From NCBI GenBank assembly GCA_036398095.1, contig DASWHR010000141.1, positions 1,138 to 65,137 of the forward strand: a stretch of 64,000 nt of DNA, in the 5' to 3' direction. Below are positions 1-64,000 of the stretch, one piece after another. The notes under the pieces are model-generated. The model ran no database searches. It was given only the letters and a program-made list of their open reading frames with translations, and was not told where the DNA came from. Within the stretch, counting starts at the first letter, position 1, and every line of letters begins with the position of its first letter. A program made the position numbers and the translations under genes. The stretch comes from Actinomycetota bacterium (GTDB taxonomy: Bacteria; Actinomycetota; AC-67).

Positions 1-1002
<1,002 letters not shown>

Positions 1003-2247
1003 TTAGGACCAGGCGGTGACGACGCGGGACAAGCCGTAGGCAAACACGATCAGCGTGACGGCCATGCCGGGCGCGTACAGGTGGTCGATCCATCGGCGCA
1101 GCACCAGACCCGCGGCGGCGAAGACGGCGGCGACCTGCAGGATGCGCGCGCCGCGCGCGAGAAGGCTGAACCAGGCGAATGCCCCGACACCGGTGCCGGC
1201 GTCGTCGGCTTGCAGCGCAAACACCTTGTAGGGGATGCCGCTCCAGGGCTGCGTCAGGATCCCGGCGGCGCCGCTCTGATTCATGCGCTGCACCGCCGAT
1301 GCTTGCATTCGTGCGGTGACGAGCGGCGCATGGTCGAGCATGCCGGCGGCGCCGAGCGCACCGAGGCCGTATGCGGCGAGCCCCCCGCACAGCGAGCCGG
1401 CGATGGCCGCCGCGGCGATGGGCAGGATGCGTCGCGGCGCGGCGAGCACGAGCGTGGCGACGGCGATGTCGGGAACGATCGGCCACGCGATCGCTTCGGC
1501 TGCGCCCCACACGAACGCCAGCGCGAGCGCCGCCCACGACTGCGCGAACACGCGGACGCACGCATGCAGCGTGCGACGCGGCTCGCAGACGGCCTCGGCT
1601 TCGGCTGCCGCGCGCGTCACCGCGGCTTCGGCGCGATCCGTGGTCTTGCGCGGATCCGCGCCGGCCTCGACCTGCATCGGCTCGCCGAAAACCACGGCGA
1701 CGGGGCGGCGACGCGGCAGGCGGCGGCCTTTGCCGAGCACGTCGCGCGTGCCGGCCAGGCCGACCGGCACGATCGTCGCGCCGTCGCGCGCGGCCAGATG
1801 AGCGACACCGGACTTGAACGCGCCGATGCGGCCGTCGGTCGTGCGCGTTCCTTCGGGGAAGAGCAGCACCGAGCGGCCGGCTCGCATCAGCGCATACGCG
1901 CGGTCCAGGCCTTCGCGGCCGCGGCGCGGAAACGGAAACGCGCCGACGATCGCGGTGGTGAGCGCTCCGAAGAAGCGGTTTGCGAAGAAATAGTCGGCTG
2001 CGGCGGCGGGCGCCAGGCGGTCGCGGTGGGGCCGAGGCAGCGCACGGATGATCAGTGGCGTGTCGGCGTGGCCGGCGTGGTTGGCGACGAAGATGACCTG
2101 GCCGTGCGGAACTCGCTCGCGGCCGATGACGCGCCGGCGCGCGCAGAAGACACGCACGAGCGGAAACAACACCAGCGCGCGAAGGATGGGCGTGAGCGGC
2201 GGTGGACGTAGCGCGGGCAGCGCGGGCGCCCCGTATTTGAGCGTCAT
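1003..2247 (-). CDS. 1-acyl-sn-glycerol-3-phosphate acyltransferase (PlsC-like) fused to a C-terminal DedA-like polytopic membrane domain. The ORF-track start at 2811 is an upstream artefact overlapping cdsA.
   Basis: Begins MTLKYGAP. Acyltransferase HxxxxD motif (FVANHAGHADTPLI) and FPEGTR motif. C-terminal about 180 aa hydrophobic with DedA-like motifs (WPIVPDIAVATLVLAA, GIPYKVFALQADDAG). ATGA overlap with the cdsA stop at 2244-2247. Confidence 0.75.
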   Translation of the reverse strand: MTLKYGAPALPALRPPPLTPILRALVLFPLVRVFCARRRVIGRERVPHGQVIFVANHAGHADTPLIIRALPRPHRDRLAPAAAADYFFANRFFGALTTAIVGAFPFPRRGREGLDRAYALMRAGRSVLLFPEGTRTTDGRIGAFKSGVAHLAARDGATIVPVGLAGTRDVLGKGRRLPRRRPVAVVFGEPMQVEAGADPRKTTDRAEAAVTRAAAEAEAVCEPRRTLHACVRVFAQSWAALALAFVWGAAEAIAWPIVPDIAVATLVLAAPRRILPIAAAAIAGSLCGGLAAYGLGALGAAGMLDHAPLVTARMQASAVQRMNQSGAAGILTQPWSGIPYKVFALQADDAGTGVGAFAWFSLLARGARILQVAAVFAAAGLVLRRWIDHLYAPGMAVTLIVFAYGLSRVVTAWS

Positions 2248-3143
2248 CCCCAGATCACCAGAACGGTATAGGTGACGGGCAGGACGACCAGCAGCGAGTC
2301 GATCCGGTCGAGCAGACCGCCGAAACCGGGCAGCCACGTGCCGGCCTCCTTGACGCCGAACTGTCGCTTGATGAGCGACTCGAGCAGGTCGCCCCAGACG
2401 CTGGCCAGCGCGACGGCGAGCGGCAGCGTCCAGCGCACGACCGGGCTGAGCGCCGCGGGGACTGCAAAGCTCATCAGCAGGAAGCCCAGGTATGCGCCGG
2501 CGACGTTGCCGGCGACGCCTTCCCAGGTCTTGTTCGGGCTGAGCCGCGGCGCGAGGCGATGCCGGCCGCAGAGCTTTCCGGCAGTGAACGCACAGACGTC
2601 GCTGGCGGCAACCGACGCGCCGAGCGCCAGCAGGATCGCCGCTCCCCCGTCCACATGCTGCTGGATCAAGATGAAGTAGGCGAGCAGCCACGGGATGTAG
2701 GCAAAGCCCAGCGCCGCGTACGCCAGATGCCGCACGCCGTCTTTGACGTCTTGGCTCAGCAGCGGCGGGATCGTGGCGGCGACCAGAAGGATCGGCGGCA
2801 TGGCTCGCCATATGGTCAGCGAGGTCGCCGCGATGGGCGCGCTTGCGATACCGGCCGCATACATGGCGTAGCGGTATCGCTTCGGAAGGCTCACGATGCG
2901 CGCGTACTCGCGCAGGCCGACGATGGTGAGCGCCTCGACGAACGCGACGGCGGCCCAGCGGCCGCCCATGACGGCGAGCCCGAAGATCGGCGCGGTGATC
3001 GCCCAGGTGCGCCAGCGCACGAACAGCACGCGCCGCGTCATCTCTTTCCAGTGACGTCGCTCGGCGATCGCGATCAGCCCGAGCGTGCCGCCGAGCGCGA
3101 GGCTCATGCGCGTCGCGCCTTCGACCGCGAGCCCGTCAAGCAT
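2244..3143 (-). CDS. cdsA: Phosphatidate cytidylyltransferase (CDP-diglyceride synthetase).
   Basis: SPNKTWEG, GDLLESLIKRQFGVKE and GFGGLLDRIDSLL motifs. The start is probably the ATG at 3143 (MLDGLAVEG), 5 nt after the pgsA stop. Confidence 0.85.
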   Translation of the reverse strand: MLDGLAVEGATRMSLALGGTLGLIAIAERRHWKEMTRRVLFVRWRTWAITAPIFGLAVMGGRWAAVAFVEALTIVGLREYARIVSLPKRYRYAMYAAGIASAPIAATSLTIWRAMPPILLVAATIPPLLSQDVKDGVRHLAYAALGFAYIPWLLAYFILIQQHVDGGAAILLALGASVAASDVCAFTAGKLCGRHRLAPRLSPNKTWEGVAGNVAGAYLGFLLMSFAVPAALSPVVRWTLPLAVALASVWGDLLESLIKRQFGVKEAGTWLPGFGGLLDRIDSLLVVLPVTYTVLVIWG

Positions 3144-3735
3144 CGAGACGTTCCTTGATCCGCACGACGCGCGCGGCCGCGGTGATCGCCGCGCCGGCAC
3201 CGATCGCGATGCAGGCGACCGTCCACGCGGCGGGCTGCGCGGGCGCGATCAGCGCGGCGACGCCGACGACGAGCATCCGGTCGGCTTTGCCCATCGGACC
3301 GCCGTAGTCGCGCTCGCCGGTGGCGGCGTGGGACACGATGCCGGCACACGACGACACTAGCGCCGCGGCGAGCGCGCCCAGCGCGAGCGCCGGATGGACG
3401 ATGAGCGCCAGCGGGGCGACAAAGAGCGTGTCGGCGGCACGGTCGCAGATCTCGTTGAGCGCGGCGCCCCACGGGCGGGCGGTGCCGGTGCGGCGCGCGA
3501 CCGAACCGTCGAGCGCGTTGAGCGCGATGCGGATCAGCGCGAGCGGGGCGACGGCGAGCCACAGCAGCGGCGCGGCCAACGCGGCGCCCGCCCAGATCGC
3601 CAGCGCGGCGACGCCGGCGGCGGCGACCGCCGCGTAGGTGAGCGCGTCGGCGGAGACCCGCATCGTGACGAGCAGATCCTCGGTGCCGCGCAGGCGGCGA
3701 ACGAACCAGGGCTTGATCGCATACAGACCGTTCAT
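3136..3735 (-). CDS. CDP-alcohol phosphatidyltransferase (PgsA-like phosphatidylglycerophosphate synthase).
   Basis: CDP-alcohol phosphatidyltransferase signature DGSVARRTGTARPWGAALNEICDRAAD, and multiple TM helices. Confidence 0.75.
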   Translation of the reverse strand: MNGLYAIKPWFVRRLRGTEDLLVTMRVSADALTYAAVAAAGVAALAIWAGAALAAPLLWLAVAPLALIRIALNALDGSVARRTGTARPWGAALNEICDRAADTLFVAPLALIVHPALALGALAAALVSSCAGIVSHAATGERDYGGPMGKADRMLVVGVAALIAPAQPAAWTVACIAIGAGAAITAAARVVRIKERLDA

Positions 3736-3956
3736 GCCCCGATGATCGGCGCCGGGCGGCGCGGCCGGTAGACGGCTTCGGCCTTATCCGGGATGCGTAC
3801 CCAACTCATTTCGAGTCTGGGTACTTCCGGCAGGCCGACCCGAATGCCGGCCGGAATGCCGAACTCGGCGGCTCTGAGACATTTTGGCAAATTGGCAGAC
3901 TGGCGATTCGCCAACAACTCGGATACGATGACCTCTCGACAAAGGAGCGCGAGACG

Positions 3957-4238
3957 ATGCGACTCGTAAGCATGAGCGACACCGGACGGCTCACCCTCCC
4001 TGCGGAGACCCGGCGGGAGTTGGGGCTCGATGGGGAGGCGGAGTTCGAGGTCGAGGTGGACCGGGAGAACGACGCGCTGATCCTGCGGCCCGCCGTGGTC
4101 CTTCGCCGCGAGGACGCTTGGGCGTACACGGCCAAGCACCGGCGTCTGCTCGCCCGGGCCCACGCCGACTCCCGAGCCGGTCGCGTGGGGAAGCTGACCG
4201 AAGCCCAGCTCGCCGCGCGCACCAAGCGCGGCAGGTAA
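3957..4238 (+). CDS. AbrB/MazE/SpoVT-family antitoxin-like DNA-binding protein.
   Basis: Swapped-hairpin motif RLTLPAETRRELGLDGEAEFEVEV. 93 aa, located 9 nt upstream of the toxin-like ORF. Confidence 0.6.
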   Translation: MRLVSMSDTGRLTLPAETRRELGLDGEAEFEVEVDRENDALILRPAVVLRREDAWAYTAKHRRLLARAHADSRAGRVGKLTEAQLAARTKRGR

Positions 4239-4247
4239 CGAGTTCCG

Positions 4248-4523
4248 ATGGTCTCCGAGTATCGGACCATCGATTTCACGGATACCTTCCTCGTCACATT
4301 CGCCGCCAAGGACCTCAACGCCTCGGACAGAAGCGCGATCCTGAAGGCGCTTCGGCTGCTCGATGAGGACGAGCGCCATCCGTCGCTTCGCGTCCACAAG
4401 CTTGCCGGCGACCGCGCCGGTTCCTGGTCGGCGTCGGCGTCCCGAACGCTTCGCGTGACGTTCGAGCGGCTCGAAGGCGGGGGCAAGCGCATGCTGACCT
4501 ACTCGAAGCACTACGACCGATGA
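4248..4523 (+). CDS. RelE/ParE-superfamily (HigB-like) toxin.
   Basis: HKLAGDRAGSWSASASRTLRVTFE resembles the HigB/RelE core (HKLxGxxxGxWSxxxxxxxRxxF). 91 aa, immediately downstream of the AbrB-type gene. Confidence 0.5.
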   Translation: MVSEYRTIDFTDTFLVTFAAKDLNASDRSAILKALRLLDEDERHPSLRVHKLAGDRAGSWSASASRTLRVTFERLEGGGKRMLTYSKHYDR

Positions 4524-4533
4524 CGTGCCGCCG

Positions 4534-6642
4534 CTACCCGATGCAGCCCAGCGCCGCGACCCAGGGGAACGGCTTGTTGCACGCGCTGTTGGACAACCCT
4601 CCTTGCCCGGCGATGTTCAGCGCCGCGACCCGGTAGGCGTAGTTCTGCAGCACCGTGCGTCCCGAGTCGGTGAAGACCGTCGTCAAACCGACCTGGGCGA
4701 TGAACGTCTCGGGTCCGCCGGCGTCGCTGCGGTAGATCTTGAAGCCGCTGACCGGCGCGCCGCCGTTGCTCGCCGGCAGCGCCCAGTTCAGCCGGATCTG
4801 GCCGACGCCGCCGCCCGGGCTCGCCGTCAGGTTCTGCGGCGGCGACGGCACGTCGAATGTCGTCGCCGACTGCTCGATCGAGGGCGGCCCTTCTCCGGCC
4901 GAGTTGATCGCCGCGATCCGGTAGTAGCGCGTCGCGGCGCTCGGCAAGCCCGCGTGCGTGAACTGCAACGGCGACGGCGCGACCTGCGCGAGCGGCGTCG
5001 TGGAGCCCCCCGGCGCCTCGCCGACGTAGATCCGGTAGCCGGTCAGCGGCAGCCCGCCGGTCGAGGCCGGCGGCGTCCACGACAGCCGGATCTGCCCGGC
5101 TCCGGGCCCGGCGGTCGCGGATAGCGACGCCGGCGCGGACGGAACCGACTGCGTGGTCGCCGAGCGCACCGGCGCCGGCTCGCCTTCACCGTTCGCATTG
5201 AGCGCGCTCACCTTGTAGAACCGCGTCACGCCGCTGGCCAACCCCGACTCGGTGTAGGCAAGCGTCGACGCGGGCACGGTCGCGATCACGGCAAGCGAAC
5301 CCGACGTGGGTCCGCCGTAGACGCGATACGACGCCACCGGCGAGCCGCCGTCGGACACCGGCGGTCCCCAATCGAGCGTGATCGACGATGCGCCCGGCGT
5401 CAGCGTGAACGAGGTCGGCGGGCCCGGCAGGATGCTGGTCGTGGCGCTCGCCTCGTTGGATTGCGGCCCTTCGCCGCTGGCGTTGACCGCGCTCACCGCG
5501 TAGAAGCGCGTGACCCCGCTGCCCAGGCCCGACTCGGTGTCGGTGAGCGTCGTGCCGGACACGGTCGCGATCACGGCGAGCGAACCGGATGAGGATCCGC
5601 CGAAGACGCGATACGAGGTGACCGGCGAGCCGCCGGAAGACGCCGGCGCTTGCCAGTCCAGCCGGATCTGCCCGGACTGGCCGGTCGCGATCAAGTTCTG
5701 CGGCGCCGACGGCGGCGTCGGCGGATCGCTCAGCTCGACCACGACGTTGGGGCGCGACAGCATCGTCGTGCCCGGCGAGCGAATTCGCATGCCGAACGTT
5801 TCGGTTGGCTCGGGCATGCCGTCATCGATCAGCGTCACCGCGATCGACTCGGTCGTCTCCCCGGGGTCGAAGCTCAAGGTGCCCGTGGCGGCGACGTAGT
5901 CGGACCCTGCCTGGGCCGTGCCGTCGACGGTCGAATAGCCGATCGTGTCGCTGCCCGACGTGTTGGTCCGCGTCACCGTGACCGTGACCGTCCCGTCGTT
6001 CTCCAGCGCCGGGTACACGGTCGCGTCGAACCCGGCTGAGCCGCACCCGCAGCTCCCGTTCACGCGCGCGTTGTTGCGCGGAGCGGGCGCGGCGAAGAAG
6101 AAGTCGGCTGCCGAATTGTTGGTGTCGTCGGGCTGGTCGAGCACGGATGGGTTGCCGCGCGCGATGGTTCGCTTCATGGCAGACGAGTCGATCAACCCTT
6201 CCGATGCGTTGAACGGTGTCCCGGCGTCGCCGCCGCCGTAGGAGCCCCACGACACGCAGTCGATCGTCCCCGCGAAACAGACCTTGCCGCCGGCCTTCGG
6301 AATCACCGGGGTCATCGCCAGGTCGGCGGACACGCCGAACAGCGTCTGCGCGTCGGCGGTCGCGACCAGGATCGTGTCTTGGTTGACGCCGTTCAAAACG
6401 TTGGAACCGAACGTGAACGTTCCGACCACGCTACCGTTCTCGTCGGAGACCTCGACGCTTTGACCGCTCACGAAATTCTGCGAACCCGACCACATTTGCA
6501 GCATGATGTACTGCGCGTCGGGGTCGGCTGCCGTTCCGGCGAACACCTCCCGGATCATCATCAGATGAAACGAGGCCTTCGCGGGCGTCGCTACCCCCGC
6601 CAGCACCAAAGCAACCGTCGCCGCAACCGTGGCTCTCCGCAT
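4534..6642 (-). CDS. Secreted multidomain protein with an N-terminal lamin-tail-like domain, a Calx-beta domain and four fibronectin type III repeats.
   Basis: Signal peptide MRRATVAATVALVLAGVATPAKA. Calx-beta motif (SDYVAATGTLSFDPGETTESIAVTLIDD). Four FN3 repeats (PSAPQNL..GQIRLDW..P...GGSPVTSYRV). Confidence 0.8.
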   Translation of the reverse strand: MRRATVAATVALVLAGVATPAKASFHLMMIREVFAGTAADPDAQYIMLQMWSGSQNFVSGQSVEVSDENGSVVGTFTFGSNVLNGVNQDTILVATADAQTLFGVSADLAMTPVIPKAGGKVCFAGTIDCVSWGSYGGGDAGTPFNASEGLIDSSAMKRTIARGNPSVLDQPDDTNNSAADFFFAAPAPRNNARVNGSCGCGSAGFDATVYPALENDGTVTVTVTRTNTSGSDTIGYSTVDGTAQAGSDYVAATGTLSFDPGETTESIAVTLIDDGMPEPTETFGMRIRSPGTTMLSRPNVVVELSDPPTPPSAPQNLIATGQSGQIRLDWQAPASSGGSPVTSYRVFGGSSSGSLAVIATVSGTTLTDTESGLGSGVTRFYAVSAVNASGEGPQSNEASATTSILPGPPTSFTLTPGASSITLDWGPPVSDGGSPVASYRVYGGPTSGSLAVIATVPASTLAYTESGLASGVTRFYKVSALNANGEGEPAPVRSATTQSVPSAPASLSATAGPGAGQIRLSWTPPASTGGLPLTGYRIYVGEAPGGSTTPLAQVAPSPLQFTHAGLPSAATRYYRIAAINSAGEGPPSIEQSATTFDVPSPPQNLTASPGGGVGQIRLNWALPASNGGAPVSGFKIYRSDAGGPETFIAQVGLTTVFTDSGRTVLQNYAYRVAALNIAGQGGLSNSACNKPFPWVAALGCIG

Positions 6643-6700
6643 GTCTCCCCCTGATCCTTGGAGGAATGCTTCGCCGGAGATGCCCCGCTTCCCTGCTCCG

Positions 6701-7567
6701 CTACTGCGGGCAGCCGGTTTCGTCGGGGAGCAGGGGACGAAGAATCAGTTCGTATTGACGGCCTTCGCTCGTCCACGGCGTCCGCGCGTTGGACTCTTTG
6801 AACGCGGGCAACGCCCGGTCCAGTTCGGCGCCCTCGATCACGCCGCAGCGGTAGCGGTCGCCGTAGGCGGCACCCCAGGATGCGACCGGGGTATCAAGCG
6901 GCCATGCTTTCGGCGGTTGCGTGAGACCGTCGTCGGATTGGGTGTAGCCGCTCGCGTAGACGCGGAGCCGTTCGACCTCGGCGGGCTTGTCCTCGCCGAA
7001 CGATCCGTTCGGGAGCCACGAGGACACGTCCGAGAGCTTGTCGCGCAGCTTCGCAAGCTTTGTCCGCGCCTCGCGCTCATCGGCCGTTTGACCGGGCGGG
7101 GCGTTGCCGCCTTCGGCCTCGAAGCCGAGCGCGTAGGCGCGGATCGTGTGGGTCTTGCCGTCGTCGTCGACGAAGGTGAAGACGGTGGTGCCGGCGTCGG
7201 CGACCAAGTCGTAGCGATACTCCTTGTCGGGTCCGTCCAAGCCGGCGGCCTTCGCTTCGGCAATGATCGCGTCGATCCCGTCCGATTCGATCGGGCGGAC
7301 GAGCAGCGGCGGCATCGCGGGCCCGGGATAGATCGCGATCTGCGCGCCGAGCGTGAACACGCGCCCGTCGCCCGTCAACGTGAATTCGGGGATCCGCTGC
7401 AGCGTGTATTCCTGCGGGATGAAGCCGCCTTCGGTGGACATGCGAAGGATCAGCGAGTTCGGCTCGCGAGCGCCGCCGGTTCCGGGTGAGTTCACGTCCG
7501 CCTTTCCACACGAGAGCGCAACCATCGCCAGCGCAACCAGTCCGGCCGCCATCTTCAACCGTGTCAT
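6701..7567 (-). CDS. Putative lipoprotein or secreted protein of unknown function.
   Basis: N-terminal signal with Cys (LVALAMVALSCGK). ATGA overlap with the upstream response-regulator stop at 7564-7567. Confidence 0.6.
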   Translation of the reverse strand: MTRLKMAAGLVALAMVALSCGKADVNSPGTGGAREPNSLILRMSTEGGFIPQEYTLQRIPEFTLTGDGRVFTLGAQIAIYPGPAMPPLLVRPIESDGIDAIIAEAKAAGLDGPDKEYRYDLVADAGTTVFTFVDDDGKTHTIRAYALGFEAEGGNAPPGQTADEREARTKLAKLRDKLSDVSSWLPNGSFGEDKPAEVERLRVYASGYTQSDDGLTQPPKAWPLDTPVASWGAAYGDRYRCGVIEGAELDRALPAFKESNARTPWTSEGRQYELILRPLLPDETGCPQ

Positions 7568-8223
7568 GTCTTGTCGAGGCCCTTGCGGATGGCGTAGCGC
7601 ATCAGGTCATAGCGGCCCGACAAGTGCAGCTTGGACAGGATGTTCTGAACGTGGTTCTGGACGGTCTTGACGCTGATGAAGAGCTTTTCGGCGATGTCCT
7701 TATAGACGTAGCCCTTGGCGACGTAGGTGAGGACTTCGGTTTCGCGCGGGGTCAGGCCGGGCTCGCCGCCGGCGGAGGCCGCACCGCCCGAGGCCATGCG
7801 GCGGAACTCGCCGAGCACGAGACCGGCCAGCGAAGCGGTGAAGACTGGCTCGCCTTCGGCGATACGGCGGATCGCTTCGCGGAGCTCGTCGCCGGTTGCG
7901 CTCTTGAGCAGATAGCCGCCCGCGCCGGCTTTGACGGCCTCGAGGACATCGGCTTCTTCGCCGCTGGCGCTCAGGATCAGCACGCGCACGTGCGGAGAGT
8001 CTGCGTGGATGATGCGGGTCGCTTCGGCGCCGCCCGTGACGGGCATGTTGAGATCCATCAGCACGACATCGGGCATGGTCTCGCGCACGACGTCCACGGC
8101 CTCGCCACCGTCACCGGCCTGGCCGACGACCTCGATCGCCGGGTCTTTGGACAGGTCCGCGGCGACGCCGTCGCGCCAGACGGGATGGTCGTCGGCGACG
8201 ACGACGCGGATGGGCTCGCTCAA
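7564..8223 (-). CDS. NarL/LuxR-family response regulator. The ORF-track start at 9318 is an artefact.
   Basis: MSEPIRVVVADDHPV receiver domain with a C-terminal LuxR HTH (LTPRETEVLTYVAKGYVYKDIAEKLFISVKTVQNHV). ATGA overlap with the kinase stop. Confidence 0.85.
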   Translation of the reverse strand: MSEPIRVVVADDHPVWRDGVAADLSKDPAIEVVGQAGDGGEAVDVVRETMPDVVLMDLNMPVTGGAEATRIIHADSPHVRVLILSASGEEADVLEAVKAGAGGYLLKSATGDELREAIRRIAEGEPVFTASLAGLVLGEFRRMASGGAASAGGEPGLTPRETEVLTYVAKGYVYKDIAEKLFISVKTVQNHVQNILSKLHLSGRYDLMRYAIRKGLDKT

Positions 8224-9410
8224 CGGGGCACGCTCATCTCGATCTCGGTTCCGCGGCCGGGTGCGGTGGTGATGGTGAACCGGCCTCCCAGGTCTTCGAT
8301 CCGGCCGCGCATGCTGCGCAGACCGTATCCGCTCGCCGCGGCGATGTCGAAGCCGGCACCGTCGTCGCGGACGGTGATCTCGGTCGCGTCGGTGCGCTCG
8401 TCGACGAAGACGGTGACGCGCGCGGCCGGGCCGGCATGCTCGACGGCGTTGTCCACCGCCTGCTTGGCGGCGGCGACGATCTCGTCCACGGTCACGCGCG
8501 GCAGATAGGCGGCGCCGGCGCTGGAGACGTTGACCGCGATGGTCCCCGCGTACGAAAGGCCGAGCGCCTCCAGATGATCGCGAAGGCTGGCGGTGCCGTG
8601 CGGCGGTTCGACGTCGGCGCGAACGATGAGCGAACGCAGCGCCTGCTCTTGCGCGCCGGCCAGATCGGCAAGCCGAGCGACTTCGGTCGCCTCGACCGGG
8701 CCGGATTGCGCCAGCTCTTTGCCGCGCTTGTGAACCATCGCGAGCGACTGCAGCACGCTGTCGTGGATCTGCCGTCCGAGCGCTTCGCGTTCGGCGAGGC
8801 GCGCGGCGCGCTGGGCTTCGCGCATCCGCTCTTCGAGCGCGACTTTCAATTCGCTGCGCGCCCGGTCGATCAGGCGCGAGACGAGTCCGACGGCGCCGCC
8901 GGCGAGCACGTAGGTGACGATGCCGTTCGCGAGCGTCTGCCACTGCGCGGTGGTGAGGCCCGAGAGCGCGATGCCGTTCGCGGGGCGGCTCGCGATCAGC
9001 GCGAGGCCGGCGGCGGCGCCGGCCGTCAGGCCGGCGCCGAGGCCGTGCGCGACGGCCCAGGAAAGAACCGCCGCGGCCGGGTAGGCGGTGGCGAAGAACG
9101 GCCGTCCCTCGACGACGGCGCCGACTGGCACGACCGCGCCGGACAGCACGATCAGCGCCAGCGACAGGCCGAGGTCGAACCACATCGTCGCGCGGTCGGG
9201 CTCGCGCAACACGCGCGCGGAGACGATCGCGGTCCAGGCGACGGCCGCGCCGAAGGCGAGCCAGGCGAGAGCGGGTCGCCGGAATTCGTTCGCGGTCGCG
9301 GCGAGCGTGCCCATCCACGCGAGGGCGGCCCAGCGGAATGCGAGCACGCCGAGCGGAAGCGTTGCGCGCGCCCGCTCGGCTTCGTCTATCCGCGCTTCGC
9401 TTCGTTCCAC
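8220..9410 (-). CDS. Sensor histidine kinase (HisKA_3 type, NarL partner) with an N-terminal membrane domain.
   Basis: TM helices. H-box QIHDSVLQSL. HATPase_c motifs (NAVEHAG, DDGAGF, GYGLRSMRGRIEDLGG). Confidence 0.85.
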   Translation of the reverse strand: MERSEARIDEAERARATLPLGVLAFRWAALAWMGTLAATANEFRRPALAWLAFGAAVAWTAIVSARVLREPDRATMWFDLGLSLALIVLSGAVVPVGAVVEGRPFFATAYPAAAVLSWAVAHGLGAGLTAGAAAGLALIASRPANGIALSGLTTAQWQTLANGIVTYVLAGGAVGLVSRLIDRARSELKVALEERMREAQRAARLAEREALGRQIHDSVLQSLAMVHKRGKELAQSGPVEATEVARLADLAGAQEQALRSLIVRADVEPPHGTASLRDHLEALGLSYAGTIAVNVSSAGAAYLPRVTVDEIVAAAKQAVDNAVEHAGPAARVTVFVDERTDATEITVRDDGAGFDIAAASGYGLRSMRGRIEDLGGRFTITTAPGRGTEIEMSVPR

Positions 9411-10549
9411 AGCGCGATCAGCTCCTGCTCGGAGAGGTCTCGAAGCGTGACGCCGCGGGCTTTGGCGGCGTCTTCGATGTGGCCGACGCGACCTTTGAAG
9501 CGGCGAGCGGCGCGACGCAACGCGGATTCGGCGTCGACGTCGATGTGGCGGCTGAGCGCGACGACGGCGAGGAGCAGGTCCCCGAGCTCGTGCTCTTTCT
9601 CGTCGTCGGTGATCGCGTTTTCAAGCTCGCGCAGTTCTTCTTCGACTTTCGCCAGTGGCCCGGTTGCGTCGTCCCAGTCGAAGCCGGCTTTGCCGGCGCG
9701 GCGCTGCAGCTTCGCGGCCCAGGCGAGCGCCGGAAGCGACTCGGGGATGTCGTCGTGCACGCCGTCGCGTTGCTTTTCTTTCTCTTTGATCGCGTCCCAG
9801 TTGGCGACGACCTCATCGGCGCCTTCGACGGTGACGTCCCCGAAGACATGCGGGTGCCGGTTGACGAGCTTCTTGATGAGCGCGTCGGCCACGTCGTCGA
9901 CGTCGAACGTGGCCGCGTCGGCTGCCATCTGCGCGTGGAAGACGACCTGGAGCAGAACGTCGCCGAGCTCTTCGGCGATGTCGGCGGACGTGCCTTCTTC
10001 GATGGCGTGCAGCAGTTCATAGGCTTCGTCGAGAAGATGCTTGGCCAGCGTCTGATGCGTCTGCTGCGCGTCCCAGGGGCAACCGCCGGGGGCGCGGAGG
10101 CGGGCCATCACGCGGACCAGGTCGAGCAGGCGGTGACCGCGTGGGGCGCGGCCGATCACGACTTCGATTTCGAGACCGCCGCCTTGCAAGGCGCGTTCCA
10201 TCACGGCGCGCACGACCGGGTCCGAGTCGGCGGGCAGGATGAAGGCGATCTCGCCCTCTTCCGCGTCGGTCGCTGCGGCGGCTAGACGGTCGGCGAGGGC
10301 GGCCAGGCGCGGGTCGGCGGCTTCGTGCGCGTGCGTGATCAGCGCCAGGCGGGGCATGCGGTGCGTGGACGCCGGTTCCGGGGCCGGTTGGGGGATCTCG
10401 GCGACCGGCAGGCCCTCGGCGGCCAGGCGGGCGCCGAACGGGTCGCCGGCCTCGCACAGAACCGGCCGGCCGGTCACGGCCTGCCAGACCTCCAACGAGC
10501 ACATCTCGGGAGCGCCGGATCCGGGCTGAACGAGCAGGATTCGAGCCAT
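9386..10549 (-). CDS. mazG: Nucleoside triphosphate pyrophosphohydrolase MazG, 388 aa, with an N-terminal methylase-like domain. The track ORF is extended upstream; the start taken here is MARILLV.
   Basis: Tandem MazG EExxE-type motifs (EEAYELLHAIEEG, EELGDVLLQVV, EELRELENAI, ELGDLLLAVV). Confidence 0.8.
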   Translation of the reverse strand: MARILLVQPGSGAPEMCSLEVWQAVTGRPVLCEAGDPFGARLAAEGLPVAEIPQPAPEPASTHRMPRLALITHAHEAADPRLAALADRLAAAATDAEEGEIAFILPADSDPVVRAVMERALQGGGLEIEVVIGRAPRGHRLLDLVRVMARLRAPGGCPWDAQQTHQTLAKHLLDEAYELLHAIEEGTSADIAEELGDVLLQVVFHAQMAADAATFDVDDVADALIKKLVNRHPHVFGDVTVEGADEVVANWDAIKEKEKQRDGVHDDIPESLPALAWAAKLQRRAGKAGFDWDDATGPLAKVEEELRELENAITDDEKEHELGDLLLAVVALSRHIDVDAESALRRAARRFKGRVGHIEDAAKARGVTLRDLSEQELIALWNEAKRG

Positions 10550-10592
10550 CGGCCTGCAGCGTACCGCGCGGGTATCCCTTGCCCTTCCCACA

Positions 10593-10740
10593 CTCCTGTG
10601 CAACCAAGTTGCAAGAGGATGCCGCCGGGGCCGGCGCGGGGCCGGCGCGGGGCCGGCGCGGGGGCGGCGCAAGCCTCTGCAACTTGGTTGCACAGGAGTC
10701 TCAGAGGGTTTTGGGTTGCACAGGAGTCTCAGAGGGTTCA
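10593..10740. repeat. Composite repeat region upstream of mazG. A roughly 25-bp inverted repeat (ctcctgtgcaaccaagttgcaagagg / cctctgcaacttggttgcacaggag) flanks 3.5 copies of the 12-mer ggggccggcgcg. It is followed by two tandem 27-bp direct repeats (gg)ttgcacaggagtctcagagggtt.
   Basis: Read directly from the sequence. Arm 2 overlaps the first direct repeat. Confidence 0.7.
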
Positions 10741-11047
10741 GGACATCGAATCGGTCGGTGTGGCGGCAAAAGGAAAACTTCTCGTAAACGCTGCCGGCGG
10801 CGGGGCGAAGTTGCATGACAGATCCGCCGGGCCGTGCCACACTGTGCCTACGCGAGAGAGGAGGTGGTCCAAACTTGCCGTTACCGCATAGGACCCGCGA
10901 GGTGGCTGAACGCTAACGGGTGAACCTCGGGAACCGCCGCGCAACTCGCTAGCGGAAACCCGTCAGTCCACCGAGCCGCGGGATGTCCGGAGTGGTCCAC
11001 CGGGCCGCCTCCATGTACCGCAGTAATCCCGCGGAGGTATTCGAGGG

Positions 11048-11071
11048 GAGAGCCGAAGGGCTCTCCCCTCT
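11048..11071 (-). terminator. GC-rich hairpin (ggggagagcc-gaag-ggctctcccc) 19 nt downstream of the thioesterase stop. Possible intrinsic terminator without a U-tract.
   Basis: Perfect 10-bp stem with a 4-nt loop seen in the sequence. The lack of a T-tract lowers confidence. Confidence 0.35.
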
Positions 11072-11089
11072 TCCTATTGGCGCCTCGGG

Positions 11090-11524
11090 TTAGGCGAAGG
11101 GAGACCGGGGCAGGTTCTCGGGCTCGACGGCCATGAACGTCGCGGTCGCCGTGGCGAGCAGCCGCCCGTCCTCGGTCTGAAGCGTGCCCTCCCCGTGGCC
11201 GGCGCGGCGGCCGGCATGCAGCGACCGACCGCGGGCGACGATGGTCCCCTCGCTGGCCATTCCGATGTACTGGATGCTCATGCTCAGCGTCACGTGCGGC
11301 GACCCCAGCGGCCGCTCCGACCGCAACGCCAAACCGATGACGGCGTCGAGCATGGTGGCGATCACGCCACCGTGAATGATTCCTCCCGGATTGAGATGAT
11401 GCGGCTGCAGGTCCAGACGCATCTCGCACTCGCCGCCGGCGGCGGACACGAAACGCATCCCGAACCAGTTCGCGAACGCCGACGCACCGATACGTTCCCG
11501 GATCGCTTTTTCGACCTCGCTCAT
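11090..11524 (-). CDS. PaaI/hotdog-fold thioesterase.
   Basis: MSEVEKAIRERIGASAFANWFGMRF...HGGVIATMLDAVIG, the PaaI-family signature. Confidence 0.75.
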   Translation of the reverse strand: MSEVEKAIRERIGASAFANWFGMRFVSAAGGECEMRLDLQPHHLNPGGIIHGGVIATMLDAVIGLALRSERPLGSPHVTLSMSIQYIGMASEGTIVARGRSLHAGRRAGHGEGTLQTEDGRLLATATATFMAVEPENLPRSPFA

Positions 11525-11749
11525 GGTGCCGCGAGGATACCCGCTCGCGTCACCGATCGGAGGGCCGCGCGTTAGATCGGCGGAGGGTCCGCATCCTCCG
11601 ACGGGTGTGCGAGAGGGTGTGATCCACCGCGAGCGCAGCCGCCGCACCTTGCGGCCCAGCCGCTTGCGGGGTGATGGAGCTTCGGAAAGACCTGGACCAC
11701 AAGTCCGGGTCTTTTCGCTTTCCCAGTCTTTTCGCTTTCCCCTGGGGGA

Positions 11750-12955
11750 TCAGGCGGCCGAGTTGATGAACCGCTTGATCTTGCGGTGCGTGGCGGCGGG
11801 ATACTCGAACTGCGGCACGTGGCCGCAATCGGTGAGCACCTCGACGGTCGCGTTCGGCAGGGCCTCCGCGACATGGCTCGAGTAGAACGCCGGCACGAGC
11901 GGGTCGGCGTCACCCCACAGGAACAGGCTCGGCGCCTCGACGCTCGCGAGTCGCGTCCAGAAGCCGGCGTCACCGCGCGGCTCGTCGGTGACGATGTGCC
12001 GCAGCGCGTCGAACAACGCGTATCGAGCCTGACGGTCGCGGTAGACGCGCAGGAACTCGTCGGCGGCCGCGTCGTACCAGGATCGGCGCAGGCGGTCCGG
12101 CGAAACGAAAAGACTTCGGATCCCCGCGACGACGGCGCGATGCGGCAGGGGCTGCGGCAGGAACGCGAGTTCGGGACGCATGCGGCGCATGATCGCCGGC
12201 ATCCAGCGGCGATTCAGGAACGCGACGGCCGGACACAGCAGCGACAGGCTGCGCACGCGGCTCGGGTCGGTCATCGCCACCTCGAGCGAGATGCGTCCGC
12301 CGAGCGAGTTGCCGATCAGATGCGCGCGCTCGATCTGCATCGAGTCCATCAAGTCCAGCACGAACCGGGCGAAGGTGTCGGCCGAGTAGCGCACGCGCGG
12401 CTTCGCGGAGTCTCCGTGGCCGAGCAGATCCGGCACGATCACGCGATGCGACGGTGCGAGCGCGAGCATCGTCGGCACGAACGATACCTTCGTCGCGCCG
12501 AGCCCGTGCAGCAGGATCACCGGATCGCCCTTGCCGGCTTCGACGACCGAAACCTCGTGGCCGCCGGCAACGACGACATGATCGCGCGGCGCGGTGACCG
12601 GGCGGCGCACGAGCGGATCGAACAGCGACTCGGCACGGAGCGCCAGGTTCAAGTTGCCCCGGACGCTGATGAGCCCGTCGAGGAACGCGCCGGCGCCGCT
12701 GATCGCGCCGGACTGGATGCCGACGAGCGTCGCGGTGTCGGCGCGAACGTAGGTGTCGGCGCGCGCGGGGGCGCCGGCGCCGACGGTCATGCGGCCGCCG
12801 CGGAAATGCATCGTCCAGATCTCGTCGGGACTCTCGAGCACGACGACGGCGTCCAGGCCGCGGATCCGCTCGGGGATCACGCGTCCGGTCAGCTCAAGCA
12901 GAATCGCTCCGAGGTCGCTACTCACCTGGCTCCTAGAGGTCCCGTGGCTCGCCAT
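11750..12955 (-). CDS. SCP2 sterol-binding-like domain fused to an alpha/beta-fold hydrolase.
   Basis: The N-terminal about 110 aa is SCP2-like. Then an HGxG oxyanion motif (ILLHGLGAT), a nucleophile elbow GNSLGG, and a C-terminal catalytic His (DCGHVPQFE). Confidence 0.75.
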   Translation of the reverse strand: MASHGTSRSQVSSDLGAILLELTGRVIPERIRGLDAVVVLESPDEIWTMHFRGGRMTVGAGAPARADTYVRADTATLVGIQSGAISGAGAFLDGLISVRGNLNLALRAESLFDPLVRRPVTAPRDHVVVAGGHEVSVVEAGKGDPVILLHGLGATKVSFVPTMLALAPSHRVIVPDLLGHGDSAKPRVRYSADTFARFVLDLMDSMQIERAHLIGNSLGGRISLEVAMTDPSRVRSLSLLCPAVAFLNRRWMPAIMRRMRPELAFLPQPLPHRAVVAGIRSLFVSPDRLRRSWYDAAADEFLRVYRDRQARYALFDALRHIVTDEPRGDAGFWTRLASVEAPSLFLWGDADPLVPAFYSSHVAEALPNATVEVLTDCGHVPQFEYPAATHRKIKRFINSAA

Positions 12956-13082
12956 ACCCGCAAGTTCGCCGGAGCAAGCAGGCGTCCTGCGAGACGTTCC
13001 GCTTGTTCCACCTTAGAACAACGATACGGCGGGCCGTGGGATTCGCGAAGGCCCGATGGCGGGCGTTCGCTCGCTCGGGGCG

Positions 13083-13484
13083 CTATTCCCGGGTGGGGAC
13101 TTTGACGCCCGCGCGGGCCAGGTCCCGCAGGGACACGATCCCGACGAGCCGCTGGTCGTCGTCGACGACGGGAAGGTGGCGGAAGCCGTGCTCAAGCATC
13201 GTCTGCGTGGCTTCTTCGATGGTCATGTCCGCGCCGGCCGACACGGGATTGGGCGTCATGTAGTCGCGCACGTGGGCGACTTCGGAGTCGGCGCCGTCGG
13301 CGACGGCCGTCACGATGTCGCGCTCGGTCATGATCCCGACGAGCCGGTCCTTTTCGGTCACCGCCAACGAGGAGATCTTGCGCTCGCGCATCGACTGCGC
13401 GGCCTCTTGTAGCGTTGCGGCCATTTCGACCTCGAGCACGTCGGTGCGCATGATCTCGCGAATCGTCGTCATGGTCCCTCCCAT
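13083..13484 (-). CDS. CBS-domain pair protein.
   Basis: Two CBS motifs (IMTERDIVTAV, VGIVSLRDLARAG). Confidence 0.7.
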   Translation of the reverse strand: MGGTMTTIREIMRTDVLEVEMAATLQEAAQSMRERKISSLAVTEKDRLVGIMTERDIVTAVADGADSEVAHVRDYMTPNPVSAGADMTIEEATQTMLEHGFRHLPVVDDDQRLVGIVSLRDLARAGVKVPTRE

Positions 13485-13590
13485 TCATGGTAAGCCTGGA
13501 GATCATCGAGGAGGAGGCGCCCCGAGCGCAAGCCCGTCCGGTTCGTATACTTCCGACCGACATGTGCGCCGCAGTGAGAACGATAGTCGC

Positions 13591-14310
13591 ATGACCGGCC
13601 GGGTGATCGCACTCTTAGGATCCGGCGAGTATCTGCCGTGGGCCGGTGAGGTGGACCGTTGGATGCTCGAGCGCGCGAGCGGCGACGGCAGCGTCGCGTT
13701 GCTTGCGACGGCGGCTGCACCTGAAGGCGACGCGATGGCCGACAAGTGGTCGGCAATGGGCTTGGAGCATTACCGGTCGCTGGGCGTGCCGGCGCGCGTC
13801 GTGCCGCTGAGCACGCGCGAGGACGCGGCGTCCGGCGAGATCGTCGCGGCGATCGAGAGCGTATCGATGGTGTTCTTTTCGGGCGGCAACCCGGCGTATC
13901 TGGCGGCGACGCTTCGCGACACGCCGTTTTGGACGCGGCTGATGCAGCGCGTGGACGGAGGCATGGCCGTCGCGGGATGCAGCGCCGGCGCGTGCATCTT
14001 CGGCGAGGTCGCTCCCGACCCGACGCGCATGGATTCGATGGAAGCGGCGTTCTCCCCCGCCGGGCTCGCCGTGTTTCCCGGCGTGGTGTTCGGCGCGCAC
14101 TGGGACGTGCTCGACACCTACGCGCCGGATCTGCGCGGGACCTCGATCCGTGCGATGCCGCCCGGATGCCACATGGTCGGCATCGACGAGAACACCGCGA
14201 TGGCCTCAGGCGACGACGTCTGGACGGTGTTCGGGTCCGGCGGCGTGCACGTGTATCAGACCGAGACCGCCGTCACCTACACGGCCGGACAGACGCTGCG
14301 TCTGCCATGA
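13591..14310 (+). CDS. Peptidase S51 / cyanophycinase-like (class I glutamine amidotransferase-like) protein.
   Basis: MTGRVIALLGSGEY...VFFSGGNPAYL...AGCSAGACIFGE, an S51 catalytic Ser context. Confidence 0.65.
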   Translation: MTGRVIALLGSGEYLPWAGEVDRWMLERASGDGSVALLATAAAPEGDAMADKWSAMGLEHYRSLGVPARVVPLSTREDAASGEIVAAIESVSMVFFSGGNPAYLAATLRDTPFWTRLMQRVDGGMAVAGCSAGACIFGEVAPDPTRMDSMEAAFSPAGLAVFPGVVFGAHWDVLDTYAPDLRGTSIRAMPPGCHMVGIDENTAMASGDDVWTVFGSGGVHVYQTETAVTYTAGQTLRLP

Positions 14311-14747
14311 TCGTGATCCGTCCGGCGGCGCCGGGCGATGCGGCGACGCTGACCGCGCTGGCGATGCGCTCGAAGGCGCACTGGGGATACGACGACGCGT
14401 TCATGGAAGCCTGCCGTCCTTCGCTGGCGATCCACGCGACGTGCGTGCAGCCAACGTTCGTCGCGACCGACGGCGGCACGGTCGCCGGGTTCTACCAGTT
14501 GGACGGCAACGAGGTCGGAGCGTTCTTCGTGGATCCGCCGTTCATCGGACGCGGTGTCGGCCGTGCGTTATGGGAGCACGTGCTGTCCGAAGCGCGAACG
14601 CGGGGACTGTCATCGGTCGAGGTCCTGTCGGATCCGAACGCAGAAGGCTTCTATCTGGCGATGGGGGCCGAGCGCGTCGGCGAGGCGCCATCCGACGTGT
14701 TCGGCCCCGATCGCATGCTGCCGCTGCTGCGCGCGACTATCGGATGA
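14307..14747 (+). CDS. GNAT-family N-acetyltransferase.
   Basis: FFVDPPFIGRGVGRALWEHV acetyl-CoA binding motif. ATGA overlap with the upstream stop. Confidence 0.75.
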   Translation: MIVIRPAAPGDAATLTALAMRSKAHWGYDDAFMEACRPSLAIHATCVQPTFVATDGGTVAGFYQLDGNEVGAFFVDPPFIGRGVGRALWEHVLSEARTRGLSSVEVLSDPNAEGFYLAMGAERVGEAPSDVFGPDRMLPLLRATIG

Positions 14748-17088
14748 GGATCGAGTGCTCGCCGGCGGCGGGCAGCTCGATCGTAAGCGTCACGCCGTCG
14801 TAGGACGCGAGCGTCGCACCTTCGACCGTGGGCGGGTGCGTCCAGGTTCCGGTCAGCCGCAGCGTCGTCGCGCCGTCCGTGATGAGCGTCGCACCGATCG
14901 GCTGCAACGTGGACAGGCTCATCCGCGCCAGATCCAGCCGTGCGCCGGACAGGTTCGACAGCGATCCCGAGAACACGTTGGCGTGTCCGAGCGTGCCGTT
15001 GTCGAGCCAGCGCTGACCGTGCATCGTGTACGGGCCGAAGACGCCCGCGCCCGCTTCGGGGATCAGAATCCGCTGCGGAAGATCGCGGCCCGAGGTGGTG
15101 ACGTCGATCGTGCCGATATTGGCCGGCTCGATGCCGGGCGCGCGGACCGTCAAGTCGCTCGCCCAGTAGGCGCTGTTGAACTCGAATCCCAGATCGACTC
15201 CGTCGGGAACGCTGACCGTGCTGATCGCATGGTTGAGCGCGGGCGAAACCTTGTAGGTGACGCGCTCGGGGTTGCGGTCGCGACGGTGCGACCACATGTA
15301 GGACTGCATCTCGCGCCAGTCGTCCCAGATCGGCGCGGAGTAATGCTCGTAGGCGTGATACAGGTAGGTGCGGTACCGGAAGCCGAGGTCGTGCAGACGC
15401 TGGCCGGCCGCGATGGCGCCGGTGACGGGGACGAGCTCGTCGGCGGTGCCGTGCAGGATCGCGTACGGAAGGTTGCGCGCGTTCTCGAGCAGCGGATAGA
15501 GGAACTCGGCTTCGATGTCGGCGCCCTCCTGCGAACCGGTCGGATCACCCGCGCCCGTCCACAAGCCGGGGACGAGCAGTCCGTCCTGCGGGTTGGAGGC
15601 AGCCCACCGATCGGGGAAGACAAGGCCGAGCAGCCACGACGCCCAACCGCCCATCGAATGGCCGCCGAGATACGTGCGGTCCTCGTCGATCGCCCATCGC
15701 GCGTGCGCGTCATTCCAAGCGTCGAGGTAGTCGACCATGCCGCGGCCGGTGTACCAGGACGACTCGCCGCGCGCGCTGGGCGTGACCACGATCGCGTCGC
15801 CGCCGTCGCCGAAGTCGCGCAGGATGCCCGGCTCCCACGCGGCTGCGTCGTGCGCGTGACCGCCGCGGTAGTGCATCCAGAACATCGCCGGATGGATGTT
15901 GCCGTCCCGATAGGACTTCGGAAGGAAGATGCCGTAGTGCTGATAAGGCCCTTGGAAGTAGGAGTTGATGGTCTCTTCCCGGTTGACCGGCGAGCCGTCG
16001 TTGACGTAGATCGCCTCGTAGTAGCCGGGCCGCATCGTGAACGTCTCGGTCGCGCCGGCCTGGAGTTTGTTCAGGTCGATCTGGGCCTTGAACTGATCGA
16101 TGTTTCCGTCGCGCAGCGCGAACGCTTGCCGTTCGTCCATCCAGATGCGCGCCGGTTCGCTGCGGAACGCGACGTTGATCAGCCCGGATTTCGCGTCACC
16201 CGGGCCGTTGTCGATGAACGGCGGGCCGTCCCCGCCCGAGTCGCCGGTGGCGACCGCGAGCCCGATGATGGCGGGAAGCGCGGGCGTGAACAGGTCGCGG
16301 CGCAGCCCGATCTCGAACACGTTGTCGAACCCGGACGGGCCGGTCGCGACGAAGACGCATTCGGGTACACACGGCTGCGGCGAGCCGAGGAAGTCGCCAC
16401 GGTAGTAGCGAGCACTCAGATCGTTCGGGCCGAAGAGCAGCGCCCACTCGGCTCCGGTGGTCAGGCCGCCGGCCGAACCGGGAAGCGTGTAGGACCCGCC
16501 CGGCTCCGAATCGATCAAGATCAACACAGCGGTGCGCGGCGTCGCGGTCATCGCGAGTGTGCGGACCATGAAGTACACGTGATCGGCGTCGGCGGCGACG
16601 CGCACTTCTTCGATGTCGGCTTGTTCGCGGACGCCGGACGGTGCGGTGGTGTCGCCGTAGTGAAGTTCCGCGCCCGCGGGGCGGTCGGCGCCGAACTGCG
16701 CGCCGGCGGCTTGCTGCAACGCGTCGATGCGGTAGGTGCGCGGCTCGATCGCCTTGACGCCGTCGAGCGTCGCCTTGCGGTCGGCGTCGAAGCCGTCGTC
16801 GGCGCCCCACGCGTCGCCCAGATAGTCCTGATACACGTACTCGCCCCGCGAATAGATCGCCGTGCCGCCGAGGCGCGTCGACTCTCCGCTCCAGTCGCTC
16901 GCGTCACCGTCGACGACCTTGGGCGTCGGCGCCTGGTTGCGTGCGCCGGACGTCACGATCGAGCCGGTGACGGTTTCCTCGCCCAGAACTGGGGTGCGCG
17001 GCGTGGCAGGCGGGACGGCCGCGTGGCCGGCGGCGGCCACAGCCGAGCAGACGGCGACGAGGAGTGCGGCGAGCTTGTGTGCGGTCAC
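14737..17088 (-). CDS. Secreted S9/prolyl-oligopeptidase-like alpha/beta hydrolase, 783 aa, with a large N-terminal non-catalytic domain.
   Basis: Signal peptide. Nucleophile elbow GGHSMGG. C-terminal Asp/His region (HGTADELVP, HAYEHY). Confidence 0.7.
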   Translation of the reverse strand: MTAHKLAALLVAVCSAVAAAGHAAVPPATPRTPVLGEETVTGSIVTSGARNQAPTPKVVDGDASDWSGESTRLGGTAIYSRGEYVYQDYLGDAWGADDGFDADRKATLDGVKAIEPRTYRIDALQQAAGAQFGADRPAGAELHYGDTTAPSGVREQADIEEVRVAADADHVYFMVRTLAMTATPRTAVLILIDSEPGGSYTLPGSAGGLTTGAEWALLFGPNDLSARYYRGDFLGSPQPCVPECVFVATGPSGFDNVFEIGLRRDLFTPALPAIIGLAVATGDSGGDGPPFIDNGPGDAKSGLINVAFRSEPARIWMDERQAFALRDGNIDQFKAQIDLNKLQAGATETFTMRPGYYEAIYVNDGSPVNREETINSYFQGPYQHYGIFLPKSYRDGNIHPAMFWMHYRGGHAHDAAAWEPGILRDFGDGGDAIVVTPSARGESSWYTGRGMVDYLDAWNDAHARWAIDEDRTYLGGHSMGGWASWLLGLVFPDRWAASNPQDGLLVPGLWTGAGDPTGSQEGADIEAEFLYPLLENARNLPYAILHGTADELVPVTGAIAAGQRLHDLGFRYRTYLYHAYEHYSAPIWDDWREMQSYMWSHRRDRNPERVTYKVSPALNHAISTVSVPDGVDLGFEFNSAYWASDLTVRAPGIEPANIGTIDVTTSGRDLPQRILIPEAGAGVFGPYTMHGQRWLDNGTLGHANVFSGSLSNLSGARLDLARMSLSTLQPIGATLITDGATTLRLTGTWTHPPTVEGATLASYDGVTLTIELPAAGEHSILIR

Positions 17089-17190
17089 GGTTCCTCCCTG
17101 GACGAGACGCGGCGAGACGCTTCGGCACGCTTCCCGAGCACCTTTCGAGGCGCGATTCGCGAATTCCTGCCGGAAGGTCGGAATCGCGGC

Positions 17191-18369
17191 TCAGAGCAAG
17201 TGGCGGCGGATCTTGCCGCCGGGCGTGCGCGGGATCCGGGGAACGGCCACGACCTGGCGGGGCGCCGCGTAGCGCGGCAGGTGCGCGGCGACGAACTCGC
17301 GAATCTCGTCCAGCGTCGGCGCGTCGCCATCGCCGACGACGAACGCGACGGCTTTGGAGCCGAACCGCTCGTCGGGACGCGCGGCGACGGCGACGTCGGC
17401 GATTCCCGGATGGCGCAGCAGGATGTCTTCGACCTGCGCCGGGAAGATCTTCTCGCCGCCGCTGACGATCACGTCGCCGGCTCGCTCGGCGCGGATCAGG
17501 CGGCCGTCTTCGATCACCGCCTGGTCGCCGGTTCGCAGCCAGCCGTCGGCGGTGAACGGCTGCTCGCCGCCCGGGAGATAGCCACGCATGATCGTCGGGC
17601 CGGCGAGTTCGAGCATGCCGTCGCCGGTGAGCCGCATGCGGGTGCCATCGAGCGGAACGCCGTCGTAGACGACGCCGCCGCACGATTCGGTCTGGCCGTA
17701 GGTTTCGACGATCGGCGCACCGGCTTCGCGCGCGCGATCGCGGAGCGGCTGCGGCAGCGCCTGACCGCCGATCAGGATGCCTTTGAAGTGCGCCAGATCC
17801 GCGTCGGCGTCGAGCAGGCGCGCGAGCATCGCGGGAACGAGCGAGGTGAACGTTGCATCCGTGGCGGCCACGGCGGGCGGATCGAAGGCGGCGTGGATAG
17901 TGACCGGCGCGTCGAGCAGCACCGCGCGCAGCGCGACGAGCAATCCGCCGATGTGGCCGAACGGCAGGCAGGCAAGCCAGCGGTCTGCCGGTTCGGCACC
18001 CAGGCGCGCCACGCTTGCGGTGACGGCGGCGCGGACGGCGTCGTGGGTCAGGACCGCGACGCGGGGGTTGCGACTCATGCCGCCGGTGGTTCCACCGGTG
18101 GCGACCGCGACGGCCGCGTCCTCGCCGGCCGGACTCGACTCGGACCGGGGCCACCAGGATCCGTCAAAGATCGCGGCCGGCCGGGCGAGCGCGAGCAACC
18201 GCTGCACCGCTGCGGGCGGCAGCCGGTGATCGACCGGCAGCACGGCCGCGCCGGCGTCCCAGACCAGGCGGAGAAGGTCGGGCCAGATCGGGCCGGGCGC
18301 AACGGCGATCGCCGCCAGATCGCCCGGCCTCAGCACGGGCCGGCGACGGGATTTTCCCGGCGTTTCCAC
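17191..18369 (-). CDS. menE: o-Succinylbenzoate-CoA ligase (short actinobacterial-type AMP-dependent ligase).
   Basis: AMP-binding motifs (TGGTTGG, YGQTE, GWLRTGD, PRTPGGKIRR). Short length (392 aa) and placement in the men cluster. Confidence 0.7.
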   Translation of the reverse strand: METPGKSRRRPVLRPGDLAAIAVAPGPIWPDLLRLVWDAGAAVLPVDHRLPPAAVQRLLALARPAAIFDGSWWPRSESSPAGEDAAVAVATGGTTGGMSRNPRVAVLTHDAVRAAVTASVARLGAEPADRWLACLPFGHIGGLLVALRAVLLDAPVTIHAAFDPPAVAATDATFTSLVPAMLARLLDADADLAHFKGILIGGQALPQPLRDRAREAGAPIVETYGQTESCGGVVYDGVPLDGTRMRLTGDGMLELAGPTIMRGYLPGGEQPFTADGWLRTGDQAVIEDGRLIRAERAGDVIVSGGEKIFPAQVEDILLRHPGIADVAVAARPDERFGSKAVAFVVGDGDAPTLDEIREFVAAHLPRYAAPRQVVAVPRIPRTPGGKIRRHLL

Positions 18370-18420
18370 GTCGGATAGGCTAGCCGAAGGTACGAGTAAA
18401 CGCTCTAGGAGTCACTGCTT

Positions 18421-19245
18421 ATGGAGTCGAGCATGGATTGGGTTCGCTCGGGGGACTACGAAGACATCGGCTACGAGACCGTGGACGGGATCGCCAAGAT
18501 CACGATCCGCCGTCCGGAGGTCCGAAACGCGTTCCGTCCGCAGACGCTGTTCGAGTTGCGGCATGCCTTCGACGTTGCGCGCGACGACGCCACCATCGGC
18601 GCGATCATCCTGACCGGACAGGGCCCGGACGCGTTTTGCTCGGGCGGCGATCAGCGCGTCCGCGGCGACGACGGCTACGTGGACGCGAAAGGCGTCGGCC
18701 GGCTGAACGTGCTCGACCTGCAGGTGCAGATCCGCCGTCTGCCCAAGCCGGTGATCGCGATGGTCGCCGGCTACGCGATCGGCGGCGGCCACGTGCTGCA
18801 CTTGGTGTGCGACATGACGATCGCGGCCGACAACGCGCGCTTCGGCCAGACCGGACCCAAGGTCGGCTCGTTCGACGGCGGATACGGCGCGGGGCTGCTG
18901 GCGCGCACGATCGGGCTGAAGCGCGCCAAGGAAGTCTGGTTTCTGTGCGAGGAGTACGACGCCGAGACCGCGCTGCAATGGGGTTTGGTCAACCGTGTCG
19001 TGCCGCTCGACGATCTGGAAGTCGCAACGGTCGCGATCTGCCGGCGCATCCTTGAGATGAGTCCGCTGGCGCTGCGCATGATCAAGGCCGGATTCAACGC
19101 CGACACCGACGGGCTGGCCGGAATCCAGCAACTGGCCGGCGATGCGACGCTGCTCTTCTACATGAGCGAAGAAGCCCAAGAGGGCCGCGACGCGTTCGTG
19201 CAGAAACGTAAACCGGACTTCTCGAAGTTTCCGAAGCGGCCGTGA
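18421..19245 (+). CDS. menB: 1,4-dihydroxy-2-naphthoyl-CoA synthase.
   Basis: Crotonase fold with MenB-specific motifs ([60 protein letters not shown]). Confidence 0.9.
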
Positions 19246-20159
19246 GCGATGCCCTGCACGAGGCGCCGGCCGGCGTGCGGCTGTGGGTGGCGGGTGCGCG
19301 GCCGCGAACGCTGGGCGCGTCGGTCGCGCCGGTGATGGCCGGCGTCGCGGCGGCGCCGGCGATCACCTGGTGGCGCGCGCTGGGCGCGCTGATCGTTGCG
19401 GTCGCCTTCCAGGTCGGCGTCAACTATGCGAACGACTATTCCGACGGAGTGCGGGGCGTGGACGCGCGCCGCGTCGGGCCGCTGCGACTGACGGCATCGG
19501 GCCTCGCGGCGCCGCGCGCGGTTCGGGCCGCTGCGATCGCATCATTCACCGTCGCGGGGCTCGCGGGCTTGGCGCTCGCGATTTCGGTCGATCTGCGTTT
19601 GCTGATCGTCGGTGCGGCCGCCTTGGGTGCGGCGTCGCTGTATTCGGGCGGACCGAAGCCGTACGCGGGGCTGGGCCTGGGAGAGGTGTTCGTGTTCGTG
19701 TTCTTCGGGCCGGTGGCCGTCGCGGGAACGACATACGTGACGTGGGGCGCGGGCGTCCTGGGCGCGATCCCGCCGGTCGCGTGGTGGGCGGGCGCGGCGA
19801 TCGGATTGCTCGCGGTCGCGATCCTGCTCGCCAACAACATTCGCGACATCCCGACCGACGCGGCCGCCGGCAAGCGAACGCTGGCGGTGCGACTGGGCGA
19901 TGCGGAATCGCGCGCGCTGTTTCGCGGCATCGTCGCGTCGTCCTTCGCGGTGATGATCGTCGCCGTCGCGCTGAGTGATGCACCGCGGTGGACGCTGCTG
20001 TGTCTGGCGGCGCTGCCGGTCGCGATCCGCCCGATGCGCGCGGTCGGATCGGCGCGAGGCCCGGCGATGGTGCCGGTCCTGCTGGGCACGGCGACGCTGA
20101 ACCTGATCTTCGGCGCGCTGCTCGCCGCCGGACTCACGATCGAGCGGGTGACGGCGTGA
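19242..20159 (+). CDS. menA: 1,4-dihydroxy-2-naphthoate polyprenyltransferase (UbiA family).
   Basis: NDYSD and NNIRDIPTD motifs, polytopic membrane protein. GTG start overlapping the menB stop. Confidence 0.85.
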
Positions 20160-21838
20160 CCGGCAACGCCGAGATCGCGCTGGCCTGCGCATCGCTGCTG
20201 GCCGACGAACTTGCCCGCGGCGGCGTCGAAGACGTATGCGTTTCGCCCGGCGCGCGATCCACGCCGCTGGCGCTGGCGGTCGCGCGCCATCCGCGATTGC
20301 GCGTCCACGTGATCTTGGACGAACGGTCGGCGGCGTTCTTCGGCTTGGGGATCGCGAAGGCGACGCGCCGCGCCGTCGCGCTGGTGTGCACGTCGGGGAC
20401 GGCGGCGGTGAACTGGCATCCGGCGATCGTCGAGGCGCGCTATTCGCAGACGCCGCTGATCGCGCTTTCGGCCGACCGGCCACCCGAACTGCACGACACC
20501 GGCGCGAACCAGACGATCGATCAGCGCGGACTGTTCGCATCGGCGCCGCTGTGGTTCTTCGAGATGCCGGTCCCCGCGATCGAAGACGACAGCGAGCGCG
20601 TCTGGCGATCGGTCGCGGCGCGCGCCGTCGCGGTCGCGGCGGGACCGCCGGCCGGGCCGGTGCATCTGAATCTTCCATTCCGCGAGCCGCTGGCGCCCTC
20701 GGCCGAGATCCCGGATCTCGGCTCGGGCCGCGAAGGCGGTGCGCCGTGGGAGCGTCACTCCCCCGCCGCGCTCGCGGCCGATGCGCACCCGATCGAAGAC
20801 CTGGCCCGGTTGATCGAAGCGGCCCGGGACGGACTGATCGTGTGCGGCGGACTCGAAGACGACGCGCCATCGATCCTGGACCTTGCCGAGCGGATCGCGT
20901 GGCCGCTCGTCGCGGAGCCGCAATCGGGCCTTCGCCGGGACGGCGCGCTGTCGGCGCCGCAATTGATCCTTGACCGGATCGACCCGTCGGTCGTGCTGTC
21001 TGTCGGCGCGCCGCCGACGTCGCGCGCGACGCGCGCGTTGCTCGGCCGCGCCGGCCGCGTCGTGACGGTGGATCCCTCGCGATGGAACGACCCGGATCGC
21101 CGCTCGTCGTGGACGCTTCGCGCCGACGCGGCGCTGCTCGCCGACGCGCTGATCGCCACGATCAAGCCGCGCGAGGATCGCGCGTGGATCGAGCGATGGC
21201 GCGCGGCGGATGCGGCCGCGCGTGATGCGGCCGACACGCTGATGGACTCGTGGGACGAGCCGTTCGAAGGGCGCGTGGCGCGCGACGTCGCGCGGGCGGT
21301 GCCGGCCGGCGGGCTGCTGGCAATCGGATCGTCGTTGCCGGTGCGCGACTTGGATACGTTCATGGCCCCGCGCGAGGACGTGTGGGTGATCGGCAATCGC
21401 GGCGCGAGCGGCATCGACGGGTTCGTGTCAACGGTCCTGGGGATCGCGCAGACGGGCGAGCCGACGGTCGGGCTGATGGGCGACCTGACCTTCCTGCACG
21501 ACGCCGGATCGCTCGCCTGGCTCGCCTCGCGCGCGAAGCCGGCGGTGCTGGTGGTCGAAGACAACGGCGGAGGCGCGATCTTCGACCTGCTGCCGCAAGG
21601 ATCGATCCGCGAAGCCGACGATCTGTTCGTCACGCCGCACGAGCTTTCCATCGAAGCGATCGCGCGCGCCGCCGGGTGCCGCACCCGCCGCGTCACGCGC
21701 GCCGCCGACGTCGCCGAGGCGGTCGCCGAGGCGGTGGCGGCCGGCGAGACGACCGTCGTGCACGTCGAGTGCGCCCGCACGGCCGGCCCGCCCCGCCGCG
21801 CGGAGATCGCCGCAGCCGTCGCACACGTGACGAAGTAG
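20156..21838 (+). CDS. menD: 2-succinyl-5-enolpyruvyl-6-hydroxy-3-cyclohexene-1-carboxylate synthase (thiamine-PP enzyme).
   Basis: Three-domain TPP enzyme (GDLTFLHD TPP motif). GTGA overlap with the menA stop. The track ORF start at 19988 is an upstream extension. Confidence 0.85.
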   Translation: MTGNAEIALACASLLADELARGGVEDVCVSPGARSTPLALAVARHPRLRVHVILDERSAAFFGLGIAKATRRAVALVCTSGTAAVNWHPAIVEARYSQTPLIALSADRPPELHDTGANQTIDQRGLFASAPLWFFEMPVPAIEDDSERVWRSVAARAVAVAAGPPAGPVHLNLPFREPLAPSAEIPDLGSGREGGAPWERHSPAALAADAHPIEDLARLIEAARDGLIVCGGLEDDAPSILDLAERIAWPLVAEPQSGLRRDGALSAPQLILDRIDPSVVLSVGAPPTSRATRALLGRAGRVVTVDPSRWNDPDRRSSWTLRADAALLADALIATIKPREDRAWIERWRAADAAARDAADTLMDSWDEPFEGRVARDVARAVPAGGLLAIGSSLPVRDLDTFMAPREDVWVIGNRGASGIDGFVSTVLGIAQTGEPTVGLMGDLTFLHDAGSLAWLASRAKPAVLVVEDNGGGAIFDLLPQGSIREADDLFVTPHELSIEAIARAAGCRTRRVTRAADVAEAVAEAVAAGETTVVHVECARTAGPPRRAEIAAAVAHVTK

Positions 21839-21851
21839 CCGAGCCGGACAG

Positions 21852-22220
21852 TTGCGCAACAAGTTTGTTGCGCGCTATGCTCTCCCTATGCCCGATCCCA
21901 TTCAGCGAAAGATCAAGGCCTTGGTGGATTCGCTCGGCGGTTCCGTGGTCGCAGAACTGCTCGGGGTCGATCGTTCGCAACCCTCGCGCTGGAAGAGTGG
22001 CAAGAGCCAGCCGTCGGCCCAGATGCGCGGGCGGATCCTCGACCTCGAATACGTGCTCTCTCGGCTGGAGGAGATCTTCGAACCGGCGGTCGCGGTGGAC
22101 TGGCTCTACGGGATCAACGCGTTTCTCGGGCATCAGCGACCGATTGACGTGATGCGCATCCGGGGGGTCACGGAAGTCATCGGAGCCGTCGACGCCGAAG
22201 CAGGTTTGGCGTTTGCCTGA
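21852..22220 (+). CDS. Xre-family HTH antitoxin of a RES-Xre (MbcA/ParS-like) module.
   Basis: N-terminal HTH (LVDSLGGSVVAELLGVDRSQPSRW) and a C-terminal DUF2384-like toxin-binding domain (GRILDLEYVLSRLEEIF...AVDWLY). Confidence 0.65.
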   Translation: MRNKFVARYALPMPDPIQRKIKALVDSLGGSVVAELLGVDRSQPSRWKSGKSQPSAQMRGRILDLEYVLSRLEEIFEPAVAVDWLYGINAFLGHQRPIDVMRIRGVTEVIGAVDAEAGLAFA

Positions 22221-22770
22221 TCTCTACCGCGTCTTTCCCTATGATCCGGACGCGGCCCCACACGAGCCGGGCGGGGCGCTCCATGCTCCCCGAGATCGTC
22301 AGGGCAACGGACGCGCGGACAACCCAGGCCGCTACAGCGTCGTGTACTTCGCTGCGACACCTGCCGCAGCGGCCGCAGAACGCTTTCAATCCTTTGCCGG
22401 ACGCCGCGTGACGCCTGCCCACCTGCGTGGCGGCCGATCGGGACTGCCCTTGGCACTAGCGAACGTCTCAGTTCGACGCGACGACGCTCGCAATCTGGAC
22501 GACCCGGCTGCGCTCCAAGAACACGCCTTGATTCCCTCGGACGTCGCGACGCGCGATCGCCATGTCACGCAGGCCTGGGCATTGCGCTTGTGGGAGGCGG
22601 GCTTCCCCGGTGTGCGCTACTGGTCGGCCATCGAGGCCAAGTGGCCGGTGATCGCGCGGTGGTCGCTCGATGACGTGCGCGTGGAGCAGGTCGAGCCGCT
22701 CACCGTCTTCCACGCCGCGCTGCGGGAAGCGGCGGCCCTGCTCGGCATCGAGATCGGACGCAGTCGCTAG
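22213..22770 (+). CDS. RES-domain toxin (MbcT/ParT-like NAD+-targeting toxin).
   Basis: RES-domain layout with a conserved Arg context (GRYSVVYFAATP) and later Glu/Ser residues. 8-nt overlap with the Xre gene. Confidence 0.6.
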   Translation: MPDLYRVFPYDPDAAPHEPGGALHAPRDRQGNGRADNPGRYSVVYFAATPAAAAAERFQSFAGRRVTPAHLRGGRSGLPLALANVSVRRDDARNLDDPAALQEHALIPSDVATRDRHVTQAWALRLWEAGFPGVRYWSAIEAKWPVIARWSLDDVRVEQVEPLTVFHAALREAAALLGIEIGRSR

Positions 22771-22880
22771 GAGGGTGCTGAAAAAGACCGACCCGTGCCT
22801 GGTCGGACTTCAATCAGCCCAGGTCGGAGGGTTAACGTCGGGCGGGCATGCATGCAGACACTCACTTTTTCAGCACCCTC

Positions 22881-22884
<4 letters not shown>
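22767..22884. mobile_element. 118-bp MITE-like element, copy 1, with 20-bp terminal inverted repeats (CTAGGAGGGTGCTGAAAAAG ... CTTTTTCAGCACCCTCCTAG).
   Basis: Near-identical copy at 45805..45922. The terminal CTAG supplies the TAG stop of the RES toxin (+) and of menF (-). Internal palindromes (gcatgcatgc, gttaac). Confidence 0.65.
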
Positions 22885-24091
<1,207 letters not shown>

Positions 24092-24095
<4 letters not shown>

Positions 24096-24793
24096 GCGCG
24101 CGTTCCGATCAAGATCTGGACGATGCCGCCGCCGGGAGTGAGGCGGCCGACGTCGCGGAAGCCGGCGCGCACGAGCATGGCGAGCATCTCGTCGGGCGTG
24201 GGAAGGTAGGCGACCGAACGCGGCAGATACGCATACGCCGCGCGGTTCGACAGCAGCCCGCCGATCATCGGCACGATCCTCTTGAAGTAGACGGCATGTC
24301 CGGCGCGCAACACCGGATTGCGCGGCTCCGCGGTCTCGAGGATCGCGACGCGTCCGCCGGGGCGAAGCGCGCGCGCCATCTCGGCGAACAGCACCGACAG
24401 ATCCGAGACGTTGCGCAGCGCGAATCCGCACGTGATCCCGGCGGCCGCGCCGTCGCGGACGGGAAGGCGAAGCGCGTCGGCTTGAGCGAGCCGCGTCAGG
24501 CCACGCTCCTTCGCGCGGACGAGCATCTCGCCGGCGAAATCCATGCCGATCGCGTGCCATCCGCGGCGCTGGACCTCGAAACAGAAATCGCCGGTTCCGC
24601 AGGCGAGGTCGAGCACGACCGCGCCGGGCTCGACACCGAGCGTGCCGGCGGCGCGGCGGCGCCAGCCGCGATCCATCCCGAAAGTCATCACGCGATTGAC
24701 GGTGTCGTAGCGCGCGGCGATCGCGTCGAACATGGCTCGCACCGCGCGGGCTTTTTCTTCGCCGGCCGGCAGCGGCGCTACTCGGCGGGCCAT
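24092..24793 (-). CDS. menG: Demethylmenaquinone methyltransferase (UbiE/MenG).
   Basis: MFDAIAARYDTVNRVMTFGMDRGWRR, the UbiE signature. SAM motif I VLDLACGTGD. ATGA overlap with the menF start. Confidence 0.85.
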
Positions 24794-25566
24794 GCCGCCT
24801 CCAGATATCCGGCGGGGCGGCGGCGCGCCTGCTCGCGCGTGGCGGCGATCTCGGCCGCGTCGCCGGTTCGCTCGATGTGCTCTTCCGCGACTTGCAGCAG
24901 CACGCGGCGGAAATGCTGTGCGACCAGCGCCGTTACGGCCGGGAGCAGATCGCCGAATGCGGCGACGAGCTTTGCGGCGGCTTCTTCGTCGGAGGACGCG
25001 GCGCGTTTGATCGGGGTACGCACGTATTCGTCGAACAGGCGGACCGCTTCTTCGGCGATGGATCGGGTCGCGTCGTGCTGCGCGCGGGCGAGCGCGATCA
25101 GCTCGCCAAGCGGCAGGCCGGCCGACAGCAGCCGCAAGCCGGTGCGAACCAGTTCGGCGTCGGAGGCCGCGTAGCGCGTTTGGCCGTCGATCGAGCGGCC
25201 GATCGGCAGGCCTTCCCGTTCGATCGAGGCGAGCAGCGGCGCCGGGACGCCCGATCGCTCGGCCAGCTCGTCGAGCGTGATGAACTCTTCGGGGTCGCCG
25301 TCGGTCTGCGCCGACGCGACGGCGGCGGCCAGATCCTGATCGGGTTTGGCGAGCCGGCCGGAGACCACTCGCGCCACGGCCTGCAAGGTCAAGCCCTTCC
25401 CCTGCAGGGCGCGGATGCGCCGGATCCGCTCGGCGTGATCCTTGGAGTACAGGGCGACGCGGCCGCTGCGACGCGGCGGCGGCAACAACCCTTTCGCCTG
25501 GTAGAAGCGGATCGTGTCGACACTCACGTCGCACGCCGCCGCCAGTTGCTCGACCCGATACTCCAC
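24778..25566 (-). CDS. MerR-family transcriptional regulator.
   Basis: N-terminal MerR HTH (YRVEQLAAACDVSVDTIRFYQAKGLL). Confidence 0.75.
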   Translation of the reverse strand: MEYRVEQLAAACDVSVDTIRFYQAKGLLPPPRRSGRVALYSKDHAERIRRIRALQGKGLTLQAVARVVSGRLAKPDQDLAAAVASAQTDGDPEEFITLDELAERSGVPAPLLASIEREGLPIGRSIDGQTRYAASDAELVRTGLRLLSAGLPLGELIALARAQHDATRSIAEEAVRLFDEYVRTPIKRAASSDEEAAAKLVAAFGDLLPAVTALVAQHFRRVLLQVAEEHIERTGDAAEIAATREQARRRPAGYLEAAWPAE

Positions 25567-25621
25567 GACCAGGGACTCTACGAGTAATCACTCACAGCGT
25601 CCACTCGCTGCGAGGAGAGTC

Positions 25622-26449
25622 CTAGAGGGCGGCGATCTCGCTCATCGCGGTTTCGACGAACTCGTCCAAACGGGGCTTGCCTTCGCTGGGCCAGCCGACC
25701 GTGAGATACGTGAAGCCGGCTTCGGCTTTGGCGGCCGCGTCGTGGCGGATTTCGTCCATGGTCTGCGACAGGCTCAGCGCGGTGGACCGCGCGATCGACG
25801 ACGGGTCGCGGCCGGCGGCGCGGGCGGCGTCGTCCACGATCCCGCTGCGCCGCTTCAGATCGTCGGGATTGCCGAAGGTGTGCCACACGTCGGCAGTACG
25901 GCCGACGAGCGCCAGCATCCGCGGACCGTGCCCGCCGACCCAGATCGGCGGATGCGGTCGCTGCACCGGCTTCGGGCTGTAGCCGCCTTCGAGGCGGTAG
26001 TGAGTTCCTTCGAAGCGCGGATCGTCTTGCGTCATCAGCGCGCGTATCACCCCGATCGCTTCCTCGAGCCGTTCGATGCGGTCGCCCGCGCGGGGGAAGT
26101 CGATGCCGAGGCGGCGATGCTCGGGCTCGTGCCAGGCCGCGCCGACGGCAAGCTCGAGCCGGCCGCCCGAGATGTGATCGACCGTGACGGCTTCAGTCGC
26201 CAGCATCGACGGGTGACGGTAGGTGATGCCGGTCACGAGCGTGCCGAGCCGGATCCGCGTCGTGATCGCGGCGAGGCCGGCCAAAAGCGTCCACCCTTCC
26301 AGGCACGGCCCGGCCGGATCGCCGTAGAGCGCCGTGAAATGATCGAAGACCCACGCGCCGTCGAAGCCGGCATCTTCCGCGTAGCGCGTCCGATCGACGA
26401 TCTCGTTCCAGGTGAGCTGATGCTGCGACACGTCCAGTCCGAGCTTCAT
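25622..26449 (-). CDS. LLM-class (luciferase-like) F420-dependent oxidoreductase.
   Basis: Luciferase-like monooxygenase fold (GFDGAWVFDHF, RLELAVGAAW). Confidence 0.8.
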   Translation of the reverse strand: MKLGLDVSQHQLTWNEIVDRTRYAEDAGFDGAWVFDHFTALYGDPAGPCLEGWTLLAGLAAITTRIRLGTLVTGITYRHPSMLATEAVTVDHISGGRLELAVGAAWHEPEHRRLGIDFPRAGDRIERLEEAIGVIRALMTQDDPRFEGTHYRLEGGYSPKPVQRPHPPIWVGGHGPRMLALVGRTADVWHTFGNPDDLKRRSGIVDDAARAAGRDPSSIARSTALSLSQTMDEIRHDAAAKAEAGFTYLTVGWPSEGKPRLDEFVETAMSEIAAL

Positions 26450-27213
26450 GGGATCCTCCGGCAGGTGTAGAGGTGCGTCAGATACGGAAGGACGATCACG
26501 TCCCGGCCGCGCGTGAGCGGGTCATCGTCGATGACGGCTTGCGTGTCGGCGACCACGCGTGCGCGTTCGTCGCCGGACAAGGTGGCGATGAACGATACCG
26601 ACAGGACGCGGTCGATCACGCCGGCGCGAGTGAGCGTGTGCTCGTAGCGGAACTCGTCGCGCTGCAGCGCGGTGAACGCATCGGTTCGTTCGAACGCGGC
26701 GCGCCACTCACCGCGCCAGAAGCGCATCACGTCGCCTTCGTACCGGTTGAAAATGTCGTTGAGGCGATCCACCCAGGCGACCGTCGTGTCCCGAAGGTTC
26801 CAGATCATCGTGAGCGGACCGCCGGGGCGCAAGATGCGGTGGATCTCGGCGAGCGCCGCGTCGCCGTCGAACCAGTGGAACGCCTGCGCGACGACGACGG
26901 CGTCGAATGACGCCGTCGCGAAGCACAGATGCTCGGCGGTGGACTCGGCCACGGGCACGCCGGGGGCCGCCCGGCGCAATTCCCGCACCATCGCATCGAC
27001 CGGATCGGCGCCGACGATCGTGGCGCCGCGTCCGGTCAGCGCGCGCGTCAGCTTTCCGGTTCCGCACGCCAAGTCGAGCACGCGCGCGCCCGGCGCGATG
27101 CCGCACACCTCGGCGATGCGCGCCACGGCACCGGCCGGATACCCCGGCCGCGCTCGCTCGTACTCCGCGGCCGCCGACTGAAAGCCTTCCGCGGCCGCAC
27201 CGTGGACCCGCAT
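26446..27213 (-). CDS. Class I SAM-dependent methyltransferase; start taken at MRVHGAAAEG.
   Basis: SAM motif I VLDLACGTGKLT. ATGA overlap with the downstream LLM gene. Confidence 0.75.
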   Translation of the reverse strand: MRVHGAAAEGFQSAAAEYERARPGYPAGAVARIAEVCGIAPGARVLDLACGTGKLTRALTGRGATIVGADPVDAMVRELRRAAPGVPVAESTAEHLCFATASFDAVVVAQAFHWFDGDAALAEIHRILRPGGPLTMIWNLRDTTVAWVDRLNDIFNRYEGDVMRFWRGEWRAAFERTDAFTALQRDEFRYEHTLTRAGVIDRVLSVSFIATLSGDERARVVADTQAVIDDDPLTRGRDVIVLPYLTHLYTCRRIP

Positions 27214-27376
27214 GCCCCAAGGATGGGCCAACAGATCCGGGAAGGCAAAGGAAAGGCGGAGCGGCCGAGATTGCCGATCCGATGCGATCGCCGTATTACA
27301 ATGCCGGACCGGCGCGCCTCGGACCCACCCGTCGGCATCCTGCCTGGGCGAGGCGCGGCCGTAAGGGGGAGATACC

Positions 27377-28534
27377 GTGAGGATTCGCAGCGCGATCGTC
27401 GCCGTCGTCGCCTTGACGCTTCTGGGAGCCGCGTGCTCCACGAAGCAAACCGGCGGCGAGGGCGGCGACAAGCAAGCCACCTACACCGTTCAGGTGGACG
27501 CACACACGCAAGGTGGCGAGTTCGGGTTCTACGCCTCGAAGTACTTTCCGGACGAGCTACAGGTTCATCCCGGCGACACGCTCGACTTCAAGCTGAACTG
27601 GTCGGGTGAGCCGCACTCGGTGACGTTCGGCACGCTCGTGGACGCAGGCGCGGCATCGCTCGATCCGTCGGCCGAGGAGGAACCGGCCGAGTGGCAGAAG
27701 ATTCCTCCGATGCTGCCCGAAGGACCGGGAGACGCGGTCCAGGCCTCCGTGAATCCCTGCTACGTCGAGACGGGCGAGCCGCCGAAAGAAGCCGCGTGCG
27801 AGAACCGCACCCAGCCGGCGACCTTCACCGGCGCCTACGCGCTCTACAGCAGCGGGTTCATGCCGGACGGCACGACGTTCAGCGTTACCTTGGATCCCGG
27901 CATCACGCCCGGCACGTACAACTACTTCTGCACGCTCCACCGCGGGATCATGACCGGCAAGGTCGAGGTCGTCGCCGCTTCCGGAACCGTGGCCGACGCG
28001 GCCGCGGTCGCCAAGAAAGCGGCCGACGAGATCGCCGGGATCGGGAGCACCCTCAAAGGCGCCTTCGACCAGTCCAAGAACGGCATGGGTCCGGGAACGC
28101 TGTTCGCGGGAACGACCAAGCCGGACCTGATCGAAGGCGGCACCGACGCCGGCGTGACCGAGTTTTTGCCCAAGCAAGCGACCGCCAAAGTCGGCGAGCC
28201 GGTCAAGTTCCTGCCCGTCGGCGCGCACACGGTCACGTTCAACGCCCCGCAGGACGCCGTCGAGTTCCTCACCAAAGCCCCCGACGGCACCTGGCACTTG
28301 AATCCCAAGGCGGCCGGCCCCGCCGGGTCTCCGCCCACCGGTCCTCCCGGCGACAAGCCGGTCGTCACGGACGCGGGAACCTGGAACGGCGAGGGATTCC
28401 TGAACTCGGGCATCCTGCTCGGGTTCGGCCCCCCCGGCGCGATCACCTGGCAGGTCACGTTCGGCACGGCCGGCTCGTACGAGTACCGCTGCCTGGTCCA
28501 TCCCGACATGGAAGGCTCGATCACCGTCGCGTAA
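27377..28534 (+). CDS. Two-domain cupredoxin (plastocyanin/azurin-like blue copper) lipoprotein.
   Basis: Signal with Cys (LLGAACS). Two type-1 Cu sites (HSVTF...YNYFCTLHRGIM and HTVTFN...YEYRCLVHPDM). GTG start. Confidence 0.75.
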   Translation: MRIRSAIVAVVALTLLGAACSTKQTGGEGGDKQATYTVQVDAHTQGGEFGFYASKYFPDELQVHPGDTLDFKLNWSGEPHSVTFGTLVDAGAASLDPSAEEEPAEWQKIPPMLPEGPGDAVQASVNPCYVETGEPPKEAACENRTQPATFTGAYALYSSGFMPDGTTFSVTLDPGITPGTYNYFCTLHRGIMTGKVEVVAASGTVADAAAVAKKAADEIAGIGSTLKGAFDQSKNGMGPGTLFAGTTKPDLIEGGTDAGVTEFLPKQATAKVGEPVKFLPVGAHTVTFNAPQDAVEFLTKAPDGTWHLNPKAAGPAGSPPTGPPGDKPVVTDAGTWNGEGFLNSGILLGFGPPGAITWQVTFGTAGSYEYRCLVHPDMEGSITVA

Positions 28535-28538
28535 GGCC

Positions 28539-31500
28539 ATGCGCGTAAGCGCGCGTCCCCCTCGGCGCGTCCGAGGGGGACGGCGTTTCGCGGCCGTCCT
28601 CGCGGTCGTCGCCGCGAGCGTGCCGGCGTGGACCGCAGCCGGCGGCCCGGACACGACGAAAGGCGATCGGGCAGTCGGTGCGCACGACCACGATTCGCAC
28701 GCGCACTCCCACACCGACGCCGGGCATGAGCAATCGGAAGGCTTCACGCTCGCGGCGCAGGCGGGGACGACCCCAGCCGGCAGCGCATGCAAGCCATCGA
28801 TGCCGCGGCGTGAGATCGCCCTCAGCGCGATCGCGGTCGACGTCACGCTGAATCGGTTCGGCGACCACGACCCACGCGGCCGCATGTTCGCGTTCACCGA
28901 CCTGACGGACGAGATCCGGGCGGAGGAGAAGCGCAACGCCGACGCGCGCACCGGCCGAGGCGACTACGCCGTCACGCCCGGCTTGCAGGGCGACGCGATC
29001 CAGCCGCCCGTCGTGCGAGCCCGTCCGGGCGAATGCCTTCGCCTCACGGTGCGAAACGACCTCGACGAGCCGGCGAGCCTTCACGTGCACGGCGGCGCGC
29101 TCATGGTCGGCGCCGCGCCCGCGGTCGCGACGAACCCGACGGCCACGGCCGCGCCGGGCGCGACCGTGACCTACACGTGGGCAATCCCGGCCGGCGAGCG
29201 CGAAGGGACCCACTACTTCCATTCGCACGGCGACGAGCGCGCACAAACCTCGCACGGAATGTTCGGCGCGATCGTGATCGAGCCGTCCGGCTCGCGCTGG
29301 ACCGACCCACGGACCGGCGAGGACGCCCGCGGCTGGGACGCGGTGATCACGCCTCCCGACGGCAGGGCCTTCCGCGAGTTCGCGTTGTTCTATCACGAGG
29401 TGGGCGACGAGCAGTACCAGTTGAGAGCCGCCGACGACAGCCTCGTTCCGCTCGTCGATCCGCTCCTGTCCGCGTACCGCCCCGGATCGCGGGCCATCAA
29501 CTTCCGCAGCGAGCCGTTCATGAACCGGATGCGTCTGCAGCAACGACTGACCGGCCGCTTCGACGAGTCGCTTGCATATTCGTCCTATGCCTTCGGCGAT
29601 CCGGCGACCCCGATTCTGCGCGCCTACCTGGGCGAACCGGTGAAGCAGCGGCTCGTGCACGGCGGCAGCGAGGTCTTCCACGTGCACCACGTCCACGGCG
29701 GATCGATCCGCTGGCGTCGCCAGCCCGACGCCGATTCCTCTCCGGTCAACGCGGGCCTGGACAAGCGTCCGCCGCTTACGCCCGTCGCCTCGGAGCGCAC
29801 CGACTCGCAGTCGATCGGGCCGTCGGAGACCTTCGACATCGCCGGCGACTGCGGCGCCGGCGGCTGTCAGCAATCCGCGGGCGACTTCTTGGTTCATTGC
29901 CACGTCGCCCATCACTATTTCGCAGGCATGTGGGGCATCTGGCGCGTCTACAACACGCTCCAGGACGGCTCCGCCTCGACCGACGCGCTGCCGCCGCTGC
30001 CGCCACTGCGCGCCGGCACCGTGGTTGCGGCGGTAACGTCTTCGGCGCTGGCCGGCCGGAGCGTGACCTTCGCCGGACGCGCGCGCACCGTCGCCGATGC
30101 ATCGGAATGGGCGGCGATGCAGCTGCCGCCGGCCGGCCCGCCCGGCGAATACGACGCGTCGGTCTGGGATTGGCGCGTCGAGGGCGGGATCGTGGTGGGC
30201 GAGCCCGAGGACGCGCGCCGATGGCCGGGACATGCCCCGGCCGCGCCCGGCCGCAGGCCCCCGATCTTGTTCGATCCGCAGACCGGGCTGCTTGCCTATC
30301 CGTTCCTGCGGCCGCAGCTCGGCCGGCGGCCGCCGTTCGCGCCCGGCCACGCCCCCTCGCCGTTCCTGGACCCCGGCCTGGGGCCCGATCCGCCCGCGCC
30401 CGGAGCCTCCGGCCCTGCGAGCCTGTGCCCGGCGGGCACGACGATCCGCACGTTCTTCGTCAACGCCGTCTCGCTGGCGGTCCCGCTCAATCGCCGTGCC
30501 GGCCTGACCGATCCGAGCGGGCAGCTCTACGTGCTCGCCGAGGACGAAGCGGCCGCGCGCGCGAACCCGGCGCTCCGCGGTCCGCTTGCGATCCGCGCCA
30601 ACGCCTCCGAGGATTGCGTGGACGTGGTGCTCGCATCCTCGATCCCGGACGGACCGATCAACCACAGATTCTCGAAGGTGAATCTTCACATTCACTTCGT
30701 CCAGTTCGACGTCCAAGCCTCCGACGGTGTCGTCAACGGCTTCAACTACGAGCAGTCGGTCCGTCCCTACACGGCTGATCCGGTGACGGCACGCGCCGCG
30801 GCCGCGGGCGCGCCCGGCGTCACCGTGTCGGCCGCCGGCCGCTTCCGTCCGGGGATCGTCGTGGGGATCGGTCTGGGCACCGACCGCTTCGAAGCGCGAC
30901 GCATCTCCCGGATCGAGGGCACCCGGCTGATCTTGGACGCACCGCTCGCGCGCTCGCATCCCGACGGCGAGATCGTCTCCACCGAGTTCGTTCGCTACCG
31001 CTGGTACCCGGACGTACAGTCGGGGACGGCATACTTCCACGACCACGTCAACGCGATCGCATCGTGGCGACACGGATTGTTCGGCGCGCTCGTCGTCGAA
31101 CCGCCCGGATCCACCTATCACGATCCCGCGAGCGGCACACAGATCCGCAGCGGCGCGATCGCCGACATCGTCACTAACGCGCGCGTTTCGGCCGACGTCA
31201 CCGGATCGTTCCGCGAGGCGGTGCTGTTCTTGCAGGACGACCAGCCGATCGGACACGAAGGCCGGTCGAGCGGCAGCGCCATCAACCAGCGAATCGAGCC
31301 GCTTCGCGGCCGCGATCCCCCGCCCCGCGCATTCGCCAGCACCCGCGGCGATCCCGAGACGCCGCTGATCCGGGCGCACCTGGGCGATCCCGTCGTGGTA
31401 CGCACGCTCGTGGCCGGCACCAACGACATCCACACGATCCACGTGGACGGCCACTGGTTCCGGCTCGAGCCGTGGAGCCGCTCGTCGCGACCGGTTTCGA

Positions 31501-32828
31501 CGGCGCGAATCGGGATCTCGGAGCGAATGGACCTCGTGTTGCCGGCCGCCGGCGGCCCGCAACGCATGCCGGGCGACTATCTGTATACCAACGGCCGCGC
31601 GTTCAAGATTCGCGAAGGATCGTGGGGTCTGCTTCGCGTGCTCGACCCGAGCGACGAGTCGATCCGCGCGCTCCCCGGACGCGAACCGGCGACGCCGGCG
31701 ACGAGCGTGTGTCCCCCCGGCGCGCCGACGCGGCGGTTCCGTGCGGCCGCGGTTCCCGCGACGATCCCATCCCTGGGAGGCGAGGCCGCGGCATTCGTCG
31801 CCGAAAGCGCGCGCAGCGCCGTCGAAGCCGGCGGCCTTCCGGAGCCGTTCGTGCTTCGCGCATCGGTCGGCGACTGCATCGAGGTCTCGCTGGCCAACGC
31901 GACCGGCGCGCCCGTGTCGCTGCATGCCGATTTGCTCGCCTACGACCCATCGTCCTCGGCCGGGGTGGCCGCGGGGAGCGAGCCCGTGCAGGCGGCCGCG
32001 CCCGGGACCTCGCGCACCTACACGTTCTTCGCATCACCGGAGATCGGCGAGACGGTCGCCATGCTGCGCGACGGCGCCGATCTCGCGGGCGGCTCGCGGC
32101 GCGGCTTGCACGGCGCCGTGGTCGTCGGTCCCCCCGGGACCGTCTATCGCGATCCTCGGACCGGCGCCGAGACATCGTCAGGGTGGCTGACGGACGCGGT
32201 CGTACCCGGCCGCACGGCGTGGCGGGACGCGGTGCTGCTGTGGATCGATGACGACGCCGGCTTGGGAACCCACCGGATGCCGTACTCCACGGCGGTCGGG
32301 GGCGCGGTTGCGGTCAACGGCCGAACCGAGCCGCTGCGCGAACGACGCGCCACCGACTCAAAGACCGCGCGCGCCTACGATCCCGCCACGCACGGCGATC
32401 CGGCGACTCCGCTGATCCGTGCGGAGGCCGGCGATGCGATCCGCATCGCGGTCCTGGTCCCGTCGGGCGAGCAGGTGCAGGTCTTCTCCGTCGAAGGCCA
32501 CCGCTGGCCTATCGAGCCGGGGATGCGCGGGAGCGCTCTGGTGTCTTCGGCGGCGGTCGGCGGCTTGGACGCGATGGTGGCGAGGTTCCGGGCCGGCGCG
32601 CCTGCCGATTATCTTTGGGTCAACCACCGCATCCCGTATCTGGAGGCGGGAATGTGGGGACTGCTGCGCGTTCGCGACTGCGGCGCCGCCGGGATCGATC
32701 ACCTGCCCGGGTCGCCGTGCGACGGAATCGGGATCGGCGTCGCCGGGATCGCGGCCGCGGCGCTGGCCGCCGGGCTCGGCGCCTATGCGGTGCATCGTCG
32801 TCGCCGCGGCCGGCGCGCAACCGCTTAA
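28539..32828 (+). CDS. Giant (1429 aa) secreted multicopper oxidase built from three tandem two-cupredoxin units, with a C-terminal hydrophobic anchor and Arg-rich tail.
   Basis: Unit 1 carries the full ligand set (LHVHGG, HYFHSHG, FHVHHVHGG, HCHVAHHYFAGMWGIWRV). Units 2 and 3 end in GSWGLLRV / AGMWGLLRV and keep HxH motifs but lack the HCH cysteine. C-terminus GIGIGVAGIAAAALAAGLGAYAVHRRRRGRR. Confidence 0.8.
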   Translation: MRVSARPPRRVRGGRRFAAVLAVVAASVPAWTAAGGPDTTKGDRAVGAHDHDSHAHSHTDAGHEQSEGFTLAAQAGTTPAGSACKPSMPRREIALSAIAVDVTLNRFGDHDPRGRMFAFTDLTDEIRAEEKRNADARTGRGDYAVTPGLQGDAIQPPVVRARPGECLRLTVRNDLDEPASLHVHGGALMVGAAPAVATNPTATAAPGATVTYTWAIPAGEREGTHYFHSHGDERAQTSHGMFGAIVIEPSGSRWTDPRTGEDARGWDAVITPPDGRAFREFALFYHEVGDEQYQLRAADDSLVPLVDPLLSAYRPGSRAINFRSEPFMNRMRLQQRLTGRFDESLAYSSYAFGDPATPILRAYLGEPVKQRLVHGGSEVFHVHHVHGGSIRWRRQPDADSSPVNAGLDKRPPLTPVASERTDSQSIGPSETFDIAGDCGAGGCQQSAGDFLVHCHVAHHYFAGMWGIWRVYNTLQDGSASTDALPPLPPLRAGTVVAAVTSSALAGRSVTFAGRARTVADASEWAAMQLPPAGPPGEYDASVWDWRVEGGIVVGEPEDARRWPGHAPAAPGRRPPILFDPQTGLLAYPFLRPQLGRRPPFAPGHAPSPFLDPGLGPDPPAPGASGPASLCPAGTTIRTFFVNAVSLAVPLNRRAGLTDPSGQLYVLAEDEAAARANPALRGPLAIRANASEDCVDVVLASSIPDGPINHRFSKVNLHIHFVQFDVQASDGVVNGFNYEQSVRPYTADPVTARAAAAGAPGVTVSAAGRFRPGIVVGIGLGTDRFEARRISRIEGTRLILDAPLARSHPDGEIVSTEFVRYRWYPDVQSGTAYFHDHVNAIASWRHGLFGALVVEPPGSTYHDPASGTQIRSGAIADIVTNARVSADVTGSFREAVLFLQDDQPIGHEGRSSGSAINQRIEPLRGRDPPPRAFASTRGDPETPLIRAHLGDPVVVRTLVAGTNDIHTIHVDGHWFRLEPWSRSSRPVSTARIGISERMDLVLPAAGGPQRMPGDYLYTNGRAFKIREGSWGLLRVLDPSDESIRALPGREPATPATSVCPPGAPTRRFRAAAVPATIPSLGGEAAAFVAESARSAVEAGGLPEPFVLRASVGDCIEVSLANATGAPVSLHADLLAYDPSSSAGVAAGSEPVQAAAPGTSRTYTFFASPEIGETVAMLRDGADLAGGSRRGLHGAVVVGPPGTVYRDPRTGAETSSGWLTDAVVPGRTAWRDAVLLWIDDDAGLGTHRMPYSTAVGGAVAVNGRTEPLRERRATDSKTARAYDPATHGDPATPLIRAEAGDAIRIAVLVPSGEQVQVFSVEGHRWPIEPGMRGSALVSSAAVGGLDAMVARFRAGAPADYLWVNHRIPYLEAGMWGLLRVRDCGAAGIDHLPGSPCDGIGIGVAGIAAAALAAGLGAYAVHRRRRGRRATA

Positions 32829-34165
32829 CCGAGCAGGTCGGTGGCGACCGCTTCCCATAGGTCGGTCGTCATCGCGAGCGACTCGACGTCGATGCGCTCG
32901 TCGTCGCCGTGGAACATCGCGCCGAACTCGGCGAACGACAACCGGTTCGAATACAGGCCGAAGCCGTAGCAGACGGTGTCGAGCGTGCGAAAGAACCGCG
33001 AGTCGGTCGCGCCGGCGAGCAGCATCGGGATCGTCCGGGCGCCCGGCACCATCCGCGCGGTCGCCGCGCGCAGCGACTCCCAGAGCGGCGTCTGCTCCGG
33101 CGAGGACGTCGCGCGGCCCGAGATGGTGATCTCGACCTCGGCGTCGCCGGCCAGATCCCCCAGCGCCTCGCGCACGATCCGGTCGATGTCCTCGGGTCCT
33201 TCGCCCGGCAGCACGCGCACGTCGGCCTCGATCTCGGCGAAATCCGGAATCACGTTGGTCTTGACGCCCGCGTGGAGCATCGTCGGGGCGATCGTGGTGT
33301 GGGTGCAGGCGTTGAGGAGCCGCTGCAGCGCGGGATCGGGGATCAGCGTCGTCATCTGCTCGACGGCGTCCGGATCCTTCAGCGCCGCGGCCACGTCGTC
33401 CGGCAGACCAAGGCCGTCGACGAACGAGCCCCACACGCCGCCGGTTCGGGCGCGCGGGCTGAACTCGGCCAGCCGCTGCACGGCCGTCGAGGCTTTCACG
33501 AGCGCGTTGTCGGTGCCGAGCGGCAGGCTCGCATGGCCGGGCGTGCCGCGAAAGCGGATCTTGACCCAGTTCGCGCCCTTCTCGGCCACGGCGACGGGAA
33601 AAGTGGGCCGGTCGGGCGGCGCGGTCGGCACGCGCATGCCCCCGAATTCGGTGAGCAGATAGTCGGTTCGGATCGCGTCGGGCTCGTGCTCGACGAGCCA
33701 CTTCGCGCCGGCCTCGCCGCCGGTCTCCTCGTCGGCGACCGCGATGTAGAGCAGATCGCCGCGCGGCCGGAAACCCTGCCGCGCGAGACGTTTGAACGCG
33801 ATCGCCATCGACGAGGTCAGGTTGAGCATGTCGACCGCTCCCCTGCCCCACACCTCGCCGTCGATCAGCTCGCCTCCGAACGGGTCGCGGCGCCACCGGT
33901 CTTCACTGACCGGCACCACGTCGGCGTGCGCCATCAGCGCGAGCGACGGTGCCTTCGGATCCGAGCCGCTCAGGCGAGCAACCAGATTCGCGCGGCCCGG
34001 GAACGGCTCGAAGCGTTCGATGTCGATGCCGTCGCCCGCGATCACCGACTCGAGCAGATCGATGTTGCGCGCCTCGCCGCCGGAGGTGATGGCGCCGTCG
34101 TTGACGCACGCGTTGCGGATCAGCCCTTGGAGCAGATCGACGACGTCGGCCTCGGACTCAGTCAC
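32825..34165 (-). CDS. M20-family metallopeptidase (ArgE/DapE/CPG2-like); GTG start. The track ORF start at 34510 is an extension.
   Basis: M20 metal-binding motifs (LMAHADVVPV, AVADEETGG). Confidence 0.75.
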   Translation of the reverse strand: MTESEADVVDLLQGLIRNACVNDGAITSGGEARNIDLLESVIAGDGIDIERFEPFPGRANLVARLSGSDPKAPSLALMAHADVVPVSEDRWRRDPFGGELIDGEVWGRGAVDMLNLTSSMAIAFKRLARQGFRPRGDLLYIAVADEETGGEAGAKWLVEHEPDAIRTDYLLTEFGGMRVPTAPPDRPTFPVAVAEKGANWVKIRFRGTPGHASLPLGTDNALVKASTAVQRLAEFSPRARTGGVWGSFVDGLGLPDDVAAALKDPDAVEQMTTLIPDPALQRLLNACTHTTIAPTMLHAGVKTNVIPDFAEIEADVRVLPGEGPEDIDRIVREALGDLAGDAEVEITISGRATSSPEQTPLWESLRAATARMVPGARTIPMLLAGATDSRFFRTLDTVCYGFGLYSNRLSFAEFGAMFHGDDERIDVESLAMTTDLWEAVATDLLG

Positions 34166-35010
34166 GGCTCGCGACGATAGTCGCGCTGCGCGGCACGGGC
34201 AAACGCCTCGTCGAACCCCTCGTAGTGGGGAATACCCGGCGGCGCGATCTCGCCTCGGATCTGCGGCACGAGCGCCGCCGCGACGGCGCGGCCGATCTCC
34301 TCGTGCGTCTCGAACGGCCAATGGATGCCGTCCGCGTTGAGCTTTTCGACCCACGGCTCGACCAGCGGCCACGATTCCACGAACGGAAAACCGTGGCGTG
34401 CGGCGATGGTGCGTTGCATCGCGGTCCGCGCGGTGTGCTGCGGATGCAGGTGTCCGTAATACCCGCTGCGGTGGCTGGTCGGTCCCACGACGACGCCCGG
34501 CGCGCCCCATGTCAGCGCGCGGACCTCGTGAAGGATCCGATCGAACAGGCGCTCGAACTCCCCTGCCGGGACGCGCGCGAAGCGGCCGCGGGTCAGCCGG
34601 ACGCCCGCCGGGTGGACCGCGCGAAGGAGCGCCCGATACCGGCGGCGGAGTGCCGCCGGACGCACAAAGGGAATCATCGCCTCGAGCGGCGGCGGCACAC
34701 CGACCGGCGCGTGGTCGAAGGATCCGAGCCCGAGCACAACCCCGTCGGCGCGCATCAGAACCTCGAACATGATGTGGCGGTTCTTGGTGACGTCATAGTG
34801 CGTGCCCCGCACCCCGGTTCCCGGATGAGCCACGACCCCAACGATCACGCGGCGGCCGATCGCATCCTCGATCGCGCGCGCCGCGACGTTCGGGTACAGG
34901 GCCGGATCGTCGGGGAGCAGCGGTCCGGCCGGACCGGTGAACGCGGTCGAGTCGGCGATCACCGCAAGGCGAAGCGGTCCGTCCGGATCGGCGTACAACG
35001 GGCTCCCCAT
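34162..35010 (-). CDS. SGNH/GDSL-like hydrolase family protein.
   Basis: N-terminal LRLAVIADSTA (GDS-like block) and a C-terminal His region. GTGA overlap with the downstream M20 gene. Confidence 0.55.
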   Translation of the reverse strand: MGSPLYADPDGPLRLAVIADSTAFTGPAGPLLPDDPALYPNVAARAIEDAIGRRVIVGVVAHPGTGVRGTHYDVTKNRHIMFEVLMRADGVVLGLGSFDHAPVGVPPPLEAMIPFVRPAALRRRYRALLRAVHPAGVRLTRGRFARVPAGEFERLFDRILHEVRALTWGAPGVVVGPTSHRSGYYGHLHPQHTARTAMQRTIAARHGFPFVESWPLVEPWVEKLNADGIHWPFETHEEIGRAVAAALVPQIRGEIAPPGIPHYEGFDEAFARAAQRDYRREP

Positions 35011-35202
35011 GACGGCGGCGATGGTATCGCGACCCGCGGCCTCTGCGTCGTTTTGCTTAGCAGGCTAGGAAAAAAGAGTCACGCCCCGCCGTCATTTCGC
35101 CCGGGTTCGCTCCTTGGAGCGGCATACGCGAAAGTTATGGAAACGTGCGGTCCTGCCGACACTACAGCGGGGGGAACGAGGACGAAGGTCGGGAGCGCAT
35201 TG

Positions 35203-36204
35203 ATGCCGAACCAGATCGTTTCCCGCGCGTACGCGCCATCCCAGAGGGCGGCCGACACGCGCGCACGCACCGTTTCACGCCACGCGGCCGTCGGATTGCG
35301 GCTCGCCGCGGCCGGCGCAGCCTCGCTCGCCATCGCAGCGACCGGCGCGACCGCCTCGCCGCTGATCCCGATCGGCGTCGCGATCGCTGCCGTTTGCGGG
35401 CTTCAAGGCGGCATCGTCGCCGGCGCGATCTGCGGCGCGCTGGTGGTCACGGCGTCGCTGCCCCACCTGGCCGGAGAGACCGGCGCCGGATTCCAAGCGC
35501 TCAACCACGCGGCGACGTGGGCGGTGCTGTTTCCCTTGACGGGAACGACGGCCGGCCTGGTCCATGCGCTTCGCGCGCGTCCCGATGCGTCCGGTGAGCG
35601 ACGCCGGCTCGCGGCCGACCTGCACGACGGTGTCGCGCAAACGCTCGCTCATCTTCGGCTCGAACTGGACATGCTCGCCCACCCCGACCTCGGGCGCGTA
35701 AGCGACCCGGAGCGGCTGGCACGCCTTGCGCGCGTCGCCGACCGCACCCTCACCGACGTTCGCGCGCTCATCAGCGACCTTGCCGCCCCGATGCCGCCCG
35801 GCGGCCTGCCGGACGCGCTCCGCGAGCACGTTCATGCCGTGCAAGGATCCTTGGGCCCTTCGATCACGCTGGACGCGCCGGAGCCGACACGGGCAGGCGC
35901 ACTCGTCGAAGGACAACTGCTTCGCATCGCCCAGGAGGCCATCTCCAACGCCGTGCGACACTCGGGGGGGACGGCCGTGCACGTGCGGCTCGCGCCTGAT
36001 CCGGACGGCGCGACCCGCATGACGATCGACGACGACGGGTGCGGCCTCGCGCCCGGCGCCGCTCGTGACGGCGGCCTGGGCTTGGACACGATGCGCGAAC
36101 GCGCGCACGCCATCGGCGCGACGATCGCGATCGGCGTCCGTGAGGGCGGCGGAACACGCGTCGAGGTCCTCGCCCCCGCGACGCGCATGTCGAGGACCGC
36201 ATGA
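35203..36204 (+). CDS. Membrane sensor histidine kinase (HisKA_3 type).
   Basis: TM helices. H-box LAADLHDGVAQTLAHL. HATPase_c motifs (NAVRHSGG, DDDGCGL, GLGLDTMRERAHAIGA). Confidence 0.75.
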   Translation: MPNQIVSRAYAPSQRAADTRARTVSRHAAVGLRLAAAGAASLAIAATGATASPLIPIGVAIAAVCGLQGGIVAGAICGALVVTASLPHLAGETGAGFQALNHAATWAVLFPLTGTTAGLVHALRARPDASGERRRLAADLHDGVAQTLAHLRLELDMLAHPDLGRVSDPERLARLARVADRTLTDVRALISDLAAPMPPGGLPDALREHVHAVQGSLGPSITLDAPEPTRAGALVEGQLLRIAQEAISNAVRHSGGTAVHVRLAPDPDGATRMTIDDDGCGLAPGAARDGGLGLDTMRERAHAIGATIAIGVREGGGTRVEVLAPATRMSRTA

Positions 36205-36893
36205 GCACTGCGATCGAGGCCGGGGTCGGGGCCGGGGTCGGGGCCGGGGTCGAGGCCGGAACCGTCCGCGTCGTCCTGATCGACGACCATACGCTGGTGC
36301 GTCAAAGCGTCGGATTGATCGTCGGCGCGGCCGGTGGCTTCACCGTCGTCGCCGAAGCAGGCTCGGCCGAGGCCGGCCTTGCCGCCGTCGCGCTGCATCG
36401 TCCCGACATGGTCGTGCTGGACGTCGGCCTGCCCGGCCGAAGCGGGATCGAGATCGCGCAGGCGCTCAAGGCCGCGCATCCGGCAATGCGAATCATGTTC
36501 TTGACGATGCACGAAGACGAGGCGACGATCGCGAGCGCCGTCGCGCTCGGCGCCGACGGCTATGTGCTCAAGTCCGCCTCGACCGACGAACTGCTGATGG
36601 CGCTTCGCGCGATCGCGGCCGGCGCATCATTTCTGAGTCCCACCGTCGCGCGAAGCGTGATTCATCGCTCCCAGCCACGCTCGACCACCGTCGAGCTGAC
36701 CGATCGAGAGCTGGAAATCGTCCGTATGCTTGCCGAAGGCGCGCGGCCGGCTCAGATCGCAAAGACGCTGACGCTCTCGTTGCGGACGGTTCGCAACCAT
36801 CTGGCCAACGTCTACGCGAAGCTGGGCGTTCAAAGCGCCGCCCAAGCCGTCGCCGAGGCATACCGCCGCGGCTTCGTCGCCCGCTCGCTATAA
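36201..36893 (+). CDS. NarL/LuxR-family response regulator with an N-terminal GVGAGVGAGV low-complexity repeat.
   Basis: Receiver domain (VVLIDDH...DMVVLDVGLPGRSG) and LuxR HTH (LTDRELEIVRMLAEGARPAQIAKTLTLSLRTVRNHL). ATGA overlap with the kinase gene. Confidence 0.85.
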   Translation: MSTAIEAGVGAGVGAGVEAGTVRVVLIDDHTLVRQSVGLIVGAAGGFTVVAEAGSAEAGLAAVALHRPDMVVLDVGLPGRSGIEIAQALKAAHPAMRIMFLTMHEDEATIASAVALGADGYVLKSASTDELLMALRAIAAGASFLSPTVARSVIHRSQPRSTTVELTDRELEIVRMLAEGARPAQIAKTLTLSLRTVRNHLANVYAKLGVQSAAQAVAEAYRRGFVARSL

Positions 36894-37057
36894 CGATTAG
36901 GTCATTCGACTCAGGCCGCTAGATCGAAGCGGCATCCCACATCGCGTCACGCGTCTCTGATCCCCCTGCATCCTCCCGCCGATCAATCAAACGGGAAACG
37001 AACGCATCCGCGGCCCTCCGGAGGGGAGACGCCGGGAGCGGGAGGAGGAGGTATCGC

Positions 37058-37279
37058 ATGTCGGGTCTCGTCGGTTTCACTCGCACCTTCGCGAAGTACT
37101 GCGTCGCGCGCATGAACCTGCGCAGCGAGCGAGGTGCAACCGCAGTGGAGTACGGCCTCATGGTGGCGCTGATCGCCGCCGTCATCATCGCGGCCGTCGC
37201 GCTGCTGGGCAACAACACCAAGGACACGTTCCAGTGCACGGCCGACTCGGTCGCCGCGCGCGCGGACAACTGCCCGTAG
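37058..37279 (+). CDS. flp: Flp-family type IVb pilin 1. The true start may be the internal ATG near 37115 (MNLRSERGATAVEYGL).
   Basis: Flp motif GATAVEYGLMVALIAAVIIAAV, the prepilin cleavage context. Confidence 0.7.
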   Translation: MSGLVGFTRTFAKYCVARMNLRSERGATAVEYGLMVALIAAVIIAAVALLGNNTKDTFQCTADSVAARADNCP

Positions 37280-37381
37280 GCACCACCCACCCACGGCCGC
37301 AGGTCGCCCGGGACGGGTCACTCCCGTCCCGGGCGTCCGGGCCGAGAAGCGTCTTGCACCACCCCTCTGGGAGGAGAGGTC

Positions 37382-37564
37382 ATGCGCATTGCCCGCTCCA
37401 TCCGCCGGCGCGACCAGCGCGGCGCCACCGCCGTCGAATACAGCCTTCTGGCCGCGCTGATCGCCGCCGTCGTGCTCCTGGCCGTCCTCGTGCTGGGCTC
37501 GAACTCAAGCGATCTCTACGAATGCACGGGCAGCTCGATGGCTTCGCAGGTGACGCAATGCTGA
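37382..37564 (+). CDS. flp: Flp-family type IVb pilin 2.
   Basis: RGATAVEYSLLAALIAAVVLLAVLVL. Confidence 0.7.
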   Translation: MRIARSIRRRDQRGATAVEYSLLAALIAAVVLLAVLVLGSNSSDLYECTGSSMASQVTQC

Positions 37565-38007
37565 GGCTCCCACTCACGAGAGGATCGCGCGGACGTGACC
37601 AGCGGGGCGCCAGCGCCGTCGAGTTCGCGATCGTCATGACCGTGCTGTTCATGCTGCTGTTCGGCGTGGTGCAGTTCGGCATCGCATACAACCGCGCACA
37701 AGGCCTGGAAGCCGCCGCGCGCGAAGGCGCGCGATCCGCGTCCATCGGCTCGACCTACACGCAGATCCTCGCGCGGGTCCGGGAAGCCCAGTCGATGTTC
37801 ACGCCGGCCGACGTGGGGATCGTGACCACGCCGGCGACGAGCGGAACCCAGCGGCCGTGCCAGATCGCCGGCGTCGGCGGCACCGTGACGGTGCAGGCGA
37901 TCGTGCCCGAAAACAGCGCGTATGCGATCGCGATTCCCTTGTGGGGCAAGCGGCAGATCCGCTACACGGCGCTCGGCGTGTTTCGATGCGAACGGGGAAC
38001 CCCATGA
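37558..38007 (+). CDS. tadE: TadE-like minor pilin / pseudopilin.
   Basis: N-terminal RGASAVEFAIVMTVLFMLLFGVVQFG TadE motif. Start overlaps the flp2 stop. Confidence 0.7.
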   Translation: MLRLPLTRGSRGRDQRGASAVEFAIVMTVLFMLLFGVVQFGIAYNRAQGLEAAAREGARSASIGSTYTQILARVREAQSMFTPADVGIVTTPATSGTQRPCQIAGVGGTVTVQAIVPENSAYAIAIPLWGKRQIRYTALGVFRCERGTP

Positions 38008-39170
38008 TCCGGCGCGACGAGAGAGGCGCGACCGCGGTTATCGTCGCCGTGTCGCTGACGGCCGTCCTGGGCGCGGCGGTCCTGTCCATCGACTCGGGCA
38101 GCGTCTGGCGCACGCGCCGCAACCTGATCACCGACACCGACGCGGCCGCGCTTGCCGCCGCCCGGTATCTGGATGCGCAAGGCGCGCGCGCGTGCGACGC
38201 GACCGCGATCACCGACGCCCGCAGCGAAGCGTCCGGCATTGTCGCGGCGAACGACGCGCAGTCCACGCTGGACGGTTTCACGGTCACACCCACCGGCGGG
38301 GATTGTGCGGCCGAGTCGGGCCGCGTCCGCGTGGACGGTCGCTTGACCGCGCAGCTCAGCTTCGCCGGAATCTTCGGCATCGGATCGGTGCCGGTTGCGT
38401 CGTCTTCGATCGCGCAATGGGGACCGCTGTCGGCCGCGACCGGAATGCGGCCCATCGGCATCTGCGACAAGAGCGAGCACTTTCAGGAATGGAGCCGGTA
38501 CCTGCGCGGCGACGACACCGGATGGGGCGCGCCGGGAACGGGCCACCCGTCGTATCCGAACGCCGTCGTGCATCGAATCTACGTGCAACGCGGCGCGTCG
38601 GGATGCGGCGACGCGGCCGGCAACTGGGACTGGCTCGACTTCAACGGGGAGAGCCCGCCCAACGGCGTCACGGCGCTGCGCGAATGGTTCTACAACGGCT
38701 ACCAAGGCGTCGTATCGCTCGGCGATGAGGCGACCGGCAGCGTCAAGGACTGCGATCCGGAGCAGGCCGGTGCACAGGACGGCTGCGCGCCGCAGACCGG
38801 CAGCACCGGCGGCTCGCTGCTCGATTCGCTCGAGTACCTGCGCGACAACCGGATCACGTTCCCGATCATCGTCTACGACAAGGTCGTGGACGACCGGGAC
38901 CCGGCGAGCTGCCAGGCGCCGCCGCCGTGGACGGGATCCGGCACCAACGCCCGCTACTGCCACGTCGCGTTCCTGCTCGTGCGCGTGTACGGCTGGGATC
39001 GGATCACCGGGCAATTGCTCGACAACTCATTCGTCGATCTGGAGTTCGTGGACGAATGGTGGGTCGGCTCGATCGGACAGAACCCAAGCGGCGGCCGCGA
39101 GACGGTGCACGGCGTGTCGCTGTGCGGCGGCGGCTACGGAACGAACATCGATCAATCCTGCGACGTGTAA
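38004..39170 (+). CDS. TadG-like Flp pilus assembly protein (large pseudopilin).
   Basis: N-terminal ERGATAVIVAVSLTAVLGAAVLSID Tad pseudopilin-type segment. ATGA overlap with tadE. Confidence 0.6.
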   Translation: MIRRDERGATAVIVAVSLTAVLGAAVLSIDSGSVWRTRRNLITDTDAAALAAARYLDAQGARACDATAITDARSEASGIVAANDAQSTLDGFTVTPTGGDCAAESGRVRVDGRLTAQLSFAGIFGIGSVPVASSSIAQWGPLSAATGMRPIGICDKSEHFQEWSRYLRGDDTGWGAPGTGHPSYPNAVVHRIYVQRGASGCGDAAGNWDWLDFNGESPPNGVTALREWFYNGYQGVVSLGDEATGSVKDCDPEQAGAQDGCAPQTGSTGGSLLDSLEYLRDNRITFPIIVYDKVVDDRDPASCQAPPPWTGSGTNARYCHVAFLLVRVYGWDRITGQLLDNSFVDLEFVDEWWVGSIGQNPSGGRETVHGVSLCGGGYGTNIDQSCDV

Positions 39171-39204
39171 CAACGACCGAACAGATTCACGGGAGGAGTG
39201 ACCA

Positions 39205-39963
39205 ATGAGTATCGGAACGATGTCCCGGCGAGGAGTGAGCCTCGTCGTCGCGCTGCTGCTGGCCGCGCTGGCGACGGGTGCGTGGGTCTCCTACGTTCGC
39301 TCCATCGAGCGACGCGCGGTCGACGGCAACGCCACCCTGCAGATCTACATCGCCGGCGACGTGATCCCCGCCGGCACGACGGCCGAGCAGGCCGACGGCA
39401 ACAAGCTGCTCGTCAAGACCGGCGTCCCCAAGCGGCTCGTCGCCGAAGGCGCGGTCACCGAGCTGCCGCAGCTTCGCGGCACCGTCGCCTCGGTCACGAT
39501 CCAGAAAGGCGAGCAGATCCTTCGCACGCGCTTTACCTCGCCCGAGCAGGCCGCGCGGTTGCTGCAGATTCCGCCGGGTCTTCATGCGATGAGCGTCGAG
39601 GTGGCCGCCCCGCCGGGCGTCGGCGGATTCGTGCAACCTCACGATCGCGTGTCGGTGATCGCGAAGGTCTCGCCCGAGAACACCGATCCGGTCGTGCGCT
39701 TCCTGTTGCAGGACGTCGAGGTGCTCGCCGTCGGCTCGCGGACGAGCGCCGCCGCGCCGGCGTCGGGATCCCGGGAAGCCGCGCGCGAGAGCGCCGAACC
39801 GGTTCCGACCGATCGGATGCTGCTCACGCTCGCGGTCTCGCCGTTCCAGGCCGAGCAGCTCGCATTCGCGGTGCTGGAAGGCCAGGTGTACTTCACGCTG
39901 CTTCCGCCGGGCACGAAAGCAACCGGCACGCCGGGCCGGACGGCCGGAAACGTGTTCGGGTGA
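39205..39963 (+). CDS. cpaB: Flp pilus assembly protein CpaB/RcpC (SAF domain).
   Basis: N-terminal TM helix plus SAF-like and RcpC-like regions. Position between tadG and cpaE. Confidence 0.7.
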   Translation: MSIGTMSRRGVSLVVALLLAALATGAWVSYVRSIERRAVDGNATLQIYIAGDVIPAGTTAEQADGNKLLVKTGVPKRLVAEGAVTELPQLRGTVASVTIQKGEQILRTRFTSPEQAARLLQIPPGLHAMSVEVAAPPGVGGFVQPHDRVSVIAKVSPENTDPVVRFLLQDVEVLAVGSRTSAAAPASGSREAARESAEPVPTDRMLLTLAVSPFQAEQLAFAVLEGQVYFTLLPPGTKATGTPGRTAGNVFG

Positions 39964-39968
39964 TTTCG

Positions 39969-41159
39969 ATGATCGCGTTGATCGAGGCCGATCCCAACTT
40001 CCAAGCCCGCATCTCAAACGAGCTGGGATCACGGACGGAGCCGCTGCAGGTCCTGGGCTTGTCCGACGTCGAGCGGTTGACGTCGGGCGAGCCGGACCTG
40101 CCGGACGTTCTGATCCTGGGCCCGTCGGTTGGCGCACCCGACGCGCTCACCATCGCCGAACGGCTGCGCGCCGGCGCACCGGAGGTGAGCGTCGTGCTGA
40201 TCACCGACGCGCTCACGAGCGACCTGCTGCAAGCGGCGTTGCGCGCGGGCGTTCGCGACGTGCTCGGCTCGTCGTTCACCGGCGCCCAGCTGCAAGATGC
40301 GATCGAGCGGGCCGAGCAGGTCTCGCACGGCGTGCGGGACCGCGGCATTCCGCACGACGATCGCGAGCCGTCCGCTCCGTGCCGCGTCGTCACCGTGTTC
40401 TCCGCCAAGGGCGGCGTCGGCAAGTCATTCATCGCCGCGAACCTGGCGGTCCTGCTGGCGCAGCGTCACACTCGCGTCGCGCTGGTCGATCTGGACCTGC
40501 AGTTCGGGGATCAGGCGATCATGATGCAACTGTTCCCCGGCCGGACGATGTCCGAGGCTGCGGCCAACGTCGAGCGGCTCGATGTGGAATCGCTCCCCGG
40601 GTACATGACGCCGCACAAGTCCGGGCTGCACCTGCTGGCCGCGCCGCTCGAGCCCGGCCTGGCCGAGACGATCCAGCCGTCGGCGACGCAGCGAATCCTG
40701 CGGCTGCTTCGCCAGTCGTTCGACATCGTCGTGATCGACACGCCGGCGCTGTTCACCGAACACGTGCTTGCCGCGCTCGACGAATCCGACGAGTGCATCT
40801 TCATGACCAGCCTCGACGTTCCCAGCATCAAGAACACGAAGCTGGCATTGCAGACGCTCGAGATGCTGGGCGTCGGCAAGGAACGCATTCGACTGCTGCT
40901 CAACCGCGCCGACGCGCAGGTGGGGCTGCGCGTGCAAGAGGTCGAACGGATGCTCGGCGCGCGCGTCACGACCCAGATCCCGTCGTCGCGGGAAGTTCCG
41001 CTGTCCATCAACCAAGGCACGCCGCTTGCGCTGGCTGATCCGCGTTCGGGCGTTACGGTCGCACTCCGCGAGCTGGCCGAATCGGTCGGCCGCGGCGCGC
41101 CCGTCCACGAGCCCGACGCCAAAGGCGGCCGGTTCCGTTTGAAGAGGAAGGTGTCATGA
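39969..41159 (+). CDS. cpaE: CpaE/TadZ: receiver-like N-domain fused to a ParA/MinD-type ATPase.
   Basis: Deviant Walker A VFSAKGGVGKSFIAANLA. Confidence 0.8.
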   Translation: MIALIEADPNFQARISNELGSRTEPLQVLGLSDVERLTSGEPDLPDVLILGPSVGAPDALTIAERLRAGAPEVSVVLITDALTSDLLQAALRAGVRDVLGSSFTGAQLQDAIERAEQVSHGVRDRGIPHDDREPSAPCRVVTVFSAKGGVGKSFIAANLAVLLAQRHTRVALVDLDLQFGDQAIMMQLFPGRTMSEAAANVERLDVESLPGYMTPHKSGLHLLAAPLEPGLAETIQPSATQRILRLLRQSFDIVVIDTPALFTEHVLAALDESDECIFMTSLDVPSIKNTKLALQTLEMLGVGKERIRLLLNRADAQVGLRVQEVERMLGARVTTQIPSSREVPLSINQGTPLALADPRSGVTVALRELAESVGRGAPVHEPDAKGGRFRLKRKVS

Positions 41160-42532
41160 GCCTGTACGAACGACTCTCGAAGGCGCGCGACGTGGCGCCG
41201 GCCGGCAACGGCGGCTCCGTCGCCGAGCTTCGCATCGCCGATCCGTTCGCCGAACTCAAACGCGGCATCCATCAGGCGCTCGTCGCGGCGCTCGGACCGA
41301 AGCTCTACGACAAGACGATGACGGCCGAGCAGCTCGAGGCGCACGTCCGGGAACAACTCGGCGACGTGCTCGCCGGCACCGAGACGCCGCTGTCGGGCGC
41401 CGACCGGCAGCGCCTGTCCCGCGAGATCGCCGACGACATCCTCGGCCACGGTCCGATCGAGCCCTACCTTCAGGATCCGACCGTGACCGAGGTCATGGTC
41501 AACGGTCCCTACACCGTCTACATCGAGCGCGAAGGCAAGATCGTGCGCACGCCGGCCCAGTTTCTCGATGAGGCGCATCTCCGGCACACGATCGACAAGA
41601 TCGTCGGTCGCGTCGGCCGGCGCATCGATGAGGCCTCGCCGTACGTGGACGCACGCCTGCCCGACGGCAGCCGCGTCAACGCGGCGATCCCGCCGATCAT
41701 GCTCGACGGGCCGGTGCTTACGATTCGAAAGTTCAGCCGCGAGCCGTTCAAGGCGCAGGATCTGGTGGCGTTCGGAACCATGAGCGCGAAGCTGTCGTCG
41801 TTCCTGGAGGCGAGCGTTCGCGGCAAGATCAACATCATCATCTCCGGCGGGACCGGGGCCGGGAAGACGAGCACGCTCAACGTGGTCTCGTCGTTCATCC
41901 CGGAAAACGAACGGATCATCACGATCGAGGACTCGGCCGAGCTTCGGCTGAACCAGCCGCACGTGGTTCGCGCCGAGTCGCGACCGCCGAACATCGAAGG
42001 ACGCGGGCAGGTCTCGATCCGCGACCTGGTCCGCAACTCGCTCCGCATGCGGCCCGACCGGATCGTGGTCGGCGAGGTTCGCGGCGGCGAAGCGCTTGAC
42101 ATGCTCCAGGCTATGAACACCGGTCATGACGGCTCGATCTCGACCGCGCACGCCAACACGCCCCGGGACGCATTGTCCAGGCTGGAGACGATGTGCCTGA
42201 TGGCCGGCATGGATCTGCCGGTTCGCGCGATCCGCGAGCAGATCGCTTCGGCGGTTCAACTGATCGTGCACCAGTCGCGCCTCAAGGACGGGACGCGCCG
42301 CATCACACACGTCACCGAAGTCGTCGGCATGGAAGGCGACGTGATCACGCTGCAAGACCTGTTCCTGTTCGACTTCGGGATGGGCCTGGACGATGCCGGC
42401 AAGTTCCGCGGACACATCAAGCCGACCGGCATCCGCCCGAAGTTCGCCGAGCATCTCAAAGACGTCGGCGTGCCGCTTCCGGCCGACATGTTCGAGCCCG
42501 AGCCGTTCGCGCGAGAGGAGGCGTGGGCATGA
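41156..42532 (+). CDS. cpaF: CpaF/TadA type II/IV secretion ATPase.
   Basis: Walker A GGTGAGKTS, Asp box, Walker B and His box (IVVGEVRGGEA...TGHDGSISTAHAN). Confidence 0.9.
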   Translation: MSLYERLSKARDVAPAGNGGSVAELRIADPFAELKRGIHQALVAALGPKLYDKTMTAEQLEAHVREQLGDVLAGTETPLSGADRQRLSREIADDILGHGPIEPYLQDPTVTEVMVNGPYTVYIEREGKIVRTPAQFLDEAHLRHTIDKIVGRVGRRIDEASPYVDARLPDGSRVNAAIPPIMLDGPVLTIRKFSREPFKAQDLVAFGTMSAKLSSFLEASVRGKINIIISGGTGAGKTSTLNVVSSFIPENERIITIEDSAELRLNQPHVVRAESRPPNIEGRGQVSIRDLVRNSLRMRPDRIVVGEVRGGEALDMLQAMNTGHDGSISTAHANTPRDALSRLETMCLMAGMDLPVRAIREQIASAVQLIVHQSRLKDGTRRITHVTEVVGMEGDVITLQDLFLFDFGMGLDDAGKFRGHIKPTGIRPKFAEHLKDVGVPLPADMFEPEPFAREEAWA

Positions 42533-43506
42533 CGCCGCTGCTGCAGGCATCGCTCGTGTCGTTCGCCGCGCTGGCGATCATCTTCGGGATCATCCTGACC
42601 GGCCGGCGCGACCGCGGCGCCGTCAAACGCATCGAGCGACGGATCAAGCTGTATTCCATCGGCTCCGGCGGGAAGCGCACGCGCACGAAAGGCGTGCTTG
42701 CCGAATCGCCGGTCGCGCGTCGCGCGGTGGATCTGGTGGACAAGCTGCCGCGCAGCCCCAAGAAGGACAAGGCGCTGGCCGCCCAGTTGGAGCGCGCCGG
42801 CTGGCCGCTGCGGCCCGCGGAGATGCTCGCCATTCGCCTTGCGGCCGGCGCCGGCGCCGGGGTGGCGCTGGCGATCCTGCTCGGCAAACCGCTCGCCGGT
42901 CCGATCGTCGCGGTCGTCGCCTACCTCGTCCCCAAGACGGCGCTCGACCGGGCCGTCGCCAAGCGCACGAACAAGTTCCTCGGACAGCTTCCCGACACGC
43001 TGCAGCTTCTGTCGGGTTCGCTGAAAGCCGGCTACGGGCTGGTGCAGGCCGTCGATACGCTTGTGAAGGAAACGCCGGCGCCGACATCGACGGAATTTTC
43101 GCGCGTGCTCGCCGAGACGCGCCTGGGCATGCCGCTGGAGGATTCGCTGCACCAGATGGCCGAGCGCATCGGCAGCGAGGACTTCGCCTGGGTCGTCATG
43201 GCGATCTCGATCCAACGGCAAGTCGGCGGAAATCTCGCCGAGCTGCTCTCGACCGTCGCGACCACGCTGCGCGACCGCGAAGCCGTGCGGCGCCAGGTCA
43301 AGGTTCTGTCCGCCGAAGGACGCCTGTCGGCATACATCCTGATCGGCTTGCCGTTCGCGATCGCCGGCTACGTCGCGATGGTCAATCCCGAGTTCTTGGA
43401 GCAACTGACCGGCGAGCGCGTCGGCCAGATCATGATCGCCGGATCGCTCGTGTTGATGGGCATCGGCGCGGCCTGGATGCGCAAGATCATCCGGATCGAC
43501 GTGTAA
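42529..43506 (+). CDS. tadB: TadB (T2SS-F family inner-membrane platform protein).
   Basis: T2SSF-type domain. ATGA overlap with cpaF. Confidence 0.8.
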   Translation: MTPLLQASLVSFAALAIIFGIILTGRRDRGAVKRIERRIKLYSIGSGGKRTRTKGVLAESPVARRAVDLVDKLPRSPKKDKALAAQLERAGWPLRPAEMLAIRLAAGAGAGVALAILLGKPLAGPIVAVVAYLVPKTALDRAVAKRTNKFLGQLPDTLQLLSGSLKAGYGLVQAVDTLVKETPAPTSTEFSRVLAETRLGMPLEDSLHQMAERIGSEDFAWVVMAISIQRQVGGNLAELLSTVATTLRDREAVRRQVKVLSAEGRLSAYILIGLPFAIAGYVAMVNPEFLEQLTGERVGQIMIAGSLVLMGIGAAWMRKIIRIDV

Positions 43507-43521
43507 AGGAGTGACGACGCG

Positions 43522-44457
43522 ATGATCATCGGAACAACCGTCGCCGCCGCCGTCTTCTTCGCCGGCTGCGCGCTCGCATTCGTCACGATTGAAGGAGTCG
43601 TGGTCGAACGCGCCCGCGTCAACCGAAACATGCGGCGCCTGAAGAACATCGACTTGAAAGCGACCGATCTTCGCCGCAAGGAGCTGGCCAAGCCGTTCGC
43701 CGGCCGCGTGGCCTGGCCGCTGCTGCGATTCGTCGGCCGCTTCGCGAAGAAGTTCACGCCGGCCGGCGTGGTCGAGCGCCTGGCACACGATCTCGTCTAC
43801 GCGGGCAGCCCGGTCGCGTGGGACGCCGAACGGATTCTGGCGACAAAGCTGGTCGCCGCGGCCGGCGGCTTTCTGGTGCCGTCGCTCGGCGGGCCGCTGC
43901 TCGGGATGGCGCCGGTCCGCGGCATCGTCGGCGGCGTGGTCTTCGCAATCCTCGGCTACTACGCGCCCGAGTGGGCGCTGCGGTCGCGGGCCGGCACGCG
44001 GCAGGCCGCGATTCAGCGGGCGCTGCCGGATGCGATGGATCTGCTCTCGATCACCGTCGAGGCCGGACTGGGATTCGACGCGGCCGTCAAACGCGTCGCC
44101 GGACAGGCGCGCGGACCTTTGGGCGAGGAATTGCATCGCGTGCTTCAAGAGATGCAGATCGGAAAGCCGCGCGCCCAGGCGCTGCGTTCGCTCGCCGACC
44201 GGACGTCGGTTCCCGAATTGCAATCGTTCGTGCTGGCGATGGTGCAGGCCGACTCGTTCGGCATCGCCATCGGGCAGGTGCTGCACGTGCAGGCCCGGGA
44301 GATGCGTTTGAAGCGGCGGCAGCGCGCGGAGGAACGCGCACAGAAGATTCCGGTGAAGATCCTGATGCCGCTGTTGGGGTGCGTGTTCCCGTCGCTGTTC
44401 GTGGTCATTCTGGGGCCGGCCGGCATCCAGATCTACCGGAGCATGCTGAGCAACTAG
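43522..44457 (+). CDS. tadC: TadC (T2SS-F family inner-membrane platform protein).
   Basis: T2SSF-type domain (LPDAMDLLSITVEAGLGFDAAV). Confidence 0.8.
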   Translation: MIIGTTVAAAVFFAGCALAFVTIEGVVVERARVNRNMRRLKNIDLKATDLRRKELAKPFAGRVAWPLLRFVGRFAKKFTPAGVVERLAHDLVYAGSPVAWDAERILATKLVAAAGGFLVPSLGGPLLGMAPVRGIVGGVVFAILGYYAPEWALRSRAGTRQAAIQRALPDAMDLLSITVEAGLGFDAAVKRVAGQARGPLGEELHRVLQEMQIGKPRAQALRSLADRTSVPELQSFVLAMVQADSFGIAIGQVLHVQAREMRLKRRQRAEERAQKIPVKILMPLLGCVFPSLFVVILGPAGIQIYRSMLSN

Positions 44458-44458
44458 C

Positions 44459-45808
44459 ATGAGGATCCTCGCGTTCACCACAGATGCCTCGCTCGAGGTG
44501 GCTCTTGCCTCGCTCGACGAGCGGTTCGAAATCGTCGCCGCCCGCGATCCGGAAGGGGCGCTCGCCGAGGCGTGCCGGTCGGATCTTGCGCTCGTCGCGC
44601 TGGGCACGACCGATCGCGGCCGCAGCGCGGTCGAAGCGCTGCACCGGCTGCGCGTCGGCATCCCGTGCCTGATCGTCGGCGACGTCGTTCCCGGCGACGA
44701 CGGAGCCGTCCCTGTGCTCGTGCGCCCGTTCTCGCTCGGCGACCTGACCGAGGCGATGGTGCGTGCCGTGCAGCGCCCGTCAGTCCCGGAGTCTCAGCCG
44801 GAGCCCGAGCCGGAGGCCGCCGAACCCTTCATTGACCTGCCTCCCCCGGTCGCCACAGCGGCGCAGCCGGAGCCGGAACCACAGCCGGAACCGGAGCCGG
44901 AACCGCAGCCGGACGAGGTACCGGACGAGGTACCGGCGGCGTTTCCCGATCACGAGACGGTCGAAGAATTGCTTCGGCAATTGGAGGAGGCCGCGGCCGC
45001 CGTGCCGCCCGCCGCCGCAACACCGTCCAGGGATCCGGTGTCGTGGGCGCTGGACGCGCTGCACGAGATCGGCGACGCCCCCGCGCCCGAACCGCGAGCG
45101 CGGCCGCTTCCGGCCGGCGCCGCGCCCGAGCAAGAAGCCACCGCCGCGCGCATCGTGCGTCATGCCGCCGCCGCTCCCCGCAGCGGCGACTGGCTCGCCG
45201 ACCGCGGCGGCGAACGAAGCGGGCTCCATCGCCTGCGTCGCCGCCGGCGTGCGATCCCGGTGGCCGGCTCGCCGCGCGCATCGATCATGCGCCGCGTCCG
45301 CTCGGCGCTGGAAGGCGCGCGCGAACTGGAGGCGCTGCTCGAAGAGATCCCGTCCCTGTCGGACCCGCATGCGATGGCGCGCGCGCTGGTGCGCGAAGCC
45401 GTCGAGCTGCTCGGCTCCGAGACGGCGGCGCTGTACTCCGCCGACCCCGACGGGTATCGCATCGCCGCGGCGCACGGCTTGTCCCCCGTCGAGCAGTCGA
45501 TTGTGGTTCCGCGCGAGCAGCCGTTGTTCGGCGACGTCGCCGGCCGCTTGGAAGCGGTTCTGGTCGCGCCGGTCGATCTGGTTCGGGGGCTCGTCGCAGG
45601 CATCGGCGGCACAACCACCGAGGCACTGATGCTCGCGCCGCTGGACGTGGACGGGCGATGCGCCGGCATTCTGCTCGCCGGCCGTTCGCGCTTCGGAGAC
45701 GAAGACTTGGAACGTCTGTGGCATCTCGCCGAGGAAGCAGCGCCGGGCTTCGCAGCCGCGCGACTGATCGAGCGGATCCGCCGGCGCGACCTTCCCGTCG
45801 CGCTCTAG
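44459..45808 (+). CDS. Regulatory protein made of a receiver-like N-domain, a Pro/Glu-rich (PEPEPQ) repeat linker and a C-terminal GAF domain.
   Basis: The N-terminus resembles a degenerate REC domain. Tandem PEPEPQ coding repeats at about 44790-44935. The C-terminal about 170 aa is GAF-like. Confidence 0.6.
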   Translation: MRILAFTTDASLEVALASLDERFEIVAARDPEGALAEACRSDLALVALGTTDRGRSAVEALHRLRVGIPCLIVGDVVPGDDGAVPVLVRPFSLGDLTEAMVRAVQRPSVPESQPEPEPEAAEPFIDLPPPVATAAQPEPEPQPEPEPEPQPDEVPDEVPAAFPDHETVEELLRQLEEAAAAVPPAAATPSRDPVSWALDALHEIGDAPAPEPRARPLPAGAAPEQEATAARIVRHAAAAPRSGDWLADRGGERSGLHRLRRRRRAIPVAGSPRASIMRRVRSALEGARELEALLEEIPSLSDPHAMARALVREAVELLGSETAALYSADPDGYRIAAAHGLSPVEQSIVVPREQPLFGDVAGRLEAVLVAPVDLVRGLVAGIGGTTTEALMLAPLDVDGRCAGILLAGRSRFGDEDLERLWHLAEEAAPGFAAARLIERIRRRDLPVAL

Positions 45809-45922
45809 GAGGGTGCTGAAAAAGACCGACCTGTGCTTGGTCGGACTTCAATCAGCCCATGCCGGAGAGTTAACATCGGGCGGGCTTGCATGCAGACACT
45901 CACTTTTTCAGCACCCTCCTAG
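45805..45922. mobile_element. 118-bp MITE-like element, copy 2, with the same 20-bp terminal inverted repeats as copy 1.
   Basis: About 93% identical to 22767..22884. Its left CTAG supplies the TAG stop of the REC-GAF gene. Confidence 0.65.
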
Positions 45923-45947
45923 CAGGATCCGGGTACGCTAACGCGCC

Positions 45948-46436
45948 ATGCGCACCCGAACGGCGGGCATGATCGCCTCGCGCGTCCTCGCGATCTATAT
46001 CGCCTTCACGTCGATCATCTTTTCCGGCGAGTTGATTCACGCGCTCATCGAAGGTCGCCCGGCCGGCGTCGTCGCCGAATCGGCCCTGCCGGCCGGCGTC
46101 GCGCTCGGACTGGCGCTGCTTCTTTGGGTCGCCGCGCCGGCCGTCGCCGATCGTCTGGCCGGCAGCGCGAGCGGCGGCGCGGGCGAAGAAGACTCGCCGG
46201 CCCGCGCCGCGGACATCGCGGCGATTGCATTCACCGTCGCCGGGCTGTTCATCGCCGCCCAGGCGTTGCCTCTGGTCGCGCACGCGCTGACGCGACTCGC
46301 GATCGGCGAAGGCACCGGGCGCGACATCGCGGCGGATCTCGCCTCGGCCATCGCTCGCACCACCATCGGAGCGGCGCTGGCCGCGACCGCCCGGTCGCTT
46401 GCCAAGCGCTTGTTTGCGCCCGAAAGCACCCGGTAG
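45948..46436 (+). CDS. Hypothetical polytopic membrane protein.
   Basis: Four or more hydrophobic helices. More plausible than the Arg-rich antisense ORF 45900..47135. Confidence 0.45.
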   Translation: MRTRTAGMIASRVLAIYIAFTSIIFSGELIHALIEGRPAGVVAESALPAGVALGLALLLWVAAPAVADRLAGSASGGAGEEDSPARAADIAAIAFTVAGLFIAAQALPLVAHALTRLAIGEGTGRDIAADLASAIARTTIGAALAATARSLAKRLFAPESTR

Positions 46437-46517
46437 CTCCCGCCCTTCAGATCGCGGGGAAAGTCTGCCCGATCGGACATGTTCGGATGCCGGCGATCTG
46501 GGGCAGGATTGAAAGTC

Positions 46518-47198
46518 ATGCGTCCGGTCGCCGTTCCCACGAGTGTCGTTTCGGCGCTGGCCGTTGCGATCGCGGCACTGCTGACGGCCGGCACCCCGAT
46601 CGCGATCCGCCACGCATCGACGAACGCCGCCGGGGGGTCGGACATCGTCCCGAGCGCTCGAGACGGCATCGAGGTCGTGATCGCGCCACGCTCCGCGGGT
46701 TCGCGAAGCGACCGCGCCGAAACCCGCCGGCCCGCCGAGGCAGTTGCCGGTCCCGCCGTGACCGACCCCGCCACAACTCCGATGGCCGCGACCGCGGCGC
46801 CCTTCACACTCGAGCTTCCGGACGGCTGGTCGGGCGGAGAGATCGGCGCCTTCGACGACGACGCGAAACGCTCGTTCCGCTACACCGACGAGGCCGGCCG
46901 GTATTTTGTGGTCAACATCGATCCGGCCGGAAGCGAGTTCGACGCCGACGAAGTCTGGCGCTATCGCGTGGAAGACCACGAACGCTTCGTCGTGACCCGT
47001 CAGGAGCGCTGCGTTCCGAGCGAACCGATGTGCTCGCTCGGCGACGGCGCCCAGACGATCTACGCGCTCTGGGACGAGGGCGGCTCGGCCAGGGTCGGTG
47101 GCCACGCCTACTACTTCCGCTTCGGCGATGAGCACAACGAGATCGGCGGGACCCGCGTGTTCCGGCAGATTCTCGAAAGCATTCGCGCCCGGGCGTAA
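46518..47198 (+). CDS. Hypothetical secreted protein.
   Basis: Signal peptide MRPVAVPTSVVSALAVAIAALLTAG. No recognisable domain. Confidence 0.5.
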   Translation: MRPVAVPTSVVSALAVAIAALLTAGTPIAIRHASTNAAGGSDIVPSARDGIEVVIAPRSAGSRSDRAETRRPAEAVAGPAVTDPATTPMAATAAPFTLELPDGWSGGEIGAFDDDAKRSFRYTDEAGRYFVVNIDPAGSEFDADEVWRYRVEDHERFVVTRQERCVPSEPMCSLGDGAQTIYALWDEGGSARVGGHAYYFRFGDEHNEIGGTRVFRQILESIRARA

Positions 47199-47369
47199 AC
47201 GACCGGCTCACCACGGAAGGTTCTTCCGCCTTCGCAGGAGATATCCCCCGCCGCGGCGAACCCTGCGCCCAACGACCGACTCGGAGTGTGTCGTTTTGCG
47301 CAGACCGGAGTGGGGGCTCCGGCGCACACTCGAACCTATCGGATCGTCACCGGATCGAGGAGGAATCTC

Positions 47370-47852
47370 ATGTCGCTTCGCCGCATCGCCGCACCCATGA
47401 TCGCCGTCGCCGCTCTGGGCGCCGGACTGCTCGTCCCGTCCGCCGCGTCGGCCGTCGAATGCGGTCGCGGAACGACCTTCGCCAAGTTCGTTCAGCCCGA
47501 AGGCGGGCAATTGTCGGCGAACACGCACCTTGGCGGCATCGCCTACACCGCGCCGGCAGCGGCCGTGCCGTCGGTCATGCTCTCCACGACCGGCCAGATC
47601 GAGGTCAAGATCGAGCACAAGTGCCTGCAGGCGATGCGCCTGACCGTCTACAAGGATGGCGTCGACGCGCCGATCCACACCAACACGTGGGATCCGCTGT
47701 CGTGCGAGGAAGCCGTCACGACCGACACCGTCAACATCGGATTGGACGGCGGCACCTACAAGTTCGTGCTCGACGGCCTCGGATGCGAAGGCGTTCCGCT
47801 GACCCCGACCGAGCATGGCGGACTCGTGGGCGACCCGCCGCTGGGCTTGTAG
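47370..47852 (+). CDS. Small secreted Cys-containing hypothetical protein.
   Basis: Signal peptide, four Cys, and a GAGGAGG RBS 7 nt upstream of the ATG. Confidence 0.5.
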   Translation: MSLRRIAAPMIAVAALGAGLLVPSAASAVECGRGTTFAKFVQPEGGQLSANTHLGGIAYTAPAAAVPSVMLSTTGQIEVKIEHKCLQAMRLTVYKDGVDAPIHTNTWDPLSCEEAVTTDTVNIGLDGGTYKFVLDGLGCEGVPLTPTEHGGLVGDPPLGL

Positions 47853-47953
47853 AAGCACCGACACCACCAGGGGGCCCCGGGCATCGTCCCGGGGCCTTCG
47901 CATCGTTCCCTTCTTCCGGGGAATGGGCGCCCGCCGCGGCTAGCATCGGGGCG

Positions 47954-48985
47954 ATGCCCCGCGCGCTCGCCGCGGCGCTCGTCGCCGCGCTCATCGGTGC
48001 GGCCGCCGCTTCGCCGGCGGCGGCATCTTCATCGTCGCTCCCGCCGTTGTCGGCGGCGGCCGCGGCGTCCTACGACGTGGTCGGACAACGATTCGTGCGG
48101 CAAGTCAACGCCGACGTTCGCATGGCGCCCGCCAGCCTTGCCAAGATGCTGGTCGCGCTGATCGTCGCCGAGCATCTCGCACCCGACGAGCAAGTCATGA
48201 TCTCGCACCGCGCCGCATCGACCAAGCCCGACAACATCCGCTGGCCGGAAGGAGCGATCTACACGGCCGATCAACTGCTTCACGCGATGATGATGGAATC
48301 ATCCAACGGAGCGGCGGTCGCGTTCGCCGACCACCTCGCCGGGTCGGTCGCCACGTTCTCGGAGATGATGGATGCGAAAGCGGCTGCGCTGGGCGCGCGC
48401 GACACGCATATCGTCGAGCCGAGCGGACTCGACGCCGAGGGCCAGTACTCGACGGCGCACGACATGGCGCTGATCGCGGCCGCGGTGGTCCGCCAGCCCT
48501 GGCCGGCCTCGGTGGTAGGCACCAGGAGGCACGTGATCCCCTGGACGAACGGCGGCACGTACACGCTTCACACGCTCAACGGGTGGATCGTGCGGTTCGA
48601 CGGAGCGCTCGGCGTCAAGAACGGCTACACGACGAAGGCGGGGAACTGCCTTGCCGCCGCGGCGACGAGACACGGCCGGACCGTCGTCACGGTCGTCCTC
48701 AACGATCGCCGCTGGTATGCCGACAGCGCGGCGCTCATGCTCGACGCGTTCCCTCGCGCGGTGGCGGGCGAGGTCAAGCCGCTTCCCGCACCGGCGAGCG
48801 CGGCCGCCGCCGACCTGCGCGCGGCCGCTGCCACGGCGCCGGCCGCCGGGCCGTCGAAGCTGACGGCGACGGCGCTGGCGTTCGCGGTCGCGGCGCTTAC
48901 GGTCGCGGCCCGCCGGCGGCAAGTGGTGCGGCGCCGGCGTGCCCGCGCGCTGGCGCGTCGCTCGCATCTTCCCCGGTTGCCGTAG
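47954..48985 (+). CDS. D-alanyl-D-alanine carboxypeptidase (S11, PBP5/DacB-like).
   Basis: SxxK (ASLAKM), SxN (ESSNGA) and a KTG-like motif (KNGYTT). Signal peptide and C-terminal anchor. Confidence 0.75.
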   Translation: MPRALAAALVAALIGAAAASPAAASSSSLPPLSAAAAASYDVVGQRFVRQVNADVRMAPASLAKMLVALIVAEHLAPDEQVMISHRAASTKPDNIRWPEGAIYTADQLLHAMMMESSNGAAVAFADHLAGSVATFSEMMDAKAAALGARDTHIVEPSGLDAEGQYSTAHDMALIAAAVVRQPWPASVVGTRRHVIPWTNGGTYTLHTLNGWIVRFDGALGVKNGYTTKAGNCLAAAATRHGRTVVTVVLNDRRWYADSAALMLDAFPRAVAGEVKPLPAPASAAAADLRAAAATAPAAGPSKLTATALAFAVAALTVAARRRQVVRRRRARALARRSHLPRLP

Positions 48986-50372
48986 CCTCGTCGCGCAACA
49001 GCACGCAGAAACGCGCGCCCCCGCCCGGACGATTCTCAACCCACGCGCGACCTTCGTGCATCTCGGCGAAGCGACGCACGAGCGACAAGCCGATGCCGGT
49101 GCCTGGCGCATGCGATGTCGAAGTGTCGCCGCGTCGGAACACGTCGAACACCGCCGTCTTCAGATGATCGGGAACGCCGGGCCCGTCGTCTTCGACGACG
49201 ATCACGAATCCGTCCGGCGCTTCGGCGAGGCGCACCCAGATCGTGGCGCCTTCGGGCGTGTGCCGCGCGCAGTTGACCGCCAGGTTCTCCACGATGCGCT
49301 CGACCTTCGGTCCATCGACGTTGGCGACGAACGAGCCGGTTGGAGGGTGCAGGCGGCGGCCGCCCAGGTCGACCCCGGCGACGGCCGATCGAATGATCTC
49401 GAGCACGTCAACCGGGCGGCGCGAGGGCCGGATCGTGCGCCGATATAGGCGATCCAAGTCGAGCAAGTCGCGCAGCAGCCGGTCGAGCTTGCGGGCGTTC
49501 ACGACCAGCCGGTCCATGATCATGTCCGCCTCGGACTCGGCGAGCGAATCCTTGTGCTCCTGCAGTGTCAACGCGAATCCGAGCACGGCGGCGAGCGGCG
49601 TGCGCAACTCGTGCGAGACGGCTTCCAGGAACGAGTTCTTCATGTCGTTGAGCGAGCGGAGGCGTTCGGCGGCTTCGCGTTCGCGTTCGAACGAAACGCG
49701 GATCGCGTCTTCGGCGCGCGAGCGCGAGATCGCTTCGCCGACGAGGTTGGCGATCGACTGGAGGAAGGCGGCGTCGTGGGTCGAGAATGCGCCGGGCGCG
49801 CGTGCATGCGCGCCAAGAATCCCGAACCGGCCGCTAGAGCCCAGGATCACTACGCCGCAGAGGCTCCGGATGTCGTGGGACGTCAGGATCGGCGGACGCT
49901 CAAAGCGGGTTTCGGTCGCCAGATCTTCTACGACCACCGGTTCGGCCGACTCGAGGATGTAGCCGGCGGCGCTTCCCGGGACCGAGGGCACCGACGATCC
50001 CACGATGCCGTCCCGCCAGCCGCGGCCGGCGCGAAACAGCAGCCGGTCGCGTTCGGGGAGCGCTTCCAGAATGCCGACGCAATCAACGCGCAAGGTGTCG
50101 ATAACGACGCGGATCGCGTCGTCGAGCAGCATGTCGACGGGCATGCCCGACAGCGCTCGAAGCCCGAGATCCGCGATCGCCTTCTGCTGCCGAACCCGGT
50201 CGGCAAGCTCGTCCTCGGCGGAACGGCGCTCGAGTTGAATGAATGGAACGTCCCTCGCCACAGGTCGATGCTTCCAGAGCATGGTTGGTGCGGCAATGGC
50301 CCGAACGAACCACATTGACCGATCCCGGGCCGCCCAAGAGTCCGACTCGTCCTGATCGGGCCAATCATGCAA
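48897..50372 (-). CDS. Cytoplasmic GAF-domain sensor histidine kinase.
   Basis: GAF domain, then HisKA (SHELRTPL) and HATPase_c (DDGPGVPD, GTGIGLSLV). Confidence 0.8.
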   Translation of the reverse strand: MHDWPDQDESDSWAARDRSMWFVRAIAAPTMLWKHRPVARDVPFIQLERRSAEDELADRVRQQKAIADLGLRALSGMPVDMLLDDAIRVVIDTLRVDCVGILEALPERDRLLFRAGRGWRDGIVGSSVPSVPGSAAGYILESAEPVVVEDLATETRFERPPILTSHDIRSLCGVVILGSSGRFGILGAHARAPGAFSTHDAAFLQSIANLVGEAISRSRAEDAIRVSFEREREAAERLRSLNDMKNSFLEAVSHELRTPLAAVLGFALTLQEHKDSLAESEADMIMDRLVVNARKLDRLLRDLLDLDRLYRRTIRPSRRPVDVLEIIRSAVAGVDLGGRRLHPPTGSFVANVDGPKVERIVENLAVNCARHTPEGATIWVRLAEAPDGFVIVVEDDGPGVPDHLKTAVFDVFRRGDTSTSHAPGTGIGLSLVRRFAEMHEGRAWVENRPGGGARFCVLLRDEATATGEDASDAPARGHAGAAPLAAGGPRP

Positions 50373-50449
50373 GCGGTTTCTCGGAAAACCCGCCGATCTT
50401 CCAGAAATCTCCTGGTGCTGGTGGTGCTATTGAGCCATAGTGCGCCCCC

Positions 50450-51886
50450 ATGCGCCGCCTTCCCCGACGTGGCGCGGCACTGACGCTCGGTGTCGTGGTC
50501 GCGCTCGCCCTCTTGCCGGCCCCCGCGGCCGATGCGTCGGGGGCGGCGAGTTCGATCACCGTCTGGGGTCGCGGGTTCGGCCACGGCCGCGGACTCAGCC
50601 AGTGGGGCGCACGCGGGCTCGCGTCCACCGGCTCGTCGTGGCAGGCGATTCTGGCGCACTACTATCGCGGCACCGCGCTCGCCCGCCGCCCGCCGGGAGA
50701 ACGAATCCGCGTCCTGGTTGAATCCTCGCCGGCGGTCGTCGCGACCAGCGCCCGGCGGTTCACGATCCGGTGGCGAGACGGCCGAATGATCGGGCTCAAC
50801 GACAGCAGCCGCCGCTTCGTGCGGGTGCGATACGCCGGCGGCCGGTATCGCGTCGACAAGGGCACGACCCCGTGGGGCCCGTGGAGGGCGATGACTCACG
50901 GGAAGATGCCCGTCGTTTTCGTGCGCGGCGCCTCGCCGATCGAGATCGTGTCCTCGTCGGGATCCTCGCGCGCGTACCGGCAGACGATCGAGGTGCGCCG
51001 TCGCGGGTCACGTATCGACGCGATCAACCATGTCCCGCTCGAGGAGTATCTGATGGGAGTCGTTCCGCGCGAGATGCCCTCGACGTGGCCGGCCAATGCG
51101 TTGCGTGCGCAGGCGGTGGCGGCGCGAAGCTACGCCGTGGCGGTGATGGAACGCTGGCGCGACCGTTCGTATCACATTTGCGACACAACCGCGTGCCAGG
51201 TCTACGGCGGGCTTGCGACGCGCCGCGCCCAGGGCTCGAAGCCGGTAACGGCCGAGCGCGGCTCCACCACGGCGGCCGTGCTGGGAACGGCGCGCCTCGT
51301 GGTCACGCACGCGGGGAGAACCGTCTTAGCCGAGTATTCGTCCTCGAGCGGAGGACGCACCGCGAACGGCGGCCGGCCCTACCTTCGATCCGTTGACGAT
51401 CCGTCCGACCGGATCTCACCGCACCATCGATGGTCGGTACGACTCGATTCCGGCCGCATCGAACGCGAATGGCCGAGCGTCGGGCGGCTTCGGTCGGTCG
51501 TGGTGCGCGGGCGCGACGGCGGCGGTCCGTGGGGCGGGCGCGTTCGCAGCGTCCGCATCACCGGCACGCGAGGCCGCGTCGACGTGCCGGGCGGCACGTT
51601 CGCGTCGCGGATGAATCTTCGAAGCCGCCTGTATGCGATCGCGCCGCCGCCGGCGGCCGGATATCGGTTCACGACCGACATGGGAATCGGGGCGACCGGT
51701 CGCGCCGTGCGCGAGCTGCAACATCGGCTGCATCGCGCCGGCGCCTATCCGGCGGGAAAGGTCACCGGCACGTTCGGTCCGCTCACGCGGGATGCGTTGC
51801 GCCGCTACCAGCGGTCGCGCGGGATCCGCCCGACCGGCTACCTGGGCCCCCAGACGCGCGCGAAGCTCAACGCCGAAGCCCGCTGA
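50450..51886 (+). CDS. SpoIID/LytB-domain protein with a C-terminal peptidoglycan-binding (PG_binding_1) domain.
   Basis: Signal peptide. SpoIID motifs (GHGRGLSQWGA, EYLMGVVPREMP, ALRAQAVAARSYA). C-terminal GATGRAVRELQHRL...LTRDALRRYQ. Confidence 0.8.
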   Translation: MRRLPRRGAALTLGVVVALALLPAPAADASGAASSITVWGRGFGHGRGLSQWGARGLASTGSSWQAILAHYYRGTALARRPPGERIRVLVESSPAVVATSARRFTIRWRDGRMIGLNDSSRRFVRVRYAGGRYRVDKGTTPWGPWRAMTHGKMPVVFVRGASPIEIVSSSGSSRAYRQTIEVRRRGSRIDAINHVPLEEYLMGVVPREMPSTWPANALRAQAVAARSYAVAVMERWRDRSYHICDTTACQVYGGLATRRAQGSKPVTAERGSTTAAVLGTARLVVTHAGRTVLAEYSSSSGGRTANGGRPYLRSVDDPSDRISPHHRWSVRLDSGRIEREWPSVGRLRSVVVRGRDGGGPWGGRVRSVRITGTRGRVDVPGGTFASRMNLRSRLYAIAPPPAAGYRFTTDMGIGATGRAVRELQHRLHRAGAYPAGKVTGTFGPLTRDALRRYQRSRGIRPTGYLGPQTRAKLNAEAR

Positions 51887-52185
51887 CCGGGCGGGGCGGG
51901 CCATTCGACCGGGACCCGAATGGACTAGAAGAACCATCCGGACGGGGGGCGAGGAATCGACGCCGGAGAACCGATCTGTACCACGACGCAATTCGGCACG
52001 ACGCATTCGGCGATCGATCGGAGGCTCGGCATGGCATTCGTAGTCGTGATGACGATGGCACTCGTCACCGCTCTGGTGTTGGTCCCCTGCGCCACGACCC
52101 TGATCGTCAAAAGCAGCCGCAGCGGCCTGAGCACGCGCCGCAGCAGAGAGGCCGCGACCCGCGCGAGGATGGCCGAGATCTTCGG

Positions 52186-54627
52186 CTATGACACGATCAC
52201 GTTGGTGACGTCCTCACCGGCGAACACGACGCGCGCCGTGCGCGCGCCGGTCATGCAGTACGCAAACTCATTCGTCTGCCGCGAAGCGGGCTGACCCAGC
52301 GTCCGAAGCACCTGCTCCGGGTTCATCCCCGCCGTCACGTTCGCGACCTGCGCGTCGGTCAGGTCGTCCACATCGTTGCGACACGCGTTGGGCGCGATGC
52401 CCACGGCACGCTCCCACATCTGCAAGTAGGCCTCGGGTCCCTTCTCCATGTCTTCCAGGATCGTGTCGCCGGCGATCTTGCGCAGATCCTGAAGCCAGTC
52501 CGGATACAGACCGTAATGTGCGACGCCGTCGGTGTTGACGTCGTAGACACGCTCACCGCTTCGCTGCTTGTCCACGGTGACGCCACCGAAGCCGGTGAAC
52601 GGGTAGGTCACCTTGTTGGGGTTGCCTGCTCCGCGCGGTGGGCCTTGGGCACCGAAGCCGTTCACGTCAGAGCCATAGCCGAGCGCGAAACCGAACGTGT
52701 CGATGTCGGCCCAGCCTTTCGTCTTGTTCCAATCGTTGACGAACCCGGCTGACGAGCCGGCGTAGGGCGTGACGACCCCGCCCATCTCGATCACGCGGCG
52801 GTAGGTCGAGTCGTCGGCCCAACTGTGGCTGGAGACCACGCCCGGATAGCCGGCGGCTTCGATGTAGTCCATCGCCTCGCTGCGGGCTTTCGCGCTCATG
52901 TGGTCGGGATCGAAGATCATGCCGCGGCTCATCATCGCGTCGAGCATGTGCCGGCCGAGGTCGGTCAGGCCTCGCGTGTTGCAATGCGGACCGGCCGGGT
53001 AGGCGGGCACACCGTTCGAGGCCGCCAGGCTGAGCACGCCGGCGAAGACCGAGTCGCGTCCGGTGAACTCGCTCTTGGTGGCGTCGTCGTGGACGTTGAT
53101 CTGCGGCTTGTCGTGCTCGTGGCCGTCTTCGCAGGTCTGCATCTGCCAGTAGCTGCCGGTCTCGCTCATGTTGCCTTGGTTCACCACGACGCCGGTCGAG
53201 CCCCCGTCGCCGGTGACGCCCGACAGCGCGTTGTCGAACTTGTTGACCAGCTCCATCTGCCGGACGCCGAGGTCGTAGACGGCCTGCATCTCGCGGTCGA
53301 TCTTCGCCTGATCGCAGGTCGGAATGTCGCGGACCAGGCCGCAGTCGAGCGGCGTGGAGACTTCGATGCCCAACACGACGGCCAGCTTCCCGCCGTTGAT
53401 GAGGCGCCGCGCTTGGAAGGGGTCGGTCGCGATCCGGAACCAGCCTTCGCCGGGCCCGCCTTCCTGCGCGTCGATGTAGCGCTCGAGTTCGCGAATGCGC
53501 TCTGCCTGCAGGCGCACCCCGTCCATCTCGTTGCAACTGTTCTGCCGGTACGGGTAGATCTTGCACAGCGCCGCGTTGTCGACGAGCAAGTTGACGAACA
53601 GGCGCAGCCCGCCGCGCCAGGCGCGCTCAAGCCACTTGTAGTAGAGCTGCTCGTGCGTGAGCGAGTTGTATCGCGGCCAGAAGCCGAACGTCGGCCAGCC
53701 GACGGTGTCGTGGCTGGCCGGACTGCCCAACACCGTCTCCAGCACGGCGCCGCGACCGCCGGGCTCGTGATCGGGACAGTCGATGAGAGCTTGCGTAACG
53801 CCGTAGCGGTGCCAGGGGCGGCCGCAGCGGCTGCGGCCGCCGATGAACTCGTAGGCCATCATGTGCACGTGCGCGTCGAGGTAGCCGCGCACCTCCGCGA
53901 TCGCGGTATCGCCGGTCGCAACCGGGCCGTCGATGTTGATCTGGACTTCGGGGAACTCGGTGCAGCCGGTGGTGAGCTGCAGCGCGAAATCGGTGGCGAC
54001 GTCGGTGAGCGCGAGCGCGCCGCCCGGTCCGGTCACAAGACCCTGCTCGGTCGCGGGAAGCGTGAAGGAGAACGTGCCGGGACCGGTTTGCTCGACGGTC
54101 CAGTCGGCCAGATCCGATGCGATCGCCGCGCCGACGAGGGCCGAGCCGCGGCCGGTCGCGTCGCCCAGCGCGCTTGCCGCAACGGCCTTCGCGGCGTCCT
54201 CCGACGCGCCGCCCGACAGGCCGTCGGCATAGCCGCCGGGCGTGGATCGGTGGACTTCGTCGGCCAGATCGCCGACAAGGCCGGCGTCGGCGGCCAGATG
54301 CGACTCGGCGGTGTCGAACAGCAGATAGCTTCCCAGATCCGTCGCCTTGAAGAAGAACGGCTCTGCTTCGCCGAGCGAGGCGCCGGTGGCGGCGTAGGAG
54401 CCGCCGGACCGCTGCACCCAGCCGCCGGCTGCGACCGAGCGCACGCCGTAGCAGCCGCCGGCCATCGCGTAGCGGTCTTCGGGGACCGGCAGCCTGGTCG
54501 CCGAGCTCGCCCGCTGGGACATCGTCGCGGGAAGGATCGTCGACAGCAGCGCGAGCGCCAGGCCGCCGGCCATGCGCGGCGAAAGCCGCCTCGACGTGCG
54601 GGTTCGTTGTGCCGGTGCATTGTTCAC
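52186..54627 (-). CDS. Large (813 aa) secreted M19 (renal/membrane dipeptidase)-like amidohydrolase with an N-terminal extension and a Tat-like signal.
   Basis: M19-like blocks (DAHVHMMAYEF, ELVNKFDNALSG, IFDPDHMSAKA, VVSSHSWADDSTYRR). N-terminus SRRLSPRMAGGLALALL. Confidence 0.6.
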   Translation of the reverse strand: MNNAPAQRTRTSRRLSPRMAGGLALALLSTILPATMSQRASSATRLPVPEDRYAMAGGCYGVRSVAAGGWVQRSGGSYAATGASLGEAEPFFFKATDLGSYLLFDTAESHLAADAGLVGDLADEVHRSTPGGYADGLSGGASEDAAKAVAASALGDATGRGSALVGAAIASDLADWTVEQTGPGTFSFTLPATEQGLVTGPGGALALTDVATDFALQLTTGCTEFPEVQINIDGPVATGDTAIAEVRGYLDAHVHMMAYEFIGGRSRCGRPWHRYGVTQALIDCPDHEPGGRGAVLETVLGSPASHDTVGWPTFGFWPRYNSLTHEQLYYKWLERAWRGGLRLFVNLLVDNAALCKIYPYRQNSCNEMDGVRLQAERIRELERYIDAQEGGPGEGWFRIATDPFQARRLINGGKLAVVLGIEVSTPLDCGLVRDIPTCDQAKIDREMQAVYDLGVRQMELVNKFDNALSGVTGDGGSTGVVVNQGNMSETGSYWQMQTCEDGHEHDKPQINVHDDATKSEFTGRDSVFAGVLSLAASNGVPAYPAGPHCNTRGLTDLGRHMLDAMMSRGMIFDPDHMSAKARSEAMDYIEAAGYPGVVSSHSWADDSTYRRVIEMGGVVTPYAGSSAGFVNDWNKTKGWADIDTFGFALGYGSDVNGFGAQGPPRGAGNPNKVTYPFTGFGGVTVDKQRSGERVYDVNTDGVAHYGLYPDWLQDLRKIAGDTILEDMEKGPEAYLQMWERAVGIAPNACRNDVDDLTDAQVANVTAGMNPEQVLRTLGQPASRQTNEFAYCMTGARTARVVFAGEDVTNVIVS

Positions 54628-54793
54628 GCAAAGCCCCCTGTTCGTTGTTCAGATCGTTTCGTGCGGTGGCCGCCAAGAAAAGGGGCCTTCCACGGATTCT
54701 CCCTGGGGACGGCGAACTCCTGCCTCAATTTTCTTTCGGAGCCGGATTCGGTAGCGTGGCCGGGCAGGCCGCCGACTCCGAGGGGGATGTCCC

Positions 54794-56173
54794 GTGAATC
54801 TTGACACCAGTGCCGCGATCGATTCGCTCGGCTCCGCATTGAACGGATCTCTCGTGCGTCCCGACGACGGCCGCTACGAAGAGTTGCGCGCGGTCTGGAA
54901 CGCGATGATCGATCGCCGGCCGGCCGCGATCGCGCGCCCCGCGAACGTCGAGGACGTCGTCGCGGTCGTGAACACGGCTCACGAACACGACCTGTTGCTG
55001 GCGGTTCGAAACGGCGGCCACAGCATGCCGGGCTTTTCCACGTGCGACGACGGACTCGTGCTCGACCTTCGCGACCTGAACGCGGTGACGGTCGACCCGG
55101 CAGCGCAAACCGCGTCCGTGCAAGGCGGCGCGCTGATCTCGGACTTGGACCGCGCAACGCAAGAGCACGGGCTGGCCGTCCCGATGGGAACGGTGGCGCA
55201 CACCGGCGTCGCCGGTTTGACGCTCGGCGGCGGCCTTGGGCGCTTGACGCGCATGCACGGCCTGTCGATCGACGCGCTCGTCGGCGTCCAAGTCGTCACT
55301 GCGGACGGCACGGTCGTCGAAGCCTCCGACGCGGAGAACCCGGACTTGCTGTGGGCCATGCGCGGCGCCGGCCCGAACTTCGGTGTGGCGACCAGACTGG
55401 ACTTCCGCGCGTTTCCGATCGGCAAAGACATGGGCGCAGGGTTGGCCGTCTACGAGTTGGAGCATGCTCGCGACGCGCTCTCGGCGCTCGGCGAGTACGA
55501 GCGAGTCGCGGCCGAGCACTTGGTCATCGTCGCATCGCTCAAGACGATTCCGGCGGGGCCGCCCTTCCCGCCCGCGCTGCACGGCCGGCGGGCGCTGTTC
55601 GTCGGTGCGAACAGCTTCGGTCCCCCCGATCAGGCCGAAAAAGAGGCGCGCGACGTCGCCCAGTTCGCGCCGGCGGCGTTCAGCGCGCAGGTTCGGGTGC
55701 CGTACCTGGCGGCGCAGCAGATGAACGACGAATACTTCGCGTGGGGCCAGCGCAACTACGTGAAAGGCGCCTTGCTGCCGGCGTTGACTCCGGAGACGGC
55801 CGACGCCGCGCTGGCCGCGTTCGAGTCGGCGCCCGGCGATCACGCCGAGATCGACTTCATCATGATCGGCGGGGCCGCATCGCGGGTCGCCGAGAGTGCG
55901 ACGGCCTACAGCGGCCGCGAAGCGCGCTTCTTTAACGGCATCCAATCCACCTGGCAGGACCCGTCGCAGGACGCAGCGCAGCGCGGCTGGTGCCGGTCCA
56001 CGTGCGAGGCGCTCTCGCGGTTCCATATGAGCGCGAACTACGTCAACGCGCTCGAGGAGACCGACCCGGTCGAGGTCGCCTACGGCCCCGAGAAATACGC
56101 CCGGCTGGTCGAGTTGAAGCGACGCTACGATCCGCAGAACCTGTTCCGGCTCAACAACAACATTCGGCCGTAG
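54794..56173 (+). CDS. FAD-linked oxidase (PCMH/BBE-like).
   Basis: FAD-binding domain (LAVRNGGHSMPG) and a C-terminal BBE-like tail (YVNALEE...YGPEKYARLVELKRRYDPQNLFRLNNNIRP). Confidence 0.8.
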   Translation: MNLDTSAAIDSLGSALNGSLVRPDDGRYEELRAVWNAMIDRRPAAIARPANVEDVVAVVNTAHEHDLLLAVRNGGHSMPGFSTCDDGLVLDLRDLNAVTVDPAAQTASVQGGALISDLDRATQEHGLAVPMGTVAHTGVAGLTLGGGLGRLTRMHGLSIDALVGVQVVTADGTVVEASDAENPDLLWAMRGAGPNFGVATRLDFRAFPIGKDMGAGLAVYELEHARDALSALGEYERVAAEHLVIVASLKTIPAGPPFPPALHGRRALFVGANSFGPPDQAEKEARDVAQFAPAAFSAQVRVPYLAAQQMNDEYFAWGQRNYVKGALLPALTPETADAALAAFESAPGDHAEIDFIMIGGAASRVAESATAYSGREARFFNGIQSTWQDPSQDAAQRGWCRSTCEALSRFHMSANYVNALEETDPVEVAYGPEKYARLVELKRRYDPQNLFRLNNNIRP

Positions 56174-56213
56174 CGCGACGCGCAATGCGTCCGGCACCGG
56201 TACGCTGACGCCG

Positions 56214-57329
56214 GTGTCCGGCCTTCGCTTCCGCCTCGCAGGCATTCCGGTTCGAGTCGAGCCGGTCTTCTTCCTGATCATCGTGCTGATCGGGGGGCTG
56301 GACCGGCCCGGCATCTTGATCCTTTCCTTCGCCGCGACCGCGTTCGTGTCGATCCTGTTCCACGAATTCGCGCATGCGGTTGCGTTCCGCGCCTTCGGAC
56401 GCTCGCCCAGCATCGTGCTGCACGCGTTCGGCGGATTGACCGGAGCGCCGGGCGCGCCACTGTCTCGGACGCGCGACATCGTCGTGTCGGCCGCCGGGCC
56501 GCTCAGCCAGATCATCGTGCTGGGCGTCCCCGCGCTGATGCTGCGGCTGCCGATCGCTCGCGCGTTTCGCTCGATCAACTGGTACATCGCGCTCACCGAC
56601 GCGGCCTGGATCAACATCGGATGGGGCGTGCTCAACCTGATGCCGGTGCTGCCGCTGGACGGCGGACGGATCGCCGCCGGACTCTTGGGCGGCGCGCGTC
56701 ACGGGATGCGGGTCGCGCACGGGTTGGGCGTGGTGGTCGCGTCGGCCGGCGCCGTGTGGGGCTTGATGAATCAACGCATCTTCCTGGCGATGTTCGGCGG
56801 GATGTTCGCCGCCATCAACGTCGCCGGCTTTCGCGACCAGCGCAGAGCGCCGCACGTCGCGCGCATTCGCGAAGGCCACCGGCTGATCGATGCGGGCGAT
56901 CCGGCGAGCGCGCTGCTTCCGGCGACCGAGGTGTTCCACGCGCCGGTCGCGCCGCCGGGAATCCGCGTGGAAGCCGCCGAGCTGGCCGCGTGGGCACATC
57001 TGGCCCGCGATGATGCCGACGCGGCCGCAGGCGCGCTGCGCCTGCTGCCGCAAGGCGCGGAGCGATCGCCGTACCTGGCCGCGTACACGGCGCTGGCCGG
57101 CGGTGATCGCGATGCGGCGCTCATCGTCGCGGCACGCGCGTTCGCCTCCGATGCCGGCGCGCCGCCGAACCGTCTGCTGGCGGCGCGACTGGTGCGCGAG
57201 CGCATGGTCGAGCCGCTGGCGGCGATCCTTCGTGACGCCGGCGACGAAGGCCGCGGGCTCGGCGAGCTGTCACAAGCGCTACGCGACGCCGGCTTCGGCG
57301 ACGAGGCTGCGCGGCTGCCGGGATCCTGA
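56214..57329 (+). CDS. Site-2 protease family (M50) membrane metalloprotease with a C-terminal soluble domain.
   Basis: HEFAH zinc motif and LNLMPVLPLDGG. Confidence 0.7.
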   Translation: MSGLRFRLAGIPVRVEPVFFLIIVLIGGLDRPGILILSFAATAFVSILFHEFAHAVAFRAFGRSPSIVLHAFGGLTGAPGAPLSRTRDIVVSAAGPLSQIIVLGVPALMLRLPIARAFRSINWYIALTDAAWINIGWGVLNLMPVLPLDGGRIAAGLLGGARHGMRVAHGLGVVVASAGAVWGLMNQRIFLAMFGGMFAAINVAGFRDQRRAPHVARIREGHRLIDAGDPASALLPATEVFHAPVAPPGIRVEAAELAAWAHLARDDADAAAGALRLLPQGAERSPYLAAYTALAGGDRDAALIVAARAFASDAGAPPNRLLAARLVRERMVEPLAAILRDAGDEGRGLGELSQALRDAGFGDEAARLPGS

Positions 57330-57353
57330 CCCCCACAGCCGCTTTCCGACGCG

Positions 57354-58013
57354 TCAGCCGAGGTTCTTGCGGAAGAACTCGAGCGTGCGACCCCGCGCGT
57401 CCTGCGAGGCGCCGCGGTCGTAGACATCGGAGCGCGTTTCGTTCGTGAACGCGTGGTGCGTGCCCGGATAGACATGGAACTCGTGGTCGATGCCGTGCTT
57501 CGACAACTCGGCGGAGAGCACATCCCGAACCTGTTGCGTGACGAAGTCGTCGTGCTCGGCGAACAGCCCCAGCACCGGTGCGTTCATCTTCGAGTAGTCG
57601 GGCGTGAGGGCCGGATGGATGCCGTACATGTCCACGACCGCGCCGACATGCTCGGGGGCAACCGTGCCGGCGAGCAGCGCGAGCTGGCCGCCCATGCAGA
57701 AGCCGATCACCCCGACGCGCCCGCCCGTCTGGCCGGCAAGGAACGCGGCCGCCCCGCGCGCGTCGGCCGCCGTCCGGTCGATGTCGAGCGCCATCATCAG
57801 CTTGCCGGCCTCATCGGGTTCGGTCGCGAGAGAGCCGTGGTAGAAGTCCGGAGCGAGCGCGGTGAAGCCTTCGGCCGCGAAGTCGTCGCACACGCCTTTA
57901 ATCTGATCGTTGAGCCCCCACCATTCCTGGATCACCACGATCCCCGGACCGTCGCCCGCCAGATAGCCCTGCGCGGTCCCTCCATTGCTCTCAAAGCTCA
58001 CCATCTCACCCAT
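57354..58013 (-). CDS. Dienelactone hydrolase family protein; start taken at MGEMVSF.
   Basis: DLH nucleophile context GFCMGGQLAL and a C-terminal His (PGTHHAF). Confidence 0.75.
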   Translation of the reverse strand: MGEMVSFESNGGTAQGYLAGDGPGIVVIQEWWGLNDQIKGVCDDFAAEGFTALAPDFYHGSLATEPDEAGKLMMALDIDRTAADARGAAAFLAGQTGGRVGVIGFCMGGQLALLAGTVAPEHVGAVVDMYGIHPALTPDYSKMNAPVLGLFAEHDDFVTQQVRDVLSAELSKHGIDHEFHVYPGTHHAFTNETRSDVYDRGASQDARGRTLEFFRKNLG

Positions 58014-59193
58014 GCATACCCTCCTTCGGAAACGAGCCGAACTCGAAGTGCATCGCGTCGGGGGTGGTCCAGGTGCCGCCCCAGATGAATCCCCAGCGCT
58101 GCATGATCTGCACGAGCCGCATGTCCTGCGTCGACGCGGCGCCGTAGCCGTTCGCGGCCGCGTTGATGTCGACCGCGACACCGAACGCGTGGCGCGAGAT
58201 GGCCTCGCTGTTGCCGACCTGCATGCGAGGGTTGTAGCAGCCGTCGTTGGTTCGCACCAGTCCGGCCAGGCCGCGCTGCTGCAACTCGAGCATGACGCGT
58301 CGGAGCTGCGGGATGATCAATCGGTGGCACCGCACCGTCCCCAGCACCGGCACCGACGCCTCGACGATGTTGGCCGCCGACCATGCGGGATCGATCGCGA
58401 TGGCGCGTCCGGCCCGCTCGCGATACCAGAACTCGCCGAAGAGCGTCTTCAACTCGCCGAGCGAGAGTAGCCGCCGCTGGGTTCCCGGCGCGGCCGGGGC
58501 TTGCGGTCCGGCTGCGGGCGTGCCGGCGCGGATGCGCGCGGGGAAGGTTCCGACGGCTCGCGTAAGCGCGGCCTCGGCTTCCACGCCGCGCTCGGGTTCG
58601 ACGACGACGACGATGCCATTCGCACGACCCAGATCCAGCGCGTCGGCGGTGGCCGGCGGGATCACGATCTCGGAGCGGAACCAGCGGTCGTCGGGGACGA
58701 CCGCGCCGATGCGCACGCGCGCGCGACGACGCCCGTTTCCGATGTCGAGCGCATCGCCCGCCTCGACACCGCGGAGCGCCGCAACGCTTCGAGGGACGAC
58801 CGCCTCGCCGCGTCGCAGCGCGGCGGCCGCGTCGGCGAAACGTTCGTAGGCGCCGAGCACGTTCGCGTCTTGCATCTCGACCGAGATCGGAAGGATCGAG
58901 CCGGCCGGCCGGCCCGCGAGCGGCTTGGTTCCGCCGACGACGCCGAGCAAGTTCAGCGTTCCGCTGCGCCGCGCCGCGACGGCCATGACGCCGGGAACCT
59001 TCGCAGCCGCGGACGCGATCGCCGGCGGCAACTGCTTCGACGACCAGATCGTGATCCGAACCGGCTGATCGGGCTCGGCCGGCTCGACGACGAGATCTTC
59101 GCCGGCCGCGAGGTCGTTTGACGGCGGTGCGGCGGGCACCGTGCACGACGCGAGCACGCCGAGCAGAGCGAGGGCGACCAGACGGCGAGACAT
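58006..59193 (-). CDS. M15B (VanY-like) D,D-carboxypeptidase lipoprotein; start taken at MSRRLVALALLGVLASC.
   Basis: Lipobox LASC. M15 motifs SRHAFGVAVDIN and DAMHFE. Confidence 0.7.
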   Translation of the reverse strand: MSRRLVALALLGVLASCTVPAAPPSNDLAAGEDLVVEPAEPDQPVRITIWSSKQLPPAIASAAAKVPGVMAVAARRSGTLNLLGVVGGTKPLAGRPAGSILPISVEMQDANVLGAYERFADAAAALRRGEAVVPRSVAALRGVEAGDALDIGNGRRRARVRIGAVVPDDRWFRSEIVIPPATADALDLGRANGIVVVVEPERGVEAEAALTRAVGTFPARIRAGTPAAGPQAPAAPGTQRRLLSLGELKTLFGEFWYRERAGRAIAIDPAWSAANIVEASVPVLGTVRCHRLIIPQLRRVMLELQQRGLAGLVRTNDGCYNPRMQVGNSEAISRHAFGVAVDINAAANGYGAASTQDMRLVQIMQRWGFIWGGTWTTPDAMHFEFGSFPKEGMHG

Positions 59194-59237
59194 GTGGACC
59201 CAGTGTGCCACTCCGGGCGCCGTGGCGCCCGCGGTTC

Positions 59238-60134
59238 TCAGCCGAGATGCTCGCCGAACCATTGCAAGACGAGTTGATACGCCTGAGCGGCCGCAGCGGC
59301 GTTGTATCGTTCACCGGTGTCGTTAAAGAACGCGTGATTGGCCCCGGGAAACGTTTCGATTCGATGCGTGAGACCCGCTTGCTTGAGCGCGGACTCTGCG
59401 GCGGACCGTGTCGCGTTCACGCGATCGTCCAACGCCGCATAGACACCCAGGACCGCTGCGGTGGATCCTGAGAAGTCCGGCTCGTCCGGCGTTGGACCGT
59501 AGAAAGGAGCGGCCGCGGCCAGGCGCGGCTCGCCCGCGTCGAGCAGCGTCCAAACCATCCCGCCTCCGAAGCAGAAGCCCATCGCGCCGATCTTGCGTCC
59601 GGGAACGCGCCGTTCGATCTCGCTCACACCGGCCTTCAAATCGGCGATGAACCGCTCGTCGGAGACGCGCCCGAGCGCTGCCGTGGCGTTGGCGGAATCT
59701 CCTTCCGCCGCGGTCCCGCCCTCATCCGAGAGCAGATCGATCGCGAGGGCCGAATAGCCGCTGCCGGCGAGCCGTCCGGCGACCGAGCGGATGTGATCGG
59801 TGAGTCCGCGGTTCTCGTGGACGACCAGCACGCCACCACGCGGATCGCTCGCGTCGGCCCACGCGCCCATCAGGGTGCGCCCGCCGGGTCCTGCAAACGT
59901 GATGGCGGTCGTGGCGACCGGTGTCGTTCCGGCCGGAGACGGCGACGGCGAGGGAACGGGCGACGTCGCGGTCGGGACGGGCGTGTCGGCGGCGCAGGCC
60001 GCGAGCAGAGACGATGCGGCCGCGACCGAAAAGCCCATCAACGCAAGCCGGCGAAGCGCTTCGCGCCGAGAGATCAGTCCGTCGGCGTGATCGACTGCGA
60101 CTTCTTCCGCGAGGTACCGCTGCAACGGGGTCAT
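59238..60134 (-). CDS. Tat-exported dienelactone hydrolase-family lipoprotein.
   Basis: Twin-arginine signal SRREALRRLALMGFSVAAASSLLAAC. DLH nucleophile GFCFGGGMVW and C-terminal His (GANHAF). Confidence 0.75.
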   Translation of the reverse strand: MTPLQRYLAEEVAVDHADGLISRREALRRLALMGFSVAAASSLLAACAADTPVPTATSPVPSPSPSPAGTTPVATTAITFAGPGGRTLMGAWADASDPRGGVLVVHENRGLTDHIRSVAGRLAGSGYSALAIDLLSDEGGTAAEGDSANATAALGRVSDERFIADLKAGVSEIERRVPGRKIGAMGFCFGGGMVWTLLDAGEPRLAAAAPFYGPTPDEPDFSGSTAAVLGVYAALDDRVNATRSAAESALKQAGLTHRIETFPGANHAFFNDTGERYNAAAAAQAYQLVLQWFGEHLG

Positions 60135-60221
60135 CAGACCACCTCCCGCAGTGAGTTACCCGCTTCGGACGCCTCAGGATTCACCCGAGCAGAAATAACA
60201 GATGTGTAATTGCGAATCCGC

Positions 60222-60581
60222 TCAGCGCAAATCCTGCACGAACAGCGTTCCGTCGCGGTCGGTGACGGTTCCGCGTCCGAGCGGGAGAGCGACGGTGGCG
60301 GCCTTGAGCGCGGGCTCGAGACCTGGGATCTTCGCGTAGATACCCTGCGGGCCAAGCACCATCCGGCCGGTTTCGACGTCGTATTTCGCTCCGTGGCGGG
60401 GACACACCACGTATCCATCGGTATCGATGGAACCGCCGGCCAGGTCGGCGACCATGTGGCGGCACCGGCGCGTCACCGCAAACGTCTTCCCGCCGTCGTT
60501 GCCGACGGCCCACCGACCGGCCCCGACCACGCATCCCGGCGGAAGATCCGCTGTGCGGCATACCTCGATCTCTTTCGACAT
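60222..60581 (-). CDS. Rieske [2Fe-2S] domain protein.
   Basis: CRHM...CPRHG, the CxH-x(n)-CxxH Rieske ligand pattern. Confidence 0.7.
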   Translation of the reverse strand: MSKEIEVCRTADLPPGCVVGAGRWAVGNDGGKTFAVTRRCRHMVADLAGGSIDTDGYVVCPRHGAKYDVETGRMVLGPQGIYAKIPGLEPALKAATVALPLGRGTVTDRDGTLFVQDLR

Positions 60582-60584
60582 GTT

Positions 60585-61367
60585 CTACTCCGCGTCGCTC
60601 TTGTGCGGACCCACGACGGGCTCCGCCTTGGGATCGGACGTCGCCGTGCGCCGCTTCATCACGTCGCGCAGGTGCGGCACGACCTCGTTCGGATCGTCGC
60701 ACACACGAAAGATATCGAGATCCTCCGGCGCGATCATGCCAAGGTCCAGCGTTCGCGCCTTCAACCAATCGATCAGCCCGCTCCAGTAGTCGCTGCCGAC
60801 CAGAACCACAGGGAAGTCGAGCACCTTTCCGGTTTGGATCAGCGTCAGCGCCTCGAACAACTCGTCGAACGTGCCGAAGCCGCCGGGAAAGACGACGAAC
60901 CCTTCCGCATACTTGACGAACATGGTCTTGCGAACGAAGAAGTAGCGAAAGTCGATGCCGAGATCCACGTACGCATTCGTGCCCTGCTCGAAGGGAAGCT
61001 CGATGTTGCATCCGATCGAGAGGCCGCCGGCCTCTTTGCAGCCGCGATTCGCGGCCTCCATCACGCCGGGGCCGCCGCCGGTGATGACCGCCAATCCGGC
61101 GTCCGCGATCGCCGCGCCGACCACGCGCGCGCCGTCGTAGACCGGATCGCCTTCGCGCACGCGGGCCGAGCCGAACACGCTGATCGCCGGCGGGATCGCA
61201 GACAGCGCATCGAAGCCGTCGACGAACTCGCTCAGGATTCGCAGCGCGCGCCACGATTCTTCGCCGCGCTGCGGGCCGTGGCGTTCCAGCAGGTCGAGAT
61301 CTTCGGTGTGCCCGGAGCCGTCGGGAAAGACGACGCGGCCGCGACGACGGGACCGTTGTTCGCTCAT
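60585..61367 (-). CDS. LOG-family protein (TIGR00730-type cytokinin riboside 5'-monophosphate phosphoribohydrolase-like).
   Basis: TGGGPGVMEAANRG and PGGFGTFDELFEALT motifs. Confidence 0.8.
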   Translation of the reverse strand: MSEQRSRRRGRVVFPDGSGHTEDLDLLERHGPQRGEESWRALRILSEFVDGFDALSAIPPAISVFGSARVREGDPVYDGARVVGAAIADAGLAVITGGGPGVMEAANRGCKEAGGLSIGCNIELPFEQGTNAYVDLGIDFRYFFVRKTMFVKYAEGFVVFPGGFGTFDELFEALTLIQTGKVLDFPVVLVGSDYWSGLIDWLKARTLDLGMIAPEDLDIFRVCDDPNEVVPHLRDVMKRRTATSDPKAEPVVGPHKSDAE

Positions 61368-61397
61368 AGCGATGACCCTACCGCAGCCGCGACCGGG

Positions 61398-62183
61398 CTA
61401 ACCGCGGGCCGGCGGTCGCGGTGACTCGTCGCGGGCGCCGGCGGCGAACCGCTGCAAGCCGGCGAGCATCTCTTCGCTCAGCAGCGTCGGACGCACAACG
61501 CGCGCCTCCAGCACGAGCGCGTCGTCGAGATCCATCGCGAACCCTCGGAGCGCCGCTTCGCGGTCGGCGCGGATTCCCGGCTGATTCGGATACGAGGCGA
61601 TCTGCTCGGCGAGCGCGAGGGCGCGGCCGAGTGCTCCGCCGGCCGGAACGACTTCTTGCACGAAGCCCATCTCGAAAGCGCGCCGCGCATCGATCCGCGC
61701 GCCGGTCGCGAGCATGTATAGCGCATTGCCCATCCCCATGATCCGCGAGAAGCGCTGCGTCCCCCCGTCGGTGTAGGGCACGCCCCACCGGCGCGACAGG
61801 CATCCGAACTCGGCGTTGTCCGCGGCGATGCGGATGTCGCACCAGGCGGCCAGCTCGAAGCCGCCGGCAAAGCAGAAGCCGTTGATCGCCGCGATCGTCG
61901 GCTTGCCGGGATCCAGCCGCGCGAAGCCCATCGGCCCGGCGCTGTCGACGTATTCGTGATCCAACAAGGTCTGCGCGTTCTTCAAGTCGGCGCCCGCGCA
62001 GAACGACACGTCGCCCTCACCGGTGACGACCAGCACGCGCGCGGCGGCGTCGTCGGCAAATGCTTCGATCACGCGGCCGAGCCCGACGGCCGTGTCTCCG
62101 TCGACGCAGTTGCGGACCTCCGGCCGGTTGATCCGCACGATCCGCACCTCGCCGCGATCCTCGACGGCCACCTTCTGCGTCAT
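61398..62183 (-). CDS. Enoyl-CoA hydratase/isomerase family protein; start taken at MTQKVAVEDRG.
   Basis: Crotonase motifs (VRIVRINRPEVRN, FCAGADL, INGFCFAGGFELA). Confidence 0.8.
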   Translation of the reverse strand: MTQKVAVEDRGEVRIVRINRPEVRNCVDGDTAVGLGRVIEAFADDAAARVLVVTGEGDVSFCAGADLKNAQTLLDHEYVDSAGPMGFARLDPGKPTIAAINGFCFAGGFELAAWCDIRIAADNAEFGCLSRRWGVPYTDGGTQRFSRIMGMGNALYMLATGARIDARRAFEMGFVQEVVPAGGALGRALALAEQIASYPNQPGIRADREAALRGFAMDLDDALVLEARVVRPTLLSEEMLAGLQRFAAGARDESPRPPARG

Positions 62184-62237
62184 CGCTGCCCCCCTCGCTT
62201 CGCCGATTTCGCCAATGCTACGCGTACCCTTGACGGT

Positions 62238-62804
62238 ATGCCGTTCCTGAGCGAGCTGGTCATCACCGAGGCCGGCGACAACAACTGGAAGCTGACCGCG
62301 CCGCTTCGCTACACCGCCGCCTACCAGTCGTTCGAGATTCCCACGAAGGCCGAGACCGACTTCGCCTCTGTGCCGGTGCTGTTCCAGTGGCTCATCCCGC
62401 GGTCGGGCCGGTACACGAAGGCGGCGGTGCTGCACGACTTCTTGTGGCGCACGCCGGTGGACGGCGTGAGTCGCGGAGACGCCGACGGCATCTTCCGCCG
62501 ATCCATGCGCGAGTTGGGCGTCCCGTTTCTGCGTCGCTGGCTGATGTGGGCCGGCGTCCGCGTGGCATCGCTGTGGAAGTCGAAGTTTCGCGATCGGCTG
62601 CGAGATCTTCCTCGTGTGGTGCTGGTGTTCCTGTTTCCCGGCCTCTTCGTCCTTGCCGGCGGGGTGGTCGTCGTCGCACTGCTGCTCGGGTTCTACCTGC
62701 TCGAGTTGATCGCCGCAGCGATCCTGATGGTGGTCCGTTCGATCCCGAGTGTGCAACGACGAACCAACCCCGTTCGCGCACCGACGATGCGCTGGCCGGC
62801 GTAA
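62238..62804 (+). CDS. Hypothetical protein with a C-terminal TM helix (possibly DUF1353-like).
   Basis: Soluble N-domain plus a hydrophobic C-terminal segment. No catalytic motif recognised. Confidence 0.5.
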   Translation: MPFLSELVITEAGDNNWKLTAPLRYTAAYQSFEIPTKAETDFASVPVLFQWLIPRSGRYTKAAVLHDFLWRTPVDGVSRGDADGIFRRSMRELGVPFLRRWLMWAGVRVASLWKSKFRDRLRDLPRVVLVFLFPGLFVLAGGVVVVALLLGFYLLELIAAAILMVVRSIPSVQRRTNPVRAPTMRWPA

Positions 62805-62814
62805 AAAGCAGCCG

Positions 62815-63003
62815 CTACGCCGCCTTCGGCGGACGCTTCGCCGGGCGGTGCCGAGCCGCGAACTTCTTGCGACCGTCCTTGGCCAGCTTCGTCATGCGCT
62901 TGCCGGCGGTCTCCATCACACCGAATGCGGCGTTGACGGCTTTGGTCCCGAAGCGCTCCGCGATCTTCTTCGCATCGCGACCGGTGGTCGTCGTCGTCAT
63001 CAC
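62815..63003 (-). CDS. Small (62 aa) highly basic hypothetical protein.
   Basis: Lys/Arg-rich. Third-position GC bias consistent with coding. Confidence 0.35.
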   Translation of the reverse strand: MMTTTTTGRDAKKIAERFGTKAVNAAFGVMETAGKRMTKLAKDGRKKFAARHRPAKRPPKAA

Positions 63004-63162
63004 TCCTCCTTTCCCGCGCGGTCATCGTCGCCGAGCACAGCCGCGCGCGGCAGGGCCCGCCGGCCCGGAACGTTCGGGACCCGCGACAGGACCCGATCGC
63101 CCCGGGACGGTCGGCCCTGGTGCGCGCCGGCCGCCGGCGCCTACCCTTGGGTGGAGGTTCGG

Positions 63163-63570
63163 ATGCGCTGCGTTCTCGCAGGAGCAGCAGCCGCGGTGTC
63201 CGGCGTCGTCGCGCTGATTGTCGGTTGGTACACCGCAATGGCCGCCGGTGTCGGCGATGCCTACGGGGCTGAGAACCGCGCAGTCGTTGCGGCCGTGGGG
63301 CTGAGTTGGATGATCGCGGGCGCAACCGCAATCATCGCGGCGAGCGCCGGCGTTCGATACCGGGGACCTGCGGCTGCCGCCGAAGCCGGATCCGCCATCG
63401 TCATCGTCGCGGTCGCGGTCGCGGCCGGCGCCCCGCTCGGCTTGATCCCGGCGGGGATCCTGCTGGCGGCATCCGCAGCGACCTTCGCCGGGCCGGCAGG
63501 GCCTGCGGCCGAGGCGCCCGCGTCCTCCCGCCCGCCCCGCCGCACCACGACGGGCCGTCGCGCCGCGTAG
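63163..63570 (+). CDS. Hypothetical membrane protein.
   Basis: Hydrophobic helices. Internal ATG within a longer track ORF. Confidence 0.3.
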   Translation: MRCVLAGAAAAVSGVVALIVGWYTAMAAGVGDAYGAENRAVVAAVGLSWMIAGATAIIAASAGVRYRGPAAAAEAGSAIVIVAVAVAAGAPLGLIPAGILLAASAATFAGPAGPAAEAPASSRPPRRTTTGRRAA

Positions 63571-63759
63571 TCACGCGCGCCTGCCCCGACGCCACTCCAG
63601 TGCGCAAGAGGACACGCAACGAGTGCCCAGAAATCAGCGGAGCGCCCGACCGGAAAGCCCCGATGCTGTCGGCACGCCCGCAAAAGGCAGGAAAACGTCC
63701 CGAGCGTGGCGAACCAGTCGAAAGGACCCGCGGGGTTCCTTGGGGGTTTAGGGGGGATC

Positions 63760-64000
63760 ATGATGAGACGTTTTATGCTGCTATGCGCGCTGGCCGGGAT
63801 CGGCCTTGCTCCGATCGGATCGGGCGCCGCGCCGACACCGGTCGTGGCGGCCGAAGCGGCGGATGCGGCCGGTGTCGGCCGTGACGCACGCGCCGTCGCC
63901 GAACAATTTCGCGACGACTCGAGCGCCGCCGCGAACCTGAGCCGCGCCGCCGGCATCGCCGGCCACGAAGCCCGGATCGAGGATGCAACCACCTTCGACT
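63760..64000 (+). CDS. Secreted protein, N-terminal part; it continues beyond the window end.
   Basis: ATG preceded by a G-rich RBS. Signal-peptide-like MMRRFMLLCALAGIGLAPIGSGAA. Open to the window end, so it is absent from the ORF track. Confidence 0.4.
   Translation, partial: MMRRFMLLCALAGIGLAPIGSGAAPTPVVAAEAADAAGVGRDARAVAEQFRDDSSAAANLSRAAGIAGHEARIEDATTFD

Follow-up and report, generated by a model that had tools for sequence, protein, structure and literature searches.

The window, a 64,000-nucleotide stretch of DNA from an Actinomycetota bacterium, contains a gene (28539..32828, +) for a multicopper oxidase (MCO) of 1429 aa with six cupredoxin domains (D1–D6). Pfam, PDB, AF2 and Foldseek results support its assignment as an MnxG-type enzyme composed of three two-domain units in the ceruloplasmin/MnxG fold. 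We consider it fairly probable, taking the explanation as a whole, that this is an O2-reducing oxidase derived by triplication, with its catalytic centre between D2 and D3, a metal ion as electron donor and a cupredoxin as partner.

An MnxG-type oxidase of three two-domain units

The ORF was confirmed to be real. Pfam detected Cu-oxidase_3 and Cu-oxidase_2 only, both within unit 1, and the PDB sequence search matched MnxG, the catalytic subunit of the Mnx Mn(II) oxidase of Bacillus sp. PL-12 (9bxa), at E=1.3e-102. The AF2 model, which spans aa 179–1378 and leaves out aa 84–178 of D1, had a pLDDT of 91.5 and a pTM of 0.92. Its top Foldseek match was the 9bxa 'Mnx H340A complex' (E=1.7e-81, TM 0.73/0.72), followed by ceruloplasmin entries (TM 0.50–0.59).

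An internal triplication of a two-domain unit, as proposed in the original prediction, was borne out far beyond chance. When the units were run singly, BLASTP gave E=5e-26 (31% over 321) for units 1 and 2, E=3e-23 (28% over 323) for units 1 and 3, and E=2e-32 (36% over 225) for units 2 and 3; hhalign of the unit family profiles gave E=4.7e-44, 3.8e-48 and 3.5e-48 over ~315–319 columns. The self-comparison suggested as a check succeeded only in this form, since self-BLAST of the whole protein returned the identity match alone. All six strings quoted as landmarks were found where expected: HCHVAHHYFAGM at aa 453–464 and GMWGIWRVYN at aa 463–472 in unit 1, LYTNGRAFKIREGS at aa 1015–1028 and GSWGLLRVLD at aa 1027–1036 in unit 2, and NHRIPYLEAGM at aa 1362–1372 and GMWGLLRVRD at aa 1371–1380 in unit 3. 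The segments are not of about 400 aa each, as had been stated, but unequal. hhalign and inter-unit BLASTP placed unit 1 (D1 and D2), in which D2 carries the sole T1 site and half of the trinuclear centre (TNC), at ~aa 84–472 (28788..29954, +); unit 2 (D3 and D4), in which D3 provides the other TNC half and D4 lacks the T1 Cys, at ~aa 630–1036 (30426..31646, +); and unit 3 (D5 and D6), with neither an HxH pair nor a T1 site, at ~aa 1058–1380 (31710..32678, +). The conservation profile and the model define a structured, conserved D2–D3 linker (aa 473–629, ~157 aa; 29955..30425, +) with an invariant H604, which forms beta hairpins at pLDDT ~87–94. Unit 2 includes a beta-rich D3 insert of 72 aa (aa 744–815; 30768..30983, +), delimited by the MnxG alignment and modeled at pLDDT 93–96, in which H807 is invariant (120/120 homologues). 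The oxidase would descend from a two-domain laccase-like unit that was triplicated in the distant past; ceruloplasmin is presumed to have originated in the same way from a two-domain MCO (PMC3600357).

The N-terminus (aa 1–33; 28539..28637, +) is a predicted export signal, in which an Arg-rich n-region, RRVRGGRRF, precedes a hydrophobic core (15-mer KD 2.06 from aa 17); 85 of 120 homologues have an N-terminal hydrophobic segment. This region may resemble a Tat signal, and no Tat profile matched the oxidase in the Pfam and NCBIfam searches. A C-terminal transmembrane anchor (aa 1394–1419; 32718..32795, +), indicated by KD 19-mers above 1.6 at aa 1394–1401, is followed by the basic tail RRRRGRR, and a comparable hydrophobic segment is present in 82/120 homologues. 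The oxidase would thus be exported and held outside the membrane by its C-terminal helix. Cys pairs of D1, D3 and D5 are invariant in the homologue alignment, which is consistent with an extracytoplasmic location, and a CxxxxC loop adjoins the T1 site.

One T1 copper in D2 and one trinuclear centre between D2 and D3

We mapped the copper ligands by unit-to-unit alignments anchored on bona fide laccase motifs. Homologue alignments identified the D2 L3 motif H381-V-H-H384-V-H386 (29679..29696, +), in which H381 is a T1 ligand and H384 and H386 are TNC ligands; these three are invariant in 120 homologues and in 75 aligned GTDB-species proteins, and H383 is kept in 119/120 homologues. The D2 L4 motif H453-C454-H455-x3-H459-x4-M464 (29895..29930, +), identified likewise, contains the T1 Cys, His and Met and two TNC His, and aligns with the laccase motif HCHIVEHEDRGM in the PDB matches. 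H453, C454, H455 and H459 are invariant in the 120 homologues and M464 in alignment A2, and the complete L4 ligand set is unaltered in the 75 GTDB-species proteins. The TNC ligands of D3 lie in the L1 motif H717-I-H719 (30687..30695, +) and the L2 motif H834-D-H836 (31038..31046, +), both invariant (120/120). The T1 set and the eight TNC His of D2 and D3 are thus without change in the 120 homologues and also in the 75 GTDB-species proteins, and they are retained in nearly all superfamily representatives of 35–50% identity. Sequence, conservation and model together establish a single T1 site in D2 (H381, C454, H459, M464), one TNC (H384, H386, H453 and H455 of D2 with H717, H719, H834 and H836 of D3) and one surviving catalytic electron path, from the D2 T1 through the H-C-H bridge to the TNC, with D4, D5 and D6 as copies whose role is structural and which complete the pseudo-threefold ring.

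The ligand map agrees with the claim that only unit 1 keeps HCHxxxHxxxxM, and the T1 Cys is indeed lost in the other units: the counterpart of HCH is T-N-G in D4 and V-N-H in D6, with Asn in place of Cys in both. The further claims, of several HxH pairs and possibly trinuclear-only sites in units 2 and 3, hold for unit 2, where D3 has the pairs H717-I-H719 and H834-D-H836 and thereby gives four of the eight TNC His, but fail for unit 3, as no HxH pair occurs past aa 836. The likeness to ceruloplasmin stands for the fold and not for the copper layout. A T1 only in D2 and a TNC at D2/D3 have been reported for every bacterial six-domain MCO analysed (Vasin et al. 2013, PMC3600357), and the window oxidase shares this published layout.

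A two-blue-copper lipoprotein partner and the electron donor

Only 4 nt separate the MCO start codon from the stop codon of a gene (27377..28534, +) for a lipoprotein of 385 aa with the lipobox Cys at position 20 and two plastocyanin/amicyanin-like cupredoxin domains (Pfam Copper-bind, NCBIfam plastocyanin/amicyanin). PDB plastocyanin/amicyanin matches cover both halves, and both T1 ligand sets are complete (H80/C185/H188/M192 and H284/C372/H375/M378); these ligands and Cys20 are kept in 42–45 of 46 homologues. In a neighbourhood survey of 84 loci, this gene was the only conserved neighbour of the oxidase (61 loci), placed immediately upstream in the same orientation in 33, and no MnxE/F-like genes and no conserved quinol- or cytochrome-linked genes were found near the oxidase. 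Bacillus MnxG acts with an MnxE3F3 hexamer (PMC5622069), whereas the window oxidase has the conserved di-cupredoxin lipoprotein instead. The co-transcribed lipoprotein may be a dedicated electron-transfer or accessory partner that replaces MnxE/MnxF.

At the D2/D3 centre the oxidase would reduce O2 to water, with electrons entering singly at the D2 blue copper. A metal ion, for example Mn(II) as used by the closest characterised relative, would be the likeliest donor; Mn(II), another metal ion and the partner cupredoxin are all candidate substrates. Mn(II) specificity is not simply transferable from Bacillus MnxG because MnxE/MnxF, which are required there, are absent here, and the identity of only ~23–30% to that protein, like the low score of the NCBIfam MnxG model, counts against the explanation as a whole. 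The two-site cupredoxin partner points to protein-to-protein electron transfer as readily as to metal oxidation.

It is conceivable, though we think it rather unlikely, that the enzyme is a cupredoxin:oxygen oxidoreductase whose donor is the co-encoded lipoprotein and not a free metal ion. The lipoprotein would then ferry electrons from the respiratory chain or another extracytoplasmic oxidase to the D2 copper, and the pair would constitute a membrane-tethered, non-pumping terminal oxidase branch. Such a role accords with the conservation of both complete T1 sites and the lipobox, with the status of the lipoprotein gene as sole conserved neighbour and its apparent translational coupling, and with the predicted position of both proteins on the outer face of the membrane. 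It also has a precedent: copper nitrite reductases, whose fold is that of the MCOs, receive T1 electrons from pseudoazurin or azurin, and some carry a fused cupredoxin domain; 2dv6 was among the Foldseek matches of the oxidase model. However, relatives of 39–43% identity from Nitrospirota, Planctomycetota and Alphaproteobacteria show no change in the copper sites yet lack the partner as a neighbour, which indicates that the partner is inessential to the enzyme type. The lack of conserved quinol- or cytochrome-linked genes nearby also weighs against it, and we know of no characterised MCO oxidase with a cupredoxin donor.

Degenerate sites and a putative D1/D6 remnant

D1 retains two His pairs, H182-V-H184 (29082..29090, +; 108/120 and 120/120), which aligns with the laccase L1 HWHG, and H228-S-H230 (29220..29228, +; 117/120 and 98/120), which aligns with the laccase L2. 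All four canonical motifs L1–L4 are thus present in unit 1 alone, to which the Pfam matches are also confined, and in three-domain laccases the TNC is formed by D1 and D3. A self-contained unit 1, with a TNC built from D1 L1/L2 and D2 L3/L4 and vestigial HxH pairs in D3, is nevertheless highly improbable. The D3 His are invariant in every homologue examined, whereas the D1 His are lost in ~19% of homologues with T1, L3 and L4 intact, and Bacillus MnxG is active without D1 L1/L2 and keeps the D3 HxH pairs. Moreover, the MnxG/ceruloplasmin ring fold (TM 0.73) sets L3/L4 against L1/L2 of the next unit, and the bacterial TNC has been placed at D2/D3 (PMC3600357).

Remnants of the other sites were located by hhalign. 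The D4 L3 remnant H965-T-I-H968-V-D970-G-H972 (31431..31454, +; units 1 and 2 aligned) is invariant at H965, H968, D970 and H972 in the clade of at least 50% identity and variable across the wider superfamily. In the degenerate D4 L4, LYTNGRAFKIREGS (31581..31622, +), the axial Met is replaced by Ser. The D5 remnants are H1129-A-D1131 at L1 (31923..31931, +; H1129 in 106/120, D1131 nearly invariant) and L1176-R-D1178 at L2 (32064..32072, +; D1178 invariant). A gapless D4–D6 alignment placed the D6 L3 remnant at Q1314..S1317-V-E1319-G-H1321 (32478..32501, +; H1321 in 119/120), and the degenerate D6 L4, V1361-N-H1363...M1372 (32619..32654, +), keeps only the third residue of HCH (H1363, 108/120). 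The E/D-H-H pattern of the D6 remnant occurs in 169 of ~190 sequences.

The D1 L2 histidines are lost jointly with H1363. Cross-tabulation of whether all four D1 His are intact with the presence of H1363 gave 149/3/17/19 (uncorrected Fisher p=2e-13), and H1363 was also absent in 16 of the 17 sequences without two or more D1 His. A parsimony count on an NJ tree, the sole phylogenetic correction applied to these statistics, gave about six independent origins of the joint loss, and distant superfamily representatives show the same coupling. Because the D1 HxH pairs and the D6 remnant are lost together across the superfamily, these residues suggest a second metal site, vestigial or reduced, at the ceruloplasmin position, where the D1 pairs would face E1319, H1321 and H1363. 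This would be what is left, in reduced form, of another trinuclear site and probably still binds metal in most family members. A true ceruloplasmin-type ferroxidase, with the TNC at D1/D6 and several T1 sites, has next to no probability and is effectively refuted by the ligand map: although D1 keeps four TNC-type His and the fold resembles ceruloplasmin, D6 L4 is reduced to H1363, D6 lacks all three canonical L3 His (E1319 occupies the third L3 position, with H1321 two residues on), the T1 Cys is missing from D4 and D6, and identity to ceruloplasmin is 11–12%.

Relation to known oxidases and distribution

Bacillus MnxG is colinear with the window oxidase and likewise consists of three two-domain units, six cupredoxin domains in all, with a single HCH/T1 in D2, HxH...HDH in D3 (FHIHF at the L1 and FFHDH at the L2 place) and a TNC at D2/D3, at 23% identity in the structural alignment. 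They differ in that MnxG has lost the D1 L1/L2 motifs (MHFQ, FFTDLGN) kept here and reads HTFHLHGH in D6 where the window oxidase has QVFSVEGH. The D3 insert is absent from MnxG, whose residues 555->557 span the site, and the D2–D3 linker with its invariant H604 is ~74 aa longer than that of MnxG (360->404 in the alignment). The CxxxxC loop near T1 and the C-terminal membrane anchor are further additions relative to MnxG.

A protomer of the SLAC-type two-domain laccases of Streptomyces corresponds to about one unit, with L1/L2 in the first and L3/L4 in the second domain; two-domain laccase PDB matches fall on D1, D2 and D5, and the TMt for one unit is ~0.7. Three SLAC protomers assemble into a homotrimer that holds three T1 sites and as many TNCs; these TNCs form between neighbouring protomers and so resemble the inter-unit TNC here. 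In the window oxidase, by contrast, a single chain combines the three protomers, and two out of three sets of sites have degenerated. The vertebrate six-domain ferroxidases ceruloplasmin and hephaestin share the triangular six-domain fold, and the D1 L1/L2 His correspond to those forming half of the ceruloplasmin TNC. In ceruloplasmin, however, D2, D4 and D6 each hold a T1 site and the TNC lies at D1/D6 (PMC3600357), whereas the D6 ligands are fragmentary here. The large proteobacterial Mn oxidases (Pseudomonas putida MnxG, MofA; NCBIfam NF041487) belong to the same superfamily and gave weak matches in seven stretches. The window oxidase is not an equivalog of that model, since length and domain count differ and the score was 123.7 bits where the cut-off is 3100.

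The original prediction regarded this architecture as rare in bacteria, which is wrong. Relatives form 1139 or more clusters at 90% identity and 545 clusters at 50% identity (E<=1e-30), and they occur in 329 GTDB species representatives from Actinomycetota, Chloroflexota, Dormibacterota, Rokubacteriota and Nitrospirota. The oxidase type is common among uncultured soil and water bacteria. The window oxidase belongs to the already known MnxG kind; its less ordinary features are the conserved blue-copper partner gene and the putative leftover of a second metal site.

Three homologous two-domain units in a six-domain fold

The oxidase encoded at 28539..32828 (+ strand, 1429 aa) contains six cupredoxin domains (D1-D6) arranged as three units: unit 1 (U1; D1 and D2), unit 2 (U2; D3 and D4), and unit 3 (U3; D5 and D6). 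The internal triplication proposed in the original prediction was borne out, since the units are homologous far above chance by both BLASTP and hhalign, and all of the quoted strings were found in the protein (aa 453-464, 463-472, 1015-1028, 1027-1036, 1362-1372, and 1371-1380). Single-sequence BLASTP between the units gave E values of 5e-26 (U1-U2), 3e-23 (U1-U3), and 2e-32 (U2-U3) at 28-36% identity, and hhalign of the family sub-alignments gave E=4.7e-44, 3.8e-48, and 3.5e-48 for the unit pairs over ~315-319 columns. Self-BLASTP of the whole protein returned the identity match only; the repeat is visible in the unit-versus-unit BLASTP and in the profile comparisons. Each unit is closed by G-x-W-G-x-x-R-V. 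The unit spans are unequal (~aa 84-472, 630-1036, and 1058-1380), with a conserved and structured linker of ~157 aa between U1 and U2 and a 72-aa insert in U2. A Cys pair is invariant in every odd domain: C84/C166 in D1 (window 28788-28790/29034-29036), C630/C693 in D3 (30426-30428/30615-30617), and C1058/C1113 in D5 (31710-31712/31875-31877). Each odd domain thus probably contains a single disulfide, in keeping with export of the protein. A gene fusion or an assembly artefact was ruled out by the identical length and architecture in hundreds of species.

The cupredoxin fold was recognized by Pfam (Cu-oxidase_3, 2e-25; Cu-oxidase_2, 4.5e-13). An AF2 model, which was built from a 119-sequence alignment and covers aa 179-1378, leaving out the first half of D1, was beta-rich with a mean pLDDT of 91.5 and a pTM of 0.92, and Foldseek matched it to multicopper oxidases only. 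The top Foldseek match in the PDB was chain A of 9bxa ('Mnx H340A complex from Bacillus sp. PL-12'), which aligned over the whole chain (E=1.7e-81, TM 0.73/0.72, 23% identity). It was followed by rat and human ceruloplasmin (TM 0.50-0.59) and then by coagulation factors V and VIII, and two-domain laccases matched single units of the oxidase with a TMt of ~0.7. A sequence search of the PDB detected MnxG at E=1.3e-102. Together, the Foldseek matches of the model and the MnxG sequence match confirm the predicted six-domain ring, and the ceruloplasmin-like reading was right as to the fold, given the TM of 0.50-0.59. With six cupredoxin domains and three homologous two-domain units in one chain, the oxidase has a MnxG-type architecture, of which we are nearly certain.

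One blue copper site and one trinuclear centre

The copper ligands were mapped by unit-to-unit alignments anchored on genuine laccase motifs (L1-L4, the copper motifs of multicopper oxidases). D1 contains L1 (H182-x-H184) and L2 (H228-x-H230), D2 contains L3 (H381-x-x-H384-x-H386) and L4 (H453-C454-H455-x3-H459-x4-M464), and D3 contains L1 (H717-x-H719) and L2 (H834-x-H836). The protein therefore carries the 10 His, one Cys, and one Met that define a multicopper oxidase over L1-L4 (HxH, HxH, HxxHxH, and HCHxxxHxxxxM), with a second L1/L2 pair in D1. The remaining domains retain remnants of the motifs. These are L3 (H965-x-x-H968-x-D970-G-H972, window 31431-31454) and L4 (T-N-G) in D4, L1 (H1129-x-D1131, window 31923-31931) and L2 (L-x-D1178, window 32064-32072) in D5, and L3 (Q1314-x-x-S1317-x-E1319-G-H1321) and L4 (V-N-H1363...M1372) in D6. 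In both D4 and D6, Asn stands in place of the Cys that binds the blue copper (T1). The ligand map thus assigns a single complete T1 site to D2 and a single complete eight-His set for the trinuclear centre, common to D2 and D3, to the protein as read from its sequence, with the geometry of the D2/D3 site taken from homology. Three independently active oxidase modules are ruled out by this map.

The map upholds the view that the HCHxxxHxxxxM site is limited to unit 1 and that units 2 and 3 have degenerated. In unit 1, HxH pairs were found at 182, 228, 381/384, and 453, and in unit 2 at 717 and 834; unit 3 had none, so the statement that it also retains such pairs was wrong. The T1 and D2/D3 trinuclear ligands are unchanged in 120 homologues and in 75 proteins of GTDB species representatives, and they are retained in nearly all representatives of the wider superfamily at 35-50% identity.

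All prokaryotic six-domain copper proteins analysed by Vasin et al. (2013, PMC3600357) have a mononuclear site only in D2, a trinuclear site at D2/D3, and residual ligands at the other interfaces (PMC3600357). The single T1 in D2 and the trinuclear centre at D2/D3 of the oxidase are exactly this layout, so the central point of the finding has already been described, and the protein has this published bacterial arrangement instead of the copper layout of ceruloplasmin. Ceruloplasmin-type ferroxidases have T1 sites in D2, D4, and D6, whereas in the oxidase the Cys has given way to Asn in both D4 (TNG) and D6 (VNH). They also have an eight-His trinuclear centre between D1 and D6, whereas in the oxidase D1 supplies four His but D6 is incomplete: one of the four canonical D6 ligand positions is kept (H1363), and the third L3 His is replaced by E1319, with H1321 two residues beyond. 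What is of interest in the oxidase is its conserved di-cupredoxin partner and the co-evolving remnant site at D6/D1.

Several features also set the oxidase apart from Bacillus MnxG. MnxG ligand positions were read from HMMER alignments to the deposited 9bxa sequence, in which Ala occupies the T1 His position because it is the H340A mutant. Both HxH pairs of D1 are lost in MnxG, whereas the oxidase keeps both. The oxidase scored 123.7 bits, in seven partial stretches, against the cut-off of 3100 of the NCBIfam MnxG equivalog NF041487. Two homologues are named 'manganese oxidase' by JGI, which is an automatic annotation. The 72-aa insert lies in D3 and has an invariant H807 (window 30957-30959), and the long D2-D3 linker has an invariant H604 (window 30348-30350); Bacillus MnxG lacks both segments, and both His are also conserved in most relatives of 40-50% identity. 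Ten residues ahead of the D2 HCH is an invariant C438-x4-C443 loop (window 29850-29867), which is absent from Bacillus MnxG; part of the superfamily has G/V in its place. A disulfide is one candidate role for it, and a loop for metal or substrate beside the blue copper is another.

A signal is predicted at the N-terminus, and the C-terminus carries a transmembrane helix plus a basic tail; 82 of the 120 homologues also have the helix. The signal peptide is followed by a His-rich stretch at aa 49-63 (window 28683-28727), HDHDSHAHSHTDAGHE, in which family conservation is limited to GHE (H63). This stretch may capture copper.

Putative residual metal sites at D6/D1 and D4/D5

The D1 histidines are conserved at 90% (H182), 100% (H184), 97.5% (H228), and 82% (H230), and opposite these pairs D6 retains E1319-G-H1321 and H1363. 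When an intact D1 quartet was tabulated against H1363 in ~190 family members, the counts were 149/3/17/19 (uncorrected Fisher p=2e-13). H1363 was also missing from 16 of the 17 sequences that had lost at least two D1 His. On an NJ tree, the joint loss corresponds to about six independent events, and the coupling also holds in distant superfamily representatives, which were aligned to the family HMM by hmmalign. This coupled loss speaks for a single co-evolving site made up of the D6/D1 residues. Such a site would be what is left, in reduced form, of a second trinuclear centre that an ancestor had at the ceruloplasmin position. In CueO and laccase, L1-His2, L2-His1, and L4-His3 make up the complete three-His set of one T3 copper; H184, H228, and H1363, which would correspond to them, are all retained here, and H182, H230, E1319, and H1321 would lie around them.

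A 1580-aa superfamily representative (P0174) has a second complete L3/L4 set in D6 (HHHH, HCHHM, read at the columns of window aa 1314-1321 and 1361-1372), with HH/YH in D1. We read it as a possible six-domain oxidase that has two T1 sites and almost two trinuclear centres, like the hypothetical ancestor.

At D4/D5, the equivalents of both T2 ligands persist (H968 and H1129), and three T3 positions are occupied by Asp (D970, D1131, and D1178). This pattern is invariant in the clade of at least 50% identity and not beyond it, and a site of this kind might be suited to a harder metal ion, for example Mn(II).

A di-cupredoxin lipoprotein accompanies the oxidase

In the window, whose G+C content is ~70%, a GC3-based gene call placed the oxidase in a two-gene + strand unit between - strand genes. 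The first gene (27377..28534, +) encodes a 385-aa lipoprotein, and it is separated from the oxidase gene by 4 nt (TAA ggcc ATG). The lipoprotein contains two plastocyanin/amicyanin-like domains with T1 sets of H80/C185/H188/M192 (domain 1) and H284/C372/H375/M378 (domain 2). Both sets are conserved in 42-45 of 46 homologues, and the lipoprotein Cys20 is kept in 45 of 46. It is the sole conserved neighbour of the oxidase, present at 61 of 84 loci and lying directly upstream on the same strand at 33 loci, and the oxidase clade of 39-43% identity is without it.

Bacillus MnxG works with an MnxE3F3 hexamer (PMC5622069). When all ORFs of at least 90 aa were clustered over the 84 loci, no mnxE- or mnxF-like neighbour was conserved, and the window flanks encode unrelated proteins. 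Among these are a MerR regulator, a luciferase-like oxidoreductase, a methyltransferase, an M20 peptidase, a GDSL hydrolase, and a two-component system, with no obvious link to copper or manganese in any of them. Metals are often sensed by MerR regulators; the MerR-family gene (24778-25587, - strand) lies ~1.8 kb upstream of the operon in the opposite orientation and is not among the conserved neighbours at the 84 loci. Promoter and terminator scans gave no signal above background. An antisense ORF over the oxidase gene (28521..31925, - strand, 1134 aa) was rejected as a high-GC shadow; shadow ORFs of this kind group with the oxidase locus at every related locus.

Distribution

The architecture had been considered rare in bacteria, which was refuted by cluster and species counts. 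Full-length matches formed at least 1139 clusters at 90% identity, and a single 1200-aa query against a library of 1.84 billion proteins gave 545 clusters at 50% identity (E<=1e-30). A relative is encoded in 329 GTDB species representatives, mainly of Actinomycetota (Acidimicrobiales and Mycobacteriales MAGs), Chloroflexota (Dehalococcoidia, SAR202, Anaerolineae, and Limnocylindria), Dormibacterota, and Rokubacteriota. The nearest genome match (77%) came from the soil MAG of an uncultured Actinomycetota member (L004). Members of the clade are abundant among uncultured soil, groundwater, and marine Actinomycetota, Chloroflexota (SAR202 among them), and Dormibacterota.

Relatives of 39-43% identity occur in Nitrospirota/Troglogloeales, Pirellulaceae, and Alphaproteobacteria. 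Those at L074, L080 (Candidatus Troglogloeales), L077, L079, L081, and L083 (Nitrospirota) are 39-41% identical. The Troglogloeales/Nitrospirota relatives keep the T1 site, the D2/D3 trinuclear ligands, and the D1 HxH pairs, and have no cupredoxin neighbour. Troglogloeales is the order of the Mn-lithotroph Candidatus Manganitrophus. According to a comparative-genomics study, the core genome of the Candidatus Manganitrophus family includes two 'novel MCOs' (PMC9040806).

Proposed mechanism and significance

The present evidence shows a six-domain ring with one path from T1 to the trinuclear centre (D2, D2/D3). Export and anchoring are predicted, and a blue-copper partner is conserved. Electrons would enter at the D2 blue copper, and O2 would be reduced to water at the D2/D3 centre. 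They would come either from a metal ion, for which homology to the sole characterised relative points to Mn(II), or from the partner cupredoxin. Of the two, we prefer a metal-ion oxidase in which the cupredoxin serves as an accessory or relay, a reading that we consider reasonably probable. Its main rival is an oxidase fed by the partner as the electron donor, in the manner of copper nitrite reductases, which share the oxidase fold and take electrons from cupredoxins; we regard this as tentatively possible. A trinuclear site internal to unit 1 is disfavoured, because ~19% of members, and MnxG itself, can do without the D1 histidines, whereas the D3 histidines are never lost.

A further reading, which we judge unlikely, is that this widespread clade represents a distinct two-component extracytoplasmic redox module, consisting of a lipoprotein with two blue-copper sites and a tethered six-domain oxidase, in which a second metal site, at D6/D1, would be functional at reduced nuclearity. 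In such a module, a further His/Asp site may exist at D4/D5 (H968, D970, H1129, D1131, and D1178). If this is true, such a site could hold Mn or Fe as the substrate, or else a fifth copper, and the mechanism would be unlike that of both MnxG and ceruloplasmin. In uncultured Actinomycetota and Chloroflexota, the module might then serve energy-linked metal oxidation or work as a terminal oxidase fed by the cupredoxin.

Among the large MnxG-like oxidases, the Bacillus enzyme is, to our knowledge, the only one that is well characterised. The clade described here is without the Bacillus accessory subunits and is accompanied by a dedicated blue-copper protein instead. In metagenomes and metaproteomes, the genes of large MnxG-like oxidases are taken as markers of manganese oxidation by bacteria (e.g. 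PMC9477243). If the partner is the true electron donor, the 'manganese oxidase' annotation of these genes would mislead. Should the D6/D1 remnant bind metal, these proteins would be natural intermediates between an ancestor that had several trinuclear sites and today's single-site enzymes, which would make the long-standing triplication-and-loss model of six-domain copper proteins testable.

Follow-up and report, generated by a model that had tools for sequence, protein, structure and literature searches.

We showed that the 118-bp stretch at positions 45805-45922 of the window (the whole 64,000-nucleotide stretch of DNA that was analysed) is, judging from its sequence, very probably a non-autonomous MITE with IS5-family ends, which has been inserted at a CTAG containing a stop codon. 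Most of the properties expected of a MITE were found: the element is short, carries no credible ORF, is bounded by terminal inverted repeats, can be compared at filled and empty sites, and is present in several dispersed copies.

The stretch (copy 2) reads CTAG-GAGGGTGCTGAAAAAG...CTTTTTCAGCACCCTC-CTAG, and a further copy of the same length and with the same ends (copy 1) lies at 22767-22884. The two are composed as follows:
45805..45808, no strand: putative left target copy CTAG, read from the sequence; contains the TAG (45806-45808) with which the GAF-domain gene ends
45809..45918, plus strand: body of MITE copy 2, 110 bp (six-copy alignment; nhmmer E = 1.5e-40)
45809..45824, plus strand: left terminal inverted repeat GAGGGTGCTGAAAAAG; the same motif occurs at the ends of IS5-family elements
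45903..45918, minus strand: right terminal inverted repeat, reverse-complementary to the left one without mismatch
45919..45922, no strand: putative right target copy CTAG, read from the sequence
22767..22884, plus strand: copy 1, consisting of CTAG, a 110-bp body (22771-22880) and CTAG, in the same orientation as copy 2

The two copies (118 bp each) can be aligned without a gap and are identical at all but 7 positions; their flanks are unrelated, the similarity ending exactly at the outer CTAGs. This agrees with the earlier note, which had recognised two copies of equal length with identity over the whole repeat, and a gap-free alignment of 118 bp is not a chance match. The copies have also diverged, as that note had stated, but by 7 substitutions instead of the approximately 8 that it gave. 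The 17-nt end GGAGGGTGCTGAAAAAG occurs four times in the window at up to 3 mismatches (0.03 occurrences expected), in the form of two inverted pairs, one in each copy. The 16-nt terminal inverted repeats (20 nt when the CTAGs are counted) are perfect in all six copies, namely the two of the window and the four described below, and the 110-bp body contains no credible ORF, being crossed only by spurious ones. No third copy was detected in the window by nhmmer with a profile built from six copies. The most suitable reading of the two bordering CTAGs is that of a 4-bp target which was duplicated and lies outside the inverted repeat. With CTAG taken as such a target, duplicated by an IS5-type element, the inverted repeat proper would consist of the 16 nt GAGGGTGCTGAAAAAG; the terminal repeats are common to both copies, as had been claimed, and the CTAGs, which lie within the 118 bp given in the note, would be better assigned to the target.

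The genes surrounding the two copies are the following:
44459..45808, plus strand: gene of a GAF-domain protein, 449 aa (Pfam GAF, GAF_2, GAF_3)
45948..46436, plus strand: conserved gene downstream of copy 2, 162 aa, without a match in Pfam; gene order kept in relatives
21852..22220: Xre-type antitoxin gene
22213..22770, plus strand: RES-domain toxin gene, with its TAG stop codon within the left CTAG of copy 1
22881..24095, minus strand: gene of the isochorismate synthase MenF, 404 aa (P0017, 100% identity)

The window is matched by contigs of an ENA assembly and of a JGI metagenome, and by an NCBI MAG that bears the label Actinomycetota bacterium. Copy 2 is preceded by a gene of a tad-type secretion ATPase, two T2SSF genes and the GAF gene, in this order, and the 162-aa gene starts 139 nt past the GAF stop codon. 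The earlier proposal that the left CTAG supplies the stop of the upstream gene was borne out, the TAG at 45806-45808 closing the ORF 44459..45808; GAF orthologues terminate at the same residue, with ...PVAL or ...RVAL directly before the stop. Copy 1 sits between convergent genes, the RES toxin gene on the plus strand and MenF on the minus strand; the latter terminates with a TAG (22881-22883) that is read in reverse complement from the right CTAG of this copy. MenD and MenF are separated in the window by both the Xre/RES cassette and the element, and the cassette is missing from the relatives examined at the MenF locus. The notion that both copies lie beside acquired modules can therefore be retained for copy 1, with its Xre/RES cassette absent from relatives, but not for copy 2: the order of the tad genes, the GAF gene and the downstream gene is conserved in relatives without the element, and the tad locus is thus not shown as recently acquired.

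These relatives made it possible to compare filled and empty sites. For copy 2, three syntenic loci without the element were identified (L057-L059), in which the GAF protein is 66-69% identical, the gene order is the same and the GAF gene is followed by the next one after 36, 20 and 20 nt, versus 139 nt in the window. In L057, a single CTAG is present at the GAF stop (GCGCTCTAG followed directly by CCCC or, in a longer reading, GTCGCGCTCTAG followed by CCCC and then GGGTACGCT), exactly where the window has the element, which means that the window is longer by 114 bases at this CTAG. The filled and empty sites of copy 2 differ by exactly the element plus one copy of the target. At the site of copy 1, MenF closes at CTAG in three relatives (L066, L067 and L068; MenF 70-77% identical). 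In L066 and L067 one CTAG (...CCCGCTAGCGCG...) accommodates the overlapping stop codons of MenF and the convergent MenD, and in L068 MenF ends at CTAG, after which the contig stops. Judged by these syntenic element-free relatives, which are only 66-78% identical and do not represent the same population as the window, both window copies are shown to be insertions.

Scanning of JGI metagenomes with the end motif revealed the interior of the element at four additional loci (L022, which equals L047, L023, L044 and L046), and copy 1 was also re-found (as L041). The four extra loci come from the same two metagenomes that hold the contigs of the window; their tetranucleotide correlation with the window is 0.96-0.98, and their GC content and tetranucleotide profile match it about as well as do those of the window's own contigs. 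An alignment with further copies, which the earlier note had suggested, showed that the six copies share their interior and have different flanks. They differ from each other at 3-10 positions in pairwise comparisons; the variation is confined to 15 columns of the interior, and the terminal stretches of 27 and 33 nt are invariant. It should be kept in mind that the search patterns demanded an exact end, and the perfect termini of the four extra copies are therefore partly a result of detection bias. The suggested check of the target motif revealed CTAG on both sides at five of the six loci; at L023 the right CTAG is interrupted by a 2-nt CT insertion, giving CT(CT)AG. These observations, together with the empty sites in related genomes, support the earlier view of a dispersed repeat family, in this case a MITE family with six distinct insertion loci, two of them in the window.

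Another feature of the six loci is connected with stop codons. At each of them, at least one flanking CTAG contains the TAG with which a long ORF rich in third-position GC terminates, and at two of the six this is so on both sides. The window contains fewer CTAGs than expected (19 versus 44.2), and of the 15 CTAGs that were not made by the element only about one third are stop codons, according to a rough ORF check. Since TAG is present in CTAG on both strands, the flanking ORFs are not altered when the element enters a stop-codon CTAG. The intact flanking genes thus suggest that stop-codon CTAGs are tolerated landing sites in a CTAG-poor, gene-dense, high-GC genome, and the gene-end positions of the element can be explained by an ORF-sparing CTAG target combined with selection against insertions inside genes.

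The origin of the element is indicated by its ends. When a 31-nt end query was searched against annotated plasmids, the matches fell on the termini of elements. An IS5-family element of Bradyrhizobium carries TTAG followed by CAGGCTGCTGAAAAAG at both ends, with TTAG as its duplication; ISAtc5 of Acidithiobacillus caldus extends from TTAG-GAGGGTGCGGAAAAAA to CATCAGCCTC-TTAG; a truncated IS1182-like element of Enterococcus hirae has ATAG-GAGGCTGCTGAAAAAG; and an unannotated 165-bp element of Paracoccus reads CTAG-CAGGCTGCTGAAAAAG...CTAG. The transposases of the Bradyrhizobium element and ISAtc5 pass the NCBIfam model NF033581 (IS5 family) and contain the Pfam domains DUF772 and DDE_Tnp_1. Protein similarity alone was then used to select five additional homologues of the ISAtc5 transposase (51-58% identical), from Azospirillum, Sinorhizobium, Sphingomonas, Roseovarius (ISRssp10) and Azotobacter. 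All five of the corresponding elements have ends of the CAGG(C/T)(T/C)G(C/T)(T/G)GAAAAA type beside YTAR (the Sphingomonas element at its intact left end only, the right end being interrupted), and the Azotobacter element shows a clean CTAA duplication. Unambiguous 4-bp duplications were thus present in three related autonomous elements (TTAG, TTAG and CTAA). The recurrence of the same end type in homologues selected by protein implies that the motif is a property of a clade of the IS5 family. The end of IS5 of E. coli, GGAAGGTGCGAA(T/C)AAG, is recognisably related, and the target duplication of IS5 is 4 bp long, C(A/T)A(G/A) (PMC11677980).

When compared with seven IS5-family elements and with one truncated element of the IS1182-like type, the ends of our element match at 14-15 of 16 positions and never exactly (14 positions for the left end of ISAtc5, GAGGGTGCGGAAAAAA, and 15 for the Enterococcus end, GAGGCTGCTGAAAAAG). 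Likewise, none of the autonomous elements examined has exactly the ends of our element, and those with the motif all originate from phyla other than Actinomycetota. This comparison of termini shows the ends to be, as far as sequence likeness can tell, IS5-family ends of the kind found in ISAtc5, ISRssp10 and their relatives. The element and this clade have in common the end motif (G/C)AGG(G/C)TGCTGAAAAAG, a YTAR target, which CTAG fits, and, putatively, a 4-bp duplication. In contrast, members of the clade are 1.2-1.3 kb long and encode a transposase of approximately 350 aa (DUF772 and DDE_Tnp_1), whereas the element has 110 bp and no gene.

A similar short element has been described in Pseudomonas syringae pv. 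phaseolicola. MITEPsy1 is 100 nt long, has the ends GGAAGGTCTGAAAAAGCC, generates a 4-nt duplication at CTAG or YTAA, was trapped while transposing, and is probably derived from the IS5-family element ISPsy2; its authors also noticed similar sequences in other bacteria (Bardaji et al. 2011, PMC3189936). Both elements are approximately 100 bp long and non-coding, both are inserted at CTAG, and an IS5-family parent is attributed to both. As far as can be judged from the printed 18-nt ends, on which this likeness is based, GGAAGGTCTGAAAAAGCC of MITEPsy1 and GAGGGTGCTGAAAAAGAC of our element are similar and non-identical. The hosts differ (Gammaproteobacteria versus an uncultured member of Actinomycetota), and a candidate parent in the same genome (ISPsy2) as well as demonstrated transposition apply to MITEPsy1 only.

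The element may also be considered at the level of RNA. The whole element folds into a hairpin with a 20-bp stem (-58 to -60 kcal/mol; z-score -6 to -7.4), and a shorter structure was located within it by a consensus scan:
45816..45844, minus strand: predicted internal GC-rich hairpin CCGACC...GGTCGG, followed by TCTTTTTC

This hairpin adjoins the T run in all six copies, its stem being invariant and its loop variable, and the hairpin with TCTTTTTC resembles an intrinsic terminator that would act on minus-strand transcription only. In copy 1 it faces the incoming MenF transcript, and in copy 2 no gene enters from that side; effects of the element on transcripts are a matter of speculation. A search of the whole window against Rfam gave no match that reached the gathering threshold. 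The only hits were to the model of a plant miRNA precursor, at 20 bits versus a threshold of 105, and a known RNA family was rejected; such sub-threshold matches to miRNA models are expected for any long hairpin. Correia elements of Neisseria and ERIC/IRU elements of enterobacteria are approximately 100-150 bp long, carry inverted repeats, lie adjacent to genes and are co-transcribed with them, and their long hairpins can affect the processing or termination of transcripts. The element belongs to the same size class and shares with them the inverted repeats, the position beside genes and the long predicted hairpin, but its sequence is unrelated and its target is different (TA in the case of Correia elements).

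The strong fold of the whole element, the terminator-like hairpin with its invariant stem in all copies, and the location of every copy at gene ends might be taken to mean that the element is a structured RNA or gene-end element selected by the host (a terminator, an mRNA-stabilising hairpin or a REP/ERIC-like sequence), whose spread is incidental. We give this a slim chance, since the whole-element fold follows automatically from the inverted repeats, no Rfam family was matched, compensatory changes are absent, the orientation relative to the flanking genes is mixed, relatives lack the element at the same sites, and the terminator-like hairpin is not common to other families with the same end. 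It is still far less probable that the two copies resulted from a segmental duplication, from gene conversion within one genome or from an assembly artefact, and not from transposition. Only two copies in the same orientation are present in the 64-kb window, as such an origin would allow; however, the boundaries of similarity coincide with the CTAGs on both sides, the six flanking contexts differ, independent ENA, JGI and NCBI MAG assemblies hold the same insertions, and the filled sites exceed the empty ones by the element and one target copy.

The length of the duplication deserves separate consideration, as duplications of 2 bp (TA), 3 bp (CTA or TAG) and 4 bp all give the observed 114 bp added. 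Because a CNNG target leaves the outer G or C assignable either to the element or to the target, the flanks alone fit TA as well as CTAG. IS630 elements prefer CTAG and duplicate only TA, and the element might accordingly be taken for a 112-bp MITE of the IS630/Tc1-mariner type (GGAGGG...CCCTCC) inserted into the TA of CTAG. The C-NN-G flanks that were seen (CTAG, CCAG in L015 and CAAG in L016) fit a 2-bp duplication equally well, and the base outside CCCTC is C in most elements with the same end, even where the flank differs (L040, L043). The IS630 family and the MITEs attributed to it (such as RUP of Streptococcus pneumoniae) also resemble the element in their preference for CTAG/TA and in being short, intergenic and bounded by inverted repeats. 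Nevertheless, the ends match those of IS5-family elements that have transposases confirmed by NF033581 and generate 4-bp duplications, and the TTAG and CTAA duplications are inexplicable by a 2-bp model. No IS630-type element with these ends was encountered and, to our knowledge, the ends of IS630 are unrelated to those of the element. Moreover, 4-nt duplications have been obtained experimentally with MITEPsy1, the ends of which are very similar (PMC3189936). We consequently regard an IS630-type origin as very unlikely. By homology to the autonomous relatives that duplicate TTAG or CTAA, we infer a 4-bp duplication for the IS5-type MITE, and the element proper would then comprise 110 bp, from GAGGG to CCCTC.

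A transposase gene flanked by the ends of the element was found neither in the window nor in any fetched metagenome or MAG locus, and the fetched genome and metagenome loci contained no ends paired 0.8-2 kb apart around a transposase. In tblastn searches, five transposases of the IS5/IS1182 type matched only their own plasmid or E. coli source loci; the full element had no blastn match in plasmids, sequences of 88 and 99 nt taken from contig ends in FWPU01 and RUG050 were likewise without a match, and a literature search with the end sequences returned no papers. The seven 17-mer matches in viral contigs, as well as several single-end matches in genomes (for example L020, and L008, which equals L029), appear to be due to chance, being single and without a nearby second inverted end. 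Some single-end genome matches are probably located within coding sequence.

The same 17-nt end bounds elements of 78-160 bp with unrelated interiors in MAGs of several phyla. These were found in Acidimicrobiia (L005, L014, L015, L017 and L021), Chloroflexota (L004), Gammaproteobacteria (L009 and L043), Acidobacteriota (L019) and Verrucomicrobiota (L016). Copies at contig ends from RUG050 (L006, L007 and L012) and FWPU01 (L035, L036 and L045) hint at longer multi-copy elements with an identical end. One could imagine that the 78-160-bp elements with GGAGGGTGCTGAAAAAG in at least five phyla form a single cross-phylum system, in which transposases of the IS5 clade steer MITEs to TAG stop codons via CTAG, and that the actinobacterial family has in addition been co-opted, through CCGACC/GGTCGG beside the T run, as a one-directional terminator or 3'-end hairpin. 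We consider this extended scenario unlikely.

For the IS5-type MITE itself, the analogy with autonomous relatives points to mobilisation by an IS5-family transposase. An IS5-family DDE transposase, supplied in trans, would bind both ends and make cuts staggered by 4 bp at a YTAR sequence, in this case CTAG. The element would be joined at the cut, and repair of the gaps would leave a copy of CTAG on either side. Insertion into the CTAG of a stop codon would in this way rebuild the stop on the left, with the stop of the opposite strand being rebuilt on the right.

The element described here represents a new family of a well-known kind, and the general understanding of MITEs is unchanged by it. 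For annotation, it explains two oversized intergenic gaps, and 110-bp units of this type are liable to be mishandled by gene callers and repeat-sensitive assemblers in uncultured Actinomycetota. The family also offers a clean example of how target specificity together with selection may confine a transposon to stop codons, the stop being restored by the putative 4-bp duplication even when two convergent genes share one CTAG. Finally, the conserved end motif offers a simple means of searching other phyla for IS5-type MITEs, and may provide a lead to the active transposase.

Short elements of 78-160 bp, which share the 16-17-nt end motif of the MITE and have unrelated interiors, were found at loci L004, L005, L009, L015, L016, L017, L019, L024, L025, L040, L043 and L048, in metagenome-assembled genomes labelled Acidimicrobiia, Chloroflexota, Gammaproteobacteria, Acidobacteriota and Verrucomicrobiota. 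In several of them the 4-nt flanks match (CTAG, CCAG or CAAG). Two other assemblies contain contigs that run approximately 80-100 nt into sequence beginning with the exact end motif. Three contigs of RUG050 (labelled Erysipelotrichaceae) break off inside identical sequence (L006 1-99, L007 458-554 and L012 4388-4484), as do three of FWPU01 (L035 1-83, L036 1-82 and L045 1-85). These contig ends suggest the presence of a longer multi-copy element, which is possibly an autonomous insertion sequence.

The motif was also detected on plasmids. An unannotated element of approximately 165 bp is carried by plasmid pBEN of Paracoccus versutus (NZ_CP038196.1; L061 2501-2667). Its ends read CTAG/CAGGCTGCTGAAAAAG, with CTAG on its flanks, and it looks like another IS5-type MITE, this time in a cultured organism; the 31-nt end query matches six places in the pBEN record. 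Plasmid pCQP3-9_1 of Enterococcus hirae carries a truncated IS1182-like transposase gene (L063 2501-3655), placed between a copy of IS1216 and erm(B). Since the end of this gene reads ATAG/GAGGCTGCTGAAAAAG, the motif is also found in resistance plasmids of Firmicutes.

Within the window, an Xre/RES toxin-antitoxin cassette (21839-22770), located beside copy 1 of the MITE, constitutes an insertion relative to related genomes, in which the convergent genes MenD and MenF are direct neighbours with one CTAG in common (L066 2560-2610). The cassette is bounded by a sequence ending in AAGTAG (MenD stop codon) and one ending in GTCGCTAG (RES stop codon), and its borders may form a TAG/TAG repeat.

At the tad-like locus, a gene for a GAF-domain protein of approximately 450 aa (44459-45808) and three small genes without a Pfam match are located 3' of two T2SSF genes. 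These four genes come after the T2SSF pair in an identical order in all of the relatives examined (L057, L058 and L059), and they may represent a conserved accessory part of this actinobacterial tad-like locus.

The CTAG tetranucleotide is approximately 2.3-fold rarer than expected in the whole window (19 sites versus 44.2 in dinucleotide-preserving shuffles), and 4 of the 19 sites are duplications produced by the two elements. The T2SSF gene 43522..44457 also terminates in CTAG (44454-44457), 1 nt ahead of the GAF start codon. This site carries no element; one inserted there would part two tightly packed genes, T2SSF and GAF.

Follow-up and report, generated by a model that had tools for sequence, protein, structure and literature searches.

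A pseudo-receiver/GAF protein encoded beside tadC as a candidate accessory subunit of the Tad pilus machine in uncultured Actinomycetota

Results

Organization of the tad locus

The 64,000-nucleotide stretch of DNA analyzed here (the window) contains a tad locus in which the genes are ordered flp, flp, tadE, tadG-like, rcpC, cpaE/tadZ, cpaF, tadB, and tadC, followed by a last gene, here called the focal gene, that encodes a pseudo-receiver, a disordered linker, and a GAF domain (Table 1). The ATG of the focal gene lies one base past the tadC stop codon (TAGCATG), and the two genes are probably translationally coupled. GC content by codon position (0.82/0.54/0.82) was near the values of the adjoining tad genes, and the start codon is supported because homologs align from Met1. 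An identical protein was called as a 449-aa gene at two other loci, L012 and L013; an exact look-up of the sequence in the protein collection returned no entry despite these identical genes. In the window and at loci L006, L009, L012, and L013, genes for a HisKA_3 kinase and a regulator of the REC-GerE type directly precede flp, and no second-messenger enzymes were found among the large ORFs tested near the locus. Two minus-strand ORFs downstream of the operon (45900-47135 and 47208-47903) were considered and set aside as probably spurious, as they had no family matches and plus-strand genes were called over the same region; the latter were conserved in L002 and L011.

Table 1. Coordinates of the focal gene, its domains, and neighboring features in the window
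Feature	Position	Strand	Description or basis
HisKA_3 kinase	ends at 36204
NarL/LuxR-type response regulator (REC-GerE)	36201-36893	+
Rest of operon	36201-43506	+	regulator through tadB
flp pilins	37058-37279 and 37382-37564	+
tadE	between second flp and tadG-like gene	+
tadG-like gene	38004-39170	+
rcpC	39205-39963	+
cpaE/tadZ	about 39969-41159	+	own receiver-like domain
cpaF	41156-42532	+
tadB	42529-43506	+
tadC (T2SSF platform protein)	43522-44457	+	T2SSF E 4.8e-23; immediately upstream of focal gene
Focal gene (pseudo-receiver/disordered linker/GAF)	44459-45808	+	complete ORF, ATG to TAG, 449 aa
Aspartate-less pseudo-receiver domain, aa 1-105	44459-44773	+	profile, AlphaFold, Foldseek
Ala47 codon GCG, phospho-acceptor Asp position (PhoP D51)	44597-44599	+	HMMER alignment to PhoP
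Disordered linker, aa 106-271 (166 aa)	44774-45271	+	low pLDDT, composition, alignment gaps
Coding tandem repeats	44867-44936	+	period-12/24 array encoding PEPEPQPEPEPEPQ, then perfect 12-mer array encoding DEVPDEVP
Basic patch, aa 251-282 (GLHRLRRRRRAI...MRRVR)	45209-45304	+	net charge +10; runs into first GAF helix
GAF domain including N-terminal helix, aa 272-442	45272-45784	+	Pfam match aa 302-428; AlphaFold; Foldseek
MITE-like element, 118 bp	45805-45922	.	perfect 20-bp terminal inverted repeats

When the full-length protein was compared with Pfam and NCBIfam, GAF was the sole match and no NCBIfam model was hit; none of the known Tad families matched, and no AAA+ or ParA/MinD ATPase domain was found with Pfam. 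Because no hydrophobic segment was detected outside the folded GAF domain, the protein is predicted to be cytoplasmic. The original prediction, made from the sequence, had stated that no characterized Tad component with this architecture was known, and full-text literature searches likewise recovered neither such a component nor any paper on the protein.

N-terminal pseudo-receiver domain

The AlphaFold model of the N-terminal domain (pLDDT 89.7) contained five strands, with elements in the order β1-α1-β2-α2-β3-α3-β4-loop-β5-α5, corresponding to the doubly wound (β/α)5 fold of CheY-like receivers except that an 11-residue loop stands in place of helix α4. A family profile searched against the PDB matched the PhoP receiver over its full length (aa 1-106 against 1-118, E 6.9e-5), and the top Foldseek matches in the PDB were receiver domains with query-normalized TM-scores of 0.67-0.77; nearly all of the top 50 were receiver domains, joined by related receiver-like domains such as those of KaiA and GlnR. 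The Pfam Response_reg model (PF00072) gave no match to the focal protein at E<=0.1 and none at E<=10 in 15 N-terminal domains of the family. The sole Pfam model that weakly matched the domain was FleQ_N (PF06490), which was detected in 10 of these 15 family members (best E 2.4e-5) and scored 15.6 bits against the focal sequence, for a cut-off of 22.

None of the five catalytic residues of receivers was kept in the focal protein when it was aligned to PhoP with HMMER: E8/D9 of PhoP are replaced by T7/T8, D51 by A47, T79 by G74, and K101 by R89. The stretch LALVALGTTDRG forms the β3 acceptor strand, with Ala47 in place of the phospho-acceptor Asp. The original prediction had described a REC-like N-terminus and had called the phospho-acceptor context at this stretch unclear; the receiver fold and degenerate site were borne out by profile, AlphaFold, and Foldseek, with Ala47 at the acceptor Asp position. 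Definitions of pseudo-receivers and of their aspartate-less subclass have been published (PMC12632262), and by its sequence the focal domain is an aspartate-less pseudo-receiver, predicted not to be phosphorylatable.

Among 104 N-terminal domains of the family, the acceptor column held Asp in 66, Gly in 17, Ala in 13, and Glu in 6. The members that keep the acceptor Asp (63% of the family) likewise have neither the acidic pair nor the Thr nor the Lys, and acyl-phosphate chemistry might still be possible in some of them. Across the same 104 sequences, the replacement residues were T7 in 83, G74 in 93, R89 in 91, and P90 in 103, and this strong conservation of the replaced active-site residues indicates that selection maintains the surface for a purpose that is not phosphotransfer. 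The conserved face takes in T7, G49-T51, G74-D75, and R89-P90-F91. A recent duplication of the receiver-like domain of CpaE/TadZ was considered as a source of the domain and rejected, the N-terminal domain profile having given no meaningful match to the CpaE of the locus.

Disordered linker, coding repeats, and basic patch

The linker is composed of 19% Pro, 19% Ala, and 13% Glu, its first 60 residues carry a net charge of -15, and AlphaFold pLDDT falls below 50 at aa 118-161 and 213-266. It also contains three predicted helices and the basic patch of +10, and its end includes the basic run RLRRRRR. In the family alignment the linker is the most gapped and least conserved region, and both folded domains are 41-91% identical to homologs with hardly any gaps. 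The spacer of about 60 aa, rich in Pro and Glu, that had been noticed from the sequence corresponds to a low-complexity stretch of ~58 aa (aa 106-163), but the whole region outside the domains is 166 aa long.

The predicted coding repeats and duplicated 12-mer were recovered by Tandem Repeats Finder as one array at 44867-44913 (period 12/24, CCGGAGCCGGAACCACAGCCGGAA, 95% matches at period 24) and another at 44909-44936 (period 12, CCGGACGAGGTA, 2.3 copies, 100%), together with a weaker array at 44786-44815. In a codon-shuffle control of the ORF, an exact tandem 12-mer arose in 2 of 2000 shuffles.

Linker length in the family had a median of 159 aa and ranged from a few residues to ~800 aa with the domain order kept, the family variants of ~1100 aa having linkers far above this median. 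The expected proneness to length variation therefore holds among homologs, but no change was seen at the strain level: repeat number was the same in two 99.93%-identical copies from other samples, which are too close to be informative. The linker has a net negative charge in 92% of family members, and its last 35 residues have a family-wide median charge of +4. Within the basic patch, R258 and R262 form an RxxxR pair that was invariant in a 17-sequence alignment and that was represented, among 114 family members, by R258 in 78 and R262 in 69.

GAF domain

Three Pfam models passed their gathering cut-offs over aa 302-428, with E-values of 3e-8 to 7e-7: GAF_3 (PF13492; 34.4 bits, cut-off 27), GAF_2 (PF13185; 31.9 bits, cut-off 28.6), and GAF (PF01590; 30.4 bits, cut-off 22.4). 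AlphaFold pLDDT exceeded 90 over aa 272-442, the predicted model has the antiparallel sheet packed on terminal helices that defines the GAF fold, and Foldseek matched solved GAF domains (E 1e-7 to 1e-5, target-normalized TM-scores 0.64-0.78). The C-terminal GAF domain of the original prediction is thus upheld by three models above cut-off and by the fold match.

The NKFDE signature marks cyclic-nucleotide-binding GAF domains of the PDE2/5/6 and CyaB type. The 449 residues of the focal protein include no Lys and no Asn, so the Asn-Lys pair of this signature cannot exist, and the family profile matched CyaB2 and PDE2A only at E 0.12-1. The cyclic-nucleotide control that had been suggested as a possibility for this domain thus finds no support. 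The nearest solved GAF domains by sequence, found with the family profile, were those of PtsP and Nlh2 (E ~2e-3), and the single focal sequence matched none of the solved GAF domains; with sequence matches limited in this way, no ligand can be inferred. The structural neighbors bind heme, bilin, or cAMP, or are without a known ligand.

Family-specific motifs of the domain comprise G340-L-S, E345, Q354-P-L, L368-x-x-P-V-D373, G381-I-G-G384-x-x-T-E, and E426-A-A-P-G430, and six of the ten positions conserved at 85% or more fall within aa 340-388, between β2 and β4. Judging from secondary-structure positions and textbook topology, the most conserved residues would lie mostly on the segments from which canonical GAF domains build their ligand pocket. 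GAF domains can also be dimerization modules without ligand.

Family distribution and linkage to tadC

The family comprised ~200 representatives (50% identity) at E<=1e-10, and all named members were from uncultured Actinomycetota. Word-indexed protein searches with diverse full-length and GAF-only alignments added very few members and no new organism names; low-complexity words probably dominated the choice of candidates. Ten longer family proteins (552-902 aa) contained a GAF domain at most and no extra fused domains; the additional residues belong to the linker or stem from over-called starts.

In loci selected by the focal protein, tadC lay immediately upstream in all 12 that had upstream sequence, on the same strand, at intergenic gaps of -4 to +20 nt, and down to 29% focal-protein identity. 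When loci were instead selected by TadC, all four with a TadC at least 58% identical carried the N-terminal domain 12-26 bp downstream, and four more, with TadC 46-49% identical, carried versions of ~1100 aa in which the domains follow the same order. As an operational definition of a Tad accessory gene we took conserved placement next to core tad genes, in the same direction, in divergent genomes; this was found in 12 of 12 protein-selected loci and in eight TadC-selected loci, within one clade. At ~39 of 44 more distant TadC-selected loci with at least 1.5 kb of downstream sequence, other genes follow tadC; because the gene is absent from this position in most distant tad loci, it is clade-specific and dispensable for Tad function in general. 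The tad linkage asserted in the original prediction therefore stands for the 12 loci but does not make the protein a general Tad component. The absence of REC or GAF homology, or of the gene from related tad loci, had been named as grounds for rejecting that prediction; both homologies were found, and the gene is present in close relatives.

Discussion

Comparison with characterized systems

By analogy, the focal protein appears to resemble FimX and FrzS in logic, while belonging to neither family. The N-terminal receiver-like domain of FimX is degenerate, and FimX is, like the focal protein, a multidomain cytoplasmic protein in which such a domain is combined with a C-terminal sensory domain. 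However, FimX is a c-di-GMP sensor that contains PAS, degenerate GGDEF, and EAL domains, whereas the focal protein has a GAF domain and no GGDEF or EAL; FimX serves a type IVa pilus, whereas the focal protein, with its long disordered linker, belongs to a Tad (type IVc) system of a monoderm lineage. Homology between the two proteins is confined to the receiver fold. In Pseudomonas and Xanthomonas, the C-terminal sensory domain of FimX binds a small molecule, and FimX acts post-translationally on the pilus ATPase PilB (PMC5595344, PMC8389850). FrzS of Myxococcus xanthus has a pseudo-receiver without the acceptor Asp that binds neither Mg2+ nor a phosphoryl analogue, and its control of type IV pilus function works by way of localization and interactions with other proteins (PMC1974792, PMC9811614). 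The focal protein shares the N-terminal position and the missing Asp of this pseudo-receiver, but the output of FrzS is a long coiled coil rather than a disordered linker and GAF domain, and FrzS is not encoded in a pilus operon, whereas the focal gene is part of the tad operon.

Receiver folds without phosphorylation chemistry also occur in regulators of surface appendages, namely the atypical receiver of TadZ/CpaE (PF16968) and the N-terminal domain of FleQ (PF06490). TadZ/CpaE joins TadZ_N to a ParA/MinD-type ATPase, whereas the focal protein has no TadZ_N match and no ATPase domain, and the focal locus encodes TadZ/CpaE separately, with a receiver-like domain that belongs to it. The stand-alone and N-terminal GAF sensor domains of the PtsP/EI-Ntr, Nlh2/NifA, and DosS/DevS types share the fold and Pfam clan of the focal GAF domain and are its nearest solved relatives, but sequence similarity is marginal (E ~2e-3), the partner domain differs, and the focal family has its own motifs, PVD...GxVxGIGG...TE and EAAPG.

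Proposed function and alternatives

Bacteria use Tad/Flp pili to adhere, to form biofilms, and to sense surfaces. Little is understood of how CpaF, the single bifunctional motor of these pili, is regulated post-translationally, above all in Gram-positive lineages without outer-membrane components. We regard the focal protein, with about even confidence, as a clade-specific, soluble cytoplasmic subunit that assists or regulates the Tad (Flp, type IVc) pilus machine of uncultured Actinomycetota. Given the gene adjacency and the near-overlapping stop and start codons, it would be made together with the platform protein TadC. The pseudo-receiver may act as a constitutive docking module for a part of the machine, whether CpaF, the cytoplasmic loops of TadB/TadC, or the receiver-like domain of CpaE/TadZ, and the GAF domain may sense a small molecule or mediate dimerization. 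The acidic disordered tether and the basic patch would allow the sensor to act on the motor or to be sequestered from it, so that pilus assembly would be tuned post-translationally; the HisKA_3 kinase and LuxR-type regulator already give transcriptional control, which leaves such a role open for the focal protein. A bolder version, which we think improbable, would make the protein the type of a new class of type IV filament regulators. Its aspartate-less receiver would stay docked on the Tad motor or platform at all times, connected to a GAF ligand sensor by a disordered acidic linker of evolvable length (~50-800 aa), and the GAF domain, perhaps with the conserved RxxxR patch, would turn pilus extension on or off in monoderm Actinomycetota by binding a nucleotide second messenger or metabolite. 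If true, this would be a dedicated post-translational Tad-pilus sensor, not known in characterized systems.

The protein could instead be a two-component connector, its pseudo-receiver serving as a decoy on the HisKA_3 kinase and its GAF domain adding a cytoplasmic signal, with the effect exerted on flp/tad transcription via the LuxR-type regulator. The recurrence of the kinase and regulator just before flp, in the window as well as in the four loci named above, is consistent with this, as is the finding that the conserved surface of the N-terminal domain is the active-site face, which receivers present to kinases. The focal gene, however, lies at the operon end farthest from the kinase and regulator, is closely coupled to tadC, and follows tadC even on contigs of very distant members, and we consider the connector unlikely. 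Also doubtful is a ligand-free scaffold or localization factor, in which the GAF domain would only dimerize and the block-charged disordered region would space or cluster machinery, much as disordered polar organizers cluster machinery at sites in other bacteria. Linkers ranging from a few residues to ~800 aa at constant domain order, the prevailing negative charge followed by a basic patch, and the failure to find a ligand signature in the focal GAF domain all fit such a role. Long terminal helices usually form GAF dimer interfaces, yet the strongest family-specific conservation is in the β2-β4 loops; moreover, the linker sequence is unconserved, and a scaffolding function would have to rest on composition alone. 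The scaffold does have an antecedent in FrzS, whose pseudo-receiver operates through localization (PMC1974792, PMC9811614).

It is very unlikely that the protein is a generic GAF signaling protein without pilus function that lies at the operon end by chance. The absence of the gene from most distant tad loci and the lack of a match to any known Tad family would suit that explanation, but the close, same-strand adjacency to tadC in every protein-selected locus with upstream sequence, together with the same adjacency in eight loci found independently through TadC, argues against it. A dead receiver joined to a sensor, conserved and adjoining tadC, makes the protein a concrete candidate for the missing regulatory input to CpaF, within the limits that the component domains are common and the hosts uncultured. 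With linker lengths that differ so extremely while the order of the domains stays fixed, the family also amounts to a natural experiment on tether length in a bacterial signaling protein.

MITE-like element at the 3′ end

The left CTAG of the MITE-like element that adjoins the focal gene includes the TAG stop codon of the gene. An Rfam scan of 44000-46500 returned no match at E<=1. At the 3′ end of the transcript the element is predicted to form a long hairpin (MFE -60.3 kcal/mol, z -7.4), and a second copy of the element is located at 22767-22884.

An operon-linked gene directly after tadC

The gene at 44459-45808 (+), hereafter the focal gene, is an uninterrupted 449-codon ORF whose ATG is separated by a single base from the stop codon of tadC (TAGCATG). 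Codon-position GC (0.82/0.54/0.82) is near the values of the neighboring cpaF and tadC, Met1 is also the start of the homologue alignments, and the same 449-aa product was predicted by independent gene callers on two other contigs. In order, the complete operon consists of genes for a HisKA_3 kinase, a LuxR-type regulator and two flp pilins, then tadE, a tadG-like gene, rcpC, cpaE/tadZ, cpaF, tadB, tadC and the focal gene. A 653-aa ORF at 39198-41159 was rejected as an over-extension of cpaE, which in fact begins near 39969, past rcpC (39205-39963). Very long ORFs that overlap real genes in another frame or strand are typical of 70% GC DNA, and the minus-strand ORFs 42256-44661 (801 aa) and 45900-47135 (411 aa) had no family support.

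Sixteen relatives came from a word-indexed search. When 1.84 billion cluster representatives were searched exhaustively with a profile, 358 matched at E ≤ 1e-3, of which 200 reached E ≤ 1e-10 and 126 E ≤ 1e-30; the organism names attached to family members were uncultured Actinomycetota MAGs only. In 12/12 loci with upstream sequence, all chosen via the focal protein, tadC lay directly upstream on the same strand, with gaps of -4 to +20 nt and down to 29% focal-protein identity. Operon-level coupling to tadC is tight and persistent in evolution.

The reverse relationship was assessed in 80 metagenome loci fetched by TadC alignment. Where TadC was at least 58% identical, the N-terminal domain followed 12-26 bp downstream in all four loci; at 46-49% TadC identity, four loci encoded giant family versions of ~1100 aa, whose N-terminus remains receiver-like (VVIDVP...VQRPFE) and whose C-terminus is GAF-like (RGALAGIPGSRAETL), with ~800 aa of low-complexity, Pro/Ala/Ser-rich linker in between; they matched no Pfam model. 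Other genes followed tadC in about 39 of the 44 TadC-selected loci with at least 1.5 kb of downstream sequence, which makes the focal gene an accessory confined to one clade rather than part of the Tad core. The architecture and Tad linkage described in the original prediction were right.

In another clade of actinobacterial-type tad loci (L051, L054, L058-L060, L069, L070, L073, L079 and related), the position directly after tadC is occupied by a conserved ~450-aa membrane protein with the N-terminus ...RRFSIAHLxLxxPWVALVIDAWAPIRDNSF. The L054 copy had no Pfam match, and this looks like another uncharacterised tadC-linked gene. The tadB product of one relative (L008:7093-9057) is a 654-aa fusion of VWA domains to the T2SSF platform domain.

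Coordinates of repeats, mobile-element-like sequences, neighboring genes and giant family versions
Feature	Location	Strand	Remarks
Coding tandem array	44867-44913	+	Period 12/24; encodes PEPEPQPEPEPEPQ
Coding tandem array	44909-44936	+	Perfect 12-mer; encodes DEVPDEVP
Weaker tandem array	44786-44815	+	
MITE-like element	45805-45922		118 bp; starts at last base of final sense codon of focal gene
MITE-like element, second copy	22767-22884		94% identical to 45805-45922 copy
Convergent gene at second copy	ending 22770	+	
Convergent gene at second copy	22881-24560	-	Chorismate-binding enzyme
Small downstream gene	45948-46436	+	162 aa
Small downstream gene	46518-47198	+	226 aa
Small downstream gene	47370-47852	+	160 aa
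Giant family version	L027:4920-8321		~1100 aa; directly after tadC
Giant family version	L021:4931-8281		~1100 aa; directly after tadC
Giant family version	L024:4933-8054		~1100 aa; directly after tadC
Giant family version	L023:3030-5693		~1100 aa; directly after tadC

Domain architecture of the focal protein

The first 105 residues had no Pfam receiver match; a profile of 15 family N-terminal domains matched the PhoP receiver end to end (E 6.9e-5), with BasR/PmrA, Bacillus PhoP and CheY as its next matches. The AlphaFold model of this domain (pLDDT 89.7) has a receiver fold with a loop in place of helix alpha4, and nearly all its top Foldseek matches were receiver domains. In the HMMER alignment to PhoP, none of the five catalytic residues was kept: the acidic pair E8/D9 is replaced by T7/T8, the phospho-acceptor D51 by A47, T79 by G74, and K101 by R89. 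Phosphoryl acceptance at the canonical site is impossible for this fold, and the domain is an aspartate-less pseudo-receiver under the definitions of that subclass in PMC12632262. The residues now at and around these positions are strongly conserved among 104 family members (T7 in 83, G74 in 93, R89 in 91, P90 in 103), so the replaced face is under selection for a role distinct from phosphotransfer. Asp occupies the acceptor column in 66 of the 104, so the focal clade lost an Asp kept by most relatives.

Residues 106-271 form a 166-residue interdomain linker, most of it with AlphaFold pLDDT <50, in which Pro and Ala each account for 19% of positions and Glu for 13%. The net charge is -15 over its first 60 residues, and a +10 basic patch (GLHRLRRRRRAI...MRRVR) at its end runs into the first GAF helix. 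No membrane-like segment was found outside the folded GAF domain, and the product is a soluble protein in which a disordered tether connects the two folded domains. The coding repeats claimed for this spacer were borne out by Tandem Repeats Finder and by a codon-shuffle control, in which only 2 of 2000 shuffles of the ORF yielded an exact tandem 12-mer. Repeat number was the same in two copies from other samples, which are 99.93% identical and too close to be informative; on the evolutionary scale, the proposed proneness to length variation held true, as median linker length is 159 aa, with up to 473 aa among aligned representatives and far more in the giant versions. Relative to the 16 closest homologues, the folded domains were 34-91% identical and almost gap-free, whereas identity in the linker was 21-61%, with gaps in 44-125 columns.

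A genuine GAF fold makes up the C-terminus: residues 302-428 passed the gathering cut-offs of three Pfam GAF models, residues 272-442 had pLDDT >90 in the full-length AlphaFold model, and Foldseek matches in the PDB were GAF domains (target-normalised TM-scores 0.64-0.78), including a Geobacter GAF/HD protein, DosS GAF-A, DevS GAF-B and PixJ. Of the ten GAF positions with at least 85% conservation, six fall within residues 340-388, between beta2 and beta4, the segments that build the ligand pocket in canonical GAF domains; this clustering mildly favors a functional pocket. The cyclic-nucleotide sensing originally raised as a possibility found no support: the NKFDE motif that marks cyclic-nucleotide GAF domains is absent from the whole 449-aa sequence, and the nearest solved GAF domains by sequence were PtsP and Nlh2 (E about 2e-3). 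An RxxxR pair in the basic patch is reminiscent of c-di-GMP-binding motifs, a tentative lead.

The absence of NKFDE follows from composition, as the focal protein contains no Lys and no Asn, with 46 Arg in 449 aa, unlike the neighboring Tad proteins and more distant family members, in which Lys is present. This absence may be only the extreme of the GC bias; more speculatively, the lack of Lys could be an escape from lysine-directed modification, e.g., pupylation, in Actinomycetota.

Possible role and relation to known systems

The upstream kinase and LuxR-type regulator plausibly control transcription of the locus, and with transcriptional control probably provided in this way, the most economical reading is a post-translational role of the focal protein at the Tad machine, to which we give about an even chance. 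The pseudo-receiver would dock onto a machine component, and the GAF domain would serve in ligand sensing or dimerisation. Alternatively, the protein might serve as a decoy or connector for the upstream kinase, which we consider unlikely. We hold in similarly low regard a ligand-free scaffold or localisation factor whose functional part is the disordered region. That the gene is an unrelated passenger at the operon end is highly improbable given its persistent coupling to tadC.

Viewed as a post-translational Tad regulator, the focal protein may have its closest functional analogues in two type IVa pilus regulators, FimX and FrzS. FimX has a degenerate receiver. It senses c-di-GMP through another module and acts on the type IVa motor PilB (PMC5595344, PMC8389850). 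In FrzS, an aspartate-less receiver controls type IVa pili by way of localisation (PMC1974792, PMC9811614). The focal protein belongs to neither family and is without PAS, GGDEF, EAL or coiled-coil regions. It is also distinct from TadZ/CpaE, for which the locus has a separate gene, and the match to the FleQ N-terminal model was below threshold. A full-text literature search returned no paper connecting a GAF protein with a Tad system. We place the family among the pseudo-receiver-containing regulators of type IV filaments; its domains are common, yet it is uncharacterised, sizeable, consistently positioned in a pilus operon, and has an unusual hypervariable tether.

Genomic surroundings

The end of the focal gene coincides with a MITE-like element. 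Both copies in the window are bounded by perfect 20-bp terminal inverted repeats, CTAGGAGGGTGCTGAAAAAG...CTTTTTCAGCACCCTCCTAG (four matches, zero expected by chance), and the outer CTAG resembles a target-site duplication. The left outer CTAG of the focal copy contains the TAG stop of the focal gene, and at the second copy each of two convergent genes ends in a stop supplied by an outer CTAG. The element forms a single long hairpin (-60.3 kcal/mol, z -7.4), had no Rfam match, and was absent from all fetched orthologous loci of other lineages.

The three small genes downstream, which had no Pfam or NCBIfam match, are syntenic in two related loci (L011 and L002) at 56-65% identity, the first also in L009, and perhaps belong to the locus as additional uncharacterised members. 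About 3 kb downstream of the focal gene, a GAF-HisKA-HATPase histidine kinase (48897-50315, -) provides another GAF sensor in the vicinity of the tad locus; it adjoins a Peptidase_S11 gene and a SpoIID/PG_binding gene, an arrangement common to L011 and L012. Elsewhere in the window, 4534-6642 (-) encodes a probable surface protein of 702 aa that carries Calx-beta and fibronectin type III domains, and a very long ORF at 28539-32828 (+) contains multicopper oxidase domains.
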